In this document: positions 1 to 64,000 of the stretch, one piece after another | Position numbering within the stretch: the first letter of the stretch is position 1 | Layout: each line of letters starts with the position of its first letter | Source of the DNA: Bacillota bacterium | GTDB lineage: Bacteria; Bacillota_I; Bacilli_A; RF39; UBA660 | Assembly (NCBI GenBank): GCA_015059425.1 | Contig: SVAM01000009.1 | Location: forward strand, 3,543 to 67,542 | Reading direction: 5' to 3' | DNA length: 64,000 bases | Program-made: the position numbers and the translations under genes | The notes under the pieces: model-generated | Told to the model about the DNA's origin: nothing | The model's database searches: none | Seen by the model: the letters and a program-made list of their open reading frames with translations, nothing else

Positions 1-647
1 TACTTGAAAAATATAATTTAAAATGTAACATAACAACAAACGGGACTTTATTAAAAGAAAAATTAGATGTTTTAAAAAATGCTAAATGTTTACGACAATT
101 AAACATATCAATACATAGTATGACTCAAAATAAAGAGCTGGATAAAGAATATTTAAATAATACATTTGAAAGTGTTGATAAATTAGATAATGTTATAATA
201 TCTTATCGTTTATGGAATATAAACAATAGATTAGAAAATAATATAAATAAAGATATTATAAAAAGTATAGAAGATTATTATAATATAGAAAATATTAGTA
301 ATAGTTTAAAAGAAAATAATTATTATAAAATAAAAGAAAATATTTTTATAAATCAAGACCAAGAATTTATATGGCCAAATCTAAATAATAAGGAAATAAT
401 TGAAAAGGGAAGATGCCTTGCTTTAAAAGAACAAATAGCAATACTAGTAGATGGCACAGTAGTGCCTTGTTGTTTAGATAACAATGGAGATATACCTCTA
501 GGCAACATTTTAGAGGAATCATTAGAAGAAATTTTAAATAAAAAAGAAACAATAAAAATAAAAAATAATTTTGAAAGTAACATCATAACATGTAAACTAT
601 GTAAGACATGTGGGTTTTTAAAAAGATTAGAAGAAAAAAGAAAATAA
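1..647 (+). CDS. radical SAM / SPASM-domain protein, C-terminal part (5' end outside window)
   Basis: Open frame from the window edge (NLKCNITTNGTLL...). Cys-rich C-terminal motifs CCLDNNGD...CKLCKTCGF are typical of SPASM/twitch auxiliary Fe-S domains. Confidence 0.6.
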   Translation, partial: LEKYNLKCNITTNGTLLKEKLDVLKNAKCLRQLNISIHSMTQNKELDKEYLNNTFESVDKLDNVIISYRLWNINNRLENNINKDIIKSIEDYYNIENISNSLKENNYYKIKENIFINQDQEFIWPNLNNKEIIEKGRCLALKEQIAILVDGTVVPCCLDNNGDIPLGNILEESLEEILNKKETIKIKNNFESNIITCKLCKTCGFLKRLEEKRK

Positions 648-818
648 AATATAAAAATATAACTAATTTAAGCTAGTTATATATTTTTAATCGTATTGAC
701 GTACAATTGTACTTTTGATATACTATATATATCTTGAAAAAAATGTTATAAAAAAAATTAAAAATGATAAAATACATATGATTTAAGTATCAATTATTAA
801 ATGAAAGGATGAAAAAAA

Positions 819-1814
819 GTGAACGAACATGGGAATATAGTTATTTATAAAGATAAGAATGGTAATAATAATATAGAAGTAAAAATGAGAGATAATACTG
901 TTTGGTTAAATCAAGAACAGCTTGTAAAATTATATAATTCTAGCAAATCAAATATATCTGAACATATAAAACATATATTTGAAGAGGGTGAATTAGATGA
1001 AATGTCAACTGTTCGGAAATTCCGAACAGTTGCATCAAATGGTAAATCATATAATATGAATTATTATAATCTTGATATGATTGTAGCAATCGGTTTTAGA
1101 GTTAGATCAAATGTTGGTACGAATTTTAGAAAATGGGCAAATGAAAGATTAATTGAATATATGACTAAAGGATTTACGATGAATGATGATTTACTTAAAC
1201 GTGCTGGTGGAGGATTATACTTTGATGAATTATTATCTAGAATACGTGATATCAGATCATCAGAAAAAGTTTTTTGGAGAAAAATATTAGATATTTATGC
1301 AACTTCCGTAGATTATGATCCTAAAGCAAAAATAACACAAGAGTTTTTTAAAACAGTTCAAAACAAAATGCACTGGGCTGTGCATGGCCATACTGCAGCT
1401 GAGATTATAGTTGAAAGAGCAAATAGTGATAAAGATTTTATGGGAATGACTACTTTTGGTGGAGATTATCCAACGTTAACAGATGCAGCAATTACCAAAA
1501 ATTATTTAACAGATAAAGAATTGGATATTTTAAATAGAATTGTTTCTATGTATCTAGATTATGCAGAATTACAAGCAATTGAAGAAAAAACTATGACAAT
1601 GGAAGATTGGATTAAAGAATTAAATTATTTTTTAACAATGAATAAAAAAGATATATTAAAAGATTCTGGTAAGATAAGTCATGAAACGGCAATGAATCAT
1701 GTAAAGAAAGAGTATGATAAATATAAAGACAGGATTTTATTAAAACCAAGTGATGTTGAACTTCATTATTTAGAAAGCATAAAAAATTTAGAAATGATTG
1801 ACACTAAAAATTAG
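819..1814 (+). CDS. RhuM-family virulence/cytoplasmic protein
   Basis: 331 aa, GTG start with RBS aaaggatg. The sequence ...RKFRTVASNGKSYNMNYYNLDMIVAIGFRVRSNVGTNFRKWANERL... is characteristic of the RhuM family. Confidence 0.75.
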   Translation: MNEHGNIVIYKDKNGNNNIEVKMRDNTVWLNQEQLVKLYNSSKSNISEHIKHIFEEGELDEMSTVRKFRTVASNGKSYNMNYYNLDMIVAIGFRVRSNVGTNFRKWANERLIEYMTKGFTMNDDLLKRAGGGLYFDELLSRIRDIRSSEKVFWRKILDIYATSVDYDPKAKITQEFFKTVQNKMHWAVHGHTAAEIIVERANSDKDFMGMTTFGGDYPTLTDAAITKNYLTDKELDILNRIVSMYLDYAELQAIEEKTMTMEDWIKELNYFLTMNKKDILKDSGKISHETAMNHVKKEYDKYKDRILLKPSDVELHYLESIKNLEMIDTKN

Positions 1815-1927
1815 TTGTGTCATTTTGATTAAACAAATTAGCAAGAAGCTACAGATGAAATATAACATAACATTAAAAAAAAATAGTAAAAATAAAAAAA
1901 GATTTATAATAAGAAAAGAGGTGTATT

Positions 1928-3871
1928 ATGTTTGAGTTAGTATCAAAATATAAACCATCAGGTGATCAACCTAAAGCAATTGAAGAACTTGTTAAAGGTA
2001 TAAAAGATGGTAAAAAAGAACAAGTATTATTAGGGGCTACAGGGACAGGTAAAACCTTTACTATAGCAAACGTAATAAAAGAGGTACAAAAACCAACTTT
2101 AGTTTTAGCACATAATAAAACTCTTGCAGGTCAACTTTATGCTGAATTATGTGAATTATTTCCAAATAATCATGTTTGTTTCTTTATATCATATTATGAT
2201 TATTATCAACCAGAAGCATATGTTCCATCAAGTGATACTTATATAGAAAAAGATGCATCTATAAATGATGAAATAGATGAATTAAGGCATGGCGCTACAA
2301 GTGCTTTAATTAATTATGATGATGTAATTGTAGTATCTAGTGTATCATGTATATATGGAATTGGTGAAAAAGAAGAATATGAAAAATCCATGTTAATATT
2401 AAACCTAGGAGATAATATCAAAAGAAATGATATCATTAATCGATTAGTTGATATGACATATGAAAGAAGTGATTTAGACTTCCACCGCGGAACATTTAGA
2501 GTTAAAGGTGATATTATAGATGTTATACCTGCGAATGAACATGCTCATGGGATTAGAATTGAATTATTTGGTAATGAGATAGATAGAATATCAACATTCG
2601 ATCCCGTAACAGGTGTTATCATATCTGATAAAAAAACAATTACTATATCACCAGCTTCCCACTTTGTAACTAGCCCTGAAAAATTAGAAGAAGCAGTCAA
2701 AAGAATAGAAGCAGAGTTAAAAGAAAGATTAGAAGAATTAAAAGATGAAGGGAAGTTATTAGAAGAGCAAAGATTAAGAGAAAGAACCAATTATGATTTA
2801 GAGATGTTAAAAGAAACTGGTTTTTGCAATGGTGTTGAAAACTATTCAAGGCATCTAGCATTACGCGAAGCAGGAGAAACTCCTACTTGTTTAATAGACT
2901 TCTTTCCTAAAGATTTCTTATTAGTAGTTGATGAATCACATGTTACATTACCTCAAGTAAGAGGGATGTATAATGGGGATAGAATGCGAAAACAAACCCT
3001 TGTAGACTATGGGTTTAGATTACCTAGTGCCTTAGATAATAGGCCACTTAATTTTGAAGAGTTTGAAAATAAAATCAATCAGGCGATATATGTATCAGCA
3101 ACTCCAGGTGATTATGAATTAGAACACACTAATCATGAGTATGCAGAGCAAATTATAAGGCCTACTGGGTTACTTGATCCAACAATTGAGGTTAAAGGTA
3201 CTGAAGGGCAAATAGATGATATAATTGAACAAATAAAATTAAGAAAAGAAAAAAACGAACGAGTTTTAATAACTACACTAACTATAAGAATGAGTGAAGA
3301 ATTAACTAATTATTTAAAAGAAATGGGTATAAAGGTTGCATATCTTCATAGCGAAATAAAAAGTTTAGAAAGATTAGAAATAATAAGACAGTTAAGATTA
3401 GGTGTATATGACTGTGTAGTAGGCATAAACTTATTAAGGGAAGGGTTAGATATACCAGAAGTAAGTTTAATTTGTATTTTAGATGCTGATAAACAAGGAT
3501 TTTTAAGAAGTGACAGGAGTTTAATCCAAACAATTGGAAGATGCGCCAGAAATGAGTATGGGCATGTAATAATGTATGCTGATACTATAAGTGAAGCCAT
3601 GGACAAAGCAATAAAAGAAACAGCAAGACGTCGTGAAATTCAAGAAAGATACAATAAAGAAAATAATATAACACCTAAAACTATAATTAAAGAAATAAAA
3701 GAAGTAGTAACAAACGAGGTTGAGTCTAAAGCTAAGAAACCTAAGATGAGTAAGAAAGAAAAAGAAAGTATTTTATTAACTATAGAATCTGAAATGAAAG
3801 AGGCAGCTAAAAACTTAGATTTTGAAAGAGCTATGGAACTTAGAGATATATTATTTGAAATGAAAAAATAG
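1928..3871 (+). CDS. uvrB: excinuclease ABC subunit B
   Basis: 647 aa. N-terminus [22 protein letters not shown]..., Walker [11 protein letters not shown], UvrB helicase motifs and a C-terminal UvrB/UvrC-interaction helix ([14 protein letters not shown]). Confidence 0.95.
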
Positions 3872-3898
3872 TTACATTTTCATTTCAAATTTTTTTTA
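3857..3898 (+). terminator. intrinsic terminator after uvrB
   Basis: 10-bp stem gaaatgaaaa/ttttcatttc followed by a T-tract. Confidence 0.6.
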
Positions 3899-3927
3899 TT
3901 TTGATATAATAAAAATAGGTGGTAAAC

Positions 3928-5856
3928 GTGAAAAAAACAAATAGAATTATATATATAACATTTTTAATAATTTATTTAGAAATTATATCAAAGATATTTA
4001 TTACAAATAGTTTAAATGGGCTATTTTATACATTGATATTTAGTATTCCATTTATCTTCATAATATATTTATTAACAAATATATTTAAAGAAAAAGGAAA
4101 TAAAATACTTACTTTTATAATTAGCTTTATTTGTATATTTTTCCATGGTTTCCAATATGTTTTTTACAAGTTATTTAGCAATATTTTTTCATTTAACTCA
4201 ATAGCTTTGGCAGGTAATGCAATAGACTTTATTGATATAGCAGTTAAAGAAACTATAAAATGTTTACCAGTTATAGCTATCTATTTAATACCATTCATAT
4301 TACTAATAATATTTAATAAAAAAATATCATTTAAAAGAATAACTAAAAAAAGATTACTATTAAATTTATTATTAATATTTATAACTTATGGAGCATCATT
4401 ATTAAGTTTACAAATTAATAAAAACGAGTTATATTCTGCTTATAATTTATATTATAACGTAAATAGTGAATTAAAGATATTAGAAGAATTTGGTGTAGTA
4501 ACATATACTAAAGTAGATATCAAAAGAGTTATATTTGGTTTTGAAGAAAAGATAATAAATTTAGAACATTCTAATAGTACAACATTTGAAGAAAATGAAA
4601 ATAATGAAGTAGATAAACCCATAACATACAATAAAGTAGAAATTGGCTTTGAATCATTAATGAATAATGAATCTAATGAAAATATAAAAAGTATTTTAAC
4701 ATATTTTAAAGATAGTAATCCAACAAATAAAAATGAATATACCGGTCTGTTTAAAGGTAAAAATTTAATATTTATCTTAGCAGAAGGTTTTAATATGATT
4801 GCAGTCGACAAAGAAATTACTCCAACACTATATAAATTAACAACTGAAGGATTTGTCTTTAATAATTTTTACTCACCAGTATTTTTAAGTACAACTGGTG
4901 GAGAATTTCAAGCAACAACAGGAATGATACCTACCCAAGAAATATTAAGTGATTGGAAAAAGTATCAACCAACAATTAAATATGGCTTAGGACATAGTTT
5001 TAAAAATATTGGCTATGAAGTTCAAGCTTATCATAATTGGACATATGACTATTACAATAGAGATAAAACTATGAAGACATTAGGATTTGACAATTATATG
5101 GGATGTAGGAATGGCTTAGAAAAACTAATGAATTGTGGCTGGTTGCCAAGCGATATAGATTTATTTGATGTAACACTTCCAATGTATAAAGATTATGATA
5201 AATTTGCTACTTATTATGTATCGGTATCAGGGCACTCACCATATGTATTAGGAATAACAGGCTTTGATAATACTAAATACGTAAAAGACTTGCCTTATTC
5301 AAATAATGTTAAAGCTTATTTAGCAAGTCAAATTGAATTCGATCGTGCTCTTGAAAAATTAATTAATGATTTAGATGAAGCTGGGATATTAGAAGATACG
5401 GTAATCTCTTTTGTTGGTGACCACTATCCATACACTCTTACCATGGATGAAATAAACGAATTAAGCGATTACACAAGAGATAGTATAGTAGAAGTTAATA
5501 GAAGTAACTTTGTTATTTGGAACAGTGAAATGACTAAACCTATTACCGTAGATAAAGTGGGAAGTCAAATAGATGTTTTACCTACGTTATTAAATTTATT
5601 TGATATCGAATTTGATTCAAGACTAATAGTAGGGAAAGACATATTAAGTGAAGAACCTGGAGTAGCGATATTTTCCAATAGAAGCTGGGTATCAGATTAT
5701 GGAACATATAGAAATGGTAAATTCACACTAAAAGAAGGAAAAACTTTAGAAAATGAAAGTGAATACATAAATTATATGAATAGTTTAGTAGCAACTAAAT
5801 TTACTTTATCAAGCCAAATTATCAAATATAACATATATGAATATATATTTGAATAA
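3928..5856 (+). CDS. LTA synthase (LtaS)-family sulfatase-domain membrane protein
   Basis: Several N-terminal TM helices followed by an extracellular sulfatase-like domain (FNNFYSPVFLSTTGGEFQATTGMIP..., GDHYPY). GTG start 5 nt after aggtgg. Confidence 0.75.
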   Translation: MKKTNRIIYITFLIIYLEIISKIFITNSLNGLFYTLIFSIPFIFIIYLLTNIFKEKGNKILTFIISFICIFFHGFQYVFYKLFSNIFSFNSIALAGNAIDFIDIAVKETIKCLPVIAIYLIPFILLIIFNKKISFKRITKKRLLLNLLLIFITYGASLLSLQINKNELYSAYNLYYNVNSELKILEEFGVVTYTKVDIKRVIFGFEEKIINLEHSNSTTFEENENNEVDKPITYNKVEIGFESLMNNESNENIKSILTYFKDSNPTNKNEYTGLFKGKNLIFILAEGFNMIAVDKEITPTLYKLTTEGFVFNNFYSPVFLSTTGGEFQATTGMIPTQEILSDWKKYQPTIKYGLGHSFKNIGYEVQAYHNWTYDYYNRDKTMKTLGFDNYMGCRNGLEKLMNCGWLPSDIDLFDVTLPMYKDYDKFATYYVSVSGHSPYVLGITGFDNTKYVKDLPYSNNVKAYLASQIEFDRALEKLINDLDEAGILEDTVISFVGDHYPYTLTMDEINELSDYTRDSIVEVNRSNFVIWNSEMTKPITVDKVGSQIDVLPTLLNLFDIEFDSRLIVGKDILSEEPGVAIFSNRSWVSDYGTYRNGKFTLKEGKTLENESEYINYMNSLVATKFTLSSQIIKYNIYEYIFE

Positions 5857-5993
5857 TTGGCAAAAAGAGGTTTAATATAAAAATAATAATTAATCAAACT
5901 AAAAATATGTACACAGGTATTACTTAGTACATATTTTATTTTTTGATATCAATCTAATATTAAAAGTATTAACGATATTAAAAAGTAATATCT

Positions 5994-6020
5994 AAAAGGA
6001 ACGAACTAGTTCCTTTTTTA
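5994..6020 (+). terminator. intrinsic terminator
   Basis: Hairpin aaggaac-gaacta-gttcctt followed by ttttaa. Confidence 0.6.
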
Positions 6021-6092
6021 ATAATTTTTAATTTTTTATGGTTTATAATAGTAAGAATTTTTAGTATAATATAAAAGAAATGAGGCTATAAT

Positions 6093-6902
6093 ATGAATCC
6101 GATAATGATAAATCTATTTGGTATAGAAATTAAATGGTACTCTCTTTTAATATTAATAGGTATTATATTAGGAATGTTATTAGTAATAAAAGAATCAAAA
6201 AAATTTAACATAGCTAAAGAAACAATATTTGATTTATGTTTTTATGCAGTTATATTGGGTATTTTAGGTGCAAGACTTTATTATGTATTATTTAATATAT
6301 CATATTATAAATACAACATATCTGAAATATTTGCTATATGGAATGGTGGTTTAGCTATTCATGGTGGTATAATAACCGGAGCCATAACAATTATTTTATA
6401 TTGTAAAAAGAAAAATTTAAATTTCATAAAAATATTTGACATAATAGTACCAGCTTTAATTTTAGCGCAAGCTATAGGTAGATGGGGAAACTTCTTTAAT
6501 AGTGAAGCCCATGGCTTTGCCACTACATACACATTTTTAAAGGATTTATACATACCAGAATTTATAATTAAAGGCATGAATATTGGTGGAGTTTATTATT
6601 TGCCAACATTCTATATAGAATCTTTATGGTGTTTATTAGGATTTATAGTGCTTTTAATTATAAGAAGATTTAAATATATTAAAATAGGAACAATTACAAG
6701 TATATATGTTATATGGTATAGTATTGGAAGATTTTTTATTGAAGCCTGGAGAACAGATTCGTTAATGTTAGGAGGCTTTAAAGTAGCGCAAATAGTTTCT
6801 ATCGCATTAATAATGGGTGCAATAATATATTTAATATATATAAGTAGAAAAGGTAAATATGAAGTCTTATATAATGATATAAATAAAGGTAGAGTGATCT
6901 AA
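6093..6902 (+). CDS. lgt: prolipoprotein diacylglyceryl transferase
   Basis: 269 aa polytopic membrane protein with the Lgt signature GRWGNFFNSEAHG. Confidence 0.9.
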   Translation: MNPIMINLFGIEIKWYSLLILIGIILGMLLVIKESKKFNIAKETIFDLCFYAVILGILGARLYYVLFNISYYKYNISEIFAIWNGGLAIHGGIITGAITIILYCKKKNLNFIKIFDIIVPALILAQAIGRWGNFFNSEAHGFATTYTFLKDLYIPEFIIKGMNIGGVYYLPTFYIESLWCLLGFIVLLIIRRFKYIKIGTITSIYVIWYSIGRFFIEAWRTDSLMLGGFKVAQIVSIALIMGAIIYLIYISRKGKYEVLYNDINKGRVI

Positions 6903-7781
6903 ATGTATGATTTAATAATAATTGGGATGGGAGTCTCTGGGATCAGCGCAGGTATATATGCTAAAAGGGCAGGATTAAAAGTATTAATGATAGAAGAAAG
7001 TGCACCTGGCGGTATAATTAACAGTATTCCTAAAATTGAAAATTACCCTGGAATAAAAGAAATAAGTGGACCTGATTTAGCTTATAATCTTTTTGAACAA
7101 GTTAATAATTTAAATATAGAATATAAATTAGAAAAAGTAACAGATGTTATTTTAGAAGATATAAAAACTGTAAAAACAACTAATGATTTATATCAGTCTA
7201 AGTATTTACTTATAGCAAGCGGAAGAAGACCTAGGTTATTAGGTTTAGAAAATGAATTAGAGTATTTAGGAAAAGGAATAAGTACATGTGCATTGTGTGA
7301 TGGCTCTTTATATAAAGGAAAAGATGTTGCAGTAGTAGGCGGTGGGTCTAGCGCTTTAACAGAAGCTATATACTTATCTAAAATAGTCAATAAAGTCTAT
7401 TTGATTCACAGAAGAGAAGAATTTAGAGGGGAAGATACTTTAATTAATGAAGTTAAAGAAATTTCTAATATAGAATTAGTTTTAAATAATGAGATAACTG
7501 ATTTAATTATTAAAGATAATGAATTTAAAGGTATTATTTTAAAAGATAATAAGGAGTTAATTGTAAGTTGCTTATTTGAATACATAGGATACATTCCAAA
7601 TACAGAGTTTTTAAAATCTACAAATATAAAACTTGATCATCAATATATAGTTGTGAATAACAAACATCTTACTAACATTAAAGAGGTATATGCATCTGGT
7701 GATGTTACCCAAAAAGAAATATATCAGATAGTGAATGCTGCAAGTGAAGGTGCAGAAGCAATAATAAATATTACTAAATAA
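6903..7781 (+). CDS. trxB: thioredoxin-disulfide reductase-like flavoprotein
   Basis: FAD-binding GxGxxG (IIIGMGVSG), redox CxxC (CALCDG) and NADPH-binding GGGSSA motifs. Short, at 292 aa. Confidence 0.75.
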   Translation: MYDLIIIGMGVSGISAGIYAKRAGLKVLMIEESAPGGIINSIPKIENYPGIKEISGPDLAYNLFEQVNNLNIEYKLEKVTDVILEDIKTVKTTNDLYQSKYLLIASGRRPRLLGLENELEYLGKGISTCALCDGSLYKGKDVAVVGGGSSALTEAIYLSKIVNKVYLIHRREEFRGEDTLINEVKEISNIELVLNNEITDLIIKDNEFKGIILKDNKELIVSCLFEYIGYIPNTEFLKSTNIKLDHQYIVVNNKHLTNIKEVYASGDVTQKEIYQIVNAASEGAEAIINITK

Positions 7782-7933
7782 CTTGATAGAGAATAAATAC
7801 AAGTTATAATAATATTTACAGGGGAGATAATAATGAAGTTAGAAGAAATTAAAAAATATATGAATATTATGATAAAGAAATAAACGATATCAGAGATAAA
7901 ATTACTGCAGGGGACATATCTTATTATAAAGGC

Positions 7934-8488
7934 TTGCTTCTTATGAAAAAATTGCTTTTAATAGCTTATGTATATCAAGAAATAACTAGACAAATTAATA
8001 AATCGCAAAATCAAGAAAAGAAATTATATGCTTATATTGCTTCTTCAGTATTAGCTATAGCTTTATTAGGATTTTTATTTAAAAGTATGGGCTTGATAAT
8101 ATTTTTAGGCTTAGTAAAACTACCTATAGATGCTAAAGTAATAAGTGCTTTAAGCGATTTACAATATGAATGGGACAATTTTGCTAAAACATATAATGAA
8201 AGTGTAGATAAATTTAATAATACTGATCAATTATTAACTCAAAAATTAAATAAAAAGATTCCAAAACAAGAAGTTATAGAAGATAAAAATGCGATAATAA
8301 GTCTTTATTTATCAAATATAGAAAATAATCAAATCTATAAATTACCAGATTGTCTTAAAGATGAAGTGATATACATATTGCAACAAGATTTAGGTGTAGA
8401 TATAACTGATTACAATGAATTAATAAAATTAGCGCAAGAAAAACTAAGTGATGATACGCTAAAGCGTGAATTAAAAATAATAAACTAA
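7934..8488 (+). CDS. hypothetical membrane protein
   Basis: ORF with TM helices; no recognisable motifs. Confidence 0.35.
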   Translation: MLLMKKLLLIAYVYQEITRQINKSQNQEKKLYAYIASSVLAIALLGFLFKSMGLIIFLGLVKLPIDAKVISALSDLQYEWDNFAKTYNESVDKFNNTDQLLTQKLNKKIPKQEVIEDKNAIISLYLSNIENNQIYKLPDCLKDEVIYILQQDLGVDITDYNELIKLAQEKLSDDTLKRELKIIN

Positions 8489-8507
8489 CCATTGCTGGTT
8501 AGTTTTC
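8481..8507. terminator. bidirectional terminator between convergent genes
   Basis: Hairpin aactaacc-attgct-ggttagtt flanked by T/A runs. Confidence 0.5.
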
Positions 8508-10442
8508 GTTTGGTAATAAAATATCTGGCAATTCTGCAATCTCTTCTTCATTATTTTCCATATTATTATCAGAAGTATCTTCTTGTATAGGAGCTGAATT
8601 ATTAATATAAATAGTCAAAGTTTCTATTTTTTTTAGTAATAATCCTCCAGCATAGCTTTGATTTGCTATTAAACCAGGAGTAATATTTTGGTTATAATAA
8701 TTACTAGTATTATCAACAAATTCTTTTTCTAAAGTGACATTATTTTTATTTGCCCAAGCCTCAGCTTCATTAACACTTAACCCAACAAAATTAGGCATAA
8801 CTTTAAGTGTTTCTCCAGTTTTAATGCCTTGACCAGCTATTTTACTAGTATATTCTTCGTTGGTATCAAAACTAAAGGTTTTTATAAGTTCTTTATCTTG
8901 TAATTCAAGGTTAACCTTCATTAAGTCAGATATAGCTTTTAAAGAATCTGGGTAATGACCAATCGCTGAAGTATAAATACCATTAGCACTTAATTTAACG
9001 TTTAAATCATAGTATTCTAAATAAGTTTTTTCTATAGTAATAAAATCGTCATTACTTAAAGATTTAACTACCATATCCTTTAATACTTCATAAAAAGATA
9101 ACATTTGATTACGAGACATATTTGTAGCAAGATTATTAGTAACAGCATTTAATAATTCTTCAATTTTATTAATATTTGAAGGGCTAGCAACTTTTTTAGT
9201 TAAAGCTTCAATAACTTGTTGTTGATGTTTATTACGTGCTATATCACTTTGAATATAAGCATGTCTACATCTCGCATAAGCTAAGGCTTGTTCACCATCT
9301 AAATGTTGATAACCAGAATTCATACAAATTAGATTATCATAGTTTCTTAATGAATCTTGTTCACAAATTTGACCATTATATTTATTTAAATAAACACTAT
9401 AATCTGGAGCTTCTACTTCTACATCTATTCCTCCTAAAGCATTGACTAGATCAACAACACCTTTAAAATTAATCTTAACATAGTAATCAATTGTAATATC
9501 AGTTAACTGTTCTACTGTATCTATTACACAACTTGTTCCATAAACTGCAGAAGAATTAATTTTAGCATACTGATTATTATTACAAGCGATAGGTACGAAA
9601 GTATCACGAGGAATAGAAAACATTGTTGCATTTAAAGTTTTAGGATTAAAAGTAATAAGCATTAATGTATCTCCATTAAATGACGCATTAGCATTTAAAC
9701 CATCTTTTTCACTATCAACACCCATTAGTAAGATAGAAAAAGGTTCTGTTAGCTTTTTATTGCTACTAACTATAGTGGTATCTTGATTTTTTAATTTTTT
9801 ACTAAATGAGTAATAAACTTTTGTATTTTTAAGTTCTTCAAATCCAGTTTCATTTCCGAATATAGTCATATAGTTTGAATTTAAAAATATGCCATCAATC
9901 TTTTTATTTAAAAGATCGTATATCATTTCATAATAACTAGAATAATATTCTAATTTGTTATTATTAAGTTTTTTATCTTTAATTAAATCTTTAGCAAGTT
10001 CATTTCCTTCTAAATCATCACTACTATTAATCATGCCTAAAATACTCTTAGAATTTATTTCTGTATCCTTTAAAGTAACTAAATTAGAAGTATATGTAAC
10101 AAACTCACTTTCTGCTAAGTTATCCATTCCGTTATTTAATATATTTATATAATAGTTTCCTATAGAAAATATGCCAATAAATAAAATTGTAATAACAGTA
10201 GTAATAGTTAAAGCTACATACTTTTTAAGCAATAAATTAATTAAACTCCATAATAAATAAACAAATAACCATATTCCAAATAACACTATAACTACAATTC
10301 TTATAATAGTTTCTATACCAGCTAAATTTAATATATTATAAGCTATAAGAAAATAATTAACTAAATATAAAACAAATGTAATTAGAAAAATGATTAAAAA
10401 AGCTTTATTAGTTTTTTTTAATTTATTAAGAAGTACTTTCAT
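8499..10442 (-). CDS. LCP (LytR-CpsA-Psr) family cell-envelope phosphotransferase with N-terminal TM segments and C-terminal PASTA-like domain
   Basis: LCP core (...NGDTLMLITFNPKT...FSIPRDT...) and a C-terminal PNFVGLSVNEAEAWANKNNV PASTA-like segment. Confidence 0.75.
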   Translation of the reverse strand: MKVLLNKLKKTNKAFLIIFLITFVLYLVNYFLIAYNILNLAGIETIIRIVVIVLFGIWLFVYLLWSLINLLLKKYVALTITTVITILFIGIFSIGNYYINILNNGMDNLAESEFVTYTSNLVTLKDTEINSKSILGMINSSDDLEGNELAKDLIKDKKLNNNKLEYYSSYYEMIYDLLNKKIDGIFLNSNYMTIFGNETGFEELKNTKVYYSFSKKLKNQDTTIVSSNKKLTEPFSILLMGVDSEKDGLNANASFNGDTLMLITFNPKTLNATMFSIPRDTFVPIACNNNQYAKINSSAVYGTSCVIDTVEQLTDITIDYYVKINFKGVVDLVNALGGIDVEVEAPDYSVYLNKYNGQICEQDSLRNYDNLICMNSGYQHLDGEQALAYARCRHAYIQSDIARNKHQQQVIEALTKKVASPSNINKIEELLNAVTNNLATNMSRNQMLSFYEVLKDMVVKSLSNDDFITIEKTYLEYYDLNVKLSANGIYTSAIGHYPDSLKAISDLMKVNLELQDKELIKTFSFDTNEEYTSKIAGQGIKTGETLKVMPNFVGLSVNEAEAWANKNNVTLEKEFVDNTSNYYNQNITPGLIANQSYAGGLLLKKIETLTIYINNSAPIQEDTSDNNMENNEEEIAELPDILLPNEN

Positions 10443-10616
10443 AACATCACCTTATTATAACAATATATATTATATAATATATCCCAAATACTTTCAATTA
10501 ATTTATAATATTTACGATAATTTTACAAAGTAAATAAAAAATGAAATAACTAAGTTGAGATATCTTTGTATTTAGTATATAATTATTATGAGTAACTATG
10601 ATATAAGGAGGCTAAT

Positions 10617-12371
10617 ATGAAGAGAAGTATTATAAAATCATTATTCTTTATATTTGTCTTTTTTTGTCTAACTATGCATGTTTCTGCCAGTTCAAAATAC
10701 GTTGTATTACAAGATGCGGTAAATATAAGAAGTGGCCCTGGGACATCTTATCAAGTACATACTGTTGCTAAAATCGGCAGTAAATATTACTTAAAGAATG
10801 AAAATTTAAATAATATTGGAGATACTGACTGTACGCTTGGCTGGTATGAAATAAACTTTAATGGTTCTAGTGCTTATGTATGTAGTGAATACGTTAAAGT
10901 AAATGATTATAATGTTATAGATAACGTAGAACCTCAAAATGCTTGTGAAATAGAATTAAAAAGCAAAGGATTTACAAGTTCCTATTTTGTGCCTTTATGC
11001 AAATTAAAAGAGAAATATCCTGAATGGAATTTTGTTCCTATAATGACAGGATTAGATTTTAATGTCGTAGTAACACAAGAAAGTAAATGTGGAAAAAGTT
11101 ATGTTGAAACAAATGATCCAAATTATATAGACTCTAGTTGCAAAAGTGTGTATTCTCCAACGAGTATTTGGAAACCAGCCTCTACTGGTGCAGTTAAATA
11201 CTATATAGATCCAAGAAATTTCTTAGATGAAAAATCAATATTTATGTTTGAAACATTATCATATGTAAATGAATTAGAGAGTGTCTATAGTACAGCCATA
11301 GAAGCAGTATTAAAAAAGGCAGCTTTCTATTCTTATCATGCCAATATAGGAAATAATTTAGGTGATATAATTAATAGTGTTGGAAAAAGTTTAAATGTAA
11401 GCCCAATATTTACAGCATCAAGAATTTATCAAGAAATAGGAGCTAGTACCAATTCTTATGATTTATATAGTGGAGTATATCCAGGATATGAAGGATATTA
11501 TAATTTCTATAATTACGGTGTAAGTGATTCTTGTGCACAAGTAAGTGTAGCAGTATGTGGATTAGAATACGCTAAATCAAAAAACTGGTATGGCTTAGAA
11601 GCAGCAATAAATGCCGGAGTAAAAAGTATAAGTGAAGGTTATATAAATGTTGGTCAAAATACCAGATACTTACAAAAGTTTAATATAGCACCATTCGATA
11701 TAAATAAACTTTATACCCATCAATATATGACTAATATAAGGGCGCCTTATGGCGAAGCATCTACTGCATATAATTCCTATAGCAAAAGTGAATCGTTAAA
11801 TAATAATTTTACATTCTCAATTCCAGTATTTGAAAATATGCCAGCATTTACTGAATTACCAAATGACAATGAAGATAACAATAGTAGTGGAGCAGTAGAT
11901 AATGAACAAAATAAGGAACCAAACGTTGTGGATATAGCGCCTAAAACTGTTATAACTACCGCTGGTTACAAACACTCTAATAATAAAATTTTAGGAATTA
12001 AACCAGAAACTAATGCGGAAGCAATAAAAAGTAGTTTAGAAAGTGTAAGTGGTAATAGTTCGGTAATAATTAAAAATTCTAAAGATGAAGAAGTATCAAA
12101 TGATACAAAAATAGGTACGGGTTATAAAATAACAATAAAAGGAAGTACTGAAGAAACATTTGAAGTAGTAATATATGGTGATGTTTCTGGTGATGGTAAC
12201 ATTGGCCCTTTAGATTTATTATTAGTTCGAAGAGAATTATTAAAAACTGAAAATTTAAGTGGTTCATATGAGTTAGCTGCGGATCCAAATAAAGATAATA
12301 ATATAACCGCATTGGACTTATTATTAGTTCAAAGGCATATATTAAAAGCAGAAAGTATTGAACAGGGATAA
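10617..12371 (+). CDS. secreted SH3b-domain peptidoglycan hydrolase-like protein with C-terminal type-I dockerin
   Basis: Signal peptide, SH3b-like (YVVLQDAVNIRSGPGTSYQ), a glucosaminidase-like region (FTASRIYQEIGAST), and duplicated dockerin Ca-binding segments (GDVSGDGNIGPLDLLLVRRELL / ADPNKDNNITALDLLLVQRHIL). Confidence 0.65.
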   Translation: MKRSIIKSLFFIFVFFCLTMHVSASSKYVVLQDAVNIRSGPGTSYQVHTVAKIGSKYYLKNENLNNIGDTDCTLGWYEINFNGSSAYVCSEYVKVNDYNVIDNVEPQNACEIELKSKGFTSSYFVPLCKLKEKYPEWNFVPIMTGLDFNVVVTQESKCGKSYVETNDPNYIDSSCKSVYSPTSIWKPASTGAVKYYIDPRNFLDEKSIFMFETLSYVNELESVYSTAIEAVLKKAAFYSYHANIGNNLGDIINSVGKSLNVSPIFTASRIYQEIGASTNSYDLYSGVYPGYEGYYNFYNYGVSDSCAQVSVAVCGLEYAKSKNWYGLEAAINAGVKSISEGYINVGQNTRYLQKFNIAPFDINKLYTHQYMTNIRAPYGEASTAYNSYSKSESLNNNFTFSIPVFENMPAFTELPNDNEDNNSSGAVDNEQNKEPNVVDIAPKTVITTAGYKHSNNKILGIKPETNAEAIKSSLESVSGNSSVIIKNSKDEEVSNDTKIGTGYKITIKGSTEETFEVVIYGDVSGDGNIGPLDLLLVRRELLKTENLSGSYELAADPNKDNNITALDLLLVQRHILKAESIEQG

Positions 12372-12382
12372 AAGGAGGAAAA

Positions 12383-13960
12383 ATGAAAAAGATATTTTTA
12401 ATAATAACAATTATACTAAGTTTAATAATATCTCCAAGTATTGTAAATGCTAGTAGTGGAAGTATTAAAATAAGTTCATCATCATCAAGGGTAATTGTTG
12501 GTAATACAGTTACAGTTACAGTTACATTATCTAGTAATAGTGCTTTAGGAGCATGGGAATTTGATGTTAATTATGATTCAAGCTATTTAAAGTTAACCTC
12601 ATCTAATGCTGAAAATAACGGAACATACTTTGTTAATGCTGGTGATGGTTCATCTAAAACTAAAACCTATACTTTAAAATTTAGAGCTTTAAAAAGTGGT
12701 GTAACAAATATTACTGTAGGAAGTTATGATGTATATGCCTTTGATAAAAGTAGTATGAGTATATCAAAAAGTAATAGTAAAATTACATTAATGACTCAAG
12801 CTGAATTAGAAGCTACATATAGTAAAGATAATAACTTAAAAAAATTAGTAGTAGAAGGTTATGAATTAGATAAAGAGTTTAGTAAAGATACATTAGAATA
12901 TACAGTAAATGTTCCAACAGGAACTACTAGTGTTAAAGTTATTGCTACAGAGCAGGACTCTAAAGCAAGTGTATCAGGCGATGGAATTATTGAAGTTACA
13001 GAAGGATTAAATACTATCCCTATAACAGTAACAGCTCAAAATGGTTCTGAAAAAACATATACTTTAACAGTTAATGTTGAAGATTTAAACCCAATTGAAG
13101 TAAAAGTAGGTAATGAAACTTATACAATTATAAAAAACAAAGCTTTATTAACCGCGCCAGCAACATTTACTGAAAGTACAGTAAAAATTAGTGAATTTGA
13201 TATTCCAACATTTGTTAATAAAAGTGCAAATCTTACTTTAGTAGGGTTAAAAGATAAACTAGGTAATATTAAATTATTTGTATATGAAAATAATGAATAC
13301 AAAGCATATAATGAATTAAGTTTAAAAAATTTATTATTAATTCCAGTTAAATTTGATACTGAATTAGATTTAATAAAAACAACCGTTACTATTAATAATG
13401 AGAGTATTGATGCTTATAAATACAGTGAAAATACAGAGTTTGTAATTATAAATGCCAAAAGCCTAGAAGATGGTAAAACTAACCTTTATTTATATGATAC
13501 TGTTAATAAAACAGCATCTAGATATGATGATACACTAGTTAATGAAAAAATAGAATTAACAAAAACATTTACTTTTGCACTTATTGGTGTTGCAGGTATC
13601 ATATTAGTAATGTTTATTATAATTCTTTGTTTAATGCATAGTTTAAGAAAGAAAAAGAAAAAAATAAAGAAATTTATTGAAAAACAAGAAGCTAAGATGG
13701 AAGCTACAAGAAAATTAAATGATGTAGTAGAAGAAGTTAAAAAAATAACTGAAAGTGAAAAACCAAAAATTAAACAAGATACTACAGAATTAAAAGAAAA
13801 AGAAACAAAAGAAGAAGTTAAACTCGTTAAAAAAGAAAAGAAAAAACAAGAAAAACTAGAAGTAACAAAAATAAAAATTGAAGAAAATAAAGAAGAAGAT
13901 ACGGAAGAAGTATATGACTTGTTTGGTGATGATAAAAAGAAAAAGAGGAAGAAAAAATAG
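12383..13960 (+). CDS. cohesin-domain surface protein with cadherin-like domain, C-terminal TM anchor and Lys/Glu-rich tail
   Basis: Signal peptide, cohesin-like beta-sandwich (SSGSIKISSSSSRVIVGNTVTVTVTLSSNSALGAWEFDVNYDSSYLKLTS), cadherin-like beta-sandwich (YTVNVPTGTTSVKVIATEQDSKASVSGDG), a TM helix at about aa 398-420, then a KKEKKKQEK-rich tail. Confidence 0.65.
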   Translation: MKKIFLIITIILSLIISPSIVNASSGSIKISSSSSRVIVGNTVTVTVTLSSNSALGAWEFDVNYDSSYLKLTSSNAENNGTYFVNAGDGSSKTKTYTLKFRALKSGVTNITVGSYDVYAFDKSSMSISKSNSKITLMTQAELEATYSKDNNLKKLVVEGYELDKEFSKDTLEYTVNVPTGTTSVKVIATEQDSKASVSGDGIIEVTEGLNTIPITVTAQNGSEKTYTLTVNVEDLNPIEVKVGNETYTIIKNKALLTAPATFTESTVKISEFDIPTFVNKSANLTLVGLKDKLGNIKLFVYENNEYKAYNELSLKNLLLIPVKFDTELDLIKTTVTINNESIDAYKYSENTEFVIINAKSLEDGKTNLYLYDTVNKTASRYDDTLVNEKIELTKTFTFALIGVAGIILVMFIIILCLMHSLRKKKKKIKKFIEKQEAKMEATRKLNDVVEEVKKITESEKPKIKQDTTELKEKETKEEVKLVKKEKKKQEKLEVTKIKIEENKEEDTEEVYDLFGDDKKKKRKKK

Positions 13961-14007
13961 TTTTCTTTCTTTTTATTTGTTATAATATTTTTAAGGAGTA
14001 AGGTATT

Positions 14008-15993
14008 ATGGAATTAAGTGATATAAAAGGAGTAGGACCCAAACTATTAAAAAGTTTAAATAACTTAAATATAAATACAATAGATGATTTATTATCATAT
14101 TATCCATATAGATATGAAATATTTGAACCATTAAATTTAACAGACGATTATAATGGTGAGCGAATTGCTATTAACGCAACAATTGAATCTTTACCAACAG
14201 TAGCATTCATCAAAAAGAACTTTAATAGATTACAATTTAGAGCTATTCATAACAATAAGATAATGCAAGTAGTAATATTTAATAGAGCATTTATGAAGCA
14301 ACATCTAACTATTAATAAAACTATAACTTTAGTAGGTAAATATGATAGTAAAAAAAATACATTTACATGTGATGATATAAAGTTAACTCCTATAACTAAA
14401 AAAGAAATAATTCCTATATATCACATTAATAAAAATATAAAGAATAATGAACTAAGAAAAATATATGAAAGTTTATTTTCTAACAAACTTGAAGTAAGTA
14501 AATATATACCAGATGAATATTTAGAAAAGTATAAGTTTTTAGATAAATTAGAAGCTTTAAAAAAGATACATATGCCAACTAATTATAATGATATAAAAAG
14601 TGCTAGTCTTTATTTAAAGTATGAAGAGTTATTCTTATTTTTATTTAAAATAGCATATATGAAAAAAGGGAATGATAATATATATAAAACACCAAAAGAG
14701 TTTAATGATAATGATATAAACGAATTTATTAGTACACTACCATTTACTTTAACAGATAGTCAAAGTGATGCCTTAAATTTAATATTAGAAGATTTAAAAA
14801 GTAATAAAAAAATGAATAGATTAGTTTTAGGAGATGTTGGTAGTGGTAAAACAATAGTAAGTTTTATTTCTATGTATGCATCATTCTTATCAGGCTACCA
14901 AAGTGTTTTAATGGCCCCTACAGAGGTTTTAGCGCGTCAACACTATGAAAGTGCTTTAAATTACTTTAAAGGCTTTAAAATGAATATTGGACTACTTGTA
15001 GGTAGTATGACTAAAAAAGAAAAAGACATAGTAAAAGAAAAACTTAAAAATAAAGAAATAGATATACTTATAGGAACACATGCGATTATTGAAGAAAGTG
15101 TAGTATTTAATAAATTAGGATTAGTTATAACAGATGAACAACATAGATTTGGTGTTAAACAAAGAGAAATATTAAAAAGTAAAGGTGAGATTCCAGATGC
15201 ATTATATATGAGTGCTACACCTATACCTAGAAGTTATGCTTTAACTTTATATGGTGATTTAGATGTATCTTTTATTACGCATAAACCAGGTGGTAGAAAA
15301 GAAATAGCAACCAAGATAAAAAAATATACAGCGTTAAAAGATGTTTTAACTCATGTATTAGAAGAAATAAAAAATAATCATCAAGTATATGTAGTAGCAA
15401 GTCTAATAGATGATAACGAAGAATTAGATTTAAAAAGTGTTGAAACATTAAAAGAAAAGTTTAATATAGCATTTAATAATAAAATACCTATTGAAATATT
15501 ACACGGTAAATTAAAACAAAAAGAAAAAGATGAAGTAATGACTAGATTTAAAAACAATGAGACTAAAATACTTATATCAACAACGGTAATAGAAGTGGGA
15601 GTAGATGTTAAGAATGCTACTATAATGGTTATATTTGATGCAGATAGATTTGGTTTAGCAACACTTCATCAGTTGCGTGGTAGAGTAGGAAGAAATTCAC
15701 TTGAAAGTTATTGTTATTTAATATGTGATGAAGAAAAAGAACGTTTAAAAGTATTAGAAGAAAGTAACGATGGTTTTTATATTTCTGAAAAAGATTTAGA
15801 ATTAAGAGGCGAAGGAGATCTATTTGGTATAAGACAAAGTGGGGTTAAAACATTTAAAATAGCAAACTTAAAAACAGATCTAAAAATCATGATGCAAGCT
15901 AAAAAAGATACAGAAGAATATATAAATCAAGAAAATTATAAAAATAACAAATATTACACAAAAATAATAAATGAATTAGATAGTTTAAATTAA
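14008..15993 (+). CDS. recG: ATP-dependent DNA helicase RecG
   Basis: 661 aa. Wedge domain, Walker A GDVGSGKT, DEQH box and helicase C motifs (QLRGRVGR). Confidence 0.93.
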   Translation: MELSDIKGVGPKLLKSLNNLNINTIDDLLSYYPYRYEIFEPLNLTDDYNGERIAINATIESLPTVAFIKKNFNRLQFRAIHNNKIMQVVIFNRAFMKQHLTINKTITLVGKYDSKKNTFTCDDIKLTPITKKEIIPIYHINKNIKNNELRKIYESLFSNKLEVSKYIPDEYLEKYKFLDKLEALKKIHMPTNYNDIKSASLYLKYEELFLFLFKIAYMKKGNDNIYKTPKEFNDNDINEFISTLPFTLTDSQSDALNLILEDLKSNKKMNRLVLGDVGSGKTIVSFISMYASFLSGYQSVLMAPTEVLARQHYESALNYFKGFKMNIGLLVGSMTKKEKDIVKEKLKNKEIDILIGTHAIIEESVVFNKLGLVITDEQHRFGVKQREILKSKGEIPDALYMSATPIPRSYALTLYGDLDVSFITHKPGGRKEIATKIKKYTALKDVLTHVLEEIKNNHQVYVVASLIDDNEELDLKSVETLKEKFNIAFNNKIPIEILHGKLKQKEKDEVMTRFKNNETKILISTTVIEVGVDVKNATIMVIFDADRFGLATLHQLRGRVGRNSLESYCYLICDEEKERLKVLEESNDGFYISEKDLELRGEGDLFGIRQSGVKTFKIANLKTDLKIMMQAKKDTEEYINQENYKNNKYYTKIINELDSLN

Positions 15994-16018
15994 TTTTTGT
16001 AAAATTGCAATAAACCAA

Positions 16019-16047
16019 TTGACAAACATCTAAAAACATAATATGAT
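16019..16047 (+). promoter_or_regulatory. sigma-A-like promoter followed by a 20-bp palindrome (16054-16073)
   Basis: TTGACA - 17 nt - TATGAT, followed by the palindrome gacatgataaacatcatgtc. Confidence 0.45.
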
Positions 16048-16068
16048 TATTATGACATGATAAACATC

Positions 16069-16158
16069 ATGTCCGAATCACTTTTACGACTTTATGTGAA
16101 AGTGAGTCAACCAAAACCCCCTGAAGAGAGCCCTAGTGGCTCTCATTTTTTTGTGTAA
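16069..16158 (+). CDS. small ORF (29 aa) ending in the repeat-X hairpin; doubtful
   Basis: MSESLLRLYVKVSQPKPPEESPSGSHFFV. The C-terminal PPEES is encoded by the 15-mer ccccctgaagagagc that recurs at 29091. Confidence 0.2.
   Translation: MSESLLRLYVKVSQPKPPEESPSGSHFFV
16126..16152 (+). terminator. intrinsic terminator (repeat X, copy A)
   Basis: gagagcc-ctagtg-gctctc followed by atttttttg. Confidence 0.6.
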
Positions 16159-16484
16159 AGCCAGTATTTATAAGGGGTTGTGAAAGAATTATTGTTTAAA
16201 TTTAAAAGTATCAGGAACCATTTAGGAACCATTCGTATATAAAATAGCCAAAAAGTGGTTTTTTTCAATGCTTTTAATTCCTTTAACTATAATAGCTTAA
16301 TATGTTTAAAAGAACACATTGAAGAGAACAATAAAACCATAAAAATTTTGAGTTAATAAAATCTTAATATAAAGACAAAAAACTAAAAATTTGATATAAT
16401 TTAATTAGTAAAAAGGAAGCGCTAGTACAGGCTTATTTTATAGTTTTTGTATTGGTGTTTTTTTGTGCAAAGGAAGTGATAAAT

Positions 16485-17546
16485 GTGAAAAAAGTAAAGT
16501 TAAAATATGAGTTTTTAGTTACTGGTATATATCCATTTGATGGGGATTATCAAAAAGGTGAATATGTTTTAAAAAAGAATACTATTGATGAAAAGAAATT
16601 TGAAACACATATTAAAGGTGATATTTTATATATAAACCCAATTATTGGATATTGTAGTTATCCATTTAATGGACAAAATGTATATTTGACATTTGAAAAA
16701 GAAGTGGTTACAGAAATTGATATCTCTGATTATAATGAAACAGAAAAAATCAGTGAATTCATAAATAAAATTGACTTGTTAAAAGAGAGTAAAAATTTAG
16801 AGCAAATGTTAGTCTTAGAAATAAATAATAGTATTATTTTTCCAATAAAAATGTTAAAAGTTTATGATTTGGATAATAATTATTTAACAATGAATATCAA
16901 TTTTTCTAAACTAAATGTTCCATCTTTAATTAATTTTGAACAAACTTATAGTATGGAAAAAATAGAACGTCAGAATAATCGAATAACATTTGGATTTAAT
17001 TATGACTTATTAACAGAATTAAAAGAAAAAAATAATTTGTTTGCTAGAGCTTTATCATTATATTATTCTTCTTTCATAGCTAATGATTATAATATCGGAT
17101 TCATATTACTTATTACCGCTTTGGAAACGTTGTTTAATCGAGCTACGTATTCAAAAGTAGAAAAATGTAAAAGTTGTTCACAATTAATTTACGAAATTGC
17201 ATCTTCAGTTTCAAATAATGTTAGTTTAATATTGATGGATGAGTCAGAAACGATTAAGAAAGTTATTAAAGAAAAATATAAAAAAAGAAGTAAATATCTA
17301 CATGGTGAGAAAGTGGAAATCACGTCAAAAGAAGACCAAGAGTTACAAGAGTATGTTAGAAAAGTTTTGTTAATGTACTGGTATATATTCATCAATATAA
17401 AAACAAACGAACATAAAAGCATAATTGCTGAGTTTCAAAAACAAGATTATAAAACTAAATTAACTTATATAAGCTTTTTAAAAGTTTTAGAACTTAAAAC
17501 ATTTGATGAAAAAAAAGATGATATATTACAAGCTTTTATAAAATAA
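16485..17546 (+). CDS. hypothetical protein with HEPN-like Rx4HG motif (Abi-like candidate)
   Basis: GTG start 8 nt after aaggaag. Helical C-terminal half containing KKRSKYLHGEKV (R-x4-H-G). First gene after repeat Z_A. Confidence 0.4.
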   Translation: MKKVKLKYEFLVTGIYPFDGDYQKGEYVLKKNTIDEKKFETHIKGDILYINPIIGYCSYPFNGQNVYLTFEKEVVTEIDISDYNETEKISEFINKIDLLKESKNLEQMLVLEINNSIIFPIKMLKVYDLDNNYLTMNINFSKLNVPSLINFEQTYSMEKIERQNNRITFGFNYDLLTELKEKNNLFARALSLYYSSFIANDYNIGFILLITALETLFNRATYSKVEKCKSCSQLIYEIASSVSNNVSLILMDESETIKKVIKEKYKKRSKYLHGEKVEITSKEDQELQEYVRKVLLMYWYIFINIKTNEHKSIIAEFQKQDYKTKLTYISFLKVLELKTFDEKKDDILQAFIK

Positions 17547-17575
17547 TTACAAAAGAGTAAGGAAGAATAAAAATT

Positions 17576-17950
17576 ATGGAAGTAATATTAGAAAAAATAT
17601 ATAATGATTTATTTGACATAAAAAAAGATAAACATATAGAAAAATTATTAGAACGAGATATTATAAAAATAATATATTTGTTATCTAAATATAAAGACAA
17701 AAAATAGACTTAAAAAAAATTATTGAACATTATAATAAAGAAAGAATTGAAAAATTACTTGGTTTTTCTAATACAACTATTCAAGATAGTTTTATTTGTG
17801 AAAAAGAGACCATGCATTTTACTTATCCAATACAAGAGACATTAAATAGAACAGAAGTGCTTTTCAAAATTACTGGAGAAAAAATGTGGAAAGATATATT
17901 TGGTTTTGATTACGAAATATTATATAGTTAAATTATTGTTATCGTACGCA
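17576..17950 (+). pseudogene. degraded gene fragments (multiple frames)
   Basis: Short ORFs in shifting frames (MEVILEKIYNDLFDIKKDKH...), consistent with a decayed gene. Confidence 0.3.
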
Positions 17951-17955
17951 GGCTA

Positions 17956-18255
17956 ATGTATTATAATGCGTATAAAAGCAATGTAGATGAAGAATTTTGT
18001 AGTAATTATGAAAACGTTTGGGAAAAGTCTTTGAATTGCTTTTTTACAAAAGAAGAATTTTATTCTTTTTTTAGAAATCCGGATGAACAATTAGATAATA
18101 TTTTAAAATTAATTTCAATTGATTTTTATGAACAAAACGAAATTAAATTAGCAATAGATCAAGCAGTTTATAACAATAAATTATTTTTAGCTTATGCTAT
18201 AGGTATTTTACAAAATAGAAATGAATGGGGAACAGAAGAATATGAGTATGTATAA
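17956..18255 (+). CDS. phage-related small protein / fragment
   Basis: 99 aa. C-terminal ...LAYAIGILQNRNEWG resembles DnaD/replisome-organiser-type helices. Uncertain. Confidence 0.3.
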   Translation: MYYNAYKSNVDEEFCSNYENVWEKSLNCFFTKEEFYSFFRNPDEQLDNILKLISIDFYEQNEIKLAIDQAVYNNKLFLAYAIGILQNRNEWGTEEYEYV

Positions 18256-18295
18256 AAACTTGTTCTATTTGTAATAGGATTCATGATATAAATAT

Positions 18296-18617
18296 TAATT
18301 GTAAAAGACCATATAGGTATAAAAAAAGATGTAGCTCTGATAGATTTAGAAGCACGTATGAAGGGAAACAAAAAAGAGAAGAGATTAAGAAAAGAGATAG
18401 ATACTTGTGTTTAGCTTGTTTAAATAATATTAACAATACAAATCATATGTAAAACTATAAAAACTTACAAGTACATCATATAATTTCTATAGAAGAAGAT
18501 TATGATAAAAGACTTAATAGTACCAATTTAATAACTTTGTGTCCGTGTCATCATAAGATGGCTGAACAAAAAGAAATTAGTTTAGAAGTACTATTAAAAT
18601 TAGTACCAAAAGAATAA
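18296..18617 (+). pseudogene. HNH endonuclease pseudogene (phage-type), interrupted by in-frame stops
   Basis: Translation gives ...RYLCLACLNNINNTNHM*NYKNLQVHHIISIEEDYDKRLNSTNLITLCPCHHKMAEQKEI... The HNH Cys/His pattern is broken by stop codons. Confidence 0.6.
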
Positions 18618-18813
18618 CCCCCCCGGAGGGTAGAAGTGTGAAAATAAAATCTTTTTCTCAACCCACAGCCTACCTACATTCACACAATTATAAATTTTCC
18701 GTGAGTTTTTTGGAAAATGGTATACCAATTGGATACTTAGATAAGAATAGTATAGATTAGTAAAGTATAGTATAGAATATATATATTTCATGTTGATGAA
18801 AAAAAGAATAAGT

Positions 18814-19143
18814 TTAACACTCATACTCAATTCTTTTAATTTCTAAAGGATTTTCATTAGTAATAAGTAATGCATATTTAACACGTAATAACTTATAGAA
18901 TTCTGCTTTTACCTTTTCAGAATCTTCTCCGAAATAATTAATTACATCTTTAGCAGAATTATAATGTTGTAGAAAAGAACCTTTATACATAGAATGCGTA
19001 TAATAGGAATTAGCTATATAATAGGCAATAACTTCAGGTATTATATAATTTTCTAAATATTCGTTATAATTATCTGCAAAAGGTTTAAGTAGTTTTTCAA
19101 ATTCCTCGTTACTAATATCGCCATTAATATTTTCTCTAATCAT
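18814..19143 (-). CDS. hypothetical protein
   Basis: ORF with ggaggtg RBS; no recognisable motifs. Divergent from the 19379 operon. Confidence 0.45.
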   Translation of the reverse strand: MIRENINGDISNEEFEKLLKPFADNYNEYLENYIIPEVIAYYIANSYYTHSMYKGSFLQHYNSAKDVINYFGEDSEKVKAEFYKLLRVKYALLITNENPLEIKRIEYEC

Positions 19144-19326
19144 ATACACCTCCAGTTGATTGTATTAATCACTTAATTATTCTATTATTGCAAGATTTAA
19201 TTTGGAAATTAAAAAAATTTATAATAAAAGTGATATAAAACTATGAAATATATAATAAAAATTTATTTTTTAAACAGCAATTTATACAAAATGAAGTACT
19301 ACATTTTAAAAATATAGTACAAATAT

Positions 19327-19355
19327 TTGACAAATATGTTGAAAAGATGTAATAT
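19327..19355 (+). promoter_or_regulatory. near-consensus sigma-A promoter of the 4-gene operon
   Basis: TTGACA (19327-19332) - 17 nt - TAATAT (19350-19355). RBS aaagaggg precedes the ATG at 19379. Confidence 0.6.
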
Positions 19356-19378
19356 AGTCGTAGAAAGAGGGCGTTATT

Positions 19379-19597
19379 ATGAATGAAAAAGAAGAAAGGT
19401 TTATAAGGATTGCTGAAAAAAGGACAAATAAAATATTGGAACAGATAAGATTGTTAAGTAATTGTTCAAATAAAAATAATTATTCTTATGATGATCAACA
19501 AGTTGATAAAATTTTTAAAGCTATTGAGAAAGAGTTAGATTTGGCTAAAAAGAAATATATAATGAATAAAGATAAAAATAAATTTAGTTTGAGGTAA
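19379..19597 (+). CDS. small hypothetical protein (72 aa), gene 1 of candidate system
   Basis: Helical, charged. Its stop lies 4 nt before the next start. Confidence 0.5.
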   Translation: MNEKEERFIRIAEKRTNKILEQIRLLSNCSNKNNYSYDDQQVDKIFKAIEKELDLAKKKYIMNKDKNKFSLR

Positions 19598-19601
19598 TGA
19601 T

Positions 19602-20234
19602 ATGAGTGAAATTGATAAATTAAGAAAAATAAAAGAAATAGATTATGACAGATATGTTGATATAAGTAGTTTAGAAAAAATGGCTGCTTATGCTATCAAA
19701 TATTTAGAAGACAATCAAGTGAACACAACTTGGACGAATGTAGTTATAGCTACATATAGTTTGTTTCCAAGAAGATTTGCAATTAGTGAAGATTTTTTAG
19801 ATTTTCCAAATGCTGAAAGAATTAGTAGAACTTTAATGCATCTGGTTCCACCAAAAGGGAGAAACTATGCGATAGGTAGTAGCAAAATTGATTATGCTTT
19901 AACACCACTTGGAAGGGAAGTTGCTAATGAAGTTGAAATTATTATTAATAGAGAGGCTACAATAAAAAACAGAAAACAAGAAGTTATTTCTTCAATTAAA
20001 ACTACACCAATGACAACTTACACTGATGTTAAGAATTCATCAGAATTTAAACAATATTGTGGTAATAATGAATACTCTGTAGATATGATATGGACTTTAT
20101 ACAAAGTAATACCATTTACACAACAAGATAAAATATTAAAAAAATTAGTTAGTGCTTTAAGATTTTCACAGGAATGTGGAGATGTTAAATGTGAAGAATT
20201 TATTAGTAAAATGATAAATTCAATTCAAAAGTAG
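19602..20234 (+). CDS. hypothetical protein (210 aa), gene 2 of candidate system
   Basis: RBS gaggt; no recognisable motifs. Confidence 0.55.
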   Translation: MSEIDKLRKIKEIDYDRYVDISSLEKMAAYAIKYLEDNQVNTTWTNVVIATYSLFPRRFAISEDFLDFPNAERISRTLMHLVPPKGRNYAIGSSKIDYALTPLGREVANEVEIIINREATIKNRKQEVISSIKTTPMTTYTDVKNSSEFKQYCGNNEYSVDMIWTLYKVIPFTQQDKILKKLVSALRFSQECGDVKCEEFISKMINSIQK

Positions 20235-20247
20235 GGAAGTGATTTAT

Positions 20248-22407
20248 ATGACAGATGTACAATCTTTTATTATTGAAGATTCAGCCAGAAAAAAACTCAT
20301 GGATCAAAAAAATATTTTTGGTCAAAATTTTGTAGAAATGCTTGCTGAAATTATTACAAATGCAGATGATAGCTATTCTAGAATAGAAGATAATACTGGA
20401 GATTATTCTCCTAAAAAAATTGATATCTATTTTGACAGAAGAAAAGACGAATTTACTGTAGTTGATTTTGCTGAAGGTATAGGTGAAAATGAATTAATAA
20501 AAATTTTCAGAAAATATGCAGATGATACTTCTAATACGAATGCAACAAATAAGGTGCGTGGCATGTTTGGTAGAGGTGCCACAGACGTTATGATAGAATC
20601 ATCATTAGTTGGTAAAGAAAATTTTTTGATATCGTTTAGGGATGATGAATCCACAAGACTTGTGTTTAAGTTTGACGAAAACAATAATAAAACATTTACC
20701 AGAGACACATTGACTGAAGAAGAAATAAGATTTTTTAGAAATGAATATAACATTACCGAAAATGGAACGATTGTAAGATTTGGTACAGGAAGAAAATATC
20801 CAAAAGATGTTATTGGTGCAATTGAAGATTATTATATGCTAAGATTTATTTTTGATAATGAAAACAGAAAAATAATATTTCATGATTTAAATGAAGAAAC
20901 AGAAAAACAATTACAAAATGATATGTCTTATTTTGATTATTGTGATGTATTGTGTGAGGAATCATTTGATATTAAATATAAAAATTATAAGTTAAAAGCT
21001 AATTTAAAAATAGTAAATAATCCGAACAAAATATCAAATCATTATATTTTGATATATGATGAAAAAAAAGCTGTTTATGATGATTCTAATTTTAACAGAG
21101 CCACAGAAGCAGGAATAGATAAGATTGAAGGTAGACTTGAGATAATTAATTTAACAACATTTGCTAAACAAATGATGAATGAATTTGGAGAAACAATAAT
21201 AACTCCAACTCGTGATGGATTTGAAACGAAAAATGATTTCTATAAAGACTTGAAAAATAAAGTAGACAAATATATTATTAATGCCTGTGCTATGGTATCA
21301 CAATCAACAGAAAAATCTCAATCAGGTTTAAGAGATAGAAAAGAATGGCGCAATTTCTTTAAAGATATTAATAAATATTTTAAAGATGAATTAGATACAA
21401 TTATTGATGGTGGTGAGGGCGATACAATAAAAGAACCTCCAGAAGAAGGTATTAAATTTGCTAGAAACAGTATTCCTGTTAAAATTGGTAAACATTACTT
21501 AATTAAATTATTGATTAATCCTAATTTAATTACTCTAGGAAGTTTAATTCAAATCCAACATGAAGGTGAATATATAACTCTAGCTCAAGATAAAATTATA
21601 TTTACTAATAATGGAGGAGAAGAAGTCCCTTCGGTATTAGTTGATATTCTCGGCTTAGAAAATACACCGGAACAACAATTTATTACTGCACATTGTGGAA
21701 TTTACGAAGCTAATTTATATTATGATGTTAGAGATGAAGAAGTTCACTTGCCAGCATATGGTTTTGATTTTTTTCCAAATGAATTAAGAAAAAAACCAGA
21801 GGTTACTAGAACAGCTACAATGTATGTTGATACTAACAAATTTGAAATAGGATCTATTATTGAAATTGAAAACAATAATAGTGAAATTGAATTAGAATAT
21901 GAGAACATCGTTATAAGCACGGAACAATTAGTAAATGATAATATAGCTAAAATAAGTCTTAATATTTCTGGTGGTATATTAGGTAAAACCTATTATATTA
22001 GTGCTATGTTAAATGCTAGAAAAATTGAATTTCCAATTATAGTACAGGAGAAAGATGATACAACAAATAATAAAACAGGTATTATTAATGATATACTTCC
22101 AAAAGAATCCCCGGTTAACTATGTACAAAGTTACTACGATAATGATAGAAATATAATCATAGTATCAAATAACGTTGCTAATAAACAACAAATCTCAACT
22201 TGGTTAGAAAAGAAAGAATATGCTACTATTGCAGAAAAATTTGCATTCTATAGTATTTTATCAGAAGAGCTTGCTAGAATAATGATAAGAGAAAAAAGTA
22301 GAAAAGATAAAATTGCAATATCATCAGATCCAGATGAGTTTTTCAGAGTAATAAGTGAAGAAAAAGATAAAATGTATAAGATGCTTTTAAAATCTTTTGA
22401 GGAATAG
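20248..22407 (+). CDS. GHKL (HSP90/sacsin/MORC-type) ATPase-domain protein, 719 aa, gene 3 of candidate system
   Basis: Bergerat-fold boxes: N-box EIITNADDSY, G1 DFAEGIG, G2 GMFGRGATD. The C-terminal ~500 aa are uncharacterised. Confidence 0.6.
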   Translation: MTDVQSFIIEDSARKKLMDQKNIFGQNFVEMLAEIITNADDSYSRIEDNTGDYSPKKIDIYFDRRKDEFTVVDFAEGIGENELIKIFRKYADDTSNTNATNKVRGMFGRGATDVMIESSLVGKENFLISFRDDESTRLVFKFDENNNKTFTRDTLTEEEIRFFRNEYNITENGTIVRFGTGRKYPKDVIGAIEDYYMLRFIFDNENRKIIFHDLNEETEKQLQNDMSYFDYCDVLCEESFDIKYKNYKLKANLKIVNNPNKISNHYILIYDEKKAVYDDSNFNRATEAGIDKIEGRLEIINLTTFAKQMMNEFGETIITPTRDGFETKNDFYKDLKNKVDKYIINACAMVSQSTEKSQSGLRDRKEWRNFFKDINKYFKDELDTIIDGGEGDTIKEPPEEGIKFARNSIPVKIGKHYLIKLLINPNLITLGSLIQIQHEGEYITLAQDKIIFTNNGGEEVPSVLVDILGLENTPEQQFITAHCGIYEANLYYDVRDEEVHLPAYGFDFFPNELRKKPEVTRTATMYVDTNKFEIGSIIEIENNNSEIELEYENIVISTEQLVNDNIAKISLNISGGILGKTYYISAMLNARKIEFPIIVQEKDDTTNNKTGIINDILPKESPVNYVQSYYDNDRNIIIVSNNVANKQQISTWLEKKEYATIAEKFAFYSILSEELARIMIREKSRKDKIAISSDPDEFFRVISEEKDKMYKMLLKSFEE

Positions 22408-22411
22408 TAAA

Positions 22412-24175
22412 ATGGTTTTCTATTATTATAATCTAGATACTCTTGTTGAAAGTTATTTTGATAATGTAAGAATTATTAATATTTTACATAATAATGGGAT
22501 TAAAAATTTATATGATTTGTTTGTGTGTGATATTAATGAAGTATTAAACTCAAATGCATGCGGAAATAAAAGTAAGAGTATTATAGAAGAAACTTTTTAT
22601 TATTTACAAGCATTAGCAAGAAATAAATTTGATACTACAAAGATATATGAAAAATATGATTATTTATTAAATGATATGATTATTGTTTCAAGAAATTCAG
22701 ATAACGGAGAATTAAAAACAGAAGTATTATTTAAAAGATTCCTAGAAATATATGAGTTAGAAAAATTATCCCCCAAAGATTTTGTTAATTCAAATATGAT
22801 AATTCAATTTCTTGAGGTTTATGAGGGTAGTGCACCGTTAGATTATATTAGTCAAGAAACATCAAAATTTAAAAATTATAAAGAAGCTTACGCTTATTTA
22901 AATGATATTATTAATAATAATAAAGCCGATAAAGCAAATATTTTTAAAAGATATAATGGTATTTTCGTTGAAAGAGAAACATTAGAAGAAATAGGTAAAG
23001 ATTTTGGTGTAACAAGAGAAAGAATAAGACAAATTAATAAACGTACTACAGAAAAAATATATAACGCACTAGATACTATATATAGAAAAATAAAAAATAC
23101 ATTTGATAAAGCTTATTACATCCCTTTATCAAATCCAATGTTAAGAATATATTGTGAATATTTATATGAAAGAGGTTTTTTAAAACTAGAAAGAATTTTC
23201 GATGAAAAGGTTTATGTTAGAAACGAAGAATTAATAAATATAGTTAATAAAATAGAAATAGCTCTTGAAGAAAATAATGTATATAGTGATGAAATGGATA
23301 GAAATGTTTTAAAACTCTTTGAAAAAAAATATTTAATTAAGGATGGTAAAATCCTAAAGAATAATACGTTAATTAATTATGTTCCAATGGTTCTAGATGA
23401 AATAGGAAGAGCAGTAAATTTAAATAGTGAAAATGATGTTAATCTGATTTATGACATTTTAGAGCGAGAATATAGTGTAACCACAGAATATAAGGATTCA
23501 AGAAATATTGAGAGAGTATTAACAGATACAAGTATATTAATTGATTCAAGGACTTATATTTCCGAAAAATATCAAAAGAAAGCAGATATGACTGAAGTTT
23601 TTGAATACATAGAAAAAAGTGAAGTTACAAATGCTCAAATTATTTATTCAACTTTCATAAAATTATGGAATAATATTGATATATATAGTCATGTGGGTGT
23701 ATATGGATATTTAAAATATTTTTATCCTAATAAATATAATTATGCAGGAAGAAGTTTCCTTATAAATGTAATTGGCAAAAGTACAACTTGGGGGGAGATT
23801 GTAATTGATATGATTAAAGAAAAAAAGGCCCCAGTAACGTTTAACTCGGTTAATGAATTATATCCGGCATTAAATAATATGATATGGATAAATCTTGAAG
23901 CAAACTTTACTGATTTAATATTTTGGGGAGATAATTCATATTATTGCAATAGTATGTTAAAACTTAGTCCTGAAGATATGAGTTTTATTACTATTTATAT
24001 TTATAACAATGGAACAGTTACAGATAAAGATTTATATACTTACATATTAAATAATAAGGAGTATATAATTCACGATAATTATTTACATAGCGAAAAACAA
24101 TTATTAAAATTTATCAAAGTTAAGTTTGATGGGGTTATTAATTATAATTCTGACTTGAGAACTTATTATATATAA
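22412..24175 (+). CDS. protein with RNAP alpha-CTD-like HhH and sigma-70 region-4-like HTH, gene 4 of candidate system
   Basis: N-terminal VRIINILHNNGIKNLYDLFVCDINEVL (alpha-CTD-like). Mid-protein LEEIGKDFGVTRERIRQINKRTTEKIYNAL (sigma70 r4 HTH). Start overlaps the upstream stop. Confidence 0.55.
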   Translation: MVFYYYNLDTLVESYFDNVRIINILHNNGIKNLYDLFVCDINEVLNSNACGNKSKSIIEETFYYLQALARNKFDTTKIYEKYDYLLNDMIIVSRNSDNGELKTEVLFKRFLEIYELEKLSPKDFVNSNMIIQFLEVYEGSAPLDYISQETSKFKNYKEAYAYLNDIINNNKADKANIFKRYNGIFVERETLEEIGKDFGVTRERIRQINKRTTEKIYNALDTIYRKIKNTFDKAYYIPLSNPMLRIYCEYLYERGFLKLERIFDEKVYVRNEELINIVNKIEIALEENNVYSDEMDRNVLKLFEKKYLIKDGKILKNNTLINYVPMVLDEIGRAVNLNSENDVNLIYDILEREYSVTTEYKDSRNIERVLTDTSILIDSRTYISEKYQKKADMTEVFEYIEKSEVTNAQIIYSTFIKLWNNIDIYSHVGVYGYLKYFYPNKYNYAGRSFLINVIGKSTTWGEIVIDMIKEKKAPVTFNSVNELYPALNNMIWINLEANFTDLIFWGDNSYYCNSMLKLSPEDMSFITIYIYNNGTVTDKDLYTYILNNKEYIIHDNYLHSEKQLLKFIKVKFDGVINYNSDLRTYYI

Positions 24176-24190
24176 AAAAGAAGATTTCTA

Positions 24191-25429
24191 TTAATCTTCT
24201 TTTTTTATTATATTTTCAATCTCTTCTCCAATTTTTTCAATAATACCTACAACTAATGCATTACCCATCATAAAATTTCTCTTTTTTTGAGTCATTCCTG
24301 TGTTTGTCCAATTATCAGGAAATCCGTTTATTCTTTCACATTCAATAGGTGTTAATAGTCTTGGCTTTTTTGTTCTTAAATCTTCAATAACATGAGTTGT
24401 TCGGCTAACGCCACCTTCGCTAGTAAGCATTGTTCTAGCTGGAGCATCTAGGTTGTCAGGGAAAGGCATTGCCCCTTCACTATAGTAATAAGGCTCGCCA
24501 TTAGGTTTAACTCTTGGTATTTTTTTGCTTCCTTTTAAAAATATAAATTTTTCGATTTGAACATCAGATAAGAAATATTTTTCTTCAACTTCATTTTCTT
24601 CTCTAATTTTTCTTAATGGATATACTAAATTATAATCAGCTCTTGTTTTTACTGTATATATACCGCCATCAGCCATAATACCTGCATTATAGAATTCGCA
24701 TTTAAACATGTTACTAACTTCTATTAGATCCTTATATTCTTTTATACTTGATTTAGTTATTGCTTCATAAGCATCTTTGATAGGGAATTGTTTTACAAAT
24801 AACCCTTTTTTAAAAATGACATCTCTATCATTTAAGTTTCTCATTTCTTTATAGTAATTGGTAGATTTGTGATATGCAAAAATATAGGTTCTTCTTCTTT
24901 TTTGTGGCAGACCATATTCACCAGCATTTATAACTCTCCATTGAACATCATAGCCGTTTTCATAGAAACTCCTTAATATCATTCCGAAATCTCTTCCCCT
25001 TTGTTTTGCGGGAGAAAGTAATAATCTATCTACGTTTTCTAACAAAACAAATGGAGGTTGCTTAATAGCTAGGATTTCTTCGATAGCCCACCAAAGGACC
25101 CCTTTTTTTCCTTCAATACCTTTGCTATTTGATAATGTTTGCGCTACTGAATAATCTTGGCATGGAAATCCACCAACTAATAAAGTGTGGTCTGGAATTT
25201 CTTTTTTATCAACTTCAAATATATCGACATTGCTAACATCTTTAAAACCAAATCTTGTTCCGTAACAAATATATGCATCTTGAGTTTTAGTAGCAGGTTC
25301 CCATTGATTTGCCCAAACAAATTTCCAATTTCCGTTTTCTTCAACTTTATTATCTATTAATGTAACCTTATTTAATCCGCATCTAAAACCACCAACACCA
25401 GCAAATAGTTCTACACATGTTTTTTTCAT
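24191..25429 (-). CDS. DNA (cytosine-5)-methyltransferase, M.Sau3AI-like
   Basis: 412 aa. Motif I FAGVGGF, motif IV GGFPCQDYS, ENV motif. Same length as M.Sau3AI and adjacent to the Sau3AI-like endonuclease. Confidence 0.85.
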   Translation of the reverse strand: MKKTCVELFAGVGGFRCGLNKVTLIDNKVEENGNWKFVWANQWEPATKTQDAYICYGTRFGFKDVSNVDIFEVDKKEIPDHTLLVGGFPCQDYSVAQTLSNSKGIEGKKGVLWWAIEEILAIKQPPFVLLENVDRLLLSPAKQRGRDFGMILRSFYENGYDVQWRVINAGEYGLPQKRRRTYIFAYHKSTNYYKEMRNLNDRDVIFKKGLFVKQFPIKDAYEAITKSSIKEYKDLIEVSNMFKCEFYNAGIMADGGIYTVKTRADYNLVYPLRKIREENEVEEKYFLSDVQIEKFIFLKGSKKIPRVKPNGEPYYYSEGAMPFPDNLDAPARTMLTSEGGVSRTTHVIEDLRTKKPRLLTPIECERINGFPDNWTNTGMTQKKRNFMMGNALVVGIIEKIGEEIENIIKKED

Positions 25430-25484
25430 TTATATACCTCCTATTTATTGTGAAAAATCGTTATATATATTATAATATAGTTAG

Positions 25485-25541
25485 TTGTAAAGATCAACCA
25501 TGCAATTAGTATTATAACTTAATTTTGTTAAAAGATCAACT
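25485..25541. promoter_or_regulatory. divergent R-M promoter region with two direct repeats containing GATC
   Basis: ttgtAAAGATCAACc (25485-25499) and ttgttAAAAGATCAACt (25526-25541). A third GATC lies at 25583, near the RBS. Confidence 0.4.
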
Positions 25542-25600
25542 TTTCTTAATAATATTTTACTATAAATTTGAAATTAAAACAAGATCGAAAGGAGAATTTT

Positions 25601-26989
25601 GTGAAAAAAGGTAGACATTATTTGGTAGATGAAATTGCTTTTATAGCTCAAACTGCAATTGGAAAATCCTTTAGAGAAATTAGGGATGCAGATATAGTAA
25701 CGCTTGAAGATGATAAAGTTACTAAAGGATCTTTGGGTGGAATAGTGGAGGAGGCATTATTCGGAATTGAAGCTAACGGTGATTCAGCACCAGATTTTAT
25801 TGATGCTGGTGTAGAATTAAAAGTAACTCCTTATAAAAAAAATAAAAATAACACTCTTTCTGCAAAAGAAAGATTAGTATTAAATATAATCGATTACATG
25901 ACTGAATATAAGAATGAATTTTTTTCGAGTCATTTCTGGTATAAAAATAATCTATTAGAAATAATATGGTATCTTCATGAAGATGGTAAAGACAAACTTG
26001 ATTTAAAAATTACTAATGAAATTTTAATGGATTTATCTGAAAGCGAAGACATTAAGCAAATAGAACAAGACTGGTATACGGTTATAACCAAAATAAAAGA
26101 AGGTAAGGCTCATGAAATATCAGAGGGAGATACAATGTATCTTGGGGCTTGTACTAAAGGCGAAAATTCCCTATCATATCGCAGACAACCATTTAGTAAT
26201 ATGATGGCAATGCAAAGAGCATTTTGCTTTAAACAAAGCTATATGACGCAGTTGGTTAGAAAATATATTGGAGATTATTCTAATGTTGAGAAAATATTAA
26301 CAAATACTGAGCAAACATTTGATGAGTTTGTAAATAATGTAGTTAATAAATATAAGGGTAAAACTCAAAGTGAATTAATGGAATTATTTAATATTGAATC
26401 ATCCGCTAAAAATATAAACTCTATTATTGTTAGTCGAATGTTTGGGGTTAAAGGTAGCTTAAATGAAACAGAAGAATTTTTAAAAGCTAACATTATCCCA
26501 AAGACTGTTAGGATAGAAGAAAATGGAAGAATCAAAGAGTCAATGTCTTTTCCAGCTTTTAAGTATATTGAGATAATAAATCAAGAATGGGAAACATCAG
26601 AATTAAGGGAAAGTTTAGAATCGACTAAATATTTATTTTTTGTTTTTAGAATGGATAATAATGAATATGTATTTAAAGGAATTAAATTGTGGAATATGCC
26701 GGAATTAGTAATAGATAATGAAGTTCAAATTATGTGGCAAAAAACCGTTGATATTATAAAGAGTGGTAATATAGTGAAATCTATCACTAATGGTATTAGG
26801 GAAACTAATTTTCCAGGAGTTGCGCAAAATAAAGTGTGTCATGTTAGACCTCACGCAAGAGATGCACAAGATACATATCCATTACCAGTTGTTGATAAAT
26901 TAACTGGATTAACAGATTATACTAAACATTGTTTCTGGTTTAATAGGGGTTATTTAGAAGAAATATTAGAAGAGTATATTAATGAATAA
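25601..26989 (+). CDS. type II restriction endonuclease, Sau3AI family (GATC)
   Basis: GTG start after aaaggaga. Strong similarity recalled from R.Sau3AI: AGVELKVTPYKKNKNNTLSAKERLVLNIIDYM; EGKAHEISEGDTMYLGACTKGENSLSYRRQPFSNMMAMQRAFCFKQSYMTQLVRKYI. Duplicated MutH-like architecture. Confidence 0.8.
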   Translation: MKKGRHYLVDEIAFIAQTAIGKSFREIRDADIVTLEDDKVTKGSLGGIVEEALFGIEANGDSAPDFIDAGVELKVTPYKKNKNNTLSAKERLVLNIIDYMTEYKNEFFSSHFWYKNNLLEIIWYLHEDGKDKLDLKITNEILMDLSESEDIKQIEQDWYTVITKIKEGKAHEISEGDTMYLGACTKGENSLSYRRQPFSNMMAMQRAFCFKQSYMTQLVRKYIGDYSNVEKILTNTEQTFDEFVNNVVNKYKGKTQSELMELFNIESSAKNINSIIVSRMFGVKGSLNETEEFLKANIIPKTVRIEENGRIKESMSFPAFKYIEIINQEWETSELRESLESTKYLFFVFRMDNNEYVFKGIKLWNMPELVIDNEVQIMWQKTVDIIKSGNIVKSITNGIRETNFPGVAQNKVCHVRPHARDAQDTYPLPVVDKLTGLTDYTKHCFWFNRGYLEEILEEYINE

Positions 26990-27102
26990 AATACATTAAT
27001 AAGCTGTAAAACTGGATAAAATTATGATATAATATAAATATGAGAATAGAGCATAATTTCATTTTTAATAATGGAATATGCTTTTTTTGATTGGAGGTAA
27101 CT

Positions 27103-28584
27103 ATGAATAAATTAACTAGAGTTAACGAATATTTAAATGTTTCTGAGAAAGATTTAGAAGAATTGGGTGTTTATAATGGATATGCTAATATAGATTCTGA
27201 ATTATATATTAATCCAAAATTATTAATAGATTGTGAAATAGATGAATTTAAAAATTCTTATAATAAAATTACCAATCATTTTGAAAAAATAATTGAACTT
27301 TTAAGAAAAAGTGAAAAAGCATCAAAAGATGATTTGATGTGGAATCTTGCATTAAAGTTATTTTGTTTTCCTGAACCTAATGGGGTTGCACTGGGTACAT
27401 CTGGATTATCAATAAATGGAAACGGTTTAAGCGGAGAAACAGCAGAGAGTGCATTATTAAAATTAAAAGAAATGATTGATAACGACATAGATGATCCACA
27501 AATTTTTGGGATGTTGGCGCTTATTCAAAAGAATATAGGCGTTGATCGTATAAGTGATATGATAAGCAATATAATATATGATGATTTATTACTTTATACC
27601 GAAAATGTTATACAAAAATTAAATATTACATCTTGTGTTGAAGTAGAATATAATAAAAAACAATATAAAATAAAAATTAGAGAAAATGGTTCAAATTTAA
27701 TACTTATTCCAAAGAAAATATTAAGTAATATTCCACCTTTTGTTGATTATCATTCTATCCAAGATATAATAGATGAAAATGTAAAAATAAAACAACAAAT
27801 TTACGAGATGTTTTATGAGATAAATAAGAAATTAAAAAAGAAAAAAGTTTCTCAAGTAAACATAAAAGATTTAGATAAAGACCAAGTTTATGAGATTATT
27901 AATAAATTTAATTTACATAGAATAATTTTAGATGCAAGTTCTAATATTAATGTAGAACCTTATGATTTTGAAACAGATGTTGAGGGCATTCATAAACCGA
28001 TAGAAAAGATAACAAATTTAATTGCAAAAAAGGAACAACAAGTTTTAGGTAATATTTTAAAAATGAGAAATGAAAATTTTTCTGAGTTAGTAGAAGATTT
28101 AATTAACAATTATAAGTTTATTATTGAAAATAAAGGATTAAATCAAGACTTATATCATAAAGTTCCTACAAAAACAGGTAAATATTATTATAGACCTAAA
28201 CATGAAGGTGTATCTCATCGCTTATTCATTGCTACATTAGAAAATACAAAACAAATTTTTAACTATGATTATACTTACGAACCTAAATCTTCAAACGGAG
28301 AAGTAGATTTTAGATTTTATCGTAATGGTGAAGTTATTGTAGTTGAATTTAAACTAAGTACTAACAAGTTAAAAGATGGATATGATAAACAATTAGTTGA
28401 ATATATGAAAAGAGAAAAGAGTGATAAAGGGTATTATGTGATAATTAAAGTAAAAGATGATAACGCAATTGATAATTTTCTAAAAAATACAAAAATCACA
28501 AATAATAGACCTATTGTAGTAGTAGATGGATTATTAAAATCTAGTCCATCACATTTGCACTCTGAAGAATCGGAGGAAATGTAA
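27103..28584 (+). CDS. hypothetical protein with C-terminal PD-(D/E)xK nuclease-like motif
   Basis: RBS ggaggt. C-terminal GEVDFRFYRNGEVIVVEFKL (D...ExK) followed by QLVEYMK. N-terminal 350 aa unassigned. Confidence 0.5.
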   Translation: MNKLTRVNEYLNVSEKDLEELGVYNGYANIDSELYINPKLLIDCEIDEFKNSYNKITNHFEKIIELLRKSEKASKDDLMWNLALKLFCFPEPNGVALGTSGLSINGNGLSGETAESALLKLKEMIDNDIDDPQIFGMLALIQKNIGVDRISDMISNIIYDDLLLYTENVIQKLNITSCVEVEYNKKQYKIKIRENGSNLILIPKKILSNIPPFVDYHSIQDIIDENVKIKQQIYEMFYEINKKLKKKKVSQVNIKDLDKDQVYEIINKFNLHRIILDASSNINVEPYDFETDVEGIHKPIEKITNLIAKKEQQVLGNILKMRNENFSELVEDLINNYKFIIENKGLNQDLYHKVPTKTGKYYYRPKHEGVSHRLFIATLENTKQIFNYDYTYEPKSSNGEVDFRFYRNGEVIVVEFKLSTNKLKDGYDKQLVEYMKREKSDKGYYVIIKVKDDNAIDNFLKNTKITNNRPIVVVDGLLKSSPSHLHSEESEEM

Positions 28585-28938
28585 ATGAAGAAATTTATGT
28601 TTGATTTAATAGCATCACCATTATCATTGTTTGAAAATCAACTTTACAATTATGTTGCCATGGCAATTATAGGATTTATAGCATTTAAAATAGCTTTTAG
28701 TACGGTTGGAGATTTAGGATTAAGAGGAGAGGCCGGTTCAATAGCCCATTGGATAATAAGATTTTTTGTTTTTGTATTTATATGGTTTATATGTTGTGTG
28801 GCAATTACCTTAATTACATTTATTATTAACAACTGGATTATTATTACGATTAGTGCTATATTGCTATTAGTAATATACACTTTAAAGATATATGCAAATA
28901 AGAATCCAGAAAGCATATTAAACAAAAAAATATTATAG
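28585..28938 (+). CDS. small 3-TM membrane protein, translationally coupled to the upstream nuclease-like gene
   Basis: Stop and start abut (gtaaATG). Three hydrophobic helices. Confidence 0.5.
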   Translation: MKKFMFDLIASPLSLFENQLYNYVAMAIIGFIAFKIAFSTVGDLGLRGEAGSIAHWIIRFFVFVFIWFICCVAITLITFIINNWIIITISAILLLVIYTLKIYANKNPESILNKKIL

Positions 28939-29090
28939 GAACCGTTTTGAATGTAGATTTTTATGTCAGGAACCACATAGGAACCGATATACTAATTTAT
29001 AGGGGTATTAGTCAACAAAAGTAGGATAAATTAGTGATGTTTAAAACGAAAATAACATTGCTTAACACACAGAACAATCGTTTGGCTGAG

Positions 29091-29124
29091 CCCCCTGAAG
29101 AGAGCAGAGAGTCTCTCATTTTTG
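29091..29124 (+). repeat. repeat X copy B (15-mer ccccctgaagagagc plus terminator-like hairpin)
   Basis: Exact 15-mer shared with 16117-16131, plus the shared ctctcattttt. Confidence 0.6.
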
Positions 29125-29353
29125 TTTATATTAAAGTTTTTAAAAACACTTAAGATATAAATTTAAAATAAGTTAATATTTTCTATGACAAACTTACTAA
29201 TAATTACATTTTTATCAGTAAATTATTAAAGGTACAAAAGTGCAAATAATGATTTCTAAAGTGCAAAAATTGCACTTTGAAATTTCTTTTTTTATGTATT
29301 AAACTGACAAATAGTAACTTTTTTGTTATAATGTTATTAATGGAGGTGCTAAG

Positions 29354-30202
29354 ATGTCTGAGAGAGAATTAGATTCAAGTATAAACAATTATATTGAAAC
29401 AGAAACACCTAAAAACTATGTAAAACAATTAGCATGGGATATGGCTATTGGACTTCAAGAAGTTGATAACTTAAAACCTTCTAAGTATTTAGAAAAATTG
29501 TTACAAGAAAACGTAACAGGTGAAAAAACAATTTATGAAGTTGAACATGAATTAAAGCAATATTATGTAGAAAAAGATAAAACAGATAAAACAATTCAAG
29601 ATGAATTTGAATGTGATTTAGTTTCTACTAGAATAGTTCAATTATTGAGTATTGATAATTTTGAACTATCAGTAGACTATATAAAATATATTCATGAATA
29701 TTTATTTAAAGATATTTATGAATTTGCAGGTGAATTTAGAAAAATAGATTTTTCTAAACATGAAAGAATATTAAATAATGATTCAGTTGCATACGGAGAT
29801 TGTAAATTATTAGAACAATCATTAGATTATGATATATCATTAGAAAAAACTAAAAATTATAGTGAAATGAACATAGTTGATGTAATTAATAATATAACTA
29901 ATTTTACTTCAAATATATGGCAAATACATCCGTTTAGAGAAGGCAATACTAGAACTACTGCATTATTTATAGAAAAGTATTTAATATCACTTGGATATGA
30001 TGTAGATAACACTATGTTCAAAGAAAAATCTGTATATTATAGAAATGCATTAGTAAGAAGTAATTATTTTAATAATTATTTAAATATAAAACAAGATAAT
30101 AGTTTCTTAATTAAATTTTATGAAAATTTATTATTAGGTAAAAATAATAATTTACATTCAAGAGATTTAATTATAGAAGAATTATTTAATAAAGAAAATT
30201 AA
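29354..30202 (+). CDS. Fic/DOC-family protein
   Basis: Fic motif HPFREGNTRTTAL. Confidence 0.8.
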   Translation: MSERELDSSINNYIETETPKNYVKQLAWDMAIGLQEVDNLKPSKYLEKLLQENVTGEKTIYEVEHELKQYYVEKDKTDKTIQDEFECDLVSTRIVQLLSIDNFELSVDYIKYIHEYLFKDIYEFAGEFRKIDFSKHERILNNDSVAYGDCKLLEQSLDYDISLEKTKNYSEMNIVDVINNITNFTSNIWQIHPFREGNTRTTALFIEKYLISLGYDVDNTMFKEKSVYYRNALVRSNYFNNYLNIKQDNSFLIKFYENLLLGKNNNLHSRDLIIEELFNKEN

Positions 30203-30381
30203 AAGAGGTGCCAGTACAGGCTTATTAATTTAATAAGTTTTTGTATTGGTGTTTTTATTAAAAATAACTAATTTAAAGGTAAAAAAAAGGATCAAGAAAA
30301 ATTAATTGTTTTATTAGAATTGTAAATGAATAATAAAAACATAAAACACTCTATCAAACAACAAAAAGAAAGGAAATTACT

Positions 30382-30900
30382 ATGGATAAAGATATTAAAC
30401 CATATAAACAAAGAGGCGAGACTTGTGCCATAGCGTGTTTAATGATGGCTTTAGAATATTATAAAAAGATTGAAAAAGCTAATTGGTATGTAAATTTATC
30501 TAAAAAAGGTTTAAATACAACAATATATCATTCAGAAAAAGATTGTTTTACAAACAAAAATAAAGCATTATCTGATTTAGATTTTGAGTATGCGATGAAA
30601 GAATATAAAGAATATTTGAATATTGCTAAATCATTAGGTACAGAAATAAAAAATGGCATAATTATAAACACAGAGTTAATAAAAGAAGAATTGAAAAAAG
30701 ATAATTTAGTTATTTTAGCAGGAAAATTGTCAGGTGGATATCACGCAATTCTAATTTCAGGATATGATAATAATAAATTCATAGTTTGTGACCCTCTTTA
30801 CAAAAATAAACAAGAAAAAACAGAAACAGAATTAGAAAAATTTATGAATACAGGAATTGGTAAATGGTTTATTAGTGTAAACAATAAAAAAGTATATTAG
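30382..30900 (+). CDS. papain-like Cys peptidase (C39-like / BtrH-like)
   Basis: Catalytic Cys in QRGETCAIACLMMALEYY; His in GGYHAILISGYD. Confidence 0.55.
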   Translation: MDKDIKPYKQRGETCAIACLMMALEYYKKIEKANWYVNLSKKGLNTTIYHSEKDCFTNKNKALSDLDFEYAMKEYKEYLNIAKSLGTEIKNGIIINTELIKEELKKDNLVILAGKLSGGYHAILISGYDNNKFIVCDPLYKNKQEKTETELEKFMNTGIGKWFISVNNKKVY

Positions 30901-30920
30901 AAATAAAAAATAGGTGAATT

Positions 30921-31460
30921 ATGAAAAAATTATATATTGTCCGTCATGGTCAAACTGATTGGAATGTACAAAAATTATTACAAGGTAAAACAGACATAGA
31001 ATTAAATGAAGAAGGAATTAAACAAGCTAAAGAATTAGCTAAAGTAATAGACTTAGATAAAATAGATATTTGTATTTGCTCCCCTTTAAAAAGAACTAGA
31101 AAAACAGCTGAACTAATTGTAGGTGATAAAGTACCTATTGTTTATGATGAATTAGTTCTTGAAAGAGATTTTGGCAATTATGAAGGGAACCCTATTATAT
31201 TTGATTTAATTGCTAAACAATGGGACTACAAAATAAATGATAGAGAAGAAGGCATAGAACCAGTACAAGATTGTTTAAAAAGAGCAAAGAAATTTTTAAA
31301 TAAAATTAATAATGAATATAAAAATAAAAATATATTAATAGTCTCACATGGAAGCTTTATTAAAGCATTACACTTTAATTTAATAGGATACAATGAGAAT
31401 ACTGATTTATTATCATTTAATCCTAAAAATGCATTGATTTATGAATACGAAATAGAATAA
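30921..31460 (+). CDS. histidine phosphatase (phosphoglycerate mutase-like) family protein
   Basis: RHG motif in LYIVRHGQTDWN; C-terminal catalytic His in VSHGSFIKAL. Confidence 0.8.
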   Translation: MKKLYIVRHGQTDWNVQKLLQGKTDIELNEEGIKQAKELAKVIDLDKIDICICSPLKRTRKTAELIVGDKVPIVYDELVLERDFGNYEGNPIIFDLIAKQWDYKINDREEGIEPVQDCLKRAKKFLNKINNEYKNKNILIVSHGSFIKALHFNLIGYNENTDLLSFNPKNALIYEYEIE

Positions 31461-31554
31461 TTATGGGCCTGTAACATTATCGCATTAATTAAAAGATTTT
31501 AATATAATTTAAATTTAACTTTAAAATCTGTTATAATTAACTTAGGTGATAAAA

Positions 31555-31944
31555 ATGATAAAAGTAGTCGCAGCATTAATAGAAAAAGATGATAAAATTC
31601 TTATTGCCAAACGTTCTACTGGAGATGAATATGTATTTGGTAAATGGGAATTTCCTGGCGGCAAAGTAGAACCCAATGAAAGTGAATTAACTGCTATAGA
31701 AAGAGAAATATTAGAAGAGTTTGAACTAAAAGTTAAAGCTAAAGAATTTATAACAAATAATGTTTGTATTTATCCTACAAAAACAGTTGATTTAAGATTA
31801 TATAGATGTGATTATATAAATGGAGAATTTAAGTTACATGATCATTCAGAATATAAATGGGTTAAGAAAGAAGAAATAATGAATTATGATTTAGCACCTG
31901 CTGATATACCACTTGCAAATTATATTAGAACACAAAACAATTAA
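31555..31944 (+). CDS. NUDIX hydrolase (MutT-like)
   Basis: Nudix box GKWEFPGGKVEPNESELTAIEREILEEFEL. Confidence 0.8.
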   Translation: MIKVVAALIEKDDKILIAKRSTGDEYVFGKWEFPGGKVEPNESELTAIEREILEEFELKVKAKEFITNNVCIYPTKTVDLRLYRCDYINGEFKLHDHSEYKWVKKEEIMNYDLAPADIPLANYIRTQNN

Positions 31945-32008
31945 CTACCAAATGGTAGTTTTTTTTACAAAATAAAATTTTGTGTTATAATATATCGCAG
32001 GTGGTTTT

Positions 32009-33844
32009 ATGTCTAAGGAGACATTTAGTGAAAAAATAAGTGAATCAATGTATAGAAAAACAAAAGCTATTGAGTATATTTACCCTAATATATTTTTAGA
32101 ACATGACGATAATTTTGAAATAGCATTATGTTTAGCATACATGACGCTATCAAAAGAAAAGATAATAGATAAAGATATAAAGAGTAAAGATAGATTAGCA
32201 AGATTAACCGAGCATGTAGATATGTCGGAAATTAATAAACTATTTACTCCAGGCTTTGCCATTGAAATGCCAAATATAATATTTGCTAAAGAAAATAATT
32301 ATTTATGGATTTTAGATAATATTAGAGATTCTATAATGCATGGTGTATTTGATATAGATGAAGAAAGAAAATGTTTCATAATTAATAACACCCAATTTGA
32401 TAGAGAGCTAAGTGCTGAAATACCTTTTTCTTGGTTTATCGCATATGCAAAAAACGATATATTAAGTAAAAAAACTACAGATAAATATACAATAAAAGGT
32501 TTTTATTATAATAAAAATAAAAGTAATAAAAGAAATTTAGAAACGAAAAAAGAACTAGTATCTAACATTTTGTATAGAGTAAATATAACTGGTACATCAT
32601 TCAATAATAAAAAGATAAAAACTAGAATAATTGAACTATTTGAATTATATTCTAAGAGTGATATAAGTAATGAAGATGTTGAAAAGTATAGAAGCAATAT
32701 AGAAAAAGAAATAATTAAATATAATGAGAAATATTTAGTATCATTTTATATAGCACGAGAAGAAATAAAAAAAGTTGTTGAAAAAGAATTCCCTGGAGTA
32801 ACAATTGATATTATATTGGATAACAGGAAATATCGATTTATTAATAAAACTTTAAAAAGATTACCTAAAAACTATACAGATTATGATTTAATGTATAATT
32901 CATTTAACAAAGAAGCATCACCTAAAGGTATGATGCTACTAGAATATTTAACTAATATAATTGAGGCTTTAGATAATAAAGATATAAAAGAATTAAGTAT
33001 TAATGAAGGCTATAATGAAAGAATTAAATTATTTAATTTTATATTAAATGGAGATAACATAGACTACAATAATATTAAAAATAAAAATATGCTTTTAGAA
33101 CAAAATTTAAATATATTAAGATCAATATGTTTAAATGTATATGGTTTAGCAACTCTTGTTATCAATCATGAAACATTATATAACAATCATTTCTTAAATG
33201 AACATCCATCAAAATATAATATTAAAGCTTGTATAAAAAGACCTTTTATTGAATATGTAACAAAAAGAAAAAGTTTATTACTAAAAATACTAGAAATAGA
33301 TTTAAGACTTTTTGAAAAAAACGAACAATATAGTAAATGTCAAAATGAAACAGGTAAACAAAAGATACAATCAACTATTAATGCTTTAAATAATGTTAAA
33401 CTAACTTATCAAAATGAATTAGCTAATTTACAAACAATAACTGGCTATGAGCCAGTATTAGTAGGAGATGTAAATTACGAAAAAAAACAAGAATTAGAAA
33501 ATATAATAAGAGTTTATTTTAATCATTTTTATAATGCTCAAACTATAGAAGTAAAGAAAAAAATATATAAAATAATTAATAATCTATTAACAAAACAAAT
33601 AGAAGAAGAATCAAAATATACATTTAGTCAATGTAGTAATATGAAAGATGTTTTAGAAATAATTAGAAATAGTTTTTCACACATAGGAAGAATAAGAATG
33701 AAAAAAAATAGAGGAACTAATACTATTATTAAATTAAATGATTATGACAACAATAATGAAAAGAGTGGAGAAGTAAACTGTGAATATATGGATTTGATAC
33801 AAGTCTTAAATGCTCCTTATAATCAAGAAGAAATAAAAAGATGA
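32009..33844 (+). CDS. 611-aa hypothetical protein with two HEPN-like R(N/D)xxxH motifs
   Basis: NIRDSIMHG (near aa 103-111) and IRNSFSHIG (near aa 553-561). Extended -10 promoter ttgtgttataat upstream. Confidence 0.5.
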   Translation: MSKETFSEKISESMYRKTKAIEYIYPNIFLEHDDNFEIALCLAYMTLSKEKIIDKDIKSKDRLARLTEHVDMSEINKLFTPGFAIEMPNIIFAKENNYLWILDNIRDSIMHGVFDIDEERKCFIINNTQFDRELSAEIPFSWFIAYAKNDILSKKTTDKYTIKGFYYNKNKSNKRNLETKKELVSNILYRVNITGTSFNNKKIKTRIIELFELYSKSDISNEDVEKYRSNIEKEIIKYNEKYLVSFYIAREEIKKVVEKEFPGVTIDIILDNRKYRFINKTLKRLPKNYTDYDLMYNSFNKEASPKGMMLLEYLTNIIEALDNKDIKELSINEGYNERIKLFNFILNGDNIDYNNIKNKNMLLEQNLNILRSICLNVYGLATLVINHETLYNNHFLNEHPSKYNIKACIKRPFIEYVTKRKSLLLKILEIDLRLFEKNEQYSKCQNETGKQKIQSTINALNNVKLTYQNELANLQTITGYEPVLVGDVNYEKKQELENIIRVYFNHFYNAQTIEVKKKIYKIINNLLTKQIEEESKYTFSQCSNMKDVLEIIRNSFSHIGRIRMKKNRGTNTIIKLNDYDNNNEKSGEVNCEYMDLIQVLNAPYNQEEIKR

Positions 33845-33870
33845 ACATAATAATCGTTCATCTATTTTTG
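33842..33870. terminator. bidirectional terminator
   Basis: gatgaac-ataataatc-gttcatc followed by a T-tract. Confidence 0.55.
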
Positions 33871-34611
33871 TTCATAAAAGTTTTCAATCGAAATTAAAGC
33901 TCTTTTAATTCTATCTGTAGTAAAAGGTTTATTTAAAACATCTAGTATTGGATAAGTAAAAGCTTTTTTTATAGTTTCTTCTGAATCATCACCAGTGATA
34001 ATAATTACTGGTATTTTTTCTATTAATTCATTTTCTTTTAAATAAGATAATACTTCAAAACCATTTTTAGTAGGCATATTAATATCTAAAAATAATGCAT
34101 ATATATCATTTAATTTAATATGTTTAATAGCGTCTCTACCATCATTGGCTCTAAGTATATTATAATCGTCATTTATATTATCTTGCATAAAGTTAATCAT
34201 AATATTTGAATCATCCGCAATAATTATATTTTTTTTAATAACATCTGTTTCTGTACTATTGAAATATTCATTTAAAAGCTTTTCTATTTTAGAAATAGTA
34301 TTTTTTAAATCATCAAAGTTATTATTTATAAAATCTATATCGTTTGCTTTTCCTTTTAATTCATGTTCATAAAATACTTCAGCATCTTTCATAAAACCTA
34401 AGTATTTAGCTTCACTTTTAATACTATGAGCAATAATAGCATAATTACTACAATCTTTATTATTTTTATAATATTCCAAGTTTTCAAGTTTTTCTTTAAA
34501 TGAATCTTTAAATTCTTTTAAACTTTCTTCATATGATTCCATATCTCCCCAAAACTCTAAACTCTCATTCACTAAAACATTATTTTTAATTAATAAATCT
34601 ACTTTTCCCAT
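33862..34611 (-). CDS. HPt plus receiver-domain phosphorelay protein
   Basis: HPt-like AHSIKSEAKYLGF. REC domain with DD pair and phospho-acceptor in FLDINMP. No output domain. Confidence 0.7.
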   Translation of the reverse strand: MGKVDLLIKNNVLVNESLEFWGDMESYEESLKEFKDSFKEKLENLEYYKNNKDCSNYAIIAHSIKSEAKYLGFMKDAEVFYEHELKGKANDIDFINNNFDDLKNTISKIEKLLNEYFNSTETDVIKKNIIIADDSNIMINFMQDNINDDYNILRANDGRDAIKHIKLNDIYALFLDINMPTKNGFEVLSYLKENELIEKIPVIIITGDDSEETIKKAFTYPILDVLNKPFTTDRIKRALISIENFYEQK

Positions 34612-34614
34612 TTT

Positions 34615-36441
34615 TTATTTTCCTCCTAAATGTTTATTTAGTACTTTATTTAATTGATATCTATCAATAGGTTTTGATAAATAATCATCAAATCCAGCAT
34701 TTAAATATTTTTCATCTTGACCTTCAATTGCATCGGCAGTTAAAGCAATAACCGGTATATCAAAACCTTCATGTTCTTTTAATCTTCTAAGTGTTTCGAT
34801 ACCATTCATCTTAGGCATCATAATATCCATAAAAATCAAATCAAAAGTACTAGTTTCACATTTTTCTAAAGCTTCATAACCACTTTCTGCTAAAACAATA
34901 TTAAAGTTGTAAGGTTTTAATATATTTTGAGCAACTTTAAGATTAATTTTAGAATCATCAACAATTAATATTTTCATACCTTTATGTAAAGAGTAATCAA
35001 TTTCTATTTCTTCAGTTTTACTTTCTGGGATTTCCATGCTTATAATATCTTGTTCTAAATATACTCTAAAAGTAGAACCTTCACCATAGTTACTAGCTAC
35101 ATTAATTCTACCACCCATCATTTCGGTTAAACTTTTTGTTATTGCAAGACCTAAACCAGTACCTTCTGAAGTAGTGTTTTTATCTTCATCAAATCTTTGG
35201 AATTTATTAAACAGTTTATCCATATCTTCTTTTTTAATACCACGTCCAGTATCTTTAACTGAAATATTTAGTAAGCATTTATTAGATTCAATTCTATTTA
35301 TACAAGATATGTTAAATACTATTTCACCTTTTTCCGTATATTTAACAGCATTAGTTAAAATATTTAAAATAATTTGTTTTAATTTACCAACATCACCTTT
35401 TAACACTCCAGGCAAATCTTTTGGAACATCCATTTTAAATTGAATATCTTTTGTACCAATTCTAGGTACTACAAGTTTTTGTAGTGAATTAAATACTTCT
35501 CTAGGATTATATTCTACAGAAACTATATCCATTCTATTAGCTTCTATTTTTGAAATGTCTAAAATACCATTAACTATATCTAATAAGTTATGTGAAGCAT
35601 CAACTATATCTTTAGCAAATCCTTTAGAATCATCATCTAACTTAGGAGCTTCAAGTAGACATTCACTAAAACCTACAATCGCATTTAATGGAGTTCTAAT
35701 TTCATGAGACATATTAGATAAGAATTCTGATTTGGCTTGATTAGCTTTTTCAGCTTGATCTTTAGCTAGATTAAGCTCTTTAATAATTTTTAAATCTGGA
35801 TTTTCAATAGTAAAATACATTATAATAACTACTAAACATAATAGAAAATTTATTAAAAATAAATCAGGAAAAAAGTTTTGAACAAAGAAGTTTACAATCA
35901 TTAAACCAACAAAAGCATATAATGGTTTAGTTTTATTTTTAGCAATATTTTTTCTATATCTAATCGCAACATATAATGAATAACCTATTAATAAGAATGT
36001 TAAAAGATAAGTTAAATTAACAGATAATCCTTGAGGAACAATTACTCCATCCATTTCTAAAAAGTTAACTGGAAGTATTAATATAAAGGGAACAAATATA
36101 ACAAAAAGAAATAAAAACACATAAAAAGTATTAGTTAACATTTTAGTTTTATTCTTTTTAGATACACTAATAGATTTTATATAGAAGGAAAATAATAAAA
36201 CCCATGATACAAAATAAACAAATACTAGTTTTGAAGTAATCATATAAATAAAATCTTTATAATCAAATCCACAATTATATAAGACAGATGTTAATATATC
36301 TAAAGATAAACCTACAGTAGTTAAAATAAGTAAAAGCTTATATATGGAAGTTTCAATATTTTTAACTCTTTCTTTAGAAAAAAATACAATCATCAAAATA
36401 ATAATAAAACAAAGCCCACTAATTGAAAAATATAACCCCAT
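34615..36441 (-). CDS. hybrid sensor histidine kinase (TM sensor, HisKA, HATPase, C-terminal REC)
   Basis: H-box [14 protein letters not shown]; N/G boxes; C-terminal receiver [14 protein letters not shown]...[11 protein letters not shown]. Confidence 0.85.
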
Positions 36442-36510
36442 ATTTACACATCCTTACTATTATCTAAATTTTAACACATATAACAATCATTTTCAATTAA
36501 AAAAGAGACA

Positions 36511-38283
36511 TTAATATCCCTTTCTAACTAAAGTTAAACCTTCGTTTTTCTTATATAATTCTAAATCTTGTTGTTCCAAAATAGTTGCATTAATTTTTCC
36601 GTTATCAGTTCTAGGTAGTGGAGTATAAGTATATTCAATATATCCAGCTAGTGCGCTAGAACCTAAAGTACCTTCAATTAAAACATCTATTTTATTTTTT
36701 AATATTTCAACATTACAATTTTCATCTATTAAACTAATATGATATTTTGGTAGATATTGATATTTATCATCAGGTATTTTAGTTACAGCAACTTCTCTAA
36801 TTTCTGGAAACCGTAATAATAATGCTTCAATTTGTTCCGGATAAATATTATCAACACCCGATACAAAGTTTCTCTTTTTTCTACCAGCAAATTTAAATTC
36901 ATTATTATTTATACCACAACGGATAACTAAATCTCCAGTAGAGTACCATCTTTTGCCGTTTTCATCATTAATAAATACTTTATTAGTTTCATTAATATTA
37001 TCATGATAACCAAGCATCATACCCGGCCCACTAACAATAAGCAAACCAACTTCACCAACAGGTAATTCTTCAAGGTTATATTTTGCATTTGGATTAAAGC
37101 TCTCAAATATTTTTGGATCAACAACTTTTGATTCAACAAATGGTATTGCAAATCCTACAGTACCTGGAGTATTTTTACCACCCATATTAACATGAGTTGG
37201 AGCCCACATTTCAGTTAAACCTAAACCATCCCCAATATAAGCACTTGAGCCGCCAATTCTTAATGCTTCCTCTGCTTGTTTTCTTTTTTCTGGTTTAAAC
37301 ATTTCGCCACCAGATAAAGGCTGGATTAATTCGCTTAAACTTCCTGGCTTAATATTAGGATTACCTATTAATGATTCCCAGTGAATAGGGCCACCCATTG
37401 CGCCATGCGCTTTTGTTCTAGCTAATTCATCATAAAATTTATTAGGTAAAGCATTTAGAGTTAAAGCAAATTGTAAATTTTTACATAAAGCATAGTGTAA
37501 AACTAATCTTCCAAAAACCATATGTCCAAAAGGGATATTACCTAAATGAGTCATACCCGGCTCTAATATTAAAACATTATCTAAAGCTTTAACTACAGAG
37601 TTTAAACCGTTTCCATTTAAGTCAACACCTTTATGAACACCACTGGAACCACCTGTAAACATAATATCAGTTACTTGAGTAGGATCAAATTCTCCTAATT
37701 TTGCATCAACATATTTTCCATTTTTAACAATACTTTTTAAATTATGATCTAAGCCAAAAAGTTTATTACCTTTTTTTAACTGCATAGCACTATAACCAAG
37801 CTTAACAATTGGATTACTAACTGACTCTAAAGGAGAATAAAGAATAGGTGTAATGTTTAATGCTTCACAACTATTTTTAAATTTATCATAAAACATATCA
37901 ACAGAAATAATTTTTTGTGGTCTAACCATTTCTATATCTCTTTGCATTTTATATTCGTTATTCAAAGGACTTAAACCAACTACAGTAGCCCCAATTCTAT
38001 CTAAAGCATAAAGAAGATAAACTGATTCTGGTGTATTAACTACACATACCCCAATAACGTCACCTTGTCTAATTCCGTTGCTATATAAAGCTCTAGTATA
38101 TTCATCTATTCTTTGATGCAATTCTTCATAAGTTATTCTTCTTTTATCAAAAGTAAGCGCAATTTCATTCATATAATCTTTATTTCTTTCATATAAAAAA
38201 TCATATTTAGAAGAGTTAGGTAATTCAGTTTCAACTTCTTTACCAGTATAATTATCAACAAATTTTATTTTTTTATTTTCCAT
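36511..38283 (-). CDS. AMP-dependent synthetase/ligase (acyl-CoA synthetase-like)
   Basis: AMP-binding motif TGGSSGVHKGV and adenylation-domain architecture. Confidence 0.75.
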   Translation of the reverse strand: MENKKIKFVDNYTGKEVETELPNSSKYDFLYERNKDYMNEIALTFDKRRITYEELHQRIDEYTRALYSNGIRQGDVIGVCVVNTPESVYLLYALDRIGATVVGLSPLNNEYKMQRDIEMVRPQKIISVDMFYDKFKNSCEALNITPILYSPLESVSNPIVKLGYSAMQLKKGNKLFGLDHNLKSIVKNGKYVDAKLGEFDPTQVTDIMFTGGSSGVHKGVDLNGNGLNSVVKALDNVLILEPGMTHLGNIPFGHMVFGRLVLHYALCKNLQFALTLNALPNKFYDELARTKAHGAMGGPIHWESLIGNPNIKPGSLSELIQPLSGGEMFKPEKRKQAEEALRIGGSSAYIGDGLGLTEMWAPTHVNMGGKNTPGTVGFAIPFVESKVVDPKIFESFNPNAKYNLEELPVGEVGLLIVSGPGMMLGYHDNINETNKVFINDENGKRWYSTGDLVIRCGINNNEFKFAGRKKRNFVSGVDNIYPEQIEALLLRFPEIREVAVTKIPDDKYQYLPKYHISLIDENCNVEILKNKIDVLIEGTLGSSALAGYIEYTYTPLPRTDNGKINATILEQQDLELYKKNEGLTLVRKGY

Positions 38284-38365
38284 AAATACCTCCCTGTATA
38301 TAAATATTATAAATTAATGAATATTTTAAAGTCAAACAAAATAACAAACTTTTATTAAAAAGTAC

Positions 38366-38393
38366 TTGCATTTATAATATAAAGTGTTATAAT
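38366..38393 (+). promoter_or_regulatory. strong sigma-A promoter upstream of the leader ORF / rel-like gene
   Basis: TTGCAT - 16 nt - extended -10 TGtTATAAT. Confidence 0.55.
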
Positions 38394-38426
38394 GAATAGC
38401 AATATAAGTTTGAAAGGGCGATGTTT

Positions 38427-38531
38427 ATGAAACATTTAAAAACTATTCATTCTATATATGATACAAAAAAAGTTTTAACATGCTTCTGCTGCTGTGTTCT
38501 TTCAACTGTAAAAATAACTGCGACTAAATAG
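38427..38531 (+). CDS. putative Cys-cluster leader peptide (34 aa)
   Basis: MKHLKTIHSIYDTKKVLTCFCCCVLSTVKITATK. RBS aaggg. Stop codon lies inside the terminator hairpin. Confidence 0.3.
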   Translation: MKHLKTIHSIYDTKKVLTCFCCCVLSTVKITATK

Positions 38532-38556
38532 ATTGATTCTGTTTGGTCGCTTTTTT
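38520..38556 (+). terminator. intrinsic terminator/attenuator hairpin 17 nt upstream of the rel-like start
   Basis: gcgac...gtcgc stem followed by ttttttg. Too close to the rel start to leave room for a separate promoter. Confidence 0.5.
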
Positions 38557-38572
38557 GTTAGGAGTGAGGAAT

Positions 38573-40012
38573 ATGAGTAATTTAACAATTGATGATTTAA
38601 TGCAGTTAGTCAGTAATTATAGTACTGAAGAAAAAAAACAAATATTAAAGGCTTACAAACTAGCCTGTGAATTACATCATGGCCAAATGCGTGAAAGTGG
38701 AGAACCATATATAATTCATCCACTTAGTGTTGCCTATATTTTAGCAGAAATGCACGCTGATGCTGATACTATTAGTGCTGGCCTATTACATGATACCATT
38801 GAAGATAGTGATATTACAAAAGAAGATTTAAGAGAAATGTTTAATAAAGATGTAGCGACTTTAGTAGATGGAGTTACAAAATTAGCTAAAATGAATTTTT
38901 CGTCTAAAGAAGATAAGAATGCTGCGAATACTAGAAAGATAATAACAAGTATTACCGATGATGTAAGAATAATTATTATTAAACTAGCAGACAGACTACA
39001 TAATATGAAAACCTTAGAACACAAAAAAAAGTTTAAACAAAAAGAAAATGCATTAGAAACAATGGAAGTATTTGTTCCTCTAGCATACTACATCGGTGCA
39101 TATAGATTGAAAAGTGAATTAGAAGATTTATCACTTAAATATTTAAAACCAGAAGCATATCAAAATATAAGTGAAAAAATAGAGATTATTACCAAAGAAA
39201 ATGATGAATGGTTAAAAGAAATGCTATATAAAATAAAAGTATTATTAGAAGAAAAAAACATTCCTAATGAAATAAAATTTAGAGTAAAAAATGTTTATGG
39301 AGTATATAAAAAATTAGAACACGGATTAAGATTAAATGATATCCATGATTTATTTGCTATAAAAATAATGGTTAAAGAAATAGATGATTGTTATTTAACG
39401 TTATCTAATGTTCATAGATTATACAATCCAATAAATAGAAAATTTAAAGATTACATATGTAACCCTAAAACAAATATGTATCAAAGCTTACATACAACAG
39501 TATTTGCGCCTAATGATACATTAGTCCAAACTCAAATAAGAACATTTGACATGGATAAAATAGATAATTTTGGTCTAACAGCCTACTGGGATATACATAA
39601 TGAAGAAGCAAGAAATGTTATGCAACAAACTTTAAGAGAAAAGTATCAATTTTTCAAATCACTTGTAGAAATAAATAGAGTATTTGGTGATAATAAAGAA
39701 TTTATAAATCAAATAAAAAAAGAATTATTTGGAGGGCAAATCTATGTATATACAACAGATGGAGATATAAAAGAATTTCCTGTTGGAGCAACACTAATAG
39801 ATTTTGCTTATGAAATTCATACAGACATAGGAAATACTTTAATAGGTGGATATGTAAATGATGAATATGTAGGAGTAGATCATGTATTACATAATCAAGA
39901 TAGAGTTAAAGCAGTAACAAATGATTTAGCATTCGGACCAAAACCCGAATGGGAGAGTATTGCAGTAACGACAAAAGCTAAAAGAAGAATAAGAGAATTT
40001 AATAGAAAATAA
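38573..40012 (+). CDS. RelA/SpoT-family (p)ppGpp synthetase/hydrolase, short form (HD, synthetase, TGS; no ACT)
   Basis: HD motif (HPLSVAYIL...LLHDTIED), synthetase motifs (RVKNVYGVYKKL, YQSLHTTV), TGS (GGQIYVYTTDGDIKEFPVGATLIDFAYEIH). Ends at about 480 aa. Confidence 0.8.
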   Translation: MSNLTIDDLMQLVSNYSTEEKKQILKAYKLACELHHGQMRESGEPYIIHPLSVAYILAEMHADADTISAGLLHDTIEDSDITKEDLREMFNKDVATLVDGVTKLAKMNFSSKEDKNAANTRKIITSITDDVRIIIIKLADRLHNMKTLEHKKKFKQKENALETMEVFVPLAYYIGAYRLKSELEDLSLKYLKPEAYQNISEKIEIITKENDEWLKEMLYKIKVLLEEKNIPNEIKFRVKNVYGVYKKLEHGLRLNDIHDLFAIKIMVKEIDDCYLTLSNVHRLYNPINRKFKDYICNPKTNMYQSLHTTVFAPNDTLVQTQIRTFDMDKIDNFGLTAYWDIHNEEARNVMQQTLREKYQFFKSLVEINRVFGDNKEFINQIKKELFGGQIYVYTTDGDIKEFPVGATLIDFAYEIHTDIGNTLIGGYVNDEYVGVDHVLHNQDRVKAVTNDLAFGPKPEWESIAVTTKAKRRIREFNRK

Positions 40013-40029
40013 AAGAAAAGAGGTAAATA

Positions 40030-41142
40030 ATGAAAATTGAAAAAATAAAAAAAGGTGATAAAGTAGCAATAGTGAGTTTATCAAGTGGTATTTTAGGAGA
40101 AGAATTTATTAAACACGAATTAGAAATAGGACTTAAAAGATTAAAAGATTATGGACTTATTCCAGTTATAATGCCTAATTCATTAAAGGGTGTTGAGTAT
40201 ATCAAAGAGCATCCAGAAGCTAGAGCAGAAGATTTAAAAAAATCTTTTATAGACCCAGATATTAAAATGGTTATTACAGCAATTGGAGGAAATGATACAT
40301 ATAAAACTATACCATATTTAATGGAAGATAAAGAATTTATAGAAACTGTAAAAAACAACCCAAAAATATTTATTGGATTTTCTGATACCACAGTTAATCA
40401 TCTTATGCTTAACAAAATAGGAATACCTACTTTTTATGGACCAGCCTTTTTAGTAGATATATGTGAGTTAGATAATAATATGTTGCCATATACCGAAAAG
40501 TATTTTTCTATGTTTTTCGAAGACATAAACGAATATGAAATTGCAATAAGTGATTATTGGTATTTAGATAGAACCGATTATAGTGAAAAGGCAATCGGAG
40601 TGCCAAGAACAAAAATGCAAGAAAAACATGACTTTGAATTAATAAATGGAAATGGTATTAAAACAGGAAAATTATTTGGAGGGTGTATAGAATCATTATA
40701 TGATTTATTAACTGGAGAGCGTTATGGTGAAGAAAATATAATTGCAGAAAAATATGAATTAATACCTTCAACAGAAGATTTTAAGGACAAAATATTATTT
40801 ATAGAGACTTCAGAAGAAAAAGCCACTCCTGAAAAACTTGAAAAAATGCTAGAAGAATTTAAAAAAAGAAATATATTTAGTAGTGTTCAAGGAATATTAG
40901 TTGGCAAACCTTGTGACGAAGTATATTATGAAGAATATAAAGAAGTATACAAAAAAGTATTTAAAGGCTTAGACACTCCAGTGCTTTATAATATAAATTT
41001 TGGCCATTCATATCCTAAATGTATTATCCCTTACGATGCCATGGCTACAATAGATTTTGATAATAAAAAAATATCTGTGGATTTAAAAAATATATATGAG
41101 TTGGAAGATAATCATAAAAAAGTACTAACAAAAAACAATTAA
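40030..41142 (+). CDS. S66 LD-carboxypeptidase (LdcA/MccF-like)
   Basis: GDKVAIVSLSSG N-terminal motif and overall S66 architecture. Confidence 0.7.
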   Translation: MKIEKIKKGDKVAIVSLSSGILGEEFIKHELEIGLKRLKDYGLIPVIMPNSLKGVEYIKEHPEARAEDLKKSFIDPDIKMVITAIGGNDTYKTIPYLMEDKEFIETVKNNPKIFIGFSDTTVNHLMLNKIGIPTFYGPAFLVDICELDNNMLPYTEKYFSMFFEDINEYEIAISDYWYLDRTDYSEKAIGVPRTKMQEKHDFELINGNGIKTGKLFGGCIESLYDLLTGERYGEENIIAEKYELIPSTEDFKDKILFIETSEEKATPEKLEKMLEEFKKRNIFSSVQGILVGKPCDEVYYEEYKEVYKKVFKGLDTPVLYNINFGHSYPKCIIPYDAMATIDFDNKKISVDLKNIYELEDNHKKVLTKNN

Positions 41143-41166
41143 ATTGTTTAAAAAGGAGTAGAAAAA

Positions 41167-41841
41167 ATGCATAGTGTATTTTTATCAAAAGCAGAAATAG
41201 GATTTTCGATTATTAAAGAAAGATTAAAAGAAATTGTTGATATAAACTCAAAAGTTGTGATAATACCATGGAGTTTTCCTATAGAAACAGATGAATTCGG
41301 TGTAGAAGAATACTACAAAAATAAAATAGAACCAAAGTATACAAAGCAATTATTAGAAATGGGAATTAAAGAAAAAAATATAAAATACTTAAACTGTTAT
41401 AAAGATTCATTAGAATATATGAAAAAAGAAATTAATTCATCAGATATTTTAGTACTAACTGGAGGTAATCCAGAAATGTTTTATAATAAAGTAGAATCTT
41501 GTGGTTTATTAGATACACTAAAGAATTATAAAAAAATTATTATAGGTTCATCAGCAGGAACAGAATTACAATTAGAAGATTATTTTATAACTGCTAAAAA
41601 TAATTATTATAAAAAGTTTGATTGGTATAAAGGTTTTGGAATAATTAATAATACATTTTTTACGGATGTACACTCTATTAATGATGAAGAATATTTAGAA
41701 CAATTAAAAAATATAACAAAAAATAAAAAGAAAGATGTTTATGCAATATTTGATGATGGTGCTATAATTTATAATAGAATTTCTAATCAAATAGAAACGT
41801 ATGGCAACGTAATAAAATATTCATATAAAGATGTTATGTAA
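41167..41841 (+). CDS. S51 peptidase (dipeptidase E-like)
   Basis: LVLTGGNPEMF...GSSAG motifs of the S51 family. Confidence 0.6.
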   Translation: MHSVFLSKAEIGFSIIKERLKEIVDINSKVVIIPWSFPIETDEFGVEEYYKNKIEPKYTKQLLEMGIKEKNIKYLNCYKDSLEYMKKEINSSDILVLTGGNPEMFYNKVESCGLLDTLKNYKKIIIGSSAGTELQLEDYFITAKNNYYKKFDWYKGFGIINNTFFTDVHSINDEEYLEQLKNITKNKKKDVYAIFDDGAIIYNRISNQIETYGNVIKYSYKDVM

Positions 41842-41866
41842 GAATAAAATTGAAAAGGAGGATTAT

Positions 41867-42574
41867 ATGAAAGTATTTTTAAATGGTGGGGGCTGTGGAA
41901 AACAAACAATTGAAACATATAAAGTAATAAATAAAATAATAGACCATACTAAACCGGTGTTATATATCCCATTAGCTATGGACGAAACTGGTCACCCATA
42001 TGACGATTGTTATAAATGGATTAATGAAGAAATTTCTGTTATTGACATTCCAAATATTGAGATGGTTAGAACGTTTAATGAACTATATGAAAAAGATTTT
42101 AATAATTATTCAATGATATATATAGGTGGAGGAAATACCTATAAATTATTAAAAGGAATTAAAGAAAGTAATTCTTTTAATAAATTCAAAGATTACATTA
42201 TAAATGATGGAATAATATATGGTAGTTCTGCAGGTTCGGTTATTTTTGGTAAAGATATTAACAGCATAGAAATAATGGATAACAATGATGTTTCATTAGA
42301 AGATACTAAAGGGTTTGATATATTAGATGGTAAATCTATATTTGTTCACTATATCAATTATAGATCTAAATTTACTGAAGAAGAAAATAAACAACTAGCT
42401 AAAAAATATACTGATTTTTTAATAAAGTACACAACTAATAATGAACGAGTTATAGCATTTCCTGAAGAAAACTCTATTTTTATAGATGGAGACAATTTTA
42501 AAATGATTGGTAAATCACCATATTATATATTTGAAAATGGTACTAAAGAAAAAATAGATGTAAATAACAATTAA
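41867..42574 (+). CDS. S51 peptidase (dipeptidase E-like), second paralogue
   Basis: IYIGGGNTYKLL...GSSAGSVIFG. RBS aaaggagg. Confidence 0.6.
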   Translation: MKVFLNGGGCGKQTIETYKVINKIIDHTKPVLYIPLAMDETGHPYDDCYKWINEEISVIDIPNIEMVRTFNELYEKDFNNYSMIYIGGGNTYKLLKGIKESNSFNKFKDYIINDGIIYGSSAGSVIFGKDINSIEIMDNNDVSLEDTKGFDILDGKSIFVHYINYRSKFTEEENKQLAKKYTDFLIKYTTNNERVIAFPEENSIFIDGDNFKMIGKSPYYIFENGTKEKIDVNNN

Positions 42575-42650
42575 CAAGGTAACGCAAGTTATCTTTTTCT
42601 ATACTTTAAAATGATTTTAATGTATGCTATACTTATAATTGGAGGACAAT

Positions 42651-43442
42651 ATGAAATTAGAAAATAAAACTGCAATAATTACCGGTGGGGCAATGGGTAT
42701 AGGAAAAGGAATAGTAAGTGTATTCTTAAAATATGGAGCAAATGTAATCATACTTGATTATAATGAAAAATTAAAAGACACATTAAATGAATTTAATGCT
42801 ATATATCCAGGTAAAATAAATGGATTTATCGTAGATGTTAGTAAAAAAGAAGTAATTGAAGCCTGTAAAAACGAAATTGAAAAAAGATATGACAAAATAG
42901 ATATTATTGTTAACAATGCTGGGGTATGTAAATTAGAAACATTTGAAAATATGTCAGACGAATTAAGAGATTTCCATTTTAACATTAATATATTAGGAAC
43001 TTGGAATGTAACTAAATTATTTTTACCATTAATGAAAAAAACGGGTAAAGGAGCAATTGTTAATTTATCAAGTGTAACAGGTCCAATGGTAGCAGACCCA
43101 GGAGAAGTAGCTTATGCTGCATCTAAAGGAGCAGTACTTGGATTCACAAAAAGTTTAGCAAGAGAACTAGTTGATTATGGAATAAGAGTAAATGCTATTC
43201 AACCAGGATATGTAAGAACACCTCTTATAGATACTATGGCAGTTGATTCAGATAAAGAAAATCCGAATTCTGTTATTGATAGTATAGCAGCTGCAATCCC
43301 TATGAAACGTATGGCAAATCCTGAAGAAGTTGGAGAACTAGCAGCATTCTTAGCTAGTGATGAATCAAGTTATATAATTGGACAAGGAATAGTAATTGAT
43401 GGAGGCTCAACTTTACCAGAAACAAGTTCAATGGGAGTATAA
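42651..43442 (+). CDS. SDR-family oxidoreductase
   Basis: TGGAMGIGKG Rossmann motif; YAASK catalytic motif. Confidence 0.85.
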   Translation: MKLENKTAIITGGAMGIGKGIVSVFLKYGANVIILDYNEKLKDTLNEFNAIYPGKINGFIVDVSKKEVIEACKNEIEKRYDKIDIIVNNAGVCKLETFENMSDELRDFHFNINILGTWNVTKLFLPLMKKTGKGAIVNLSSVTGPMVADPGEVAYAASKGAVLGFTKSLARELVDYGIRVNAIQPGYVRTPLIDTMAVDSDKENPNSVIDSIAAAIPMKRMANPEEVGELAAFLASDESSYIIGQGIVIDGGSTLPETSSMGV

Positions 43443-43443
43443 C

Positions 43444-43956
43444 ATGGAATTAAGTAAAGTAATATACGATAGACGTAGTATAAGACATTTTAATGACAAA
43501 AAATTAGATAATGACTTAATTAAAGATATATTAGAACACGCTATAAAATCTCCATCAGCTCATAATAGACAACCATGGAATTTTGTAGTATTAACTGATC
43601 AATCTAAAAAAGAAGAAGTAGCAAATATTTTAGAAACTAACACAGGGGACTATACAAAGCTAACATGTGATGCCATTAAAGATTCAAGTGCATTTATATT
43701 GGTTTTTGCAGATATAGAAGATGATGTAATGGACATCCAATCAGTTGGAGCATGTATAGAAAATATGATACTTAGAGCTACTGATTTAGGAATTGGTTCA
43801 TTATGGGTTGGCTATATTGTAAAAGTAGAAAAAGAATTACAAAAGTTATTTAATAAAGATAAAAAATTAATTGCAGGGGTAGCTTTAGGATATACAGATA
43901 CAAATCCTAAAGAAAGGCCTAGAAAAACTTTAGAAGAAGTATTAGAGTGGTATTAA
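43444..43956 (+). CDS. nitroreductase-family protein
   Basis: RRSIRHF...SPSAHNRQPW. Confidence 0.8.
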   Translation: MELSKVIYDRRSIRHFNDKKLDNDLIKDILEHAIKSPSAHNRQPWNFVVLTDQSKKEEVANILETNTGDYTKLTCDAIKDSSAFILVFADIEDDVMDIQSVGACIENMILRATDLGIGSLWVGYIVKVEKELQKLFNKDKKLIAGVALGYTDTNPKERPRKTLEEVLEWY

Positions 43957-44055
43957 ACTATTAGTGATAAAAACTAATAGTTTTTTAAACAAAAATAATA
44001 TTCAAAAAATAATTATTTTGATATAATGTATTAGCACTATAAAGGATTTGATAAA

Positions 44056-44931
44056 ATGAATAGATATGAAAGCACAAGAAAAGTAGGCATATTTGGAATA
44101 ATAGGCAATGTATTTTTAGTTATAATAAAATTCTCAGTGTCATTAGTAAGCCATAGCCAAGCTTTGCTTGCGGATGCTATAAATTCTGCAGGAGATATAT
44201 TTTCGTCTATTATGACTGCTATAGGAAACAAAATAGCCAGTACTCCGCATGATGAAGATCATAATTTTGGCCATGGTAAAGCTGAATATATATTTTCTTT
44301 AATAATAAGTATATTTATGTTATTTATAGCCTCAAAAATATTAATAGATTCAATAATATCAATAATTACTAAAAAAGTGTTTATATTCTCATATTTTTTA
44401 GTAATAGTATGTATGTTAACAATTATTACTAAATTTATATTATATATATACTGTAAAAAAGTATATAAATCACATCAAAATATATTAGTAAAAGCTAGTA
44501 TGAAAGATCATCGTAATGATATGTTGTTAACGTTTGGTACTTTAATTTCAGTCTTATTAGGCAACTATGGTTTATATTTTTTTGATGGTATATTCGGTTC
44601 TATAATTTCTTTATACATAATGTATAGTGGAATAGGAATATTTTTAGAAAGTTATAAAATCCTTATGGATGTATCCCTAGTTAAAGCAGAAAAAGAAAAT
44701 ATAATAAGTTATATTTTGAAAAACAAACAAATAAAAAGTGTTAATGATTTTAACACAGTAGCTATAGGATATAAATATATAGCAATATTAACAATAGATG
44801 TTGATGGTAATTTAAATACATTTGATTCTCATGTTATCGCAGATAATTTAGAAAAAAGTATTCCTAAAGAATTTAAAAAAATATCAAAAGTGATAGTTCA
44901 TGTAAATCCGATAAAAATTGATAAAGAATAA
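44056..44931 (+). CDS. cation diffusion facilitator (CDF) transporter
   Basis: SLVSHSQALLADAINSAGD CDF signature; 6 TM helices plus a C-terminal cytoplasmic domain. Confidence 0.8.
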   Translation: MNRYESTRKVGIFGIIGNVFLVIIKFSVSLVSHSQALLADAINSAGDIFSSIMTAIGNKIASTPHDEDHNFGHGKAEYIFSLIISIFMLFIASKILIDSIISIITKKVFIFSYFLVIVCMLTIITKFILYIYCKKVYKSHQNILVKASMKDHRNDMLLTFGTLISVLLGNYGLYFFDGIFGSIISLYIMYSGIGIFLESYKILMDVSLVKAEKENIISYILKNKQIKSVNDFNTVAIGYKYIAILTIDVDGNLNTFDSHVIADNLEKSIPKEFKKISKVIVHVNPIKIDKE

Positions 44932-45403
44932 TAATTGTATTTAACAAAAAACTATGATAAACTTATTTTAGTAGAGCGTTAGAAACTCTAATGCCTACTT
45001 AAATTACTTTGAGAAGACATTAACTTCTATTTTATCCATATGGATATAAATATTAGTTGATGTCGTTTTATTTTGTCTACAAAATAGACTTTTTATAAAT
45101 GTAAGAATTGCTTCTTTCATTAACCAGAAAACTCCTTTCTGTGAGCAACCACACCCCTGTACTAGCAAAGGAGGTAACCCAATAGAAATTTGCCTTTTGG
45201 TAGACATCAGTTCTAACGCTCAAGTTAATATTCTAAAAATAAAAGTCATAAATATCAAGAAAAACCGTTCGACACTTTTCGACAGTCAAGTAATTATCAA
45301 TAGAAATTAAATTAAATTCATGTTAAAATTTAAAGACAAAACAAAAATAATATGATAAAATATTTTTAGTTATGTAATAATTTTATAAAGAGGTGTAGCA
45401 TAA

Positions 45404-46189
45404 ATGGCAAAAGTAATATCATTAGTAAATCAAAAGGGTGGAGTTGGTAAAACCACTACAAGCATAAATTTAGCTGCAGCTTTGGGAGTAGAAGGGAAAA
45501 AAACACTTTTAATAGACCTTGATCCACAAAGAAATGCTACTACTGGACTAGGATTTTCAAATGGTGATTACAAGCATGATGTATATGAAGTTTTAGCGGG
45601 AGTTTGCAGTATTAAAGAAGCTATAAAAAAAACTAAATTTAAAAATTTATCAATTTTACCATCGACAATTAATTTAGCGGGAATTGATGTAGAATTTGTA
45701 AAAAAAATGTTAGAAGATCCTGAATTTCACCAAAATGAACAATTAAGATTAGCGATAGAAGAAATAAAAGACGTATATGACTATGTAATTATAGATTGTC
45801 AGCCAGCTTTAGGTTTAGCAACTATGAATGCCTTAGTAGCAAGTGATTCAGTAATTATTCCAGTACAATGTGAATTCTTTGCATTAGAGGGAATTACTCA
45901 ATTATTAAATTCAATTATAATGGTTCAATCTAGTATGAATCCAAATTTACGTATTGAAGGTGTATTACTAACAATGTTAGATGGAAGAACAATAATAGGG
46001 TTAGAAGTTATTGAAGAAGTAAGAAAATACTTTAAAGACAAAGTATTTAATACAATTATTCCACGTTTAGTAAGATTAGTTGAAGCGCCATCTCATGGTA
46101 AACCAATTAATGAATATGATCCAAAAAGTAAAGCAACTATAGCTTATGCAAATTTAGCAAAGGAAGTGATTTTACGTGACGGAAACTAA
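45404..46189 (+). CDS. soj: chromosome partitioning ATPase ParA/Soj
   Basis: Deviant Walker A KGGVGKTTT. Confidence 0.92.
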   Translation: MAKVISLVNQKGGVGKTTTSINLAAALGVEGKKTLLIDLDPQRNATTGLGFSNGDYKHDVYEVLAGVCSIKEAIKKTKFKNLSILPSTINLAGIDVEFVKKMLEDPEFHQNEQLRLAIEEIKDVYDYVIIDCQPALGLATMNALVASDSVIIPVQCEFFALEGITQLLNSIIMVQSSMNPNLRIEGVLLTMLDGRTIIGLEVIEEVRKYFKDKVFNTIIPRLVRLVEAPSHGKPINEYDPKSKATIAYANLAKEVILRDGN

Positions 46190-47072
46190 CAGAAAAAAAG
46201 CTTTAGGAAAGGGCTTAGAACAATTATTTTCAAATGAAGTAATTAATTTTGAAAAATTTGAAAATGAAATCGTAAATGAAGGTAAGAAAAATGATGGAGT
46301 TATCGATATACCTATTGATGAGATTAGAAGTAACCCATATCAACCAAGAGTAATATTTGATGCAAAAGCATTAGAAGAATTATCTGGTTCAATTAAAGAA
46401 CATGGAATAATACAACCAATAATTGTTAAAAAAAGCATTAAAGGATATGAACTTGTTGCCGGTGAAAGAAGAACACGTGCTGCAAAACTAGCAGGTTTAA
46501 AAACTATACCAGCAATAATTAAAGAATTTAATGATGTTGAAATGATGGAAATAGCTTTAATTGAAAACATTGAAAGAGAAAATTTAAATCCAATTGAAGA
46601 AGCTAAAGCATATGATAATATTATTAAAATCAATAATATAACTCAAGAAGAACTAGCTCGTAAATTCTCAAAAAGTAGAAGCTATATAACAAACATGTTA
46701 GGATTATTAACTTTACCAGAGACAACAATTAAATTAGTTGAATCAAAAGAATTATCTATGGGCCATGCAAGAGCATTAAGTAAACTTGAAGATGAAAATA
46801 AAATAAACGAATTAGCATTTAAAATAGTAAGAGAAGGTTTAAGTGTTAGAGAAACAGAAAAACTTATTAACACCCAAGCGTTACCAAAAAAACATAGTAT
46901 AAATCGTAATTCTAACTATGATATTAAATATAGTATTTATGAAAATTTATGTCGTGAAAAATTAGGTGTTAAAGTAAAAATAAATAATAAAAAAATCGAA
47001 ATACCTTATAAAGATGAAGAAGAATTAACAAGAATTCTAGAACAAATAAATATAGATATCGAAAATGATTAA
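46176..47072 (+). CDS. spo0J: chromosome partitioning protein ParB/Spo0J
   Basis: ParB box GERRTRAAKLAGL; HTH domain. Confidence 0.9.
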   Translation: MTETNRKKALGKGLEQLFSNEVINFEKFENEIVNEGKKNDGVIDIPIDEIRSNPYQPRVIFDAKALEELSGSIKEHGIIQPIIVKKSIKGYELVAGERRTRAAKLAGLKTIPAIIKEFNDVEMMEIALIENIERENLNPIEEAKAYDNIIKINNITQEELARKFSKSRSYITNMLGLLTLPETTIKLVESKELSMGHARALSKLEDENKINELAFKIVREGLSVRETEKLINTQALPKKHSINRNSNYDIKYSIYENLCREKLGVKVKINNKKIEIPYKDEEELTRILEQINIDIEND

Positions 47073-47095
47073 ACCATAAAATAAGGAGATTAATT

Positions 47096-47302
47096 ATGGA
47101 TAAAACATTTAAATTAAATGATATAGTAATAATGAAAAAACCACATGCTTGTGGAACCAATGAATGGCAAATCATAAGAATGGGCGTGGACATAAAAATA
47201 AAGTGTTTAAATTGTGGACGTGAAGTAATGATTGATCGTTTAGAATTTACAAAAAAACTTAAAAAAGTAATAGGAGGAAATAATGAGAAAGAGATCAATT
47301 AA
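47096..47302 (+). CDS. DUF951-family small protein
   Basis: MDKTFKLNDIVIMKKPHACGTNEWQIIRMG... with a CxxC pair; conserved downstream of spo0J in Firmicutes. Confidence 0.8.
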   Translation: MDKTFKLNDIVIMKKPHACGTNEWQIIRMGVDIKIKCLNCGREVMIDRLEFTKKLKKVIGGNNEKEIN

Positions 47303-48830
47303 GGATCGAATAACATTAGATCCTATAATGACATTAATTGTATTAATAATAGGGACTTTAGTTTTAAGTGGATTTCTGTCACTTTTAGGAGTTCAAGTTA
47401 CTTATAATACAATTGCAAATGATATAACAATTGAATATACTCAAAGCTTAGTAAGTGTAGACTCATTGTTTAACTTAAGCGGTTTAAAATACATATTTAC
47501 TAATACTGTTTCAAACTTTGTATCATTCACCCCTTTATCAAGTTTAATAATTATACTAATTGGTATTGGTGTAATGGAAAAAAGTGGTTTTTTGAAAACC
47601 ATAATTACTTTGCTAACCAAAAAAGCTAAAAAGAAAAATGTAACATATGCAATTGTATTAATATGTTTATTATCAAGTATAATGGGTAATTTGCCATATG
47701 TAATAATGATACCATTAAGCGCCTTAATATTTGAGTATGGTAGACGTAATCCTTATATAGGGATTATAGCATCTTTTGCAGCATTAAGTGCAGGTACAGG
47801 ATTAAGTATATATCTAACTGGGACTGACTCAGAATTATTAACAAGCACTTTACTAGGATCACATATGTTAAACCCTTCATATAGTTTAGGAACAGGATCA
47901 TTTTTCTTAATAATGTTAGTAGCAATTATCATATTATCAATTGTTATAACAATAATTACAGAAAACTATATTGCACCTAGATTACCTAAGTATGAATTTC
48001 AAGAAACGGATATAGAAGAAGAATTAATTATTACTAAAAAAGAGTTAAGAGGATTAATAATTGCAGGTTTTGCAGGTATATTATATTTATTATTCTTTAT
48101 TTATTGTATAATTCCAGGCTTACCATTATCTGGAGCACTACTTGATTATTCAAAAGAATTATATATAGACATGTTGTTTAGCCCAACATCATTCTTTAGT
48201 CATGGATTTGTATTTATAGTAACAATGTTCTTTGTTATATTAGGTTTGTTTTATGGAATTGGAGCCAAAACAATAAAAAATAATAAGGATTTATGTGATG
48301 ATTTAGGTCATAGTTTAGATGGGGTAGGAAAGACATTAGTATTAATATTTTTTGCCTCAATATTTATAAGTGTATTTAAAAGAACAGGAATAGGCATAGT
48401 TATAACTGCCGGCTTAGCTAATTTATTAACAATAGAATCTTTAGGAGCTTTTCCTTTAATAATAATATTGTTTATAATAAGTGCTTTATCAACAATTGTA
48501 TTACCTAATTCGACTATGAAATGGGGAATAATGGCAAGTATTGCAGTTCCAACATTAATGAATGTAGGAATATCACCAGAGTTTATACAAGTTATATTTA
48601 GATTTGGTGAATCGGTTACAATGGGATTAACTCCATTAATGGCATATTATGTAATTTATCTTGCATATTTAGAAAAATATAATCAAGATAAAAAACCAAT
48701 AAATTTATTTCAAACATTAAAATATCAATATCCATACACTATAGTTATTGCAGGCATTTTATTATCTTTATTAATAGTATGGTTTATAATAGGATTACCA
48801 ATTGGAATAGGTGGAGTAACAAGAATATAA
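47283..48830 (+). CDS. AbgT-family transporter
   Basis: 515 aa polytopic. Similarity to AbgT recalled at the N-terminus and the C-terminus (...GLPIGIGG). Confidence 0.6.
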   Translation: MRKRSIKDRITLDPIMTLIVLIIGTLVLSGFLSLLGVQVTYNTIANDITIEYTQSLVSVDSLFNLSGLKYIFTNTVSNFVSFTPLSSLIIILIGIGVMEKSGFLKTIITLLTKKAKKKNVTYAIVLICLLSSIMGNLPYVIMIPLSALIFEYGRRNPYIGIIASFAALSAGTGLSIYLTGTDSELLTSTLLGSHMLNPSYSLGTGSFFLIMLVAIIILSIVITIITENYIAPRLPKYEFQETDIEEELIITKKELRGLIIAGFAGILYLLFFIYCIIPGLPLSGALLDYSKELYIDMLFSPTSFFSHGFVFIVTMFFVILGLFYGIGAKTIKNNKDLCDDLGHSLDGVGKTLVLIFFASIFISVFKRTGIGIVITAGLANLLTIESLGAFPLIIILFIISALSTIVLPNSTMKWGIMASIAVPTLMNVGISPEFIQVIFRFGESVTMGLTPLMAYYVIYLAYLEKYNQDKKPINLFQTLKYQYPYTIVIAGILLSLLIVWFIIGLPIGIGGVTRI

Positions 48831-48857
48831 TATCAGTTTAAAGCTGATATTTTTTAA
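48829..48857 (+). terminator. intrinsic terminator after abgT
   Basis: aatatcag-tttaaag-ctgatatt followed by ttttt. Confidence 0.6.
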
Positions 48858-48886
48858 TTGCAATAAAATAATTAAATTGTTATAAT
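48858..48886 (+). promoter_or_regulatory. consensus sigma-A promoter driving the retron ncRNA
   Basis: TTGCAA - 17 nt - TATAAT; predicted TSS about 48893. Confidence 0.6.
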
Positions 48887-48891
48887 ACAGG

Positions 48892-49068
48892 AAAGCAGTA
48901 GATTTATCTAATTTATTTAGATAGAAAGACGAGTCGTCTGTTCGAAAAGAATTTATTATACATATTTGCTTATATTGTACGAAGTAGAGCGCCTAAAGGC
49001 TATAGTATATTTCCAATATACTTATCTACATCTTAACAATACAAGATAATTTTAAAGTACTGCTTTTT
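48892..49068 (+). ncRNA. retron msr/msd-like non-coding RNA
   Basis: Perfect 9-nt inverted repeats a1 AAAGCAGTA (48892-48900) and a2 TACTGCTTT (49058-49066) flank about 160 nt with multiple hairpins. The RT gene follows immediately. Confidence 0.55.
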
Positions 49069-49083
49069 TTAAAGGTGATTAAA

Positions 49084-50025
49084 ATGTGGAAATATTTAAC
49101 TAAGGAGCATAAAAAAGAATTTATATTATCCCTAAATTTAATAGGTGGTAAATTTTCTGATACAGAAAAATTAAATATTTTATATGCTATAAGTAACAAT
49201 AGTGAAAAATACTACACAACTAAATATATAAATAAGAAAGATGGAACTAAGAGAGAATTATTAGTACCAAATAAAACATTAAAAAATATTCAAAAAAATA
49301 TCTTAAATAATGCTTTAAATGATTTAGAAGTATCTAAATATGCATGTGCTTATATTAAAAACAAATCTTTAAAAGATAATGCGAGTCCACATATAAATCA
49401 AAAAGTGGTATTAAAATTAGATATAAAAGATTTTTTTACAAGTATTACATTTGAAGAAATATACAAAGTAATACCTAATGAGTTATTCCCGACATCTATA
49501 AAAGTATTAATGTTAAAGCTATGTACATATTACGATTATTTACCTCAAGGAGCACCAACCAGTCCTTATTTATCAAATTTAGTATTAAAAAACTTTGATA
49601 ATTATATAGGAACATATTGTAAAGAAAGAAATATTAATTACACAAGATATTGTGATGATTTAACCTTTTCGGGAGATTTTGACGTGAAGAAATTAAAAAA
49701 CAAAGTTCAAGCTTTCTTAGAAGAAATAGGTTATAATTTAAATGATAAGAAGACAAAAGTTATAAAAAATAATAAAAGACAAATAGTAACAGGTTTAGTA
49801 GTTAATGAGAAAGTTAATATACCAATATCTTATCGCAAAAAAATAAGGCAAGAAATGTACTATATTAATAAGTATGGAATTGACAGTCACTTAAAATATA
49901 TAAATAATACTAATAAAGAAAAATATATCAACAGTCTAAAAGGCAAAATTAATTATTGTTTAAATATTAATCCAAATAATACAGAATTTCAAAGTTATTT
50001 AAAAAAATTAAATAATTTGTTATAA
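49084..50025 (+). CDS. retron-type reverse transcriptase
   Basis: 313 aa. RT motifs LPQGAPTSPYLSNL (motif 4), YTRYCDDLTFSG (motif 5, YxDD), IVTGLVVN (motif 7). The size and the upstream a1/a2 ncRNA fit a retron RT. Confidence 0.75.
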   Translation: MWKYLTKEHKKEFILSLNLIGGKFSDTEKLNILYAISNNSEKYYTTKYINKKDGTKRELLVPNKTLKNIQKNILNNALNDLEVSKYACAYIKNKSLKDNASPHINQKVVLKLDIKDFFTSITFEEIYKVIPNELFPTSIKVLMLKLCTYYDYLPQGAPTSPYLSNLVLKNFDNYIGTYCKERNINYTRYCDDLTFSGDFDVKKLKNKVQAFLEEIGYNLNDKKTKVIKNNKRQIVTGLVVNEKVNIPISYRKKIRQEMYYINKYGIDSHLKYINNTNKEKYINSLKGKINYCLNINPNNTEFQSYLKKLNNLL

Positions 50026-50056
50026 TATTTTTACATATCACTGGAGGTATTATAAA

Positions 50057-51157
50057 ATGAGTTTAAAAGCAGGAATAGTAGGACTACCAAATGTTGGAAA
50101 ATCAACTTTATTTAATGCAATAACAAAGAAAAATATTTTAGCGGCAAATTATCCATTTGCAACAATAGATCCAAATGTTGGAATGGTAACAGTGCCAGAT
50201 GAAAGATTAACATACTTAGAAGAGTTATATATGCCTAAAAGTACAGTACCAACAACATTTGAATTTACTGATATTGCAGGTCTAGTAAAAGGAGCAAGTA
50301 AAGGAGAAGGTTTGGGTAACAAATTCTTAAGTCATATAAGAGAAACAGATGCTATAGTGGAAGTAGTAAGATGTTTTGATGATGAAAATATTACTCATGT
50401 AGAAGGTAAGACTGATCCAATAAGAGATATAGAAATCATTAATTTAGAATTAATTTTTGCAGATTTAGAAATAATTGAAAATAGACTTAATAAGATAATT
50501 AAAAAGGCAGAAACAACAAAAGATAAGGATGCAGTATTGGAAGTTAGTACTTTAACTAAATGCAAAGAAAGTTTAGAAAATAATATTCCACTTAGAAGAG
50601 TAGAATTTAGTGAAGAAGAATTACTTGTTATGAAACCCTTTAACTTTATAACTTTAAAACCCTTAATATATGCTGCAAATGTTACTGAAGAAGATTGTAT
50701 TATAGGTGATAATGATTATACTTTAAAAGTTAAAGAGTATGCAGATAAGGAAAATAGTAGTGTAATAGTAATGTGTGCTAAAATGGAATCAGAATTATCA
50801 GAATTAAGTGATGAAGATAAAAAAGTATTTCTTGAAGAACTAGGTATAGCTAACAGTGGTTTAGATAGACTTATATTTGCAACATATAATCTTTTAGGCT
50901 TAGAAACATTCTTTACTAGTGGGCCAGATGAATGTCGTGCCTGGACTTTTAGGAGTGGTATGAATGCTAAATCATGTGCTGGTATAATTCATAGTGATAT
51001 TGAACGTGGTTTTATTAAAGCAGAAGTTACAAGTTTTGATGATTTAAAAGAATATGGAACAGAATTAAAAGTAAAAGAAGCTGGTAAATTAAGATTAGAA
51101 GGTAAAGATTATTTAATGCAAGATGGCGATATAGTATATTTTAGATTTAATGTATAA
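50057..51157 (+). CDS. ychF: redox-regulated ATPase YchF
   Basis: GIVGLPNVGKSTLFNAIT; TGS domain at the C-terminus. Confidence 0.93.
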   Translation: MSLKAGIVGLPNVGKSTLFNAITKKNILAANYPFATIDPNVGMVTVPDERLTYLEELYMPKSTVPTTFEFTDIAGLVKGASKGEGLGNKFLSHIRETDAIVEVVRCFDDENITHVEGKTDPIRDIEIINLELIFADLEIIENRLNKIIKKAETTKDKDAVLEVSTLTKCKESLENNIPLRRVEFSEEELLVMKPFNFITLKPLIYAANVTEEDCIIGDNDYTLKVKEYADKENSSVIVMCAKMESELSELSDEDKKVFLEELGIANSGLDRLIFATYNLLGLETFFTSGPDECRAWTFRSGMNAKSCAGIIHSDIERGFIKAEVTSFDDLKEYGTELKVKEAGKLRLEGKDYLMQDGDIVYFRFNV

Positions 51158-51182
51158 GTATGTTTATAACATACTTTTTTAG
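51158..51182 (+). terminator. intrinsic terminator after ychF
   Basis: gtatgtt-tat-aacatac followed by tttttt. Confidence 0.6.
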
Positions 51183-51246
51183 TGTAACTTTGCAAGTTTA
51201 CCGCATACTAAAAATATGATATACTATAATAGTAAAGGAGGAAAAA

Positions 51247-51888
51247 ATGAATAAATTAATGTCAAAAACATTTTTATGGATGTTTCTAGGTTTAATAGTA
51301 ACATTTATGACAGGTTATATTGTTGCAATTAACGAAAATATGCTTGAGACTGTATTTGGAGGGCCGTTATTTTATATATTAATAATTTTAGAATTAGTAT
51401 TAGTAATATTTTTTTCTGCAAGAGTACACAAGATGCAACCAACTACTGCTAAGATATGTTTCTTATTATATTCATTTGTTAGTGGTTTAACTTTTTCAAG
51501 TATATTTATAGCATTTGAATTAAGTTCTATAATGTTTGTATTTTTAATTGCAGCATTAGTATTTGCAATATTTGGAGCATTAGGTTATTTTACTAAAATT
51601 GATTTAAGTAAACTAGGAACTATATTATTTATGGGACTTATTGCTATTATAATATGCATGATTGTAAACATGTTTTTAAGCAATTCAACATTTGATTTAA
51701 TAATATCAATTATAGCATTATTAGTATTCTTTGGATATGTAGCATTTGATATCCAAAAAATAAAAAGATATTATGAAGCAGGAATTGACAGTGAAAATGT
51801 TGCTATATTAGGAGCATTTGAATTATATTTAGATTTTATAAATATATTTATCCATTTATTACAAATTATTGGAGACGCAAAAGATTAA
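51247..51888 (+). CDS. Bax-inhibitor-1/YccA-family membrane protein
   Basis: 213 aa, 7 TM, C-terminal ...YLDFINIFIHLLQIIG. Confidence 0.7.
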   Translation: MNKLMSKTFLWMFLGLIVTFMTGYIVAINENMLETVFGGPLFYILIILELVLVIFFSARVHKMQPTTAKICFLLYSFVSGLTFSSIFIAFELSSIMFVFLIAALVFAIFGALGYFTKIDLSKLGTILFMGLIAIIICMIVNMFLSNSTFDLIISIIALLVFFGYVAFDIQKIKRYYEAGIDSENVAILGAFELYLDFINIFIHLLQIIGDAKD

Positions 51889-51944
51889 AGCGTCTTTTTT
51901 ATTGCACGTAAAAAAATCAATAAAATATTGATTTGAAAAAAATC

Positions 51945-53030
51945 TTATTTTCTTCTGCATTTTGCTTGAAAGTTGTTTTGTTGTATAAATTCTATATATT
52001 CTTTATTAAAAAAACCACAATCAAATTTTAAGTTTAATATTCTATATACAGAATCATTAATTCTATCAATAGAAATGGTGCCATTATTAACATACTGATA
52101 TATAGTACTAAATGCTTCATAAATACTTTGTGGCATTAATAAAAAATCATTTCCTGCAGCTATTGTCCTTAAATATATTTGATTATTTGTATAATAATTT
52201 GATAAAGCTTTCATTTTTAGAGAATCTGGAATTATTAAGCCATCATAACCCATCTTTTTTCTAAGTAAATCAGTTACCATTATTTTTGATAAGCTTGAAG
52301 GGGTATTATCTAAAATGACTTTAGGTACCGCTATATGAGCTACCATTAACGCTGGAAATTTTTTCCTTACAGCTTCGATAAATGGAATTAATTCTAATCT
52401 TTTAAGTTCATCGAACTCTTTATAAATTATAGGTAAATCAACATGTGAATCCTTTGAAGTATCGCCATGACCCGGAAAATGTTTTCCGACAGGAATTATA
52501 TCCTCACTTAATAGCCCTTCAGCATATGCAAAAGCCATTTTTTTTACTGTTTCGCTATCACTACCAAAAGCTCTATCCGAGATAACATAATTTTGATAAT
52601 TTGAAAAAATATCCAATACTGGCGCCATATTCATATTAATCCCAATTGTTTTTAATTCTTTTCCCATTTTTTTTCCAAGTTCAAAAGCTATATTTTCATC
52701 TTGCGTTTTACCAATTTTAAACATGCAAGAGTATTTTTGAAAACCAGCTCTTTCATCAAACCTTTGAACTCTTCCGCCTTCTTGATCAACGCAAATTATA
52801 GCAGGAATTTTACCTATTTCTTTTATATCTAATAATAATTTTTTTGTTTGCTCAAAATTAGCAATGTTACTTTTAAAAATAATAAAACCACCTGGATTAA
52901 ACTTTGCTAATAAGTTCTCCAAATCTACATTCATTTCTATTGTATTACGATAATCGATTATAATCATTTGGCCTATTTTTTCAGATAGTGACATATTGCC
53001 TAGCTTATATTTTAAAAATTCTTCTTTCAT
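51945..53030 (-). CDS. GH3 beta-N-acetylhexosaminidase (NagZ-like)
   Basis: KIGQMIIIDY, DQEGGRVQRF and GHGDTSKDSH motifs. Confidence 0.75.
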   Translation of the reverse strand: MKEEFLKYKLGNMSLSEKIGQMIIIDYRNTIEMNVDLENLLAKFNPGGFIIFKSNIANFEQTKKLLLDIKEIGKIPAIICVDQEGGRVQRFDERAGFQKYSCMFKIGKTQDENIAFELGKKMGKELKTIGINMNMAPVLDIFSNYQNYVISDRAFGSDSETVKKMAFAYAEGLLSEDIIPVGKHFPGHGDTSKDSHVDLPIIYKEFDELKRLELIPFIEAVRKKFPALMVAHIAVPKVILDNTPSSLSKIMVTDLLRKKMGYDGLIIPDSLKMKALSNYYTNNQIYLRTIAAGNDFLLMPQSIYEAFSTIYQYVNNGTISIDRINDSVYRILNLKFDCGFFNKEYIEFIQQNNFQAKCRRK

Positions 53031-53167
53031 AACATATTTAGTCCTTTTACGTACAAGTTTAACACATAAATATATAAAATACAAATATTTGTATTTTAAT
53101 TAAAAAAATATTAAATAAAACACTATTCATTAACATTACATAGTATATAGAGAATGGAGTGTTTAAA

Positions 53168-54112
53168 ATGAATTATGATTTTTATTATTCAAATATTAAT
53201 GGAAAAGACGATTATGGTTTAAAATATATTGATGAAACAGGGTATGGATATAAATGTAAAAAATATAAAGTAAAATATCCACCACAAGAACAAAATGAGC
53301 AACCAGGATTAGAATATAAAATGGAACCAAGACCAATATTTTATAACCCAGAATATAAAGCTAGTGGAAAATTAAAAGATAAAGTAGCAATAATTACAGG
53401 AGGAGATTCTGGTATAGGTAGAGCAGTAGCCTTACATTTTGTAATGGAAGGAGCAAAAGTAGTATTACCATATTATAATGAACATGAAGATGCTAGAGAA
53501 ACACAATATTATATAGAAAAGCTTGGTGGTGAATGTTTATTATTATGTGGCGATATTCGAGATAAAGAATTTAGTGAAACAATAGTCAAAGAGACAATAA
53601 AAAAATATGGAAAAATAGATATATTAATAAACAATGCTGGCGTACAATTTCAACAAAAGAGCTTATTAGATATAAGTGATGAACAATTTGATAAAACTAT
53701 GAAAGTAAATGTATATGGAATGTTTTATTTAACTAGATGTGCTTTAAAACACATGAAAGAAGGAGCATCAATCATAAATGTTACTTCAATAACAACTTTT
53801 TATGGTGAACCAGAATTAATAGATTATGTTACAACCAAAGGTGCAATTGTAGGATTTACTAGAAGTTTAGCAACTAATTTAGCAGATAAAAAAATTAGAG
53901 TTAACGCAGTAGCGCCAGGATTTTTCTGGACAGCATTACAACCAGCTTGTTGGGAAGCAGCTAAGATACCAACATTAGGTGCAGATGCCCCAATGAAAAG
54001 AGGAGGAGAAACATATGAGATAGCGCCATTATTTGTTTATTTAGCAAGTGACGATAGTTCATATGTTACAGGACAAGTAATGCATATTAATGGTGGAGAG
54101 TATAAAGGCTAA
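53168..54112 (+). CDS. SDR-family oxidoreductase (YhdF-like)
   Basis: TGGDSGIGRA; YVTTK catalytic motif. Confidence 0.8.
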   Translation: MNYDFYYSNINGKDDYGLKYIDETGYGYKCKKYKVKYPPQEQNEQPGLEYKMEPRPIFYNPEYKASGKLKDKVAIITGGDSGIGRAVALHFVMEGAKVVLPYYNEHEDARETQYYIEKLGGECLLLCGDIRDKEFSETIVKETIKKYGKIDILINNAGVQFQQKSLLDISDEQFDKTMKVNVYGMFYLTRCALKHMKEGASIINVTSITTFYGEPELIDYVTTKGAIVGFTRSLATNLADKKIRVNAVAPGFFWTALQPACWEAAKIPTLGADAPMKRGGETYEIAPLFVYLASDDSSYVTGQVMHINGGEYKG

Positions 54113-54180
54113 TTTTTTCTTGACAAAACCTCTAAAAAAGCTTAAGATAAATAACTACAAATCAGGGGAGGTTTTAAATA

Positions 54181-54557
54181 TGAAAAAATTAATAGTTTTA
54201 GTAGCAGTTTTAGTAGCTTTAGTAACGCCAACAAAAGTTTTAGCAACTACAGAAAATAAAGTTTGCGCTATAGTAGACGATATTTATTATGGAAAGAATG
54301 GTAATGTAGTAGATGAAGCTACATACTTTGAAGAATGTTGTGATTATGTATGTACAGTAGTTGATAATAAATATTATTTTAATTCTAAAGGAGAATCTGT
54401 TACATACGAAGCAATGTTAGAAGATTGTAAAACAACAGAAGTAGTTAATCCACAAACAGGTATTAATTTTGGATATATTTTATTACCTATAGGAATATTA
54501 TCTATTATAGGAATAATTAATTTTTCTAAGAAAAATACAAAAATTTATAAAATATAG
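54181..54557 (+). CDS. small secreted protein with NPQTG sortase-type sorting signal
   Basis: Signal peptide MKKLIVLVAVLVALVTPTKVLA. C-terminal VNPQTG plus a hydrophobic stretch and a KKNTK tail. Confidence 0.5.
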
Positions 54558-54604
54558 TTGAATTTTTTGGATAATATGATATAATTTATATTATCCAAAC
54601 AAAT

Positions 54605-54678
54605 GCGGATGTAGTTTAATGGTAGAGCTTCAGCCTTCCAAGCTGATAACGTGGGTTCGATTCCCATCATCCGCTCCA
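54605..54678 (+). tRNA. tRNA-Gly (anticodon UCC)
   Basis: Cloverleaf GCGGATG...anticodon loop CTTCCAA...GTTCGATTC...CATCCGCTCCA. Confidence 0.93.
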
Positions 54679-54689
54679 TTTAAAAATAA

Positions 54690-54720
54690 AAGTACACATT
54701 TAGTGTACTTTTTATTTTTT
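54690..54720. terminator. bidirectional terminator after the tRNA
   Basis: aagtacac-attta-gtgtactt followed by ttttatttttt. Confidence 0.6.
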
Positions 54721-54749
54721 GTCGAACATTACATTTAGCTTGGAAGGAA

Positions 54750-55637
54750 TTATTTCTTATTTAATAAATTATTTGCAACTTTTACATTATCATTTATATA
54801 ACTAGTAAAATCACCTTTATATCTTTCTTGACAATCAAATATTACACATTCCATTAAAAAGTGTAAAAATGGTATTTGTGCACCGGTTTTTAAATATACA
54901 AAATCACGAATTGGAAAATATGGAAGTACTATTTCTTTAATATACTTTTCTGCGGTAATGGTATTACCGTCTGGCAAAATTAATTTTTTATTTAAAATTG
55001 CAGGGGGAATTTGTGAAAACAATTCTACTATTTTCTTTTTTTGTTGAAAAGTATTTATTTCATCATCAGACAATGGAAATTCACAACCAACTATTTTTAA
55101 AATTTCCTTGTATTGTTCAATATCAACGGCATCAGTAACAACATTAAAGTAATTTTCTTTTACTTTAATAAAAAGACTTTCTTGTTCCTGCATTGATAAA
55201 TTTTCATAATATTTTGGATTTGGGGTATAAGAATCGTTTTGTGAATTATAGTAACCAGCGATAAATTCAGGCATAACATATGGTGAATTTGTTAATTCTA
55301 TATATTTATTTCTGAGATTTTCAGCAGGTATATAATAAAAGGCTGCATCACCGTTTCCTTCTATTCCCAAACCTACTACATCTAATGTTCTATACTTTAT
55401 AGGTAATGAGACTATCACAATAATTTTTGAATCTAAATGCGGCCAGTTTCTAAGCAGTTCTTGTTCGGAATCTGCTATTTGTGAACCTATCCCTAAAGAA
55501 ATACTAGTAAAATATAAAGAACCGTGACTACAGCGTAAACCGTTATTCAAAATAGATTGTATTACTTCACTTTTGCTACCTGTACCATGTCCAAAATACA
55601 TATTTTGATTGTTATTTAAAAATGCATTAATATCCAT
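54750..55637 (-). CDS. hypothetical protein
   Basis: 295 aa ORF with no recognisable motifs. Confidence 0.45.
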   Translation of the reverse strand: MDINAFLNNNQNMYFGHGTGSKSEVIQSILNNGLRCSHGSLYFTSISLGIGSQIADSEQELLRNWPHLDSKIIVIVSLPIKYRTLDVVGLGIEGNGDAAFYYIPAENLRNKYIELTNSPYVMPEFIAGYYNSQNDSYTPNPKYYENLSMQEQESLFIKVKENYFNVVTDAVDIEQYKEILKIVGCEFPLSDDEINTFQQKKKIVELFSQIPPAILNKKLILPDGNTITAEKYIKEIVLPYFPIRDFVYLKTGAQIPFLHFLMECVIFDCQERYKGDFTSYINDNVKVANNLLNKK

Positions 55638-55787
55638 ATTTTTTATCTCCTTATAATAATTATAAAATATGAATATTTAAAAAACAAGTTTTAAGCCTAA
55701 AAAAATACCTATACAATTTTAATATATATATAATAAAAAGAGGTTTATGTCAAATAAACCTCTTTACTATTAAGTTGAAAAAGAAAT

Positions 55788-58400
55788 TTAATCTTTAAAA
55801 TAATTATTAACTAAAGGTTTAATAAATTCATCAACCAAAAATACTATAATAACTATGGTAAAACAATATAAAAATTGAATGAAACTTAAATCAGTAATAT
55901 TAAATATATTTTTTATTGGGGTTAAGAAAACTATAAGTTGAACAATTATTAATAGTAACATGCTTTTATTCATATAACTATTATCAAAAAACTTTTTATT
56001 AAGTACATTTATTTTTAAATTTCTACAAGTTAGTGCATAAATCATTTCCAACATTACTAAAGTTAAAAATGCCATAGTAGTAGCTGTATTAAAATCATAT
56101 ATTTTTAAATTAACAAAATATATTAATAAGATAGCAAAAGTTTTTAAAATTGCTCCACCACAAATTTTGGCTATTAAGAATGGAGTAAAGAATGAACTAT
56201 CATTTCTTCGTACACCACGATTCATAATATTATCTTCTTCTTTTTCAAAAGCTAAGGCAATTGCAGGTAAAGAATCTGTTATTAAGTTTAAATATAAAAG
56301 TTGTATAGGAATAAATATTTCAATACCAAATAACATACTAATAAATACAACTAATATTTCTGCTATATTACCAGCTAATAAATAAACTAGAACATTTCTA
56401 ATATTATCAAAAATTCTTCTACCTTCTTTAACAGCAGTAACAATTGTAGAAAAACTATCATCTGCTAAAACAATATCAGCAACACTTTTAGAAACTTCAG
56501 TTCCAGTAATACCCATACCAACACCAATATTAGCAGCTTTTAAGGCAGGGGCATCATTTACACCATCACCAGTCATAGCAACTATTTTATTATTTTCTTT
56601 CCAAGCTTTAACAATATTAAGTTTATTTAATGGACTAACACGTGCATATACAGAATATTTATGAACAGATTTTTTTAATTCTTTTTCGCTCATTTTATCT
56701 ATTTCGGCGCCAGTTATTGCTTCTTTATCATTTTCAAGAATACCGATTTCTCTAGCAATAGAAGTAGCTGTAGATAAACTATCACCCGTAATCATAATTG
56801 GTTTAATATTAGCGCTTTTACAAGCAAATATTGCTTCCTTTACATCTTCTCTAGGAGGATCGATCATCGCGGTCATACCTACAAATATTAAATCGTTTTC
56901 TAAATTTTCATCTAATATATAATTATTATCTAATTCTTTACAAGCGTACGCTAGAATACGATAAGCTTTATTTGATTCAGTATTTTCTACATTAATTAAA
57001 TCATTTTTAGTTTTATTTGTAAGTTTAACTACTTTATTATTTTTATAAATATGAGAACAATGCTCTATTATAGAATCAAAACTACCTTTAGTGTACATAA
57101 ATATTTTATCTTCATATTTATTTATTGTAGACATCATTTTTCGTTCGGAATCAAATGGCAGTTCATCAATTCTTTTATGATTTTTTCGGAAACCTTCTAC
57201 ATCCATATATTTTTCACAACATTCATAAATAGCTATTTCGGTTGGATCACCTATATAAGTATTATTACTTTTTTCAACATCATTATCTAAAGCCATAATA
57301 TCAAACAAAAGATTTGTTTCTTTTAAATCATCGATATTATATTTATTTCCATTATAATATATTTCTCTAATTTTCATTTTATTTTGCGTAATAGTACCAG
57401 TTTTATCAGAACATATTACTTCAGTACATCCTAAGGTTTCAACACTAGCCATTTTCCTTACTATAGCATTTTTCTTAGCTAGATTAGCCATACCTAAAGA
57501 AAGCGTAATGGTAATTATAGCAGGTAAGCCTTCAGGTATTGCAGCAACAGCTAAAGAAATAGTAAGCATAAATAATCTTAAAAAATCAATATCTTTAATT
57601 ACACCTATAAAGAACATGATAACGATAATTATTAATATAACAACTGAAAGATATTTACTTATTCCATCAATCTTTTTTTGAAGAGGAGTAACTTCATCTT
57701 CATTATTATTAAGTGAACCAGCAATAAGTCCAAATTCAGTATCCATTCCTATTTCACATACTACAGCTTGGCATTTACCATAAACTATATTAGTACCTGA
57801 ATAAATCATATTTGTTCGGTTAGATAAAGAAGTATTATCAGAAACAACATCTGTATTTTTAGTAACAGGAACAGACTCGCCAGTTAAAGATGCCTCATCT
57901 ACTTTTAAAGAAGCCTGCCAAATTATTCTAGCATCAGCAGGAACAGTATCACCAGCTTCTAAAACTAATATATCACCTTTAACAACATCTTCGCTATTTA
58001 TTACAGATATTTTATTATCTCTTTTAACTTTTACCTTTGTTACTTGCATCTTCTTTAATGCTTCAATAGCTTTATCAGCTTTTAACTCTTGAATAAATCC
58101 AAGTATTGCATTTAAAACTACAATTGCAAGAATAACTATAGTATCAATAAAAGATTCATTGTTAACTATTGATAAAATAAAAGAAATTAATGCTGATAAT
58201 AATAATATAATAATCATTAAATCTTTAAATTGTTCTAAAAATTTAAGTATTTGTGATTTTTTCTTTGTTTCGGCTAGTTTATTTTTTCCGTACTTGTTTA
58301 ACCTTAATTGAGATTCTTTTGATTCAAGACCGTTTTCATTAGATCCTAAAGCTTCAAAAACTTTATCAATATTTAAATTATAATATTTCATTTTAACCAT
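55788..58400 (-). CDS. P-type Ca2+-transporting ATPase
   Basis: DKTGTITQN phosphorylation motif, TGDGVNDAPALK hinge, 10 TM helices. Confidence 0.9.
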   Translation of the reverse strand: MVKMKYYNLNIDKVFEALGSNENGLESKESQLRLNKYGKNKLAETKKKSQILKFLEQFKDLMIIILLLSALISFILSIVNNESFIDTIVILAIVVLNAILGFIQELKADKAIEALKKMQVTKVKVKRDNKISVINSEDVVKGDILVLEAGDTVPADARIIWQASLKVDEASLTGESVPVTKNTDVVSDNTSLSNRTNMIYSGTNIVYGKCQAVVCEIGMDTEFGLIAGSLNNNEDEVTPLQKKIDGISKYLSVVILIIIVIMFFIGVIKDIDFLRLFMLTISLAVAAIPEGLPAIITITLSLGMANLAKKNAIVRKMASVETLGCTEVICSDKTGTITQNKMKIREIYYNGNKYNIDDLKETNLLFDIMALDNDVEKSNNTYIGDPTEIAIYECCEKYMDVEGFRKNHKRIDELPFDSERKMMSTINKYEDKIFMYTKGSFDSIIEHCSHIYKNNKVVKLTNKTKNDLINVENTESNKAYRILAYACKELDNNYILDENLENDLIFVGMTAMIDPPREDVKEAIFACKSANIKPIMITGDSLSTATSIAREIGILENDKEAITGAEIDKMSEKELKKSVHKYSVYARVSPLNKLNIVKAWKENNKIVAMTGDGVNDAPALKAANIGVGMGITGTEVSKSVADIVLADDSFSTIVTAVKEGRRIFDNIRNVLVYLLAGNIAEILVVFISMLFGIEIFIPIQLLYLNLITDSLPAIALAFEKEEDNIMNRGVRRNDSSFFTPFLIAKICGGAILKTFAILLIYFVNLKIYDFNTATTMAFLTLVMLEMIYALTCRNLKINVLNKKFFDNSYMNKSMLLLIIVQLIVFLTPIKNIFNITDLSFIQFLYCFTIVIIVFLVDEFIKPLVNNYFKD

Positions 58401-58491
58401 CCTTTATTATATAAGTAATTATATCATAAATAATACAAATTTAATAACAAAACTAAAATAATATGTTATACTAAAAAAGAGGTAGTAAGTT

Positions 58492-58722
58492 ATGCGAAAA
58501 ATAAAAGTAGGAAAAAAATATAAACATTTTAAAGGCAACATTTATGAAGTATTAATTATAGCCAAAGATTCTGAAACATTAGAGGATGTAGTAATATATA
58601 AAGAAATTGGAAAGAATAATTATTGGGCTAGGCTATATAATATGTTTAATAGTGAAGTAGACCATGAAAAGTATCCTGATATTAAACAAAAATATCGTTT
58701 TGAAGAAATTGAAACAAATTAA
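58492..58722 (+). CDS. DUF1653-family protein
   Basis: YKHFKGNIYEV...WARLYNMF. Confidence 0.65.
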   Translation: MRKIKVGKKYKHFKGNIYEVLIIAKDSETLEDVVIYKEIGKNNYWARLYNMFNSEVDHEKYPDIKQKYRFEEIETN

Positions 58723-58775
58723 TAAAACTTGTAAAGTTAATTATTATATATTAAAATAAAGGTGTGGTGATAATT

Positions 58776-59216
58776 ATGGGACAAGTATATGATCATGTTA
58801 TGTTATATAAGAAAAAATTTCCGGGAGGAATCACTTGGTGGCGTCTAAGAAAACATAGTGCGGTAATTGAAGAACATTTAAATCCTGGCGAAGAAGTAAA
58901 ATATGCCTTTGCGGGCCAAAAAAATGATAAATTTTATGATGTTTCTGCTACTGCGGTTGTAGCAATAACAAACAAAAGGATTTTAATAGGTCAAAAAAGA
59001 GTGGTATGGGGATATTTTTTAAATAGTATAACACCAGATTTATATAATGATATGACAATATATCAAGGGTTAATTTGGGGACAAGTTACACTTGATACTG
59101 TTAAAGAGGAAGTTACGTTTAGTAACTTAGCTAAAGATTCATTAAGGGAAATAGAAACTGTGATTAGTGAATTTATGATGGAAGAGAAGAAAAAATACGG
59201 AAAAAGAGACGAATAA
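58776..59216 (+). CDS. bacterial PH-domain-like protein
   Basis: Small cytoplasmic ORF; fold inferred weakly. Confidence 0.3.
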   Translation: MGQVYDHVMLYKKKFPGGITWWRLRKHSAVIEEHLNPGEEVKYAFAGQKNDKFYDVSATAVVAITNKRILIGQKRVVWGYFLNSITPDLYNDMTIYQGLIWGQVTLDTVKEEVTFSNLAKDSLREIETVISEFMMEEKKKYGKRDE

Positions 59217-59227
59217 CTGGAGTAAAG

Positions 59228-60322
59228 ATGAAAAGAGTACATATATTATGGTTAATCTTAATACTTTCTTTTATTCTTTTTTTAATTTTTATATTTTTTC
59301 CAAAGAATTATACTCAAGAATATAAAATAAATGAGGTAAAAATAAAAGAGAGTTATAATAAAAAAGATGGAATCTATTATTTTACGTTTATCTACAAAGA
59401 CATAACTTTGGATTATTTAATAGAGTCAAAATATATACATAAAAGAACATTTATTAATAATATTGAAATAAAAAAAGATGAAGAAGGTAATTTTTGTTTA
59501 ATTCCTAAAGGAGAAGAATTAAAATTTATTCCATTATGCTATCAAGATAAAGAAATAATACATTATAGTTTAATAAACGAGACATTAAAAAAAGAGTTAT
59601 CAAAAGATTTATTTAAAGATAGTAAGTTAATAGGTAATTTTCAAGATATAGAAATATATAATATAGACTATACATATTTAATATGGCATTATGATGGTTT
59701 TTATTATATAAAAAATAATGAAAAGAAAAAAATAGATTTGTTTGAAAAAGAATTATATAGTATTAATTTAGTGGGATACACAAAAGATTACTTAGTAATC
59801 GCTGATTATGATTCCAATTATACATTTAATAACTTATATACTTTAAATATTAAAAACGGGAACTTAAAAAAATATGGATTAGATAGGAATATATATTTTG
59901 ATAGTTATTATATTGGTTATGTTAAAAACAAATTATATATTATAGATAACAAAGAAAGTTTAATGTATGAATTTAATGCTAAAAATGGCGATATTGATAA
60001 AATAGAAAGTAAAGTTTACAAAAAAGGTAAATGGGAAAGAGCAAGCATTAAAACATTAATAAACAAAAAACAAGAATTTGATTATAATAGCAATTACAAA
60101 TACGAGTTAAAAGATAATAATTTATATATGAATTATAGTAATAAAAATAATAAAGTATTAATATCAAGAAATGTAAAAGATGTAGTAAGAATTAAAGATA
60201 AAGACATATTCTATATAAAGGATGATATTTTATATCATTTTAATAATAATTTAGGTGAAGAAAAATTATTAAGTTACTATGAATGGAATTTCAATTATGA
60301 AAATATAATATATATTAATTAA
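59228..60322 (+). CDS. hypothetical N-terminally anchored protein
   Basis: N-terminal TM helix; no recognisable motifs. Confidence 0.45.
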   Translation: MKRVHILWLILILSFILFLIFIFFPKNYTQEYKINEVKIKESYNKKDGIYYFTFIYKDITLDYLIESKYIHKRTFINNIEIKKDEEGNFCLIPKGEELKFIPLCYQDKEIIHYSLINETLKKELSKDLFKDSKLIGNFQDIEIYNIDYTYLIWHYDGFYYIKNNEKKKIDLFEKELYSINLVGYTKDYLVIADYDSNYTFNNLYTLNIKNGNLKKYGLDRNIYFDSYYIGYVKNKLYIIDNKESLMYEFNAKNGDIDKIESKVYKKGKWERASIKTLINKKQEFDYNSNYKYELKDNNLYMNYSNKNNKVLISRNVKDVVRIKDKDIFYIKDDILYHFNNNLGEEKLLSYYEWNFNYENIIYIN

Positions 60323-60356
60323 CCAAATTAGACATTTATCATATCTTATACTAGGA

Positions 60357-60680
60357 GTGATAAAGTTGAACGAAACAAATACTTATTTTACATATTATAC
60401 TATTGAAAAAGGGGATAATTTATATGCAATATCTAAAAAGTATAATATTAACCCAAAGCTACTTGCGGCCATAAATGGTATAAAAGATAATGAATATATT
60501 TATCCTGGCCAAGAAATAATGATACCAAAGAGTGGCTATAGTTATTATATAACTGGTGAAGGAGATACATTAAGTGGTGTTGCTGGAGCATTTAGAACCA
60601 ATACTGAGAATTTAGCAAGACTTAATAATACAATATATTTATTACCAGAACAAATACTAGTCTATAAAGATGGCAGATAA
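60357..60680 (+). CDS. tandem LysM-domain protein
   Basis: Two LysM repeats (YTIEKGDNLYAISKKYNI...; YYITGEGDTLSGVAGAF...). Confidence 0.7.
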   Translation: MIKLNETNTYFTYYTIEKGDNLYAISKKYNINPKLLAAINGIKDNEYIYPGQEIMIPKSGYSYYITGEGDTLSGVAGAFRTNTENLARLNNTIYLLPEQILVYKDGR

Positions 60681-60751
60681 TCTTTATAGACTTTTTTTCT
60701 TGATATAAAATAATTAATAATATATAATAAATCCGAGAAAGAAGGATTAGA

Positions 60752-61213
60752 ATGTTATTTATAAATTATAGTAATGATATATATTTTTTTATAAAAAAAA
60801 GTTTAAAACTTCAAGGCTTTAATGACATAAGAGAAGTACCAATCGATACTTTAAAAGAAACAATCAGAAAATATATAATGTTTAAACTAAGAAATAAAGA
60901 TGAAAAAATTTATGAACAGGATAATATAGATTTAGATATATTATTTCAAAAATATGAGAATTATATAGAAAAAAGAGATAAACCTATAATTATGGGTAAT
61001 TTCATTCATTGCATATTATCATACATTTCTTTAATTCAAGGTTGGGAAATAGTTTGGGAAATTGATGATAAACAAGACGAACCAATATTTAAATGCAATT
61101 TTGAACCTGGAAAAATTGATCGCTTAGTTACTAAAGAAAATATAAACTACCTAGCAACTTTTAACTTTTGCTTAGAAGAAGCGAGAAAATTAAAAGAAGA
61201 AAGAACAAGATAA
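60752..61213 (+). CDS. hypothetical protein
   Basis: 153 aa ORF. Confidence 0.4.
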   Translation: MLFINYSNDIYFFIKKSLKLQGFNDIREVPIDTLKETIRKYIMFKLRNKDEKIYEQDNIDLDILFQKYENYIEKRDKPIIMGNFIHCILSYISLIQGWEIVWEIDDKQDEPIFKCNFEPGKIDRLVTKENINYLATFNFCLEEARKLKEERTR

Positions 61214-62094
61214 TGGTAACTATAGTAAAAAATATTGAAGAAGCAGATTATGTAACACATGCTGGAAACTTTCATGCTGATGATGTATTAGGGACAGTTT
61301 TTTTAGAAAAGTTATATGATAATGTTAAATTAATAAGATTAAAAGAATATAAAGATGATGGTAGAAAAATAGCTTATGATATAGGATTAGGAAAATTTGA
61401 TCATCATCAAGCTGGATATAACAAAAAAAGAGAAAATGGAATACATTATTGTGGATTTGGTTTATTATGGCAAGAATATGGTAGAGATTATCTAAAGAAA
61501 ATAAATGTAGATGATATCGAAAAAACATTTAAAGTATTTGATTACTTATTAGTAAATATGATAGATGCTTTTGATAATGGGGAGTATAGTATTAATAGCG
61601 ATTTTAATATTTATACAGTTTCAGGTTTAATAGAATTATTTAGAGCAAAATTTGATGAAGATAAAGATGAGAATGAATGTTTTTTAGAAGCAGTTAAATT
61701 TGGAAGCATAATTTTTGATTTAGTTATTAAAGAAGCAATAAGCAAAGTTAAACAAATAAATATAATTAAAGATAAGGCTAAAAACGTAAAAGATAAGATT
61801 TTGATACTTGATGAATTTGTACCTTATGAATATGCCATATTTAAACTTAACTTAGAAGTTGATTTTGTGGTGTACCCATCTACTAGAGGAGGCTATGCTG
61901 CACATACTGTTTCAACTTACTATAAAGGTTTTACACCTAGAGTACCTTTTAATAAAAATTGGGCTGGATTAAGAGATGAAGAATTACAAAAAGTAAGTGG
62001 AATAAAAACTGCTAAATTTTGTCACAATAAACTATTTTTAGTCACTGCTGAAACTAAAGAAGATGTATTAAAATTAATTTATTTATCAAAATAA
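61213..62094 (+). CDS. MYG1/UPF0160-family metal-dependent hydrolase
   Basis: HAGNFHADDVLG...GKFDHHQ. Start overlaps the upstream stop (taATGg). Confidence 0.7.
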   Translation: MVTIVKNIEEADYVTHAGNFHADDVLGTVFLEKLYDNVKLIRLKEYKDDGRKIAYDIGLGKFDHHQAGYNKKRENGIHYCGFGLLWQEYGRDYLKKINVDDIEKTFKVFDYLLVNMIDAFDNGEYSINSDFNIYTVSGLIELFRAKFDEDKDENECFLEAVKFGSIIFDLVIKEAISKVKQINIIKDKAKNVKDKILILDEFVPYEYAIFKLNLEVDFVVYPSTRGGYAAHTVSTYYKGFTPRVPFNKNWAGLRDEELQKVSGIKTAKFCHNKLFLVTAETKEDVLKLIYLSK

Positions 62095-62138
62095 AAAATG
62101 CATGTTATCATGCACTTAAATATAAAGAAAATGACCTC

Positions 62139-62345
62139 TTAATGATGGTCATTTTCTATATGAGAGAATAATAAGAAAATATTTATTATTCCGCAAACAC
62201 CAACAATAGAGTAAATAATTCTTTCAATTACATTTGAATTTTGAAATAAGCTAGCAACTAAATTGAAATCAAAGAATCCAATTAATCCCCAGTTCAAAGC
62301 TCCAATAATTGTAAAAATTAATGCTACTTTTTGTAATGTTTCCAT
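62139..62345 (-). CDS. DUF378-family small membrane protein
   Basis: LIFTIIGALNWGLIGFFDFNLV. Confidence 0.65.
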   Translation of the reverse strand: METLQKVALIFTIIGALNWGLIGFFDFNLVASLFQNSNVIERIIYSIVGVCGIINIFLLFSHIENDHH

Positions 62346-62471
62346 TTAATCACACCCTTTGCTATTATAATACACTAAATATTAAAAATTATACGCTTAA
62401 AAAATAATTTAAATAATAAAGAATAATTTAGATAATAAACAATATATTTAAATTAGAAAAGGAAGTGTGTT

Positions 62472-63602
62472 ATGAAAAGAATAGCTATATTAGCTATAAG
62501 TTTATTATTAGTATTAACAGGATGTGGTAAAAAAACACCAGAAGATTTAGTAAGCAAATTTGAAAAGAATGTTAAGGGAGCTAAATCATATGTTGTAAAG
62601 GGTAATATGGAAATATTAAGTAACGAAGAAACATATACTTATAGTTTAGAAGCAAATTATTTAAAAGATAATTATTATAAGGTAACATTAGTTAACCAAA
62701 CAAACAACCATGAACAAATAATACTTAAGAATAAAGATGGTGTATATGTAGTAACACCAGCACTAAACAAAAGTTTTAAATTTCAAAGTGAATGGCCAGA
62801 TAATAGCAGCCAGTCTTATATATTATCTTCCTTAGTAAATGACATAAAAAATGATAAAAAAATGAGTATTGAAGAAAAAAATAAAGGATATATTTTAAAA
62901 ACTAAAGTAAATTACCCCAATAACAATAACTTAAGTTACCAAAAAATATATTTTGATAAAGACATGAACTTAGAAAAAGTTGAAGTATATAATAAAGAAG
63001 ATATAGTAAATATTAAAGTAATGTTTTCAGCGATAAATTTAAAAGCAGGGTTAGAAGAAAAGGATTTTGCTTTAGAAGATTTAATTGATATAAATAATGA
63101 ACAAGAAAATAATAATGAAAGTGAAAATAAAAATGAACAAGAAAACAATAAAGAAACAAAAGATAAAGAAACATGCGATACTGATGTATGCGATACAAAT
63201 GATAATGAAGAAACTTGTGAAAATGAAGAATGCGATACTAAAACAAGCAATATTTTAAATAATATTATTTATCCTTTATACATACCTAGCGAAACATATT
63301 TATCTAATAGCGAAAAAATAGATACTGAAGAAGGAAATAGAGTTATTCTTACATTTGCTGGTGATAAAAATTTTGTTTTGATCGAAGAAGTAGCAAATAT
63401 TTCAGATGAATTTGAAATAATACCTGTATATGGGGAACCAGTAATGCTAGGAGATACAATCGCAGCTAAGAGCGCTAACTCAATGTATTGGACAAGTGAG
63501 GGATTATCATATTACTTGACAAGCAGCGACTTATCAACAGAAGAAATGGTTACAATTGCTGAAAGTTTAGGAAATACAAAGCTAGTTTTGGGAAGCAAAT
63601 AA
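62472..63602 (+). CDS. lipoprotein with acidic Cys-containing repeat insert
   Basis: Lipobox LLVLTGC. Insert ...ETCDTDVCDTNDNEETCENEECDTK. Confidence 0.6.
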   Translation: MKRIAILAISLLLVLTGCGKKTPEDLVSKFEKNVKGAKSYVVKGNMEILSNEETYTYSLEANYLKDNYYKVTLVNQTNNHEQIILKNKDGVYVVTPALNKSFKFQSEWPDNSSQSYILSSLVNDIKNDKKMSIEEKNKGYILKTKVNYPNNNNLSYQKIYFDKDMNLEKVEVYNKEDIVNIKVMFSAINLKAGLEEKDFALEDLIDINNEQENNNESENKNEQENNKETKDKETCDTDVCDTNDNEETCENEECDTKTSNILNNIIYPLYIPSETYLSNSEKIDTEEGNRVILTFAGDKNFVLIEEVANISDEFEIIPVYGEPVMLGDTIAAKSANSMYWTSEGLSYYLTSSDLSTEEMVTIAESLGNTKLVLGSK

Positions 63603-63676
63603 TGCTTTCCTTTTTTTATTTGCATTTTAAAAAAATATGTGTTAATATATAAAATCTAAAAACGGAGGGGAAATTT

Positions 63677-64000
63677 ATGAACGTAAATTTATGTGACATT
63701 TTAGGAAATGAAATTAAAGATTTAATAAAATTAGTAAAAACTGAAACTATAAAAAGTACAACTATATCATCATTCAAAATGAATGAATATAATTTTTCTA
63801 ACAATGGCCAAAGAATTAATGCTTATACATTAATACCTGGAATGGAAGAATGTATATTAATTGAGTTTACTTCTTTTGAAGTTGGTAACAGAGTTATCAT
63901 GATAAAAGATAGATTTTTTTCAGAAATATCAAAAGAAACAATTGAATTATTAAAAACTAGAAATGATAAAATGGAATTAAATGAAAATAAGAGTGATGAG
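63677..64000 (+). CDS. hypothetical protein (3' end outside window)
   Basis: Open frame from the ATG at 63677 to the window edge. Confidence 0.4.
   Translation, partial: MNVNLCDILGNEIKDLIKLVKTETIKSTTISSFKMNEYNFSNNGQRINAYTLIPGMEECILIEFTSFEVGNRVIMIKDRFFSEISKETIELLKTRNDKMELNENKSDE

Follow-up and report, generated by a model that had tools for sequence, protein, structure and literature searches.

Mobile elements can contain defence-gene hot spots; P4-like satellites and SXT ICEs, for example, have variable slots of this kind. The Islander description (PMC4383910) sets out how the ends of an island are marked by a regenerated target at one end and a displaced fragment at the other. For other integrative elements, decay to cis-mobilizable elements and accretion in tandem have both been described (PMC5704250). 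The 64-kb stretch of DNA that we analysed, hereafter the window, contains an interval downstream of recG that we consider, with a probability of roughly 75%, to be two decayed integrative elements standing in tandem at the 3' end of a small RNA (sRNA) gene. As part of this explanation, elements 1 and 2 would both be decayed integrative mobilizable elements, similar to cis-mobilizable elements and joined by accretion. The integration mechanism itself is classical. The sRNA/recG site is a docking point for defence-gene islands in many related uncultured gut bacteria. A preliminary description of this DNA had reported three families of short repeats, X, Y and Z, around the interval; these repeats are real, exact copies being present far above chance expectation, and a word-7 BLAST comparison of the two intergenic regions detected nothing significant beyond them.

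A small RNA gene beside recG and the two copies of its 3' end

The 15-mer CCCCCTGAAGAGAGC of repeat X occurs exactly at 16117 and at 29091, and no third copy is present elsewhere in the 64-kb window when up to three mismatches are allowed, with 0.07 expected by chance. Directly 3' of both copies are a hairpin and then CTCTCATTTTT; the hairpin of X_A has seven pairs and makes a good terminator, and that of X_B has five pairs and makes a weak one. X comprises the final 13-15 nt and the terminator of an RNA gene, conserved and structured, that lies downstream of recG. In the window, this gene, the attB host (16052..16152, + strand; defined by its MFE, covariance model R1 and synteny), is about 100 nt long and lies just downstream of recG. 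Its promoter (16019..16047, +) consists of TTGACA, a 17-nt spacer and TATGAT, agreeing with the consensus at 11 of 12 positions, and homologous loci in other species have a TTGACA/TATAAT-like promoter at the equivalent position. The RNA is composed of hairpin 1 (16054-16073), hairpin 2 (16075-16108) and a terminator (16126-16144) followed by a U-run, with a single-stranded CAACCAAAACCCCCUGAA between hairpin 2 and the terminator. Its MFE is -34.3 kcal/mol (z = -6.8), and the sole full-length match of covariance model R1 in the window is at 16052-16129 (51.6 bits, E = 7e-11).

The structure of this RNA is conserved. Among the matches listed, the same fold is seen in 60 of 60 homologues, the median z of the sRNA body is -4.4, and the gene follows a recG homologue at 43 of 61 sites of the class that has the sRNA body upstream of X (class 1). 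Compensatory changes are observed in all 19 pairs, and 93.4% of the alignment cells are paired, compared with 65.1% after shuffling and 26-47% when the partners are slid, these pair counts being taken on an alignment that was fitted to the model. The target gene is neither a tRNA nor a tmRNA, and an Rfam search with the sRNA returned no family, even at E values up to 10.

We scanned species-representative genomes for X together with TCTCATTTT, and at least 120 stretches carry X, their hosts being numerous MAGs of uncultured gut Bacilli and Mycoplasmatota; part of the constancy of X between species is a consequence of the pattern used in the search. Among the matches listed, about half of the X sites belong to class 1, like X_A, and the other half have unrelated upstream DNA (class 2, like X_B); each locus has one to three copies, not many dispersed ones, and the arrangement of sRNA and X observed in the window recurs in dozens of other MAG species. 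The letters of the terminator hairpin differ between element families, and its pairing is preserved.

X_A (16117..16152, +), identified from the exact 15-mer and from strain variant L003, is the regenerated 3' end of the sRNA gene, or attL, comprising the core CCCCCTGAAGAGA(GC) and a terminator supplied by the element. X_B (29091..29124, +; exact 15-mer) is the 3' fragment that was displaced from the sRNA gene, which makes it attR of element 1 and, at the same time, the left junction of element 2. The upstream flank of X_B is unrelated to the sRNA, covariance model R1 has no match there, and the DNA that runs rightwards from X_B shares homology with the X-Fic module found in loci L111, L127, L021 and L038.

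Candidate arm-type sites and the integrases of related elements

Repeat Y lies inside the element and adjoins both X copies. Y_A (16212..16230, +), on the P' arm about 60 nt after X_A, reads CAGGAACC-ATT-TAGGAACC, and Y_B (28936..28985, +), on the P arm about 124 nt before X_B, reads CAGGAACC-ACA-TAGGAACC at 28967-28985, the 8-mers being 11 bp apart in both. An additional TAGGAACC at 28936-28943 bears out an earlier report of a third taggaacc-type site near Y_B. The window has six AGGAACC sites, five of which fall at Y_A and Y_B. We regard these repeats as candidate arm-type sites to which an integrase would bind.

Comparable repeats accompany X in other genomes. Among the matches listed, a tandem repeat with 10-12 bp spacing lies about +35 to +65 after X at 82 of 123 X sites, and tandem repeats at -125 to -140 are found at 28 of 62 class-2 sites versus 2 of 61 class-1 sites. 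Three loci with two X copies each (L065, L088 and L120) display the order X ... repeat ... repeat ... X, each with its own 8-mer, and L003 has arm-like repeats of another 8-mer at the position and spacing of Y_A. Y-type repeats are fixed in their distance and side relative to X, and their sequence varies with the type of integrase. The integrases in question, found in other species, are tyrosine integrases (Phage_integrase plus Arm-DNA-bind_4) that lie 92-3700 nt after X and read towards it. A given type of arm repeat is accompanied by an integrase N-terminus of its own, and these combinations are found repeatedly, in different species (10 integrases, 5-6 types). We found no other element with AGGAACC arm sites and know of no integrase of that specificity. 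The window itself has no integrase detectable by Pfam or by tblastn with the integrases of the family, and neither an excisionase nor a relaxase was found in it.

We propose that elements of this family would encode a tyrosine integrase whose N-terminal domain binds the arms, and that their attP would reproduce the 3'-terminal 13 nt of the sRNA (CCCCCTGAAGAGA) and include a terminator, with element-specific 8-mer direct repeats, 11-12 bp apart, on both sides. Integration would cut the sRNA gene at the 13-mer, which is where we infer the crossover; the element's own copy would restore the gene (X_A, attL) and the old 3' end would be displaced to the far side (X_B, attR). Y_A would then provide the P' arm sites of element 1 and Y_B its P arm sites, and X_B would double as the left junction of a presumably older element 2, of which only Fic and Z_B would survive. 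Both elements would have lost their integrase, and movement is predicted only with an integrase supplied in trans. Neither an empty attB nor a circular attP junction was found, a species-specific scan having returned nothing. The order of the repeats had previously been taken as an argument against att duplication. Since the core is duplicated and the arm sites lie inside the element beside both cores, the order is a mirrored X-Y ... Y-X, which is the one expected for attL and attR of a lambda-type tyrosine integrase.

Gene content, strain variation and the leader hairpin Z

Element 1 occupies 16132-29090, with 12,974 bp between the cores. Behind Z_A is a cargo ORF of 353 aa (16485..17546, +), which has no Pfam or PADLOC family match and may be HEPN-like, as suggested by an R-x4-H motif (RSKYLH). 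It is followed by debris (17546..19150, strand not assigned) consisting of fragmented short reading frames and a pseudogene for an HNH endonuclease, with one in-frame stop (~18250-18616), and then by a four-gene cargo operon (19379..24175, +; Pfam) encoding a 72-aa ORF, a 210-aa ORF, a HATPase_c_3 protein of 722 aa and a 592-aa product that contains a Sigma70_r4-like helix-turn-helix; for this operon there is no system-level PADLOC match. A type II restriction-modification pair comes next, with an m5C methylase (24191-25429, - strand; Pfam DNA_methylase, 1.2e-61; PADLOC MTase_II, 7e-162) and a MutH/Sau3AI-type endonuclease (25568-26989, +; Pfam MutH, 7.1e-31; PADLOC REase_II, 9e-103). The last two cargo ORFs (27091..28938, +) have lengths of 497 aa (recorded as DUF8370/DUF8371) and 117 aa, and their sole PADLOC match is a weak Cas4-like stretch.

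The remnant of element 2 (29125..30256, +), recognised by homology to the X-Fic loci of other species, consists of a Fic promoter (29304-29332, +), the Fic gene (29354-30202, +) and the Z_B hairpin (30204-30256, +). Its arm-type repeats are deleted, and it is without a cargo ORF, integrase or relaxase. The Fic protein is 87-95% identical to proteins whose genes in L111, L127, L021, L044 and L038 lie about 230 nt downstream of X, and X_B-Fic-Z_B aligns with the left end of the L111 element, which runs on to cargo, integrase and relaxase in the full order X, Fic, Z, 778-aa ORF, integrase and Mob_Pre relaxase. A 23-nt stretch bearing TTTTAGGTACAC twice in the Fic-module loci of other species is missing from the window, as is a third X that would mark the right end of element 2. 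As judged by Pfam, PADLOC and tblastn, the gene content (HNH pseudogene, Sau3AI-type pair, Fic, orphan genes and no integrase) is as the preliminary description had it.

That description also viewed the interval as a strain-variable accessory or defence island, and the variants L003 and L005/L007 do differ from the window. In L005/L007, the match to the window starts at 24185 and extends rightwards only, different DNA replacing the four-gene operon in the other strain. In L003, identity ends after CCCCCTGAAGAGA and gives way to a different hairpin and flank with two TAGGTGG arm repeats, a P' arm that is also present in other species. The strain replacement begins at the X_A core and runs as far as 24185, where the methylase gene ends; since it stops there and not at X_B, the recent variation is not simple excision or integration of element 1; present strain-level change of the island would be block replacement. 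Such a replacement could mean that homologous recombination after DNA uptake, acting through shared flanks (the sRNA 3' end, Fic-Z and further conserved pieces), shaped this island by itself, without any site-specific integration. The lack of an integrase in the window is in keeping with this, and so is the composition of the island, which is that of its host: a comparison with the flanks gave no signal, GC being flat at ~25% and the tetranucleotide distance between the island and the rest being 0.120, against 0.075-0.117 for control segments. However, recombination alone leaves unexplained the copy of the 15-nt sRNA end 13 kb away, the AGGAACC pairs that face X from inside at both ends, and the occurrence of identical geometry and integrases in many species among the matches listed. 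We therefore consider this explanation unlikely, and homologous replacement probably acted later, on top of the integrations.

The 14-mer of repeat Z is exact at 16424 and 30213 and its 21-mer at 16442 and 30236, with no chance copies of the 21-mer expected. Z_A (16413..16464, +) is a leader hairpin with a U-run, followed by the RBS AAGGAAGTGA and the start of the 353-aa ORF. It is preceded by a promoter (16372..16400, +) with AAGACA, a 17-nt spacer and a TG-extended TATAAT (10 of 12 positions with TG), and the TGnTATAAT box is also found upstream of Z in L016, L059, L073 and L094. In seven loci of other species, Z heads unrelated cargo ORFs. It forms the exact border between conserved DNA and such ORFs in several species, its hairpin is imperfect, and the two window copies lie 13.8 kb from each other in direct orientation, all of which would suit a recombination site (attC-like or a second att) for the exchange of cargo cassettes. 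We find such a role distinctly improbable, however. The stem relies on many G-U pairs, and it folds on the plus strand only, at -19.3 kcal/mol (z = -4.6) for Z_A and -18.5 kcal/mol for Z_B, compared with -3.1 and -8.0 kcal/mol on the minus strand. Furthermore, a U-run and a conserved RBS follow it, a promoter or stop codon precedes it, and there is one Z per element, with no arrays and no dedicated recombinase nearby. In our reading, Z is a plus-strand RNA hairpin with a U-run and RBS, not an att site, and it most likely acts as a terminator or attenuator. It would head the cargo slot of the element family, each element contributing one. Z_A is the left end of element 1 and Z_B that of element 2, and with one Z for each of two adjacent elements, the interleaved repeat order needs no special mechanism.

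It is less probable still that X, Y and Z are short intergenic sequences, mobile and independent of one another, whether terminator/operator cassettes or MITE/REP-like elements, that recur at the edges of islands, seed recombination and are not att sites. All three do recur beside variable genes in other genomes, X and Z are both terminator-like, and there is again no integrase in the window. On the other hand, X, among the matches listed, always either forms the 3' end of one particular sRNA gene or marks an element junction, and its copies there are few and not dispersed; Y keeps to X while its sequence tracks the integrase type; and no MITE-type inverted terminal repeats or target-site duplications were seen. 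X as a mobile terminator cassette was rejected. Of the earlier interpretation, the variable island, the recurring modules tied to islands in other genomes and the recombination hot spot have stood, and the independent cassettes and the inference drawn from repeat order have not. Nor has its suggestion that each X copy forms the 3' end of a small protein gene, with a C-terminal PPEES peptide common to the two genes, which we regard as an artefact, this reading having a negligible probability: both window copies do lie within short open frames, but the frame remains open from ATG over 10 or more codons in only 13 of 60 homologous loci among the matches listed, no single frame is conserved, hairpin length differences are not multiples of three, the stem sides change together, and no RBS precedes the ATG.

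Comparison with known systems

As in the tyrosine-integrase islands at tRNA and tmRNA 3' ends (Islander/TIGER), the target RNA gene is split, the island's copy regenerates the 3' end and the displaced fragment forms the other end of the island, here the pair X_A/X_B; this principle is set out in PMC4383910, referred to above. Unlike those islands, the one described here has as its target a ~100-nt sRNA by recG with no Rfam match, and the integrase has been lost in the window. Like the C-rich trans-acting sRNAs of Firmicutes (RsaE/RoxS type), this sRNA is short, has a promoter of its own, and combines stem-loops and an intrinsic terminator with a C-rich stretch (CCCCCU) that is unpaired. It matches neither RF01820 nor any other Rfam model, and the resemblance may serve only as a lead.

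With respect to lambda-type attP, the likenesses are that both arms bear direct repeats spaced by roughly one helical turn, which lie within the element at fixed distances from the core, and that the integrases have an Arm-DNA-bind_4 domain. The differences are that one repeat pair per arm is recognised here, plus one extra P-arm site in the window, that no excisionase or host-factor sites were identified, and that the arm sites here are candidate ones. The streptococcal ICESt1/CIME model (PMC5704250) is similar in that attL and attR are kept while the integration and transfer genes are lost, and in that a new element enters an att site to give a tandem array with chimeric junctions; the integrase and Mob_Pre relaxase of L111 are likewise the make-up of an IME. 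In contrast to the streptococcal elements, the hosts here are uncultured gut Bacilli and Mycoplasmatota MAGs, the target gene is another and the cargo is mostly defence. Element 2, moreover, is without arm sites and so more decayed than a CIME as defined, and cis-mobilisation here is putative. Finally, the slots of P4-like satellites and SXT ICEs resemble this locus in having a conserved flank (here Fic-Z or promoter-Z) followed by unrelated defence-type genes in different hosts. The element family and the hosts differ, and the slot described here is headed by a conserved RNA hairpin that resembles a terminator, together with a shared RBS.

An RNA gene as the probable target at the left end of the island

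The 15-mer CCCCCTGAAGAGAGC of repeat X occurs in the window as two exact copies, at 16117 and 29091, where the preliminary description had placed them; 0.07 copies would be expected by chance. No third copy was found in the window with up to three mismatches allowed. The two copies belong to the sites X_A (16117-16152) and X_B (29091-29124), and the island thus carries the same directly repeated 3' segment of an RNA gene at both of its ends.

We scanned other genomes for X as CCCCCTGAAGAGA followed by a gap of 6-20 nt and then TCTCATTTT, using one genome per species, and recovered at least 120 DNA stretches from many different uncultured gut metagenome-assembled genomes (MAGs) recorded under Bacilli, Tenericutes, Mycoplasma sp. 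CAG or Erysipelotrichaceae. Among the matches listed, no RecG protein of an X-bearing locus exceeds 57% identity to the product of the window's recG gene (14008-15993), indicating that the X motif has been conserved across a wide lineage. The same pattern gave no matches in IMG/VR viral contigs. Among the matches listed, the upstream flanks of X divide almost evenly into two classes. Class-1 sites consist of a TTGACA/TATAAT promoter, two hairpins that vary by species, a near-invariant CAACCAAAA and then X, and a recG homologue ends approximately 130-150 nt upstream in 43 of the 61 class-1 sites listed. At class-2 sites the DNA upstream of X is unrelated, as it is at X_B. The class-1 unit of the window (16052-16152), shortly past recG, is an sRNA of approximately 100 nt with its own promoter and an invariant unpaired CAACCAAAACCCCCUGAA; class-1 sites are found across the compared stretches L009-L128, and the RNA is conserved in many MAGs of uncultured gut Bacilli and Mycoplasmatota.

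The window sRNA (16052-16156) folds with a free energy of -34.3 kcal/mol (z = -6.8), and in all 60 homologues the fold has the same four parts in the same order, namely hairpin 1, hairpin 2, a single-stranded stretch and the terminator. The median z of the sRNA body is -4.4 when the searched motif is removed, and the homologues contain 39 distinct stem sequences for hairpin 1 and 47 for hairpin 2. In a covariance-model alignment of 56 matches, which leans towards structure because it is fitted to the model, 19 of 19 pairs have changes on both sides and 93.4% of cells are paired, as compared with 65% in shuffles and 26-47% when the partners are slid. RNAalifold applied to a plain MAFFT alignment recovered the terminator alone, since the variable hairpins are misaligned by plain MAFFT; a 5-sequence seed was likewise misaligned, and per-sequence folding and covariance-model alignment were used instead. 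The gene that makes up the class-1 unit encodes a structured RNA. A search of the whole window against Rfam 15 at the gathering threshold produced a tRNA as its sole match, with none for the sRNA or for Z, and a search of 15950-16500 with E values up to 10 gave a best score of 18.9 bits, where the gathering score is 50. The suggestion that both X copies end tiny ORFs encoding the same PPEES peptide did not hold up, as this reading frame is present in 13 of 60 loci and is not conserved; small peptide genes at X were accordingly rejected.

The sRNA covariance model, R1, finds a single full copy of the sRNA in the window, at X_A, where it matches 16052-16129 over its full length and so marks an intact target gene. 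At X_B the same scan gave no match, and the flank upstream of X_B has no kinship to the sRNA, as expected for a displaced fragment. A sensitive BLAST comparison of the two intergenic regions with one another revealed no repeats beyond X, Y and Z. Among the matches listed, other genomes have X in 1-3 copies per locus, every copy belonging to the sRNA gene or to an element junction. The DNA 3' of X belongs to a few families that are common to distant species, and the hairpin sequence is specific to each family while its pairing is kept. These families are mobile elements, and each brings along a copy of the sRNA 3' end. Dispersed MITE-, REP- or BOX-like cassettes were rejected, as X copies are, among the matches listed, few and confined to the sRNA gene or to element junctions; X and Z each occur in two copies in 64 kb rather than in many. 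According to PMC4383910, islands in tRNA and tmRNA genes regenerate the split target, and a displaced fragment marks the far end. On the same principle, the regenerated end here is X_A, with X_B as the displaced fragment.

Between 10 and 25 nt past the X U-run (approximately 16170-16180 in the window) lies another short motif, which reads TAAGGGTT or AAAGGGTT. It was found at 55 of 120 X sites (of the at least 120 listed, L009-L128) versus 1 control stretch, and it is common to element families with differing arm repeats. This motif is possibly a binding site close to the core.

Arm repeats, integrases and a probable tandem of two elements

Repeat Y consists of pairs of (C/T)AGGAACC 8-mers in which the AGGAACC starts lie 11 bp apart (Y_A, 16212-16230; Y_B, 28967-28985). 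Its copies are present where they had been described, including the third at 28936, and of the window's six AGGAACC sites five belong to these copies. The order X-Y...Y-X had been taken as an argument against att duplication; it is instead the signature of arm-type sites inside an element, and the same layout is found in three other loci with two X copies (L065, TAGGTACA; L088, TAGGTCAC; L120, TAGGTAAT). Counting repeats of at least a 7-mer that recur at 10-12 bp spacing, we found them 3' of 82 of 123 X sites, at approximately +35 to +65, and 5' of 28 of 62 class-2 sites, at approximately -125 to -140, versus 2 of 61 class-1 sites, in each case among the matches listed.

In other species, tyrosine integrases with Phage_integrase and Arm-DNA-bind_4 domains are encoded on the opposite strand 92-3700 nt past X, and an integrase is present inside the islands of L051, L053, L069, L104, L080, L015, L122, L123 and L111. 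The type of arm repeat tracks the integrase N-terminus, with the same pairings recurring in different species (n = 10 integrases), for example TTTAGGTACAA in L015, L122 and L123 or TAGGTACCA in L104 and L080. Repeats of this kind were thus found in both arms, inside the element, at a fixed distance from the core and specific to the integrase, the last from a small sample. From these sequence correspondences we infer, with good support, that the integrase binds Y. A metagenome scan with the Y pair CAGGAACCAYWTAGGAACC gave 27 matches, all attributable to chance: none had an X close by, and their GC content did not fit. The metagenome scan yielded no further element whose arm sites read AGGAACC.

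The island would then be ordered as the sRNA with X_A; element 1, comprising Y_A, a promoter, Z_A, cargo and Y_B; X_B; and a stub of element 2, comprising Fic and Z_B. The reported orders X-Y-Z and Y-X-Fic-Z need no extra mechanism, because they reflect two adjacent elements, each with a Z. The stretch of the window between X_B and Z_B can be aligned to the left end of an element present in L111, L127, L021 and L038, whose Fic proteins are 87-95% identical to that of the window. Further along this element in L111 come a 778-aa cargo ORF, an integrase and a Mob_Pre relaxase, the last two of which make it an integrative mobilizable element (IME). Element 2 of the window is without a 23-nt stretch that carries the arm repeats of that family, and without everything past Z.

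The island was described as having no integrase, and indeed a Phage_integrase domain is present in none of its ORFs; tblastn of the family integrases against the window returned nothing below E = 0.1, hence no remnant. With neither an integrase nor a relaxase or oriT present in the window, the features of an IME were not found there. Element 1 fits the definition of a cis-mobilizable element (CIME), since it has kept both cores and the arm sites and lost integrase and relaxase. Element 2 falls outside the CIME definition, having lost its arm repeats and lacking an att on the right. Excision of element 1 would leave the empty site ...GTCAACCAAAACCCCCTGAAGAGAGCAGAGAGTCTCTCATTTTTGTTTATATT and the circle junction ...CGTTTGGCTGAGCCCCCTGAAGAGAGCCCTAGTGGCTCTCATTTTTTTGTGTAAAGCC. 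Neither an empty site nor a circular junction was found, and the species-specific 38-mer of sRNA plus X had 0 matches in metagenome contigs.

A NUDIX gene lies at 31546-31944, three genes past Z_B, and has homologues at 3816-4199 in L119 and, in reverse orientation, at 7048-7443 in L011. These homologues are 66-67% identical and stand beside X in two distant species, as compared with RecG identities of at most 57%. Since NUDIX homologues adjoin X elsewhere, the genes right of Z_B may also be element cargo.

The Z leader and the genes of the island

Both halves of repeat Z are exact at the positions first reported (16424/30213 and 16442/30236). Z is also found in 7 loci of other species, directly past the Fic stop codon or past a TG-extended -10 box, and in 7 of these 7 it leads into GTAAGGAAGTGA and an ORF start codon; the ORFs behind Z are mostly without kinship to one another. 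The repeat forms a long hairpin that is rich in G-U pairs and is followed by U5-U7. Predicted free energies are -19.3 and -18.5 kcal/mol for the plus strand (z approximately -4.6), versus -3.1 and -8.0 kcal/mol for the minus strand. The hairpin folds on the plus strand only, and Z is therefore an RNA-level element heading a variable cargo slot. With a hairpin predicted to be stable and a U-run on the transcribed strand, as in a terminator, we consider Z most likely to be a terminator or attenuator. That Z might be a second att site, of nested or tandem elements, is excluded by the interleaved order of X and Z, which is explained by one Z per element.

Several genes named in the preliminary description were recovered: the HNH endonuclease pseudogene, with an in-frame stop; the Sau3AI-type pair, composed of an m5C methylase and a MutH/Sau3AI-type endonuclease; and Fic. 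The HNH pseudogene is the sole phage-like piece in the window when prophages and satellites are looked for. Directly 3' of it is a G+C-rich patch, CCCCCCCGGAGGGTAGAAG (18616-18640), in a window of 25% GC. In GC content, skew and tetranucleotides, the comparison by which the island was to be distinguished, the interval is not set apart from its flanks.

A four-gene operon at 19379-24175 encodes proteins of 72 aa, 210 aa, 722 aa (HATPase_c_3) and 592 aa (with a Sigma70_r4-like helix-turn-helix). PADLOC matched no system in this operon and gave only a weak MzaA-like stretch; an undescribed defence system is possible. Homologues of the 72-aa protein are encoded near X in L091, L116 and L013. At 27091-28938 is the gene region of a 497-aa protein, on record elsewhere as DUF8370/DUF8371, with a weak Cas4-like nuclease stretch, followed by a 117-aa hydrophobic protein that adjoins the P arm of element 1.

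The element family with the widest spread has the hairpin GCATTTAACCGTGC and the arm repeat TAGGTACA (L055, L056, L066, L077, L094, L012 and others). It often carries, 0.6-2.7 kb past X, a gene for an AAA-ATPase of approximately 414 aa and then one for a 212-aa protein, which look like a two-gene defence pair. In other X elements the cargo is Fic, methylases or an abortive-infection-like pair.

Elsewhere in the window, two secreted-looking proteins are encoded just 5' of recG (10617-13960), one with SH3_3 and type I dockerin domains and the other with a cadherin-like domain; a dockerin is unexpected for a 25%-GC relative of genome-reduced gut Bacilli. Near the right end of the window, in AT-rich DNA, is a 36-nt tandem duplication (63083-63154), the copies of which are 81% identical.

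Strain variants and comparison with known systems

L003, a metagenome contig of the same species, matches the window at 99.9% identity from a point upstream of recG as far as CCCCCTGAAGAGA. Past CCCCCTGAAGAGA it has another terminator hairpin and another flank, with TTAGGTGG present twice, 11 bp apart, and this alternative flank recurs in other species. All 23 of the 23 contigs with an identical RecG carry an island, L003 having a different element at the same core. Two contigs from sample ERZ27248370, L005 and L007, match the window only from 24185 rightwards, which indicates that the recent change was a block replacement and not a clean excision of element 1. The replacement probably occurred through homologous recombination, or through integration and then deletion. 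The alternative left segment of these contigs (1-4275) contains ORFs of 82 and 967 aa, the second with a weak AAA/NTPase signal, besides a partial ORF rich in repeats and a truncated Amidase_3 gene; no X-, Y- or Z-like sites were found in this segment of L007. Exact-protein look-ups with RecG, His_Phos and Fic returned no island-free strains, L003 and L005/L007 being partial variants.

The earlier view of the region as a variable defence island and recombination hot spot built of recurring modules stands, and its rejection of att duplication does not. Puzzling repeats are thereby resolved into an ordinary mechanism, with no general concept altered, and exact junctions are obtained for a defence island in uncultured, genome-reduced gut bacteria. 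To our knowledge, the mobile elements of these gut bacteria have barely been described. For MAGs of this lineage three markers emerge: the covarying sRNA family, which is absent from Rfam, for integration hot spots; the signature of X plus arm repeats for island limits; and the Z leader for cargo slots with diverse, partly unknown defence-like genes.

We would give roughly a three-in-ten chance to a joint reading in which the approximately 100-nt recG-adjacent RNA is an undescribed, lineage-wide regulatory sRNA whose invariant unpaired C-rich 3' segment also provides the attB core to a family of integrative elements that carry defence genes in uncultured gut Bacilli and Mycoplasmatota, and in which Z is a portable transcription attenuator that silences interchangeable, possibly toxic, defence genes until triggered.

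What is new here is that the target is an sRNA family not filed before and that a portable leader precedes the cargo. The type of system is itself already known, namely site-specific integration into an RNA gene, decay and tandem accretion. A model of decay followed by accretion has been published (PMC5704250), and the array in the window resembles it in consisting of elements that are without an integrase and joined in tandem.

Follow-up and report, generated by a model that had tools for sequence, protein, structure and literature searches.

A GHKL ATPase module beside a Sau3AI-type restriction–modification system: a candidate paraMORC-like participant in methylation-based defence

What might a four-gene operon built around a GHKL ATPase do directly beside a restriction–modification (R-M) system—does it belong to an immune device, regulate one or simply share its neighborhood? 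The question is raised by a locus in a 64,000-nucleotide stretch of DNA from a Bacillota bacterium, analyzed as a whole (hereafter, the window), where a sequence-only reading had proposed an undescribed immune module. Checking the open reading frames of the window, we found four tightly coupled genes on the + strand (g1 to g4, spanning 19379–24175), with intergenic gaps of 4, 13 and 4 nt, a Shine-Dalgarno-like motif preceding each start and the stop of g3 overlapped by the ribosome-binding site of g4. Coordinates and gaps were as first described, but g4 encodes 587 rather than 588 amino acids; the motifs EIITNADDSY, DFAEGIG, GMFGRGATD and GVTRERIRQINKRTTEKIYNAL were all found in the translations. 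The features on which the following analysis draws are:

19327..19355, + strand: promoter-like site TTGACA-17-TAATAT, 24 nt 5' of the g1 start (sequence and promoter scan)
19379..19597, + strand: g1, basic helical leader protein of 72 aa
19602..20234, + strand: g2, orphan protein of 210 aa directly 5' of g3
20248..22407, + strand: g3, GHKL ATPase of 719 aa, ATG start
20332..20847, + strand: ATP-binding (Bergerat) domain of g3, about aa 29–200 (Pfam match, residue conservation, fold comparison)
22412..24175, + strand: g4, predicted non-enzymatic DNA-binding protein of 587 aa
22433..22606, + strand: RNAP αCTD-like helix-hairpin-helix domain of g4, about aa 8–65 (PDB profile search)
22889..23071, + strand: σ70 region 4-like HTH of g4, about aa 160–220 (Pfam Sigma70_r4)
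24176..24207, no strand: AT-rich inverted repeat AAAAAGAAGAT-N8-ATCTTCTTTTT, read from the sequence, between the convergent g4 and dcm
24191..25429, − strand: C5-cytosine DNA methyltransferase of the Dcm type (Pfam DNA_methylase, E=1e-61; block synteny)
25568..26989, + strand: Sau3AI/MutH-family restriction endonuclease (Pfam MutH, E=7e-31, in two stretches)

Conservation in more than 80 loci across many phyla, far beyond what chance would give, establishes g1–g4 as real genes, and we count their predicted co-transcription as evidence for the explanation preferred below. The near-consensus promoter reported earlier is present and, by its position, plausibly drives the operon, but such matches are no commoner in this region of 25% GC than in shuffled sequences (62 versus 54 ± 7). 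At the other end, the inverted repeat could possibly act as a bidirectional terminator of g4 and dcm; it was not called by the terminator scan, which demands G+C-rich stems. For g3, an alternative upstream start (GTG at 20239) would yield 722 aa. As for the phage-remnant island into which the operon had been placed, no integrase or phage structural gene was found in the flanks of the window that were scanned.

The g3 protein combines a Bergerat fold and a putative middle/transducer domain (about aa 1–350) with Ig-like β-sandwiches (about 400–640) and a C-terminal helical hairpin (about 660–718). Its proposed Hsp90/MORC-type GHKL identity is borne out by a match to Pfam HATPase_c_3 (E=4e-6; 27.3 bits against a gathering score of 25) and by residues E34, N38, D40, D73, G77, G108 and G110, invariant across the family; the ATP site accordingly reads as intact. 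The N-terminal and middle domains are Hsp90/MutL/MORC-like at the level of the fold. An Hsp90 chaperone was rejected as the identity of g3, which had neither a hit to PF00183 (the Pfam HSP90 middle/C-terminal domains) nor a PDB sequence match, both at E≤1. No nuclease fold was found in g3 and no effector (nuclease or toxin) domain was detected within g1–g4. In CPR bacteria, σ region 4 and DnaA domain IV are fused onto g3 (P0026 and CPR loci), the DnaA-IV copy keeping the DNA-contacting residues PRQ...DHTTV.

How much of the operon forms a module becomes clear from its relatives. Of about 85 loci, 76 have g2 adjoining g3 and 34 have g1—counts of loci that are not phylogenetically independent. 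The four genes are real and coupled, as the sequence-only reading had it, but the conserved evolutionary unit is the g2–g3 pair, with g2 as the obligate partner gene of g3 and g1 and g4 as optional accessories outside the core. This core occurs in at least 244 species of bacteria and archaea, and the family comprises about 1,465 representative clusters (E≤1e-3) from bacteria, CPR and archaea, in a wide but sparse distribution. Among the family members examined, none is informatively named, and no curated family matches any of them apart from generic ATPase/HTH domains. Since g3 was absent from the phage, plasmid and IMG/VR collections searched, mobility of the module is only inferred, from its patchy phylogeny and block transfer. 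One related locus carries an integrase fragment only.

Searches of g2 against Pfam, PADLOC, NCBIfam and PDB returned no match; its conserved motif, LFPxKF...PD..R.NR...G....GF.LT..G, looks winged-helix-like by resemblance only. Neither g1 nor g2 has a Pfam domain above threshold, in agreement with the first description of both. The g1 family shares the consensus ERFKRLAxxRTNxxLxxIRLLGNCSNxxNYxY, g1 itself matches phrog_35258 (E=1.6e-9), and its homologues (E 1e-22 to 1e-33) are the first gene of other candidate defence operons with a GHKL protein, carried by a prophage and by plasmids.

In g4, the pairing of an αCTD-like with a σ region 4-like domain held up. The best PDB match of the N-terminal profile is 1doq_A (E=3.5e-4), about 50 of the top 60 being αCTD chains, and the HTH matches Pfam Sigma70_r4 (E=1e-8), with a recognition helix, TRERIRQI, identical to residues 583–590 of E. 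coli σ70. The protein also contains winged helices and reads as a non-enzymatic DNA binder whose DNA-binding domains are predicted copies of RNAP αCTD and σA region 4. A true σ70 factor was rejected for g4, as had been foreseen, with region 4 lacking both region 3 and region 2, the part for core binding and −10 recognition.

Gene neighborhoods bear on function most directly. The R-M system reported next to the operon was recovered: identified by their domains, the Dcm methyltransferase and the two-domain MutH-like endonuclease have the composition of a Sau3AI-type type II system. Together with g1–g4, they form one six-gene block common to three unrelated genomic contexts. The Sau3AI/MutH endonuclease is linked with g1–g3 in at least eight loci of 28–30% g3 identity and rearranged gene order, and the Dcm–Sau3AI linkage is lasting, being kept down to that identity. 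Family-wide, the commonest immediate neighbor of the module is a DNA methyltransferase (among the 140 nearest genes, N6_N4_Mtase 14, Dcm 5 and N6_Mtase 2), with an odds ratio of about 10 (p=1e-8) for the immediately adjacent position versus genes of these loci at a distance of 2–8 kb; these counts, too, are not phylogenetically independent. The R-M systems beside the module are of types I, II and IIG. Some of the methyltransferase neighbors are translationally coupled, and overlapping stop/start junctions were seen with methyltransferase and HsdR genes; in two loci (L076, L081), the junction joins a methyltransferase stop to the g2 start. Arrangements include g1–PDC-S05–MTase–g2–g3 (L065), g4–HsdR–HsdS–HsdM on one contig and a type IIG enzyme after a fused g3 (L005). 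Further defence neighbors are GmrSD, DrmE, NERD, a PLD-helicase, a PbeA-like protein, a DpdB-like protein, PDC-S05/S07/S23 and MazE-PIN; in CPR bacteria and archaea, the neighbors are housekeeping genes at many loci. The neighborhood conservation asked about earlier was observed as a defence-type context conserved across phyla. Because the block recurs in three contexts and no gene adjoins the module more often, throughout the family, than a methyltransferase, the adjoining R-M system probably belongs to the functional unit and is more than a neighbor.

We infer that g1–g4 probably represent an undescribed immune module. The explanation that we favor, tentatively and a little short of even confidence, is that the operon belongs to an unnamed paraMORC-like module working in DNA-methylation-based defence. 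In the mechanism that we propose, g3 would be tethered to DNA by g2 together with g4 or the fused HTHs; upon ATP binding, the g3 N-domains would dimerize and close a clamp on the DNA, in the manner of MutL, MORC or GyrB. This clamp would license or stimulate a partner endonuclease on unmethylated DNA, following a MutL-to-MutH logic, or would alternatively block transcription and replication of the invader, with the methyltransferase protecting self DNA and g1 regulating the GHKL protein or serving as its co-factor. Against this explanation, a methyltransferase is missing from the adjacent position in about 70% of loci, so that the core may act alone or with unlinked partners; the housekeeping neighbors of many loci in CPR bacteria and archaea and the lack of an effector within g1–g4 also count against it. 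A bolder proposal, which we consider rather doubtful, is that invaders are found through copies of host initiation-factor DNA readers mounted on a MORC/MutL-like GHKL clamp—σA region 4 (−35 element), RNAP αCTD (UP element) and DnaA domain IV (DnaA box). Such a clamp would seize foreign, unmethylated DNA at sites resembling promoters and origins and silence them, self being marked by a linked methyltransferase, or the domains would be baits for phage take-over proteins; g1 would serve a broader superfamily of defence GHKL ATPases as their dedicated co-factor.

That most loci lack an adjacent methyltransferase would suit a system in which g2–g3, whether or not accompanied by g1 and g4, detects infection and halts it alone—for example by using ATP to compact or silence DNA, or through abortive infection brought about by an unrecognized activity—while nearby R-M genes reflect only defence-island clustering and co-transfer. 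The heterogeneous defence neighbors fit such a system, as does the scoring of related g1–GHKL operons (PDC-M33) as independent candidates by PADLOC. We nevertheless regard it as unlikely, though a real contender: methyltransferases are enriched ten-fold at the immediately adjacent position over positions 2–8 kb off in these loci, stop/start overlaps join the module to methyltransferase and HsdR genes, the Sau3AI linkage is long-lived despite its shuffled order, and the four proteins lack a detectable effector domain.

That same lack of catalytic effector domains, together with the DNA-binder appearance of g4 and, by motif resemblance only, of g2, could point to an ATP-dependent switch for the expression or establishment of adjacent R-M or defence genes, or to a non-immune factor in nucleoid or mobile-element maintenance. 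The perfect TTGACA in the putative operon promoter, which the σ4-like HTH could bind, is consistent with such a role; GHKL/two-component-like regulators have been proposed near R-M systems (PMC8011034), and defence regulators are known upstream of diverse operons (PMC13373217). Yet a conserved core of about 930 aa is large for a regulator, its Ig-like domains and clamp-type ATPase are atypical of transcription factors, it may stand upstream of, downstream of or convergent with the R-M genes, and many loci lack an adjacent target operon, making a regulatory or non-immune role improbable. There is similarly little chance that the copies of σA region 4, αCTD and DnaA domain IV are integrated decoys, baiting phage proteins that hijack the host RNA polymerase or replication initiator and triggering the GHKL ATPase once bound. 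DNA-contacting residues are kept in both the σ4 helix and DnaA-IV, so that simple DNA binding is the most economical reading; moreover, most family members lack these domains, and the decoy has no known downstream effector.

Eukaryotic MORCs and SMCHD1 clamp foreign and methylated DNA, leading to its silencing; the mechanism of paraMORCs, predicted in 2008 beside R-M systems, is essentially untested in prokaryotes. The g2–g3 family offers a compact, experimentally tractable GHKL case with a defined partner, g1 is a shared leader protein tying several GHKL defence candidates together, and the Rosetta-stone fusions to σ4, αCTD-like and DnaA-IV domains yield testable predictions on the DNA or phage proteins recognized. 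Should restriction be potentiated by a MutL-to-MutH-like step, mismatch-repair logic would be joined to innate immunity; should silencing occur without cutting, MORC-type epigenetic silencing would have a counterpart in prokaryotes.

PADLOC and NCBIfam searches of g1–g4 matched no named defence system, as anticipated by the earlier reader; the domain combination is not without precedent, however, for likenesses exist in paraMORC, MZA and PDC-M33. MZA (mzaABCDE) likewise unites a large σ70-family protein, MzaA, and a MutL-like GHKL ATPase in one defence operon, and MzaA is the best defence-library match of the g4 HTH. An assignment of g4 to MzaA (NF041931) was rejected, the match being local to residues 181–214 with 31.4 bits against a cut-off of 800 (PADLOC MzaA, 23 bits, also local). 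PDC-M33, an unvalidated PADLOC candidate that adjoins the integrase of a prophage in one setting and a plasmid-borne MutH/Sau3AI-family endonuclease in another, also begins with a leader gene of the g1 family (E 1e-27 to 1e-33), and its first large protein is a GHKL protein with Bergerat N/G1/G2 motifs. It differs in having no g2, whereas our operon lacks the DUF6339 protein and M33B; the M33A/B/C HMMs match none of g1–g4, and the g3 HMM reaches M33A only at E>0.06. With no PADLOC hit for g1–g3 and only the unmodelled leader gene in common, PDC-M33 was rejected as an identity. MutL–MutH repair is set apart by the absence of MutS from the module and of the MutL C-terminal domain from g3, by the two-domain Sau3AI-type restriction enzyme of the block and by the pairing of the g2–g3 core with N4/N6, type I and type IIG systems as well; stimulation of an endonuclease by g3 in MutL-to-MutH fashion is a purely hypothetical analogy.

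Closest in kind are the GHKL paraMORC ATPases, predicted in 2008 in R-M contexts to perform ATP-driven DNA manipulation alongside a nuclease (Iyer, Abhiman & Aravind, PMC2292703). They share with g3 an N-terminal GHKL domain of the HATPase_c_3 type whose ATP motifs are intact, a patchy distribution across bacteria and archaea, and cytosine/adenine DNA methylases and restriction endonucleases as conserved neighbors; the middle domain of g3 would correspond to their transducer domain. By the published descriptions, paraMORC1–5 are set apart by an ExxxH motif or RecB-like, TIR or HxH C-terminal domains, signatures absent from g3 (where no RecB-like, TIR or HNH domain was detected), and by a linked superfamily-II helicase, absent from the six-gene block; conversely, the g2 partner, Ig-like domains, g1 leader and σ4/αCTD/DnaA-IV accessories distinguish the present module. 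Ambrosia (bioRxiv 10.1101/2025.09.30.679545) differs in its response regulator, XRE regulator and HNH endonuclease, and no HEF_HK, REC or HNH domain was detected in g1–g4 or the neighboring R-M genes. Nevertheless, Ambrosia and the HEF_HK/paraMORC-like two-component elements (PMC8011034) likewise combine an HSP90-like HATPase, a methyltransferase and a nuclease within one phage-defence cluster—and Ambrosia provides an experimental precedent for such GHKL proteins being required for defence.

The four plus-strand reading frames proposed by the sequence-only reading lie where it had placed them according to ORF calls and translations, with the expected gaps of 4, 13 and 4 nt, and every peptide motif it quoted is found in the translations; the fourth protein measures 587 aa, one fewer than the 588 aa it had reported. 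Together with the two genes that follow, they form what we call the six-gene block.

Genes of the six-gene block in the window
19379-19597, plus strand, g1, 72 aa
19602-20234, plus strand, g2, 210 aa
20248-22407, plus strand, g3, GHKL ATPase, 719 aa counted from ATG (in-frame GTG also at 20239)
22412-24175, plus strand, g4, DNA-binding protein, 587 aa
24191-25429, minus strand, Dcm methyltransferase
25568-26989, plus strand, Sau3AI/MutH-type endonuclease

A Shine-Dalgarno-like motif precedes every one of the g1-g4 starts, and that of g4 (GAGGA) overlaps the stop codon of g3—implying translational coupling between these two genes. The promoter TTGACA-17-TAATAT proposed to drive the operon is present as a sequence at 19327-19355, but such a site is no commoner than chance: over 7 kb, a consensus scan counted 62 promoter-like sites where shuffled sequence gave 54 ± 7, so only its position argues for this promoter. 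The window has a G+C content of 25.5%, and the composition of the operon is not distinct from it. An AT-rich inverted repeat at 24176-24207 (11-bp arms and an 8-nt loop, bordered by runs of A and of T) sits between the convergent g4 and dcm stops; missed by a G+C-dependent terminator scan, it may represent a bidirectional terminator.

The assignment of g3 as a GHKL ATPase was borne out by a HATPase_c_3 match above the Pfam gathering score. Across an alignment of 27 homologues, with identities down to 18%, the Bergerat N box (E34, N38, D40), the G1 box (D73, A75, G77) and the G2 box (R104, G108, G110, D113) are invariant, as are G173 and, some 150 residues further on, an R322-(D)-G324 motif. 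Residues compared for gamma-phosphate sensing are Hsp90 R380, GyrB K337 and MutL K307, by analogy with which R322 is a candidate gamma-phosphate sensor; the helical tail of g3 is a candidate constitutive dimerisation element, again by analogy. A comparison of g3 with PDB sequences gave no match at E<=1. Our analysis shows that g3 has an intact ATP site and a clamp-type GHKL architecture.

The ATPase belongs to a large family of broad phylogenetic reach, whose members examined here carry no informative annotation. Word-indexed searches returned only 31 clusters for g3, 13 for g4 and 25 for g2; an exhaustive profile search retrieved 1,465 representative clusters at E<=1e-3, 653 of these at E<=1e-30. 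When one genome per species was scanned, relatives occurred in 244 species, nearly all MAGs, ranging over bacteria (Clostridia, Mollicutes, Bacillales, Saccharibacteria and other CPR, Chloroflexota, Acidobacteriota and Ignavibacteria) and archaea (Bathyarchaeia, Methanolobus and Micrarchaeota), and the closest genome match was the rumen MAG hRUG910 (69% g3 identity). When the ORFs from 91 loci were searched iteratively with HMMs, g3 was detected in 85, g2 directly upstream of g3 in 76 and g1 in 34, and a separate g4 gene is confined to a handful—the window, L001, L002/L003, L008, L011, the P0031 contig and, in degraded form, L009. These presence counts recast the supposed four-gene unit, whose genes are all real, as a conserved g2-g3 pair in which g1 and the DNA-binding accessories are optional.

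Where g1 is missing, the gene upstream varies, being a MazE-PIN pair, a methyltransferase or another gene. A PIN gene stands directly upstream of g2, or of an MTase-g2-g3 unit, in L049, L053, L064, L068, L076 and L081; it is accompanied by a MazE/AbrB-type antitoxin gene in four of these six loci and overlaps the g2 start in at least two (L053 and L068). At loci without g1, the PIN gene may serve instead as an accessory or effector. In L009 (8001-13594) the module is degraded—with g3 split into 465 + 237 aa, g4 in three pieces and no g1 detected—and adjoins an intact GmrSD gene, which suggests module turnover within defence islands.

For g4, whose predicted structure has a pLDDT of 90.5, the proposed alpha-CTD-like domain gains support from a profile of the N-terminal domain, which among PDB chains retrieves CTDs of the RNAP alpha subunit and hardly anything else (best E=3.5e-4). 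The recognition helix of the sigma-4-type HTH in g4, TRERIRQI, has the same sequence as residues 583-590 of E. coli sigma70, among which are those contacting the -35 element. No sigma region 2 or 3 was found in g4 with Pfam or NCBIfam, and it is therefore not a true sigma factor, as had been argued. A BFVD fold search with g4 gave matches at sigma-factor level only, and profile comparison of g2 with g4 revealed no relationship. In CPR/Patescibacteria orthologues g3 itself reaches about 930 aa, its C-terminal extension consisting of sigmaA region 4 (E about 1e-9 against the PDB) followed by DnaA domain IV (2e-12) with the DnaA-box-contact motif PRQ...RDHTTV.

CPR/Patescibacteria loci with g3 fused to sigmaA region 4 and DnaA domain IV
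L005, 1209-4061
L037, 8001-10820
L041
L042
L044
L045
L050

In L034, g3 carries the sigma-4 part alone, without DnaA domain IV. Because they are fused in one CPR protein, g3 and the sigma-4-type HTH act together. Judged by sequence, three different initiation-factor DNA readers are recruited to the g3 ATPase: sigma-4, DnaA-IV and the alphaCTD-like domain of g4. Our analysis shows these accessories to be DNA-binding and non-enzymatic, derived from sigma region 4, alphaCTD and DnaA-IV, and in some cases physically fused to g3.

The genomic surroundings were sampled as the 140 nearest genes of >=100 aa within 1.5 kb of the core at 76 non-redundant loci.

Pfam families among the 140 nearest genes
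N6_N4_Mtase, 14
DNA_methylase (Dcm), 5
MutH, 4
PIN, 3
N6_Mtase, 2

The remaining families are scattered, and PADLOC agrees. Methyltransferases of the two main clusters account for 19/140 immediate neighbours against 9/589 farther genes in the same loci (odds ratio 10, p=1e-8, in a test uncorrected for phylogeny). In L076 and L081 the stop of a methyltransferase gene and the start of g2 overlap, a methyltransferase lies directly 3' of g3 in L077 and L078, and the gene order in L065 is g1 - PDC-S05 (a PADLOC candidate) - MTase - g2 - g3. Restriction genes are also present: one contig carries abutting g4-HsdR-HsdS-HsdM genes, a type IIG restriction-methylase (E=1e-129) follows the fused g3 of L005, and a Clostridia/Mollicutes clade combines g1-g3 with a Dcm + Sau3AI/MutH pair in at least eight loci—a linkage that persists at 28-30% g3 identity, with order and orientation shuffled. 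The association with methyltransferases and with R-M systems, of which several types occur, is strong and sometimes operonic. At many CPR loci the neighbours are housekeeping genes, among them PolA, RuvB and tRNA synthetases. L004 encodes, immediately upstream of g1-g2-g3, a second, different GHKL protein (4815-6542; HATPase_c_3 + Hypoth_Ymh, about 570 aa) whose gene is flanked by those for a Dcm methylase and an EcoO109I-type endonuclease, and has DrmE_C and NERD genes downstream.

The window and L001, whose flanks differ, have six genes in common (about 19376-26991) and nothing more; the window and L096/L097 share this block together with one small upstream gene, tblastx synteny spanning window positions 18619-27068.

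Features outside the block in the window and in L096
Window 10617-12371, dockerin type I + SH3 protein
Window 14008-15993, recG, immediately upstream of the island
Window 18814-19149, minus strand, 111-aa ORF of unknown function just upstream of the operon, inside the L096/L097 block and outside the L001 block
Window 27091-28584, plus strand, 497-aa ORF just 3' of the Sau3AI-like gene
Window 29354-30202, plus strand, Fic/DOC-family gene near the six-gene block
Window 54605-54678, tRNA-Gly(TCC)
L096 3783-4706, Fic/DOC-family gene near the related block
L096 17219-18277, Fic/DOC-family gene near the related block

The dockerin protein, recG, the tRNA gene and the low overall G+C content are consistent with an AT-rich, anaerobic member of the Bacillota from gut or rumen. 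At the position matching the 111-aa ORF, L096 carries a 108-aa minus-strand gene. The 497-aa ORF, outside the block shared with L001 and L096, has weak matches to a Cas4-like PD-(D/E)XK domain (PADLOC Cas4_II, E=1.6e-5, residues 361-440) and to BspA_v. The Fic/DOC genes near the block in both window and L096 hint at a shared island; a 107-aa phage-integrase fragment lies upstream in L096, and those flanks of the block that were examined in the window showed no integrase.

In agreement with the sequence-only reading, g1 and g2 contain no domain recognisable by Pfam, NCBIfam or PADLOC, and their profiles retrieved from PDB sequences nothing beyond designed helical repeats, which are low-complexity helices, and matches short of significance. 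The g1 protein matches phrog_35258, a function-unknown family; its alignment is too variable for pattern scanning, and a single-protein scan gave only three weak viral loci. HMMs revealed g1 relatives in phage and plasmid collections (E-values 1e-22 to 1e-33), and no g3 relatives were found in phage, plasmid and IMG/VR collections.

Relatives of g1 on phages and plasmids
L091 1907-2131, temperate C. innocuum phage NatCom_9291, beside an integrase, first gene of PDC-M33 A/B/C (an unvalidated PADLOC candidate)
L100 4992-5222, Priestia megaterium plasmid, leading PDC-M33 A/B/C, then a MutH/Sau3AI-family endonuclease
L099 5022-5219, Agrobacterium plasmid, followed by a 621-aa protein, an 'ATP-binding protein' and a UvrD helicase
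L098 4974-5204, Deinococcus plasmid, adjoining Dcm + Vsr

Cyanophages (S-H34, S-CRES3 and others) carry solitary g1-like genes. By eye, Bergerat motifs are visible in PDC-M33A (REICQNSLDA, RISDFNTTGL, GAFGIGKNA) and in the Agrobacterium plasmid protein (EFFKNADES, GNFGIGAK). The g3 HMM gave no significant match to either, and PDC-M33A was rejected as a direct g3 homologue (HMM E>0.06, hhalign probability 4%); the two are related at motif and fold level only. A g1-like leader recurs together with a defence-type GHKL ATPase; this pairing speaks for a role of g1 as co-factor or regulator of such ATPases and makes the window operon one of a larger group of GHKL candidates for defence, all still unvalidated.

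The reading we favour, tentatively and at slightly under an even chance, is that the operon is an R-M-coupled defence module. In such a module g2 and g4 would tether g3 to DNA, ATP would close the g3 clamp, and the closed clamp might license or stimulate a partner nuclease on unmodified DNA—or, alternatively, obstruct transcription and replication in a MORC-like manner—with the methyltransferase protecting self DNA. About 70% of the loci have no methyltransferase adjoining, and defence neighbours of other kinds occur (GmrSD, DrmE, NERD, PLD-helicase, a PbeA-like helicase, a DpdB/DndB-like protein and the PADLOC candidates PDC-S05/S07/S23); an autonomous defence system is a reading we deem rather unlikely. 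A bait or guard system, in which the sigma-4, alphaCTD and DnaA-IV copies would sense phage take-over proteins, seems improbable, the retained DNA-contact residues favouring genuine DNA binding over a pure bait function. We give a similarly small chance to a regulatory or non-immune module.

As the sequence-only reading had anticipated, no named defence system emerged for g1-g3 from PADLOC, NCBIfam or Pfam, and a literature search found no description of this gene set. The match of g4 to MzaA is confined to the HTH and was rejected, as was assignment of the operon to MZA, MzaB, MzaD and MzaE being absent. PDC-M33 was discarded since its HMMs do not match g1-g4, and Ambrosia (bioRxiv 10.1101/2025.09.30.679545) and HEF_HK elements (PMC8011034) since no REC, HNH or HEF_HK domain is present. 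The architectures of the CapK/CapS regulators (CapK being a small kinase of the anti-sigma type that has a STAS partner) and of VcSduA Shedu (with its DUF4263 nuclease) are likewise absent here. A closer likeness is to the GHKL modules of paraMORC/MORC type that have been predicted for R-M systems (PMC2292703), with which the operon shares a GHKL protein in an R-M neighbourhood; their helicase partners and family-specific C-terminal domains are missing here, and the operon has partner genes of its own. Co-inheritance of the module with a MutH-family enzyme recalls the activation of MutH by MutL. That a GHKL clamp has co-opted DNA-binding domains from three different initiation factors is unusual, and open to direct testing.

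Follow-up and report, generated by a model that had tools for sequence, protein, structure and literature searches.

The first of two abutting genes in the 64,000-nucleotide stretch of DNA analysed here (the window, about 25% G+C) probably encodes a lone antiviral nuclease carried as cargo, and the second, on the same reading, is an independent border gene of the element that carries it. The two genes, called A and B below, would be unrelated in function and would have come to adjoin at the right border of an integrative element that has since decayed. We infer the nuclease activity of A, its role in defence and the sensing by its N-terminal region alike, and with them its action as an antiviral DNA nuclease that needs no partner. 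B, too, would probably act alone, as a small membrane protein belonging to the element.

The junction of A and B and the element around it

Both A and B are genuine genes rather than chance open reading frames, since many database clusters exist for each. The ATG at 27103 is the likely start of A rather than the listed TTG at 27091, because the latter overlaps a GGAGG ribosome-binding site at 27093-27097. The sequence-only reading that first described this locus had accordingly given the larger protein one residue too many, 494 aa where translation from ATG 27103 yields 493, while the rest of its description of the open reading frame stands. Upstream of A lies a hairpin whose stability does not exceed that of shuffled sequence (z = -0.68). 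As that reading had also stated, the ATG of B starts right after the TAA of A, with a gap of 0. The GGAGG ribosome-binding site of B (28572-28576) falls within the last codons of A. A terminator-like site was not found between A and B; the nearest one past the pair lies at 29100-29117. The position claimed for the pair within the island was likewise recovered: the C5 methylase and the MutH/Sau3AI-like restriction endonuclease of a Sau3AI-type restriction-modification (R-M) system lie directly upstream, and the pair stands just before a repeat that has a second copy some distance to the left (Table 1).

Table 1. Coordinates in the window of genes A and B, their predicted domains and the surrounding element.
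Feature	Position	Strand	Description
Left direct repeat, putative attL	16115..16151	+	Core 16117-16131; recG terminator region; homology with syntenic L001 breaks here
GGAACC repeats, left end, TCAGGAACCATTTAGGAACC	16211..16230	+	Two repeats just inside the left end
HNH remnant of element backbone	18252..18614	+	Pseudogene, in-frame stop
111-aa backbone ORF	18814..19149	-	Left border of cargo; common to L018-22, L031 and L044-46
Sau3AI-type R-M cargo directly upstream of A	24191..26989		C5 methylase 24191-25429 (-); MutH/Sau3AI-like restriction endonuclease 25568-26989 (+)
ORF A	27103..28584	+	493 aa; start ATG 27103, stop TAA 28582-28584; DUF8370/DUF8371 family, candidate stand-alone defence nuclease
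N-terminal region of A	27103..28128	+	Residues 1-342, mostly helical
PD-(D/E)xK nuclease domain of A, C-terminal (predicted)	28189..28584	+	Residues ~363-493; E368, D402, E415-x-K417, Q430xxxY434
ORF B	28585..28938	+	117 aa; three hydrophobic segments; unannotated family; last gene before the right end of the element
GGAACC repeats, right end	28938..28985	+	Three (28938, 28969, 28980), overlapping or just after the stop of B
Right direct repeat, putative attR	29089..29125	+	Core CCCCCTGAAGAGAGC 29091-29105; terminator-like hairpin 29100-29117, T-run

The region from roughly 16132 to 29090 is read as a ~13-kb decayed integrative element, inserted behind recG and with B as its last gene, because direct repeats flank it and GGAACC sites occur at both of its ends. 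The repeat CCCCCTGAAGAGAGC is exact over 15 nt at 16117-16131 and 29091-29105 and extends imperfectly over about 35 nt; the 10-mer CCCCCTGAAG is present in two copies in the window, against 0.01 expected. The right-end repeat motif recurs ~150 nt after B in loci L018-22, L030, L031 and L044-46. A further unit, TCAGGAACCAnnTAGGAACC, is found just inside both ends (16211-16230 and 28966-28985), and the GGAACC sites at the two ends account for 5 of the 13 in the window. In L018 and L019 all three right-end repeat copies read GTACC instead, a concerted change. We propose that the right-end GGAACC repeats are putative arm-type recombinase sites.

The intact element of L044-46 carries a tyrosine integrase, an S24 repressor, HTH_3, Phage_rep_org_N/Phg_2220_C and HNH genes and a 109-aa ORF on the other strand, followed by cargo, B and the end motif. 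Between the window and these elements the HNH/111-aa block (18125-19173) and B are common, with 9.4 kb of different cargo in between. No remnants of an integrase, a repressor or replication genes were found in the window's element, and its mobility is therefore deduced from its relatives, there being no integrase left. A search by exact k-mers gave no flanking repeats around the intact L044-46 element. Rfam returned no RNA family for positions 15900-34000 of the window, and the window's element was not found in IMG/VR or among GenBank phages.

Protein A and the neighbourhoods of its homologues

Sequence comparison places A in the Pfam families DUF8370/DUF8371 (PF28123/PF28130), a label that rests on the precomputed matches of homologues up to 98% identical to A. 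A large protein database yielded 34 clusters of homologues (23-98% identity); all 34 carry PF28123 and/or PF28130, and 33 carry both. When a profile built from 29 homologues was searched, 3,862 representative clusters (50% identity) matched at E <= 0.001 and 877 at E <= 1e-30, and the best 150 of the 3,862 matches were all full length (457-575 aa). DUF8370/DUF8371 is thus a large family of fixed, two-part architecture. Among PHROGs, A matches the unannotated phage family phrog_30194 over its full length (E 1e-52). Local searches of Pfam and NCBIfam gave no family above threshold, the sole match being Mrr_cat of Pfam below the cut-off (E 0.015, residues 390-461). PADLOC holds no model for the family and returned only a weak match to Cas4_II (E 1.6e-5, 80 residues, 357-436). 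A literature search by DUF names and protein accessions found no main-text mention of the family.

The C-terminal domain of A is predicted, from its sequence and a structural model, to adopt a Cas4/RecB-type PD-(D/E)xK nuclease fold. A C-terminal fold and motif of the PD-(D/E)xK kind had been proposed in the sequence-only reading, and the proposal is borne out by conserved residues, the predicted model and an alignment to Cas4. The motif quoted there, GEVDFRF...VVEFKL...QLVEYMK, is found in A and corresponds to D402, E415-x-K417 and Q430xxxY434. In the alignment of 29 A-family sequences E368, E415, K417, Q430 and Y434 are invariant, and position 402 is D or E in all 29. The predicted model (pLDDT 86, pTM 0.82) has an alpha-beta-beta-beta-alpha-beta core, and structural features expected of the PD-(D/E)xK superfamily were seen in A, namely this core fold, a conserved acidic residue closing beta-2, and (D/E)xK on beta-3. 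The order acidic...ExK...QxxxY is typical of Cas4/RecB-type PD-(D/E)xK nucleases. In a profile search of the PDB, Cas4 4r5q aligned to A motif for motif (E 0.021), with Q430 and Y434 of A on the 'QLQIY' of 4r5q; Foldseek against the PDB gave no match at E <= 0.001. Residues 345-493 of A contain zero cysteines, and A therefore has no Cas4-type four-cysteine Fe-S cluster.

The N-terminal region is marked by invariant residues, E91, G98, G106 and G146-x-D148-R149-x-S151-D152 (IGVDRISDM), a pocket-like set centred on GxDRxSD. It gave no match to a solved structure or to a known reader domain, and is unrelated to CARF, DUF4263 N-domains and winged-helix domains. We presume that this helical domain of ~340 aa is the sensor or DNA-recognition part of the protein: it would respond to a phage cue or to some feature of the invading DNA, leaving the cutting of DNA to the C-terminal domain. 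That this recognition is modification-dependent, in the manner of type IV enzymes, seems unlikely to us within the same explanation; the solitary gene layout of A is compatible with a Mrr-like type IV enzyme, and the match to Mrr_cat stays sub-threshold.

The sequence-only reading had held that a metabolic context elsewhere would speak against its proposal; the contexts that we observed consist consistently of defence genes and mobile elements. Homologues of A lie beside a DpnII R-M system and Mrr in L001, Dcm/NgoFVII/Dam genes in L003-6, a Schlafen-like helicase in L007, and AGS_C and a caspase in L014. In L011-13 they occur with an AlwI R-M system and Fic, and an HTH_36 gene and a serine recombinase come next; in L016 they occur with methylases and GmrSD, and in L017 with RloB/AAA_21. 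Next genes sampled at metagenomic A loci encode an OLD-type ATPase-TOPRIM protein, HsdR, a protein kinase, Schlafen/AlbA_2, DpnI, MtlR-like and Hypoth_Ymh proteins. On proteobacterial plasmids (Rhodobacter, Legionella, Nitrosospira) the homologue is solitary and annotated as 'hypothetical protein', and the plasmid neighbours are SIR2, DUF3427, GIY-YIG, type I/IIG R-M and AbiE genes, or an integrase and TA genes.

A homologue of A is carried by 14 of 5,426 complete E. coli genomes, one copy being annotated in RefSeq as 'DUF8370 family protein'. The homologue of E. coli KMi029, WP_089584712 (480 aa), is 29% identical to A (E 2e-53) with every motif kept, and belongs to a P4-like satellite inserted at ssrA, in which nothing else separates int from psu; the order there is ssrA, integrase, the A homologue, psu, a delta-like gene and, further along, a primase-helicase. 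Two of the three IMG/VR relatives of A that were examined (L038, L039) immediately follow an integrase and have a psu gene close by. The psu-int hotspot of P4 is a reservoir of antiviral systems, validated by Rousset et al. 2022 (PMC9122126), and WP_089584712 is listed in the supplementary table of that study (PMC9122126) as a lone 'hypothetical' occupant of the hotspot. It is because of these defence neighbours, and of the placement in P4-like hotspots, that we take A for a probable defence gene.

A type II restriction endonuclease was considered for A and rejected, since no methyltransferase adjoins the homologues of L007, L008, L014, the P4-like hotspot and the Nitrosospira plasmid. A related alternative ties A to the adjacent GATC-specific R-M systems, as an accessory or second nuclease that would share their methylation self-protection or process their restriction products. 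Near-identical A(-B) modules indeed follow the R gene of a Sau3AI-type system in the window, while in L001 and L030 the preceding system is DpnII, and other homologues are found beside AlwI (GGATC), DpnI and D12-class methylases. However, the homologues of L007, L008, L014, the Nitrosospira plasmid and the E. coli P4-like hotspot have neither an R-M system nor a methylase nearby, and DpnI, which cuts methylated GATC, cannot share one self-protection logic with neighbours that methylate GATC. GATC systems are common in low-GC Firmicutes, and the adjacency may therefore be due to chance. We consider a functional tie of this kind improbable. Of the loose ends of the analysis, the link to GATC is nevertheless the most intriguing.

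A might also serve mobile elements in recombination or replication, as a Cas4/RecB-like exonuclease needed for the maintenance or transfer of the element. Its Cas4/RecB-type motifs would fit such a role, as would the full-length match to phrog_30194 and the frequent location of homologues on integrative elements, satellites and plasmids near integrases, recombinases and relaxases. Yet A occupies a variable cargo slot and not the backbone, alternating there with R-M, DRT and Abi genes; its homologues sit in the antiviral hotspot of P4-like satellites; and A is missing from most copies of the same elements. This function therefore seems to us very improbable.

Gene B and the border of the cargo slot

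B has hydrophobic segments at about residues 22-42, 55-79 and 84-103, in agreement with the small membrane protein of three TM segments that the sequence-only reading had described, and its C-terminal tail is rich in K and R, which suggests that the C-terminus faces the cytoplasm. The family comprises 90-150 database clusters, nearly all of exactly 117 aa, with G51, S52, H55, W56, I58, R59, W67, N83 and N113 invariant. No Pfam or NCBIfam family and no PADLOC model matched B, and B was not found in IMG/VR, in plasmids or in GenBank phages, the last of which gave no match to A either.

Homologues of B in other contexts are 57-87% identical to it, and the genes directly upstream of B comprise at least seven unrelated defence genes. 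B is directly preceded by a type II restriction endonuclease behind two Dcm methylases in L018-22, an AlwI-like restriction endonuclease in L031, HsdR in L035 and L127, a DRT/AbiK-like reverse transcriptase in L025-29, an Abi_alpha protein in L023/24/32, a Schlafen-group-3 helicase in L033/34, and A in the window and L030. Type II restriction endonucleases, HsdR and DRTs are not known to depend on a membrane partner. Homology between the loci around B begins at the ribosome-binding site of B and, past the gene, takes in three GGWACC repeats followed by CCCCCTGAAG, a hairpin and a T-run (window, L030, L018-22, L031). A second backbone (Fic ... HTH_36 ... serine recombinase) has B in L034/L035 and lacks it in L011, where the last cargo position is held by an A homologue; in L127 the neighbours of B are a type I R-M system on one side and a serine recombinase on the other. 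Because B follows unrelated cargo genes in several backbones, it appears to mark the border of a swappable cargo slot. B would then be the conserved terminal gene of an element family, situated between the variable defence cargo and the end of the element; beyond B that end consists of an att site or, in related elements, of an HTH_36 gene and/or a serine recombinase. Our guess is that B has a function of the exclusion or lysogenic-conversion type.

As far as the sequences tell, A and B are not a conserved pair, and their pairing was seen only in the nearest relatives of the window, of which L030 carries the A-B pair and L001/L002 carry a remnant of B. In L030 A is 97% identical, and both the gap-0 junction and the ribosome-binding site inside A are kept; since the junction is kept there, A and B are almost certainly co-transcribed and would have travelled together for some time. 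The contig of P0003/P0050 has the same length, which suggests that the junction is kept there too. The A module of L001 shares 87.6% identity with that of the window, more than the 70-75% of the flanking core genes. B in that locus is without its ATG and without everything past about 125 nt while A is intact, and B is therefore dispensable for A. Eighty metagenomic A loci were collected, 67 of them with enough downstream sequence to judge. At none of these 67 was a B homologue found by tblastn, and at none was the next gene a small ORF of two or more TM segments. Behind P0030, a distant homologue of A (L016/L017), stands another 117-aa membrane protein, which shares an RGEA loop motif with B. 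This protein was examined as a relative of B and rejected (BLASTP E 33, hhalign probability 1.2%); L016 and L017 represent one context, and no other locus holds it.

The Abi or toxin-effector module of a nuclease and a membrane protein that the sequence-only reading had put forward, with B as effector, anchor or immunity partner, is thus the least probable of the alternatives: the TAA|ATG coupling with the ribosome-binding site of B lying within A, the lack of a terminator-like site in the junction, the identical junction of L030 and the analogous 117-aa membrane ORF after the distant homologue of L016/L017 speak for it, but against it stand the 67 A loci with neither B nor a small multi-TM neighbour, the A homologues that are sole occupants of the P4-like psu-int hotspot or solitary on plasmids, the occurrence of B behind at least seven unrelated and self-sufficient defence genes, the decay of B beside an intact A in L001 and the dissimilarity by hhalign of the L016 protein to B. 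If A is instead a cargo nuclease beside an independent border gene, the TAA|ATG coupling would have arisen at the junction of cargo and backbone, because the frame of A reaches as far as the conserved region that holds the ribosome-binding site of B. The C-terminal tail of A (...SEESEEM) exceeds that of most homologues and extends into this ribosome-binding region, which is consistent with the coupling being a by-product of that junction.

Significance and comparison with known systems

A adds a new member to an already catalogued family and can reasonably be put forward as a candidate single-gene defence system. More broadly, and only tentatively, we suggest that DUF8370/DUF8371 could be a single-gene anti-phage system in which a new type of sensor controls a Cas4-like nuclease, and that B could represent a border-marking membrane family with an exclusion function of its own. 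DUF8370/DUF8371 proteins range from low-GC gut Firmicutes to the P4-like satellites of E. coli. If the suggestion is true, a widespread nuclease (3,862 clusters) with a new sensor domain joins the anti-phage repertoire, and the E. coli homologue in a validated hotspot makes it easy to test. The locus also serves as a warning: tight translational coupling of two genes in a defence island may reflect no more than the place where cargo happens to meet backbone, and need not denote a system. The frame formed by B and the att site provides a handle with which to mine defence cargo in poorly studied gut Firmicutes.

Among known nucleases, A shares the ExK and QxxxY motifs with Cas4/RecB-like enzymes. 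It differs from Cas4 in having neither an Fe-S cluster nor a CRISPR context and in scoring below the family thresholds, and Cas4 lacks the 340-aa N-terminal domain that A has. An N-terminal sensor joined to a C-terminal PD-(D/E)xK domain within a single gene is also the layout of Shedu SduA, Mrr-type type IV enzymes and Can2/Card1, and the logic proposed for A resembles that of type IV restriction enzymes and Shedu. A has no match to the PADLOC models for Shedu or Mrr; as it did not match the SduA/DUF4263 models, we do not assign it to Shedu. The closest parallel in genomic setting is the psu-int hotspot of P4, since in E. coli the A homologue occupies exactly that site. Although the backbone of the window's element differs from that of P4, belonging to a low-GC Firmicute and having a tyrosine integrase, an S24 repressor and Phage_rep_org_N in its intact relatives, it too frames swappable defence cargo, between the HNH/111-aa ORF on one side and B-att on the other.

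Variable islands behind recG and the element borders

Downstream of recG lies a hotspot for variable islands among related genomes. When window positions 12609-16126 and 33871-38293 were compared with the loci L001, L023 and L032, the recG-to-response-regulator/kinase segment was found to span 17.7 kb in the window versus 7.9 kb in L001, with different contents, and islands behind recG were present in L023 and L032 too. In the window, the ~13-kb segment behind recG is flanked by a 15-nt exact direct repeat (imperfect over about 35 nt) that includes a terminator hairpin, with TCAGGAACCAnnTAGGAACC lying just internal to each end. No integrase is left in this segment, which looks like a decayed integrative element. 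The backbone HNH gene of the window, 68% identical to an intact copy in L045, is a pseudogene because it has an in-frame stop and lacks its start codon.

Positions of features in the window and in comparison loci
Feature	Position	Remarks
Element ends	window 16115-16230 and 28938-29125	direct repeat and TCAGGAACCAnnTAGGAACC at both
Backbone HNH gene	window 18252-18614	pseudogene
Cargo genes, n=4	window 19379-24175	co-oriented; 72-aa ORF, 210-aa ORF, 722-aa GHKL/HATPase_c_3 protein, 592-aa protein
R-M genes preceding the A(-B) module	window 24191-26989; L030 333-2936; L001 5337-7909	
AT-rich hairpin, then T-run	window 27040-27090	immediately 5' of A's ribosome-binding site
Fic-domain gene	window 29354-30202	
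611-aa ORF	window 32009-33844	second variable segment, right of the element
117-aa membrane protein after distant A homologue	L016 1781-2134, also L017	
Schlafen-group-3 helicase comparison	L007 6055-9416 vs L034 4028-6351	

Sequences upstream of A

The module formed by A, encoding the 493-aa PD-(D/E)xK nuclease-domain protein, with or without an intact copy of B, encoding the 117-aa protein with three hydrophobic segments, is common to the window, L030 and L001 at 88-95% DNA identity. The restriction-modification (R-M) genes preceding it are of the Sau3AI type in the window, whereas the two relatives carry DpnII. This is a swap of two unrelated systems, both of which, judging by their family names, recognise GATC. 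AlwI, DpnI and D12-class methylases adjoin other A homologues; this recurrence may be due to chance. The AT-rich hairpin upstream of A is preceded by a TGnTATAAT-like sequence and has been kept in both relatives, L030 and L001, together with the module; its stability is not above that of shuffled sequence (z = -0.68).

Other cargo and mosaic slots

The four cargo genes possibly make up a single defence cassette, uncharacterised so far. Three of them, the 210-aa, 722-aa and 592-aa genes, were scanned with PADLOC and gave no system match; the 592-aa protein matches MzaA solely in its sigma-70 region 4 part. For the 611-aa ORF, there was no Pfam or PADLOC match and a weak, sub-threshold NCBIfam match. 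L011-13 and L034 carry, inside their serine-recombinase elements, Fic genes with 79-81% DNA identity to the window's Fic-domain gene, which is a recurring module of these islands.

A distant A homologue (29% identity) in L016 and L017 is followed, after a 64-nt gap, by a 117-aa membrane protein that matches B in length and position and shares an 'RGEA' loop motif with it, and no homology between the two proteins was detectable. The Schlafen-group-3 helicase gene is the same gene in L007 and L034 (74% DNA identity), and is followed 3' by an A homologue in the former versus a B homologue in the latter, which illustrates the mosaic nature of the cargo slots.

Follow-up and report, generated by a model that had tools for sequence, protein, structure and literature searches.

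In the window (the whole 64-kb stretch of DNA analysed here), the gene of a Rel-like protein belonging to the RelA/SpoT homologues (RSH) is preceded by a promoter, a short Cys-rich leader reading frame and an intrinsic terminator. All of the elements named by a first-pass annotation of this DNA, from the promoter TTGCAT-16-TGtTATAAT to the 34-codon frame with its C-F-C-C-C cluster, were found where it had placed them, both in the sequence itself and in the list of open reading frames, and the locus comprises the following features.

38366–38393, forward strand: sigma-A type promoter, with a -35 element TTGCAT (38366–38371), a 16-nt spacer and an extended -10 element TGtTATAAT (38385–38393).
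38407–38507, forward strand: P1, a long imperfect 5′ hairpin, delineated by folding and by own-locus versus cross-locus duplexes.
38412–38418, forward strand: Shine-Dalgarno (SD) sequence of the leader, GAAAGGG, 8 nt before the ATG at 38427.
38427–38531, forward strand: leader ORF, MKHLKTIHSIYDTKKVLTCFCCCVLSTVKITATK, 34 codons plus TAG, with the Cys cluster C-F-C-C-C.
38481–38495, forward strand: regulatory Cys codons in the run TGC-TTC-TGC-TGC-TGT (Cys at 38481–38483 and 38487–38495), 27–39 nt upstream of the terminator.
38508–38519, forward strand: spacer between P1 and the terminator, A-rich and not U-rich.
38520–38556, forward strand: intrinsic terminator, with a 13-bp stem (38520–38532/38538–38550), a loop of 5 nt and a T6 U-tract (38551–38556).
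38560–40012, forward strand: ribosome binding site (RBS) AGGAG (38560–38564) and the Rel-like long RSH gene (ATG at 38573, 479 aa), with Pfam domains.

The promoter is not listed by the consensus scan because its -35 element matches TTGACA at only three of six positions; in the orthologous loci, a TTGACA-like -35 and a -10 element are present in 37 of 40 clusters, where the end of the -10 lies 31 nt (IQR 30–33) from the leader ATG. Transcription is predicted to start at about position 38400, which would give the leader a 5′ UTR of about 24 nt. An alternative in-frame ATG at 38421 would lengthen the frame to 36 codons, but the spacing from the SD is right for 38427 only. At its other end, the leader frame stops at a TAG (38529–38531) situated within the 5′ arm of the 13-bp terminator stem, as the first-pass annotation had noted, and the ATG of the Rel-like gene follows 16 nt past the U-tract. 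The leader transcript folds more stably than its dinucleotide shuffles (z = -4.9), and on both strands of the window this leader is the sole short ORF (sORF) that is preceded by an SD, contains at least three Cys codons and is followed by a T-run. Rfam covariance models gave no match at E below 7 between 37500 and 39500 and, at gathering thresholds over the whole window, returned one tRNA and no other family; assignment to a curated Rfam cis-regulatory family was rejected, the matches around the locus being only noise (E of 7 or more).

The order promoter, SD-preceded ORF, terminator and rel is kept in 68 orthologous loci, which group into 40 leader-peptide clusters with less than 50% identity between clusters; the conservation of Cys codons and hairpin upstream of rel orthologues, suggested as a check by the first-pass annotation, is thereby borne out. 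In front of rel stand a promoter-proximal leader ORF and then the terminator, the latter in all 40 clusters, and it is through this terminator that the Rel-like gene must be transcribed. Of 72 distinct upstream regions, 68 contain the leader SD and ATG, and no comparable leader was found at any of 77 canonical long-Rel loci taken as an outgroup (0/77). When the sORF criterion was applied to 439 kb of related loci, it retrieved 49 rel leaders, 2 further rel leaders from loci left out of the main analysis, and 5 others; rel is the only constant neighbour of the leader. Scanning of a genome collection with an alignment query yielded mainly canonical Rel, which supplied the outgroup, together with one clade member (L007), and the same scan with a single protein query yielded no matches. 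A covariance model built from the window and two related loci (L001 and L003) scored convincingly for close relatives only, the family being too divergent to be reached in this way, and own-locus versus cross-locus duplex statistics were therefore relied upon instead. The leader-terminator unit in front of the Rel-like gene is not a product of chance, and leader and terminator very probably form a real ribosome-operated switch, conserved in a clade of uncultured gut Bacilli.

What the leader encodes is conserved as codons rather than as a peptide. Of all leader residues 8.2% are Cys, compared with 0.94% for the proteome of the window, an 8.7-fold enrichment (P = 6e-69), and none of the other amino acids is enriched beyond 1.5-fold. 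TGY triplets number 117 in frame versus 33 and 55 in the other two frames, and TGC accounts for 62% of leader Cys codons versus 14–17% genome-wide. The leader frame reaches the terminator without interruption in 39 of 39 clusters; of the two alternative frames, one does so in 46% and the other in 26%. Over the 40 clusters the leaders vary from 20 to 48 aa and from 0 to 8 Cys with no conserved spacing of the Cys residues; among close relatives, Cys positions turn over while their count is maintained (conservation of 76% versus 87% for other positions). With a pN/pS of 0.64, versus 0.11 for the rel gene, the peptide sequence evolves almost neutrally, and the in-frame Cys codons are under selection. 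One Cys codon per leader often overlaps the motif UCAUGC, which is paired to the region of the start codon, so part of the Cys enrichment could reflect a constraint at the RNA level. In terms of position, the density of Cys codons in the orthologous leaders peaks 20–50 nt before the terminator; about 40% of them lie within 30 nt of the hairpin and about 14% within or adjoining the terminator. In a few leaders (L089, L098, L138, L160) Cys codons occur within the arm of the terminator itself, L089 having two of its three in the 5′ arm.

The terminator is found in 40 of 40 clusters, with a dG of -9.5 to -24, and the complementarity of arm to arm is locus-specific (P = 6e-26); it is under selection. 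In 79% of clusters the 5′ arm contains the leader's stop codon, and in the others the stop precedes the arm by no more than 9 nt (39 of 39 in total). The U-tract ends a median of 31 nt past this stop, roughly the smallest separation possible between the 3′ end of the RNA and the A site of a ribosome that follows the polymerase. Upstream, P1 pairs a 5′ strand (38407–38444) comprising SD, AUG and initial codons of the leader with a 3′ strand (38471–38507) that carries the Cys codons and an anti-SD sequence (CUUUCAA). Pairing of the SD/AUG region with its own distal region has a mean z of -2.0 over the 40 clusters, P1 duplexes average -15.1 kcal/mol with the own locus against -11.7 kcal/mol across loci (P = 2e-8), and compensatory changes were found among the window, L001 and L003. 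P1 is thus conserved alongside the terminator.

The first-pass annotation had read the arrangement as ribosome-mediated attenuation of the trp/his/leu type, keyed to the charging of Cys-tRNA. The keying part is supported, in that the in-frame Cys codons are enriched and the terminator is selected; the trp-type mechanism is not. The expected geometry is contradicted by the Cys codons, which are located on the 3′ strand of the upstream hairpin and not in a “region 1”, by the stop codon inside the terminator, and by an antiterminator that failed to appear in four kinds of test. In predicted minimum-energy folds, a ribosome masked at a site further than about 15 nt ahead of the terminator, as it would be at most Cys codons, leaves the terminator intact; masked at the minority of Cys codons at or within the terminator, it causes the hairpin to be lost or reduced, and masked at the stop codon it fully abolishes the terminator in 33 of 40 clusters. 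Spacer and 5′ arm together, the RNA already transcribed when the 3′ arm has yet to be synthesised, are no more stable than their shuffles (mean z = 0.0). Neither the whole leader nor the SD region shows locus-specific complementarity to either terminator arm (P > 0.4) in a test for which arm-versus-arm complementarity served as a strongly positive control, and the pairing of the A-rich spacer with the terminator arm does not exceed the shuffled expectation. The folding check that had been proposed, for mutually exclusive terminator and antiterminator structures, thus returned no detectable alternative structure. With ribosome-masked folds, pre-3′-arm folds and complementarity tests all negative, a trp-type antiterminator was rejected, within the reach of thermodynamic and complementarity tests that may miss a weak or non-canonical one.

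The protein under control contains the Pfam domains HD, RelA_SpoT and TGS and ends at residue 479 directly after TGS, without the C-terminal helical, ZFD and ACT/RRM regions; the outgroup Rel proteins measure about 700–770 aa. It shares about 41% identity with Bacillales Rel loci, and its best match of solved structure is Bacillus subtilis Rel (6yxa, E = 3e-125). The hydrolase residues R40, H49, H73-D74, E77-D78 and N144 align to those of B. subtilis Rel and are invariant in the alignment of homologues (A1). The synthetase site is altered: in the alignment, the counterpart of E324 of 6yxa, the synthetase's catalytic Glu, is Q319 in the motif LVQTQIRT. This position is a Gln in 116 of 117 homologues (the remaining one has Arg) and in 87 of 87 loci, so that the clade is of QTQIRT type; of the 77 outgroup loci, 76 have E[IV]QIRT and one has EF. 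In RelSeq, E323Q abolishes synthetase activity (PMC13299517), and E324V is an inactive synthetase in B. subtilis (PMC7098656). As the catalytic Glu is replaced by Gln and the C-terminal domains are absent, the Rel-like protein is probably a (p)ppGpp hydrolase only, the loss of synthetase activity being deduced from this one residue. No second gene with a synthetase domain was found in the window by tblastn. A counterpart may be seen in the SpoT of Acinetobacter baumannii (PDB 7qpr), a monofunctional hydrolase of the long RSH class. Both are long RSH proteins combining an intact HD site with a synthetase domain that is retained but catalytically degenerate; the present protein differs in being of the Firmicute Rel type, in ending right after TGS and in carrying a single E-to-Q change at the catalytic Glu, and its activity is predicted. 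The coupling of cysteine starvation to alarmone synthesis, proposed by the first-pass annotation, would have to be revised for an enzyme of this kind.

Taken together, the locus is read as a Cys-codon-keyed, ribosome-mediated attenuator that probably acts by direct occlusion of the terminator without any antiterminator, a reading in which our confidence is evenly balanced. A ribosome would load on the nascent leader, whose transcription would begin about 24 nt ahead of its ATG. If undelayed over the Cys codons, this ribosome would trail RNA polymerase as far as the end of the leader frame in the terminator's 5′ arm and would physically bar formation of the hairpin, allowing the polymerase to read through into the Rel-like gene. 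If Cys-tRNA(Cys) were scarce, the ribosome would stall 20–50 nt upstream, the polymerase would move ahead, the hairpin would form and transcription would terminate; if no ribosome were loaded in time, P1 would hide the leader SD and AUG, and the terminator would again form. It follows from this occlusion geometry that the predicted sign of the response is reversed, with Cys starvation leading to termination. Combined with an enzyme that is probably hydrolase only, occlusion implies that a shortage of Cys-tRNA would stop production of the hydrolase and let alarmone accumulate, so that Cys starvation would raise alarmone. The sign is deduced from geometry alone, and transcription-translation coupling in this organism is presumed. 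B. subtilis, the model for the class Bacilli, has been reported to transcribe ahead of its ribosomes; if the present clade does likewise, occlusion would need a pause of the polymerase. Moreover, stalling at the approximately 14% of Cys codons at or in the terminator would block the hairpin and thus have the opposite sign.

The closest precedent is the pyrBI operon of E. coli, whose leader ORF (pyrL) likewise reaches the terminator hairpin without an antiterminator being involved (Roland, Liu and Turnbough 1988 via PMC5021804; PMC4824070). Readthrough at pyrBI needs a ribosome close behind RNA polymerase to mask the hairpin, and a slower ribosome means more termination (PMC5021804; PMC4824070), as is proposed here. 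Experiments in E. coli showed that a terminator is repressed by a stop codon situated less than about 27 nt ahead of its hairpin, and that termination returns once translation is uncoupled (PMC4824070); with a polyproline stall introduced before the pyrL hairpin, downstream expression fell 26-fold in a delta-efp strain (PMC5021804). In comparison, pyrBI senses the speed of the polymerase through UTP-sensitive pausing, whereas the proposed signal here is the speed of the ribosome at Cys codons. The pyrBI frame spans the whole hairpin while the present ones end inside its 5′ arm or loop; the 5′ hairpin sequestering leader SD and AUG, the low-GC Bacilli host and the RSH target also set the present element apart.

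The strongest competitor of direct occlusion has the classical sign: a stall at the Cys codons would promote readthrough, by a cryptic or kinetic antiterminator or by steric hindrance, and Cys starvation would induce the Rel-like gene. The amino-acid leader attenuators known so far, including those of cysS and the mycobacterial Cys systems, are all presumed or shown to be starvation-induced (PMC8632094; 10.1101/834739). The E. coli ribosome represses terminators over a range of about 27 nt (PMC4824070), to be set beside the roughly 40% of Cys codons within 30 nt of the hairpin, and the Cys codons in the terminator arms of the four leaders named above fit this sign too. Against it stand the antiterminator missing from every test that was run, the peak of Cys codons 20–50 nt upstream of the terminator and not at it, and the entry of the leader frame into the terminator in every cluster; a coupled ribosome that does not stall would therefore block termination at least equally, leaving nothing to regulate. 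Induction by starvation of a probable hydrolase would also run contrary to the logic of the stringent response. Overall, the classical sign is rather unlikely. The element does share with attenuators of the trp/his/leu/thr/pheA type the promoter-proximal ORF with SD, the enrichment in codons for a single amino acid, the upstream hairpin and the terminator directly before the gene; it differs from them by its undetectable 2:3 antiterminator, by regulatory codons on the 3′ strand of the upstream hairpin and by a stop codon in the terminator. Attenuators of the trp/his/leu type regulate the pathway or the charging of the amino acid that they sense; here, the target is a RelA/SpoT homologue and the sign is likely reversed.

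A less probable explanation, which we regard as improbable, places control after transcription: readthrough would be leaky and fixed, and a ribosome stalled at the Cys codons would act on the readthrough transcripts, either opening P1, shielding the 5′ end from 5′-exonuclease as a 5′ stabiliser in the manner of ermC, or altering the translation of rel. The position of P1 at the extreme 5′ end of the transcript, with the Cys codons on one of its strands, is consistent with this. Stalled ribosomes are also known to stabilise downstream mRNA in Firmicutes (ermC/ermA). The polycysteine sORF of mycobacteria, for its part, works at the translational level (Canestrari et al., 10.1101/834739). However, although a first minimum-energy fold paired the Cys region with the RBS of rel, masking of this RBS was rejected: the duplex is not locus-specific (-8.0 kcal/mol with the own locus versus -8.2 across loci, P = 0.69) and P1 replaces it once the 5′ end of the leader is included. 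In the predicted folds the SD of rel is free, and control after transcription offers no reason for a leader frame that extends uninterrupted precisely into the terminator. The mycobacterial sORFs resemble the proposed element in using a Cys-rich sORF to sense Cys-tRNA, with stalling as the signal; they are leaderless, act on translation by unmasking a downstream RBS, and serve cysteine/sulfur operons induced by Cys limitation (10.1101/834739). The present element has an SD, a 5′ UTR of about 24 nt, an intrinsic terminator and an RSH target, and the RBS-masking duplex is absent.

Very improbable, and rejected on pN/pS, Cys turnover and unconserved synteny, is a functional Cys-rich micropeptide (metal-binding, membrane-associated or a RiPP precursor) with a terminator of its own and leaky readthrough into the Rel-like gene, a notion to which the hydrophobic, Cys-rich leader peptide, the radical-SAM genes near rel in some loci and a separate Cys-rich sORF adjoining a radical-SAM gene in L088 lend something, but which sits poorly with a near-neutral peptide lacking a Pfam match, highly divergent in sequence, length and Cys number, with Cys positions less conserved than the others, and with rel as the only constant neighbour, radical-SAM genes not being adjacent in the window, L001 or L006.

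Among candidate attenuators made of a uORF and a terminator, as here, two are of particular relevance: uORFC-8-2, in front of cysS in Rhodobacterales, and uORFC-13-1, in front of aroF in Acholeplasma (Brewer et al. 2021, PMC8632094). The former shares with the present leaders tandem Cys codons that are mostly UGC and the location of the sensing codons in the first of two stems; the latter shows that leader-peptide attenuators have been predicted in a genus of Mollicutes (PMC8632094). Both differ in controlling an aminoacyl-tRNA synthetase or a biosynthetic enzyme, with presumed induction by starvation (PMC8632094), and neither has sequence or Rfam similarity to the element described here.

Direct terminator occlusion on such an enzyme can be carried a step further, though only tentatively and a little short of an even judgement. 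The element may be an antiterminator-free “coupling sensor” attached to a long RSH without its synthetase residue and its ribosome-binding C-terminus. Formation of the terminator would be decided directly by how the pioneer ribosome crosses a few Cys codons; the sensing of starved ribosomes would have moved from the enzyme to a leader in cis, and shortage of Cys-tRNA would raise (p)ppGpp by shutting off the hydrolase. Leader-peptide attenuators are known for genes of amino-acid biosynthesis and charging; in the full-text literature searched, none is described for a gene of the RelA/SpoT family. If real, the switch would bring alarmone metabolism under a new form of transcriptional control that responds to the rarest amino acid, in abundant, uncultured Bacilli of gut and rumen. 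With two hairpins, a stop codon in the terminator and no antiterminator, its architecture would exemplify, in nature and in uncomplicated form, the sensing of an amino acid through ribosome occlusion and nothing else, and it yields a testable prediction on transcription-translation coupling outside Proteobacteria. The clade-wide E-to-Q change, for its part, is indicative of a Firmicute Rel that is truncated at its C-terminus and acts as a hydrolase only. Should the coupling sensor prove true, a lineage of Bacilli would couple transcription and translation tightly, unlike B. subtilis, and allosteric control on the ribosome would have been replaced by a cis-acting leader before a hydrolase gene.

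The Rel-like RSH gene (rel) is preceded by an AMP-binding enzyme gene (36511-38283) that diverges from the leader, so that the intergenic region constitutes a self-contained promoter and leader. The parts proposed by the first-pass annotation, namely a promoter, a Cys-rich ORF, a terminator around its stop codon and the rel start, are all present at the window coordinates listed here.

Features of the rel leader locus (window coordinates)
38306-38335, minus strand: near-consensus promoter of the AMP-binding enzyme gene (TTGACT, 18-nt spacer, TATAAT), back to back with the leader promoter
38366-71, plus strand: leader promoter -35 element TTGCAT, 16-nt spacer to the -10
38385-93, plus strand: extended -10 element TGtTATAAT
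38407-38444 with 38471-38507, plus strand: pairing of P1, the long imperfect 5' hairpin of the leader transcript
38412-18, plus strand: leader Shine-Dalgarno sequence (SD) GAAAGGG
38427 (ATG) to 38529-31 (TAG), plus strand: leader ORF of 34 codons, MKHLKTIHSIYDTKKVLTCFCCCVLSTVKITATK
38520-32 and 38538-50, plus strand: intrinsic terminator with a 13-bp stem and 5-nt loop, T6 at 38551-56
38560-64, plus strand: rel RBS AGGAG, with the ATG of the RelA/SpoT homologue at 38573

The leader TAG is part of the terminator's 5' arm. Two hairpins are predicted for the 157-nt leader transcript, whose fold has an energy of -37.8 kcal/mol (z = -4.9 relative to dinucleotide shuffles, 0 of 200 of which reach this energy). 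No Rfam family matches the element, and the 64-kb window contains no other SD-preceded sORF that combines three or more Cys with a T-run behind it.

Homologues of rel number in the thousands; the best 120 of these are all 476-483 aa long, share 67-95% identity and are nearly all metagenomic. Clade member L007 belongs to a MAG of an "uncultured Bacilli bacterium". Locus contexts were obtained by exact look-up and one metagenome scan using a clade-specific sub-alignment. The leader and terminator are retained upstream of these orthologues: an SD and an ATG-initiated ORF ending 35-80 nt before rel occur in 68 of 72 distinct upstream regions, the 68 leader ORFs fall into 40 peptide clusters (<50% identity), and an intrinsic terminator (dG -9.5 to -24 kcal/mol) is present in every cluster (40/40), with ~20-30 nt between its end and the rel ATG. 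A TTGACA-like promoter is found in 37/40 clusters, with 31 nt (IQR 30-33) from the end of the -10 to the leader ATG. No similar leader is present at 77 canonical Rel loci of other bacteria (Rel of ~700-770 aa), and the sORF criterion applied to 439 kb of clade loci returns 49 rel leaders, 2 more in excluded loci and 5 matches elsewhere. In one lineage, L088 (Rel 68% identical), the leader and terminator are lost (2975-3001) and rel starts 25 nt past a UvrD-like helicase gene. Other leaders deviate in composition: that of L104 (1333-1434, ~-165 to -66 from rel) has five His and one Cys, four clusters (L142, L150, L162 and L163) share a KYYTNT.YSC motif with just 1-2 Cys, and the 20-codon leader of L106 has none. 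In these leaders another codon may have become the sensed one, or the element may be decaying.

In 39/39 clusters the leader frame is open as far as the terminator, while the other two frames of the same AT-rich sequence reach it in just 46% and 26%. The frame closes inside the 5' arm in 79% of clusters and at most 9 nt ahead of it in the remainder; median distances from the stop codon are 26 nt to the hairpin 3' end and 31 nt to the end of the U-tract. We estimate the minimal distance from the A site to the RNA 3' end at ~13 nt of ribosome leading edge plus ~15 nt within the polymerase; this is near the observed 31 nt, and the frame thus extends to the limit of what a coupled ribosome could translate before the termination decision. 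When a ribosome is masked at the stop codon, all terminator pairs are gone in 33/40 clusters and some in 6 more. The exception is L095, the sole leader whose frame falls short of the terminator; it has the sequence of L098 except for an early stop that leaves 42 nt to the terminator, and by comparison with L098 and L158 it is a frameshift-type variant.

This geometry fits direct ribosome occlusion of the terminator, the only way in which the leader features would make a switch, and we consider the chances evenly balanced that the leader works in this manner. A ribosome close behind the polymerase would cover the 5' arm when the polymerase reaches the U-tract, allowing readthrough into rel, while a ribosome held up at Cys codons, which peak 20-50 nt upstream of the hairpin, would leave the hairpin free to terminate. 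Termination would also follow if P1 shut over the leader SD and AUG and the ribosome never loaded. P1 is conserved: the leader SD, AUG and first codons find their partner in the Cys-codon region together with an anti-SD that closely follows it (mean z = -2.0 over 40 clusters), own-locus duplexes average -15.1 kcal/mol vs -11.7 for cross-locus ones (P = 2e-8), and compensatory changes occur among the window, its near-identical orthologue L001 and L003. By analogy, experiments in Escherichia coli support each step. Intrinsic terminators there are almost fully repressed by an upstream stop within a few nt of the hairpin and recover when the stop is >~27-30 nt away or translation is uncoupled (PMC4824070), and in a delta-efp strain a polyproline stall upstream of the pyrL hairpin made expression beyond it 26-fold lower (PMC5021804, citing Roland et al. 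1988 for pyrBI). Transcription-translation coupling in this lineage is something we infer, and with it the sign of regulation; that sign would be opposite to the earlier proposal, in which cysteine starvation would lead to readthrough.

The trp/his/leu-type mechanism originally suggested finds no mutually exclusive antiterminator in folding or complementarity checks. When each Cys codon in turn is masked by a ribosome, the terminator survives in the predicted minimum-energy structure for most of them. The RNA before the 3' arm (spacer, 5' arm and loop) has a mean z of 0.0 vs shuffled controls over 37 clusters (-0.5 kcal/mol in L001), and no locus-specific complementarity of upstream segments to either terminator arm is detected (P = 0.49 to 0.92, own-locus vs cross-locus) in a test where arm vs arm complementarity gives P = 6e-26. 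On these models a classical antiterminator is absent. Regulation of the classical sign, through a cryptic antiterminator or stalling near the terminator, is nevertheless a possibility to which we would give about half the weight of occlusion, given that ~40% of Cys codons lie at most 30 nt from the hairpin and a few inside it (e.g., L089); the terminator is lost or reduced only with masking at the few Cys codons that overlap the hairpin or are no more than ~15 nt from it. It seems rather unlikely that stalling acts post-transcriptionally, on readthrough transcripts; pairing of the Cys region with the rel RBS is not specific (P = 0.69).

The leaders are under selection for Cys codons. Of the leader residues, 8.2% are Cys, vs 0.94% in long ORFs of the window (8.7-fold, binomial P = 6e-69), every other amino acid is enriched at most 1.5-fold, and TGY occurs 117 times in frame vs 33 and 55 in the two alternative frames. 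TGC, rare in the AT-rich clade genomes, accounts for 62% of Cys codons in leaders vs 14-17% in genes. The peptide itself evolves almost neutrally (pN/pS 0.64 vs 0.11 for rel). Close relatives conserve Cys positions less well than the others (76% vs 87%), with mostly Y/C, L/C and H/C swaps, while the Cys count per leader holds at a median of 3 despite this turnover. Such a pattern marks a sensor leader and not a functional peptide. A functional Cys-rich micropeptide is improbable in view of the same pN/pS, the turnover of Cys positions and a synteny that is not conserved. RNA structure may explain part of the enrichment, as one Cys codon per leader often falls within a UCAUGC (Ser-Cys) motif, in frame in 17/18 occurrences, whose pairing partner is the start-codon region of the leader. 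Close behind rel, L088 (4485-4568) and L103 (1403-1492) have a further sORF, MKENKKAKKVTKVVTVKNSCCTCGSFK, immediately ahead of a radical-SAM gene; the two look like the precursor and maturase of a RiPP and have no relation to the rel leader.

Cys-codon leaders are known at cysteine metabolism genes of mycobacteria, as leaderless ORFs that act on translation (10.1101/834739), and one is predicted ahead of cysS in Rhodobacterales; a candidate uORF with a terminator precedes aroF in Acholeplasma (both PMC8632094), and actinobacterial amino-acid leaders have been surveyed (PMC1262725). Our full-text literature search found no description of a leader-peptide attenuator at a rel or spoT gene. The rel leader departs from the trp-type family in its defining properties (antiterminator, stop-codon position and pathway logic) and resembles pyrBI in its way of working, although pyrBI senses polymerase speed and the rel leader would sense ribosome speed.

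The regulated protein (gene 38573-40012) has 479 aa with HD, RelA_SpoT and TGS domains. Aligned to Bacillus subtilis Rel (6yxa, E = 3e-125), it has intact hydrolase residues, while the synthetase catalytic Glu (E324, PLEVQIRT) is replaced by Gln (Q319, LVQTQIRT; codon ~39527-39529). Gln occupies this position in 116/117 database homologues (one Arg) and 87/87 clade loci, and the 77 outgroup Rel loci comprise 76 matches to E[IV]QIRT and one EF. The E323Q substitution in RelSeq abolishes synthetase activity (PMC13299517, citing Hogg et al.), and in B. subtilis the allele used as standard for an inactive synthetase is E324V (PMC7098656). The protein also ends directly past TGS, without the ribosome-binding C-terminal domains. 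Together, the substitution and truncation indicate a long RSH that is probably a (p)ppGpp hydrolase only; no second synthetase-domain gene is present in the 64-kb window. Peptidase S66 (LD-carboxypeptidase) and S51 genes recur beside rel in several otherwise rearranged loci (window 40030-42574; L001 4449-5090; L003 5088-6134; L006 2112-2750); in the window, one of each follows rel in tandem, then a 247-aa ORF. The proposed coupling of cysteine starvation to alarmone synthesis would need revising for a probable hydrolase. Under the classical sign, the hydrolase would be induced in starvation; under occlusion, a shortage of Cys-tRNA would halt hydrolase synthesis and the alarmone would rise, which is physiologically coherent.
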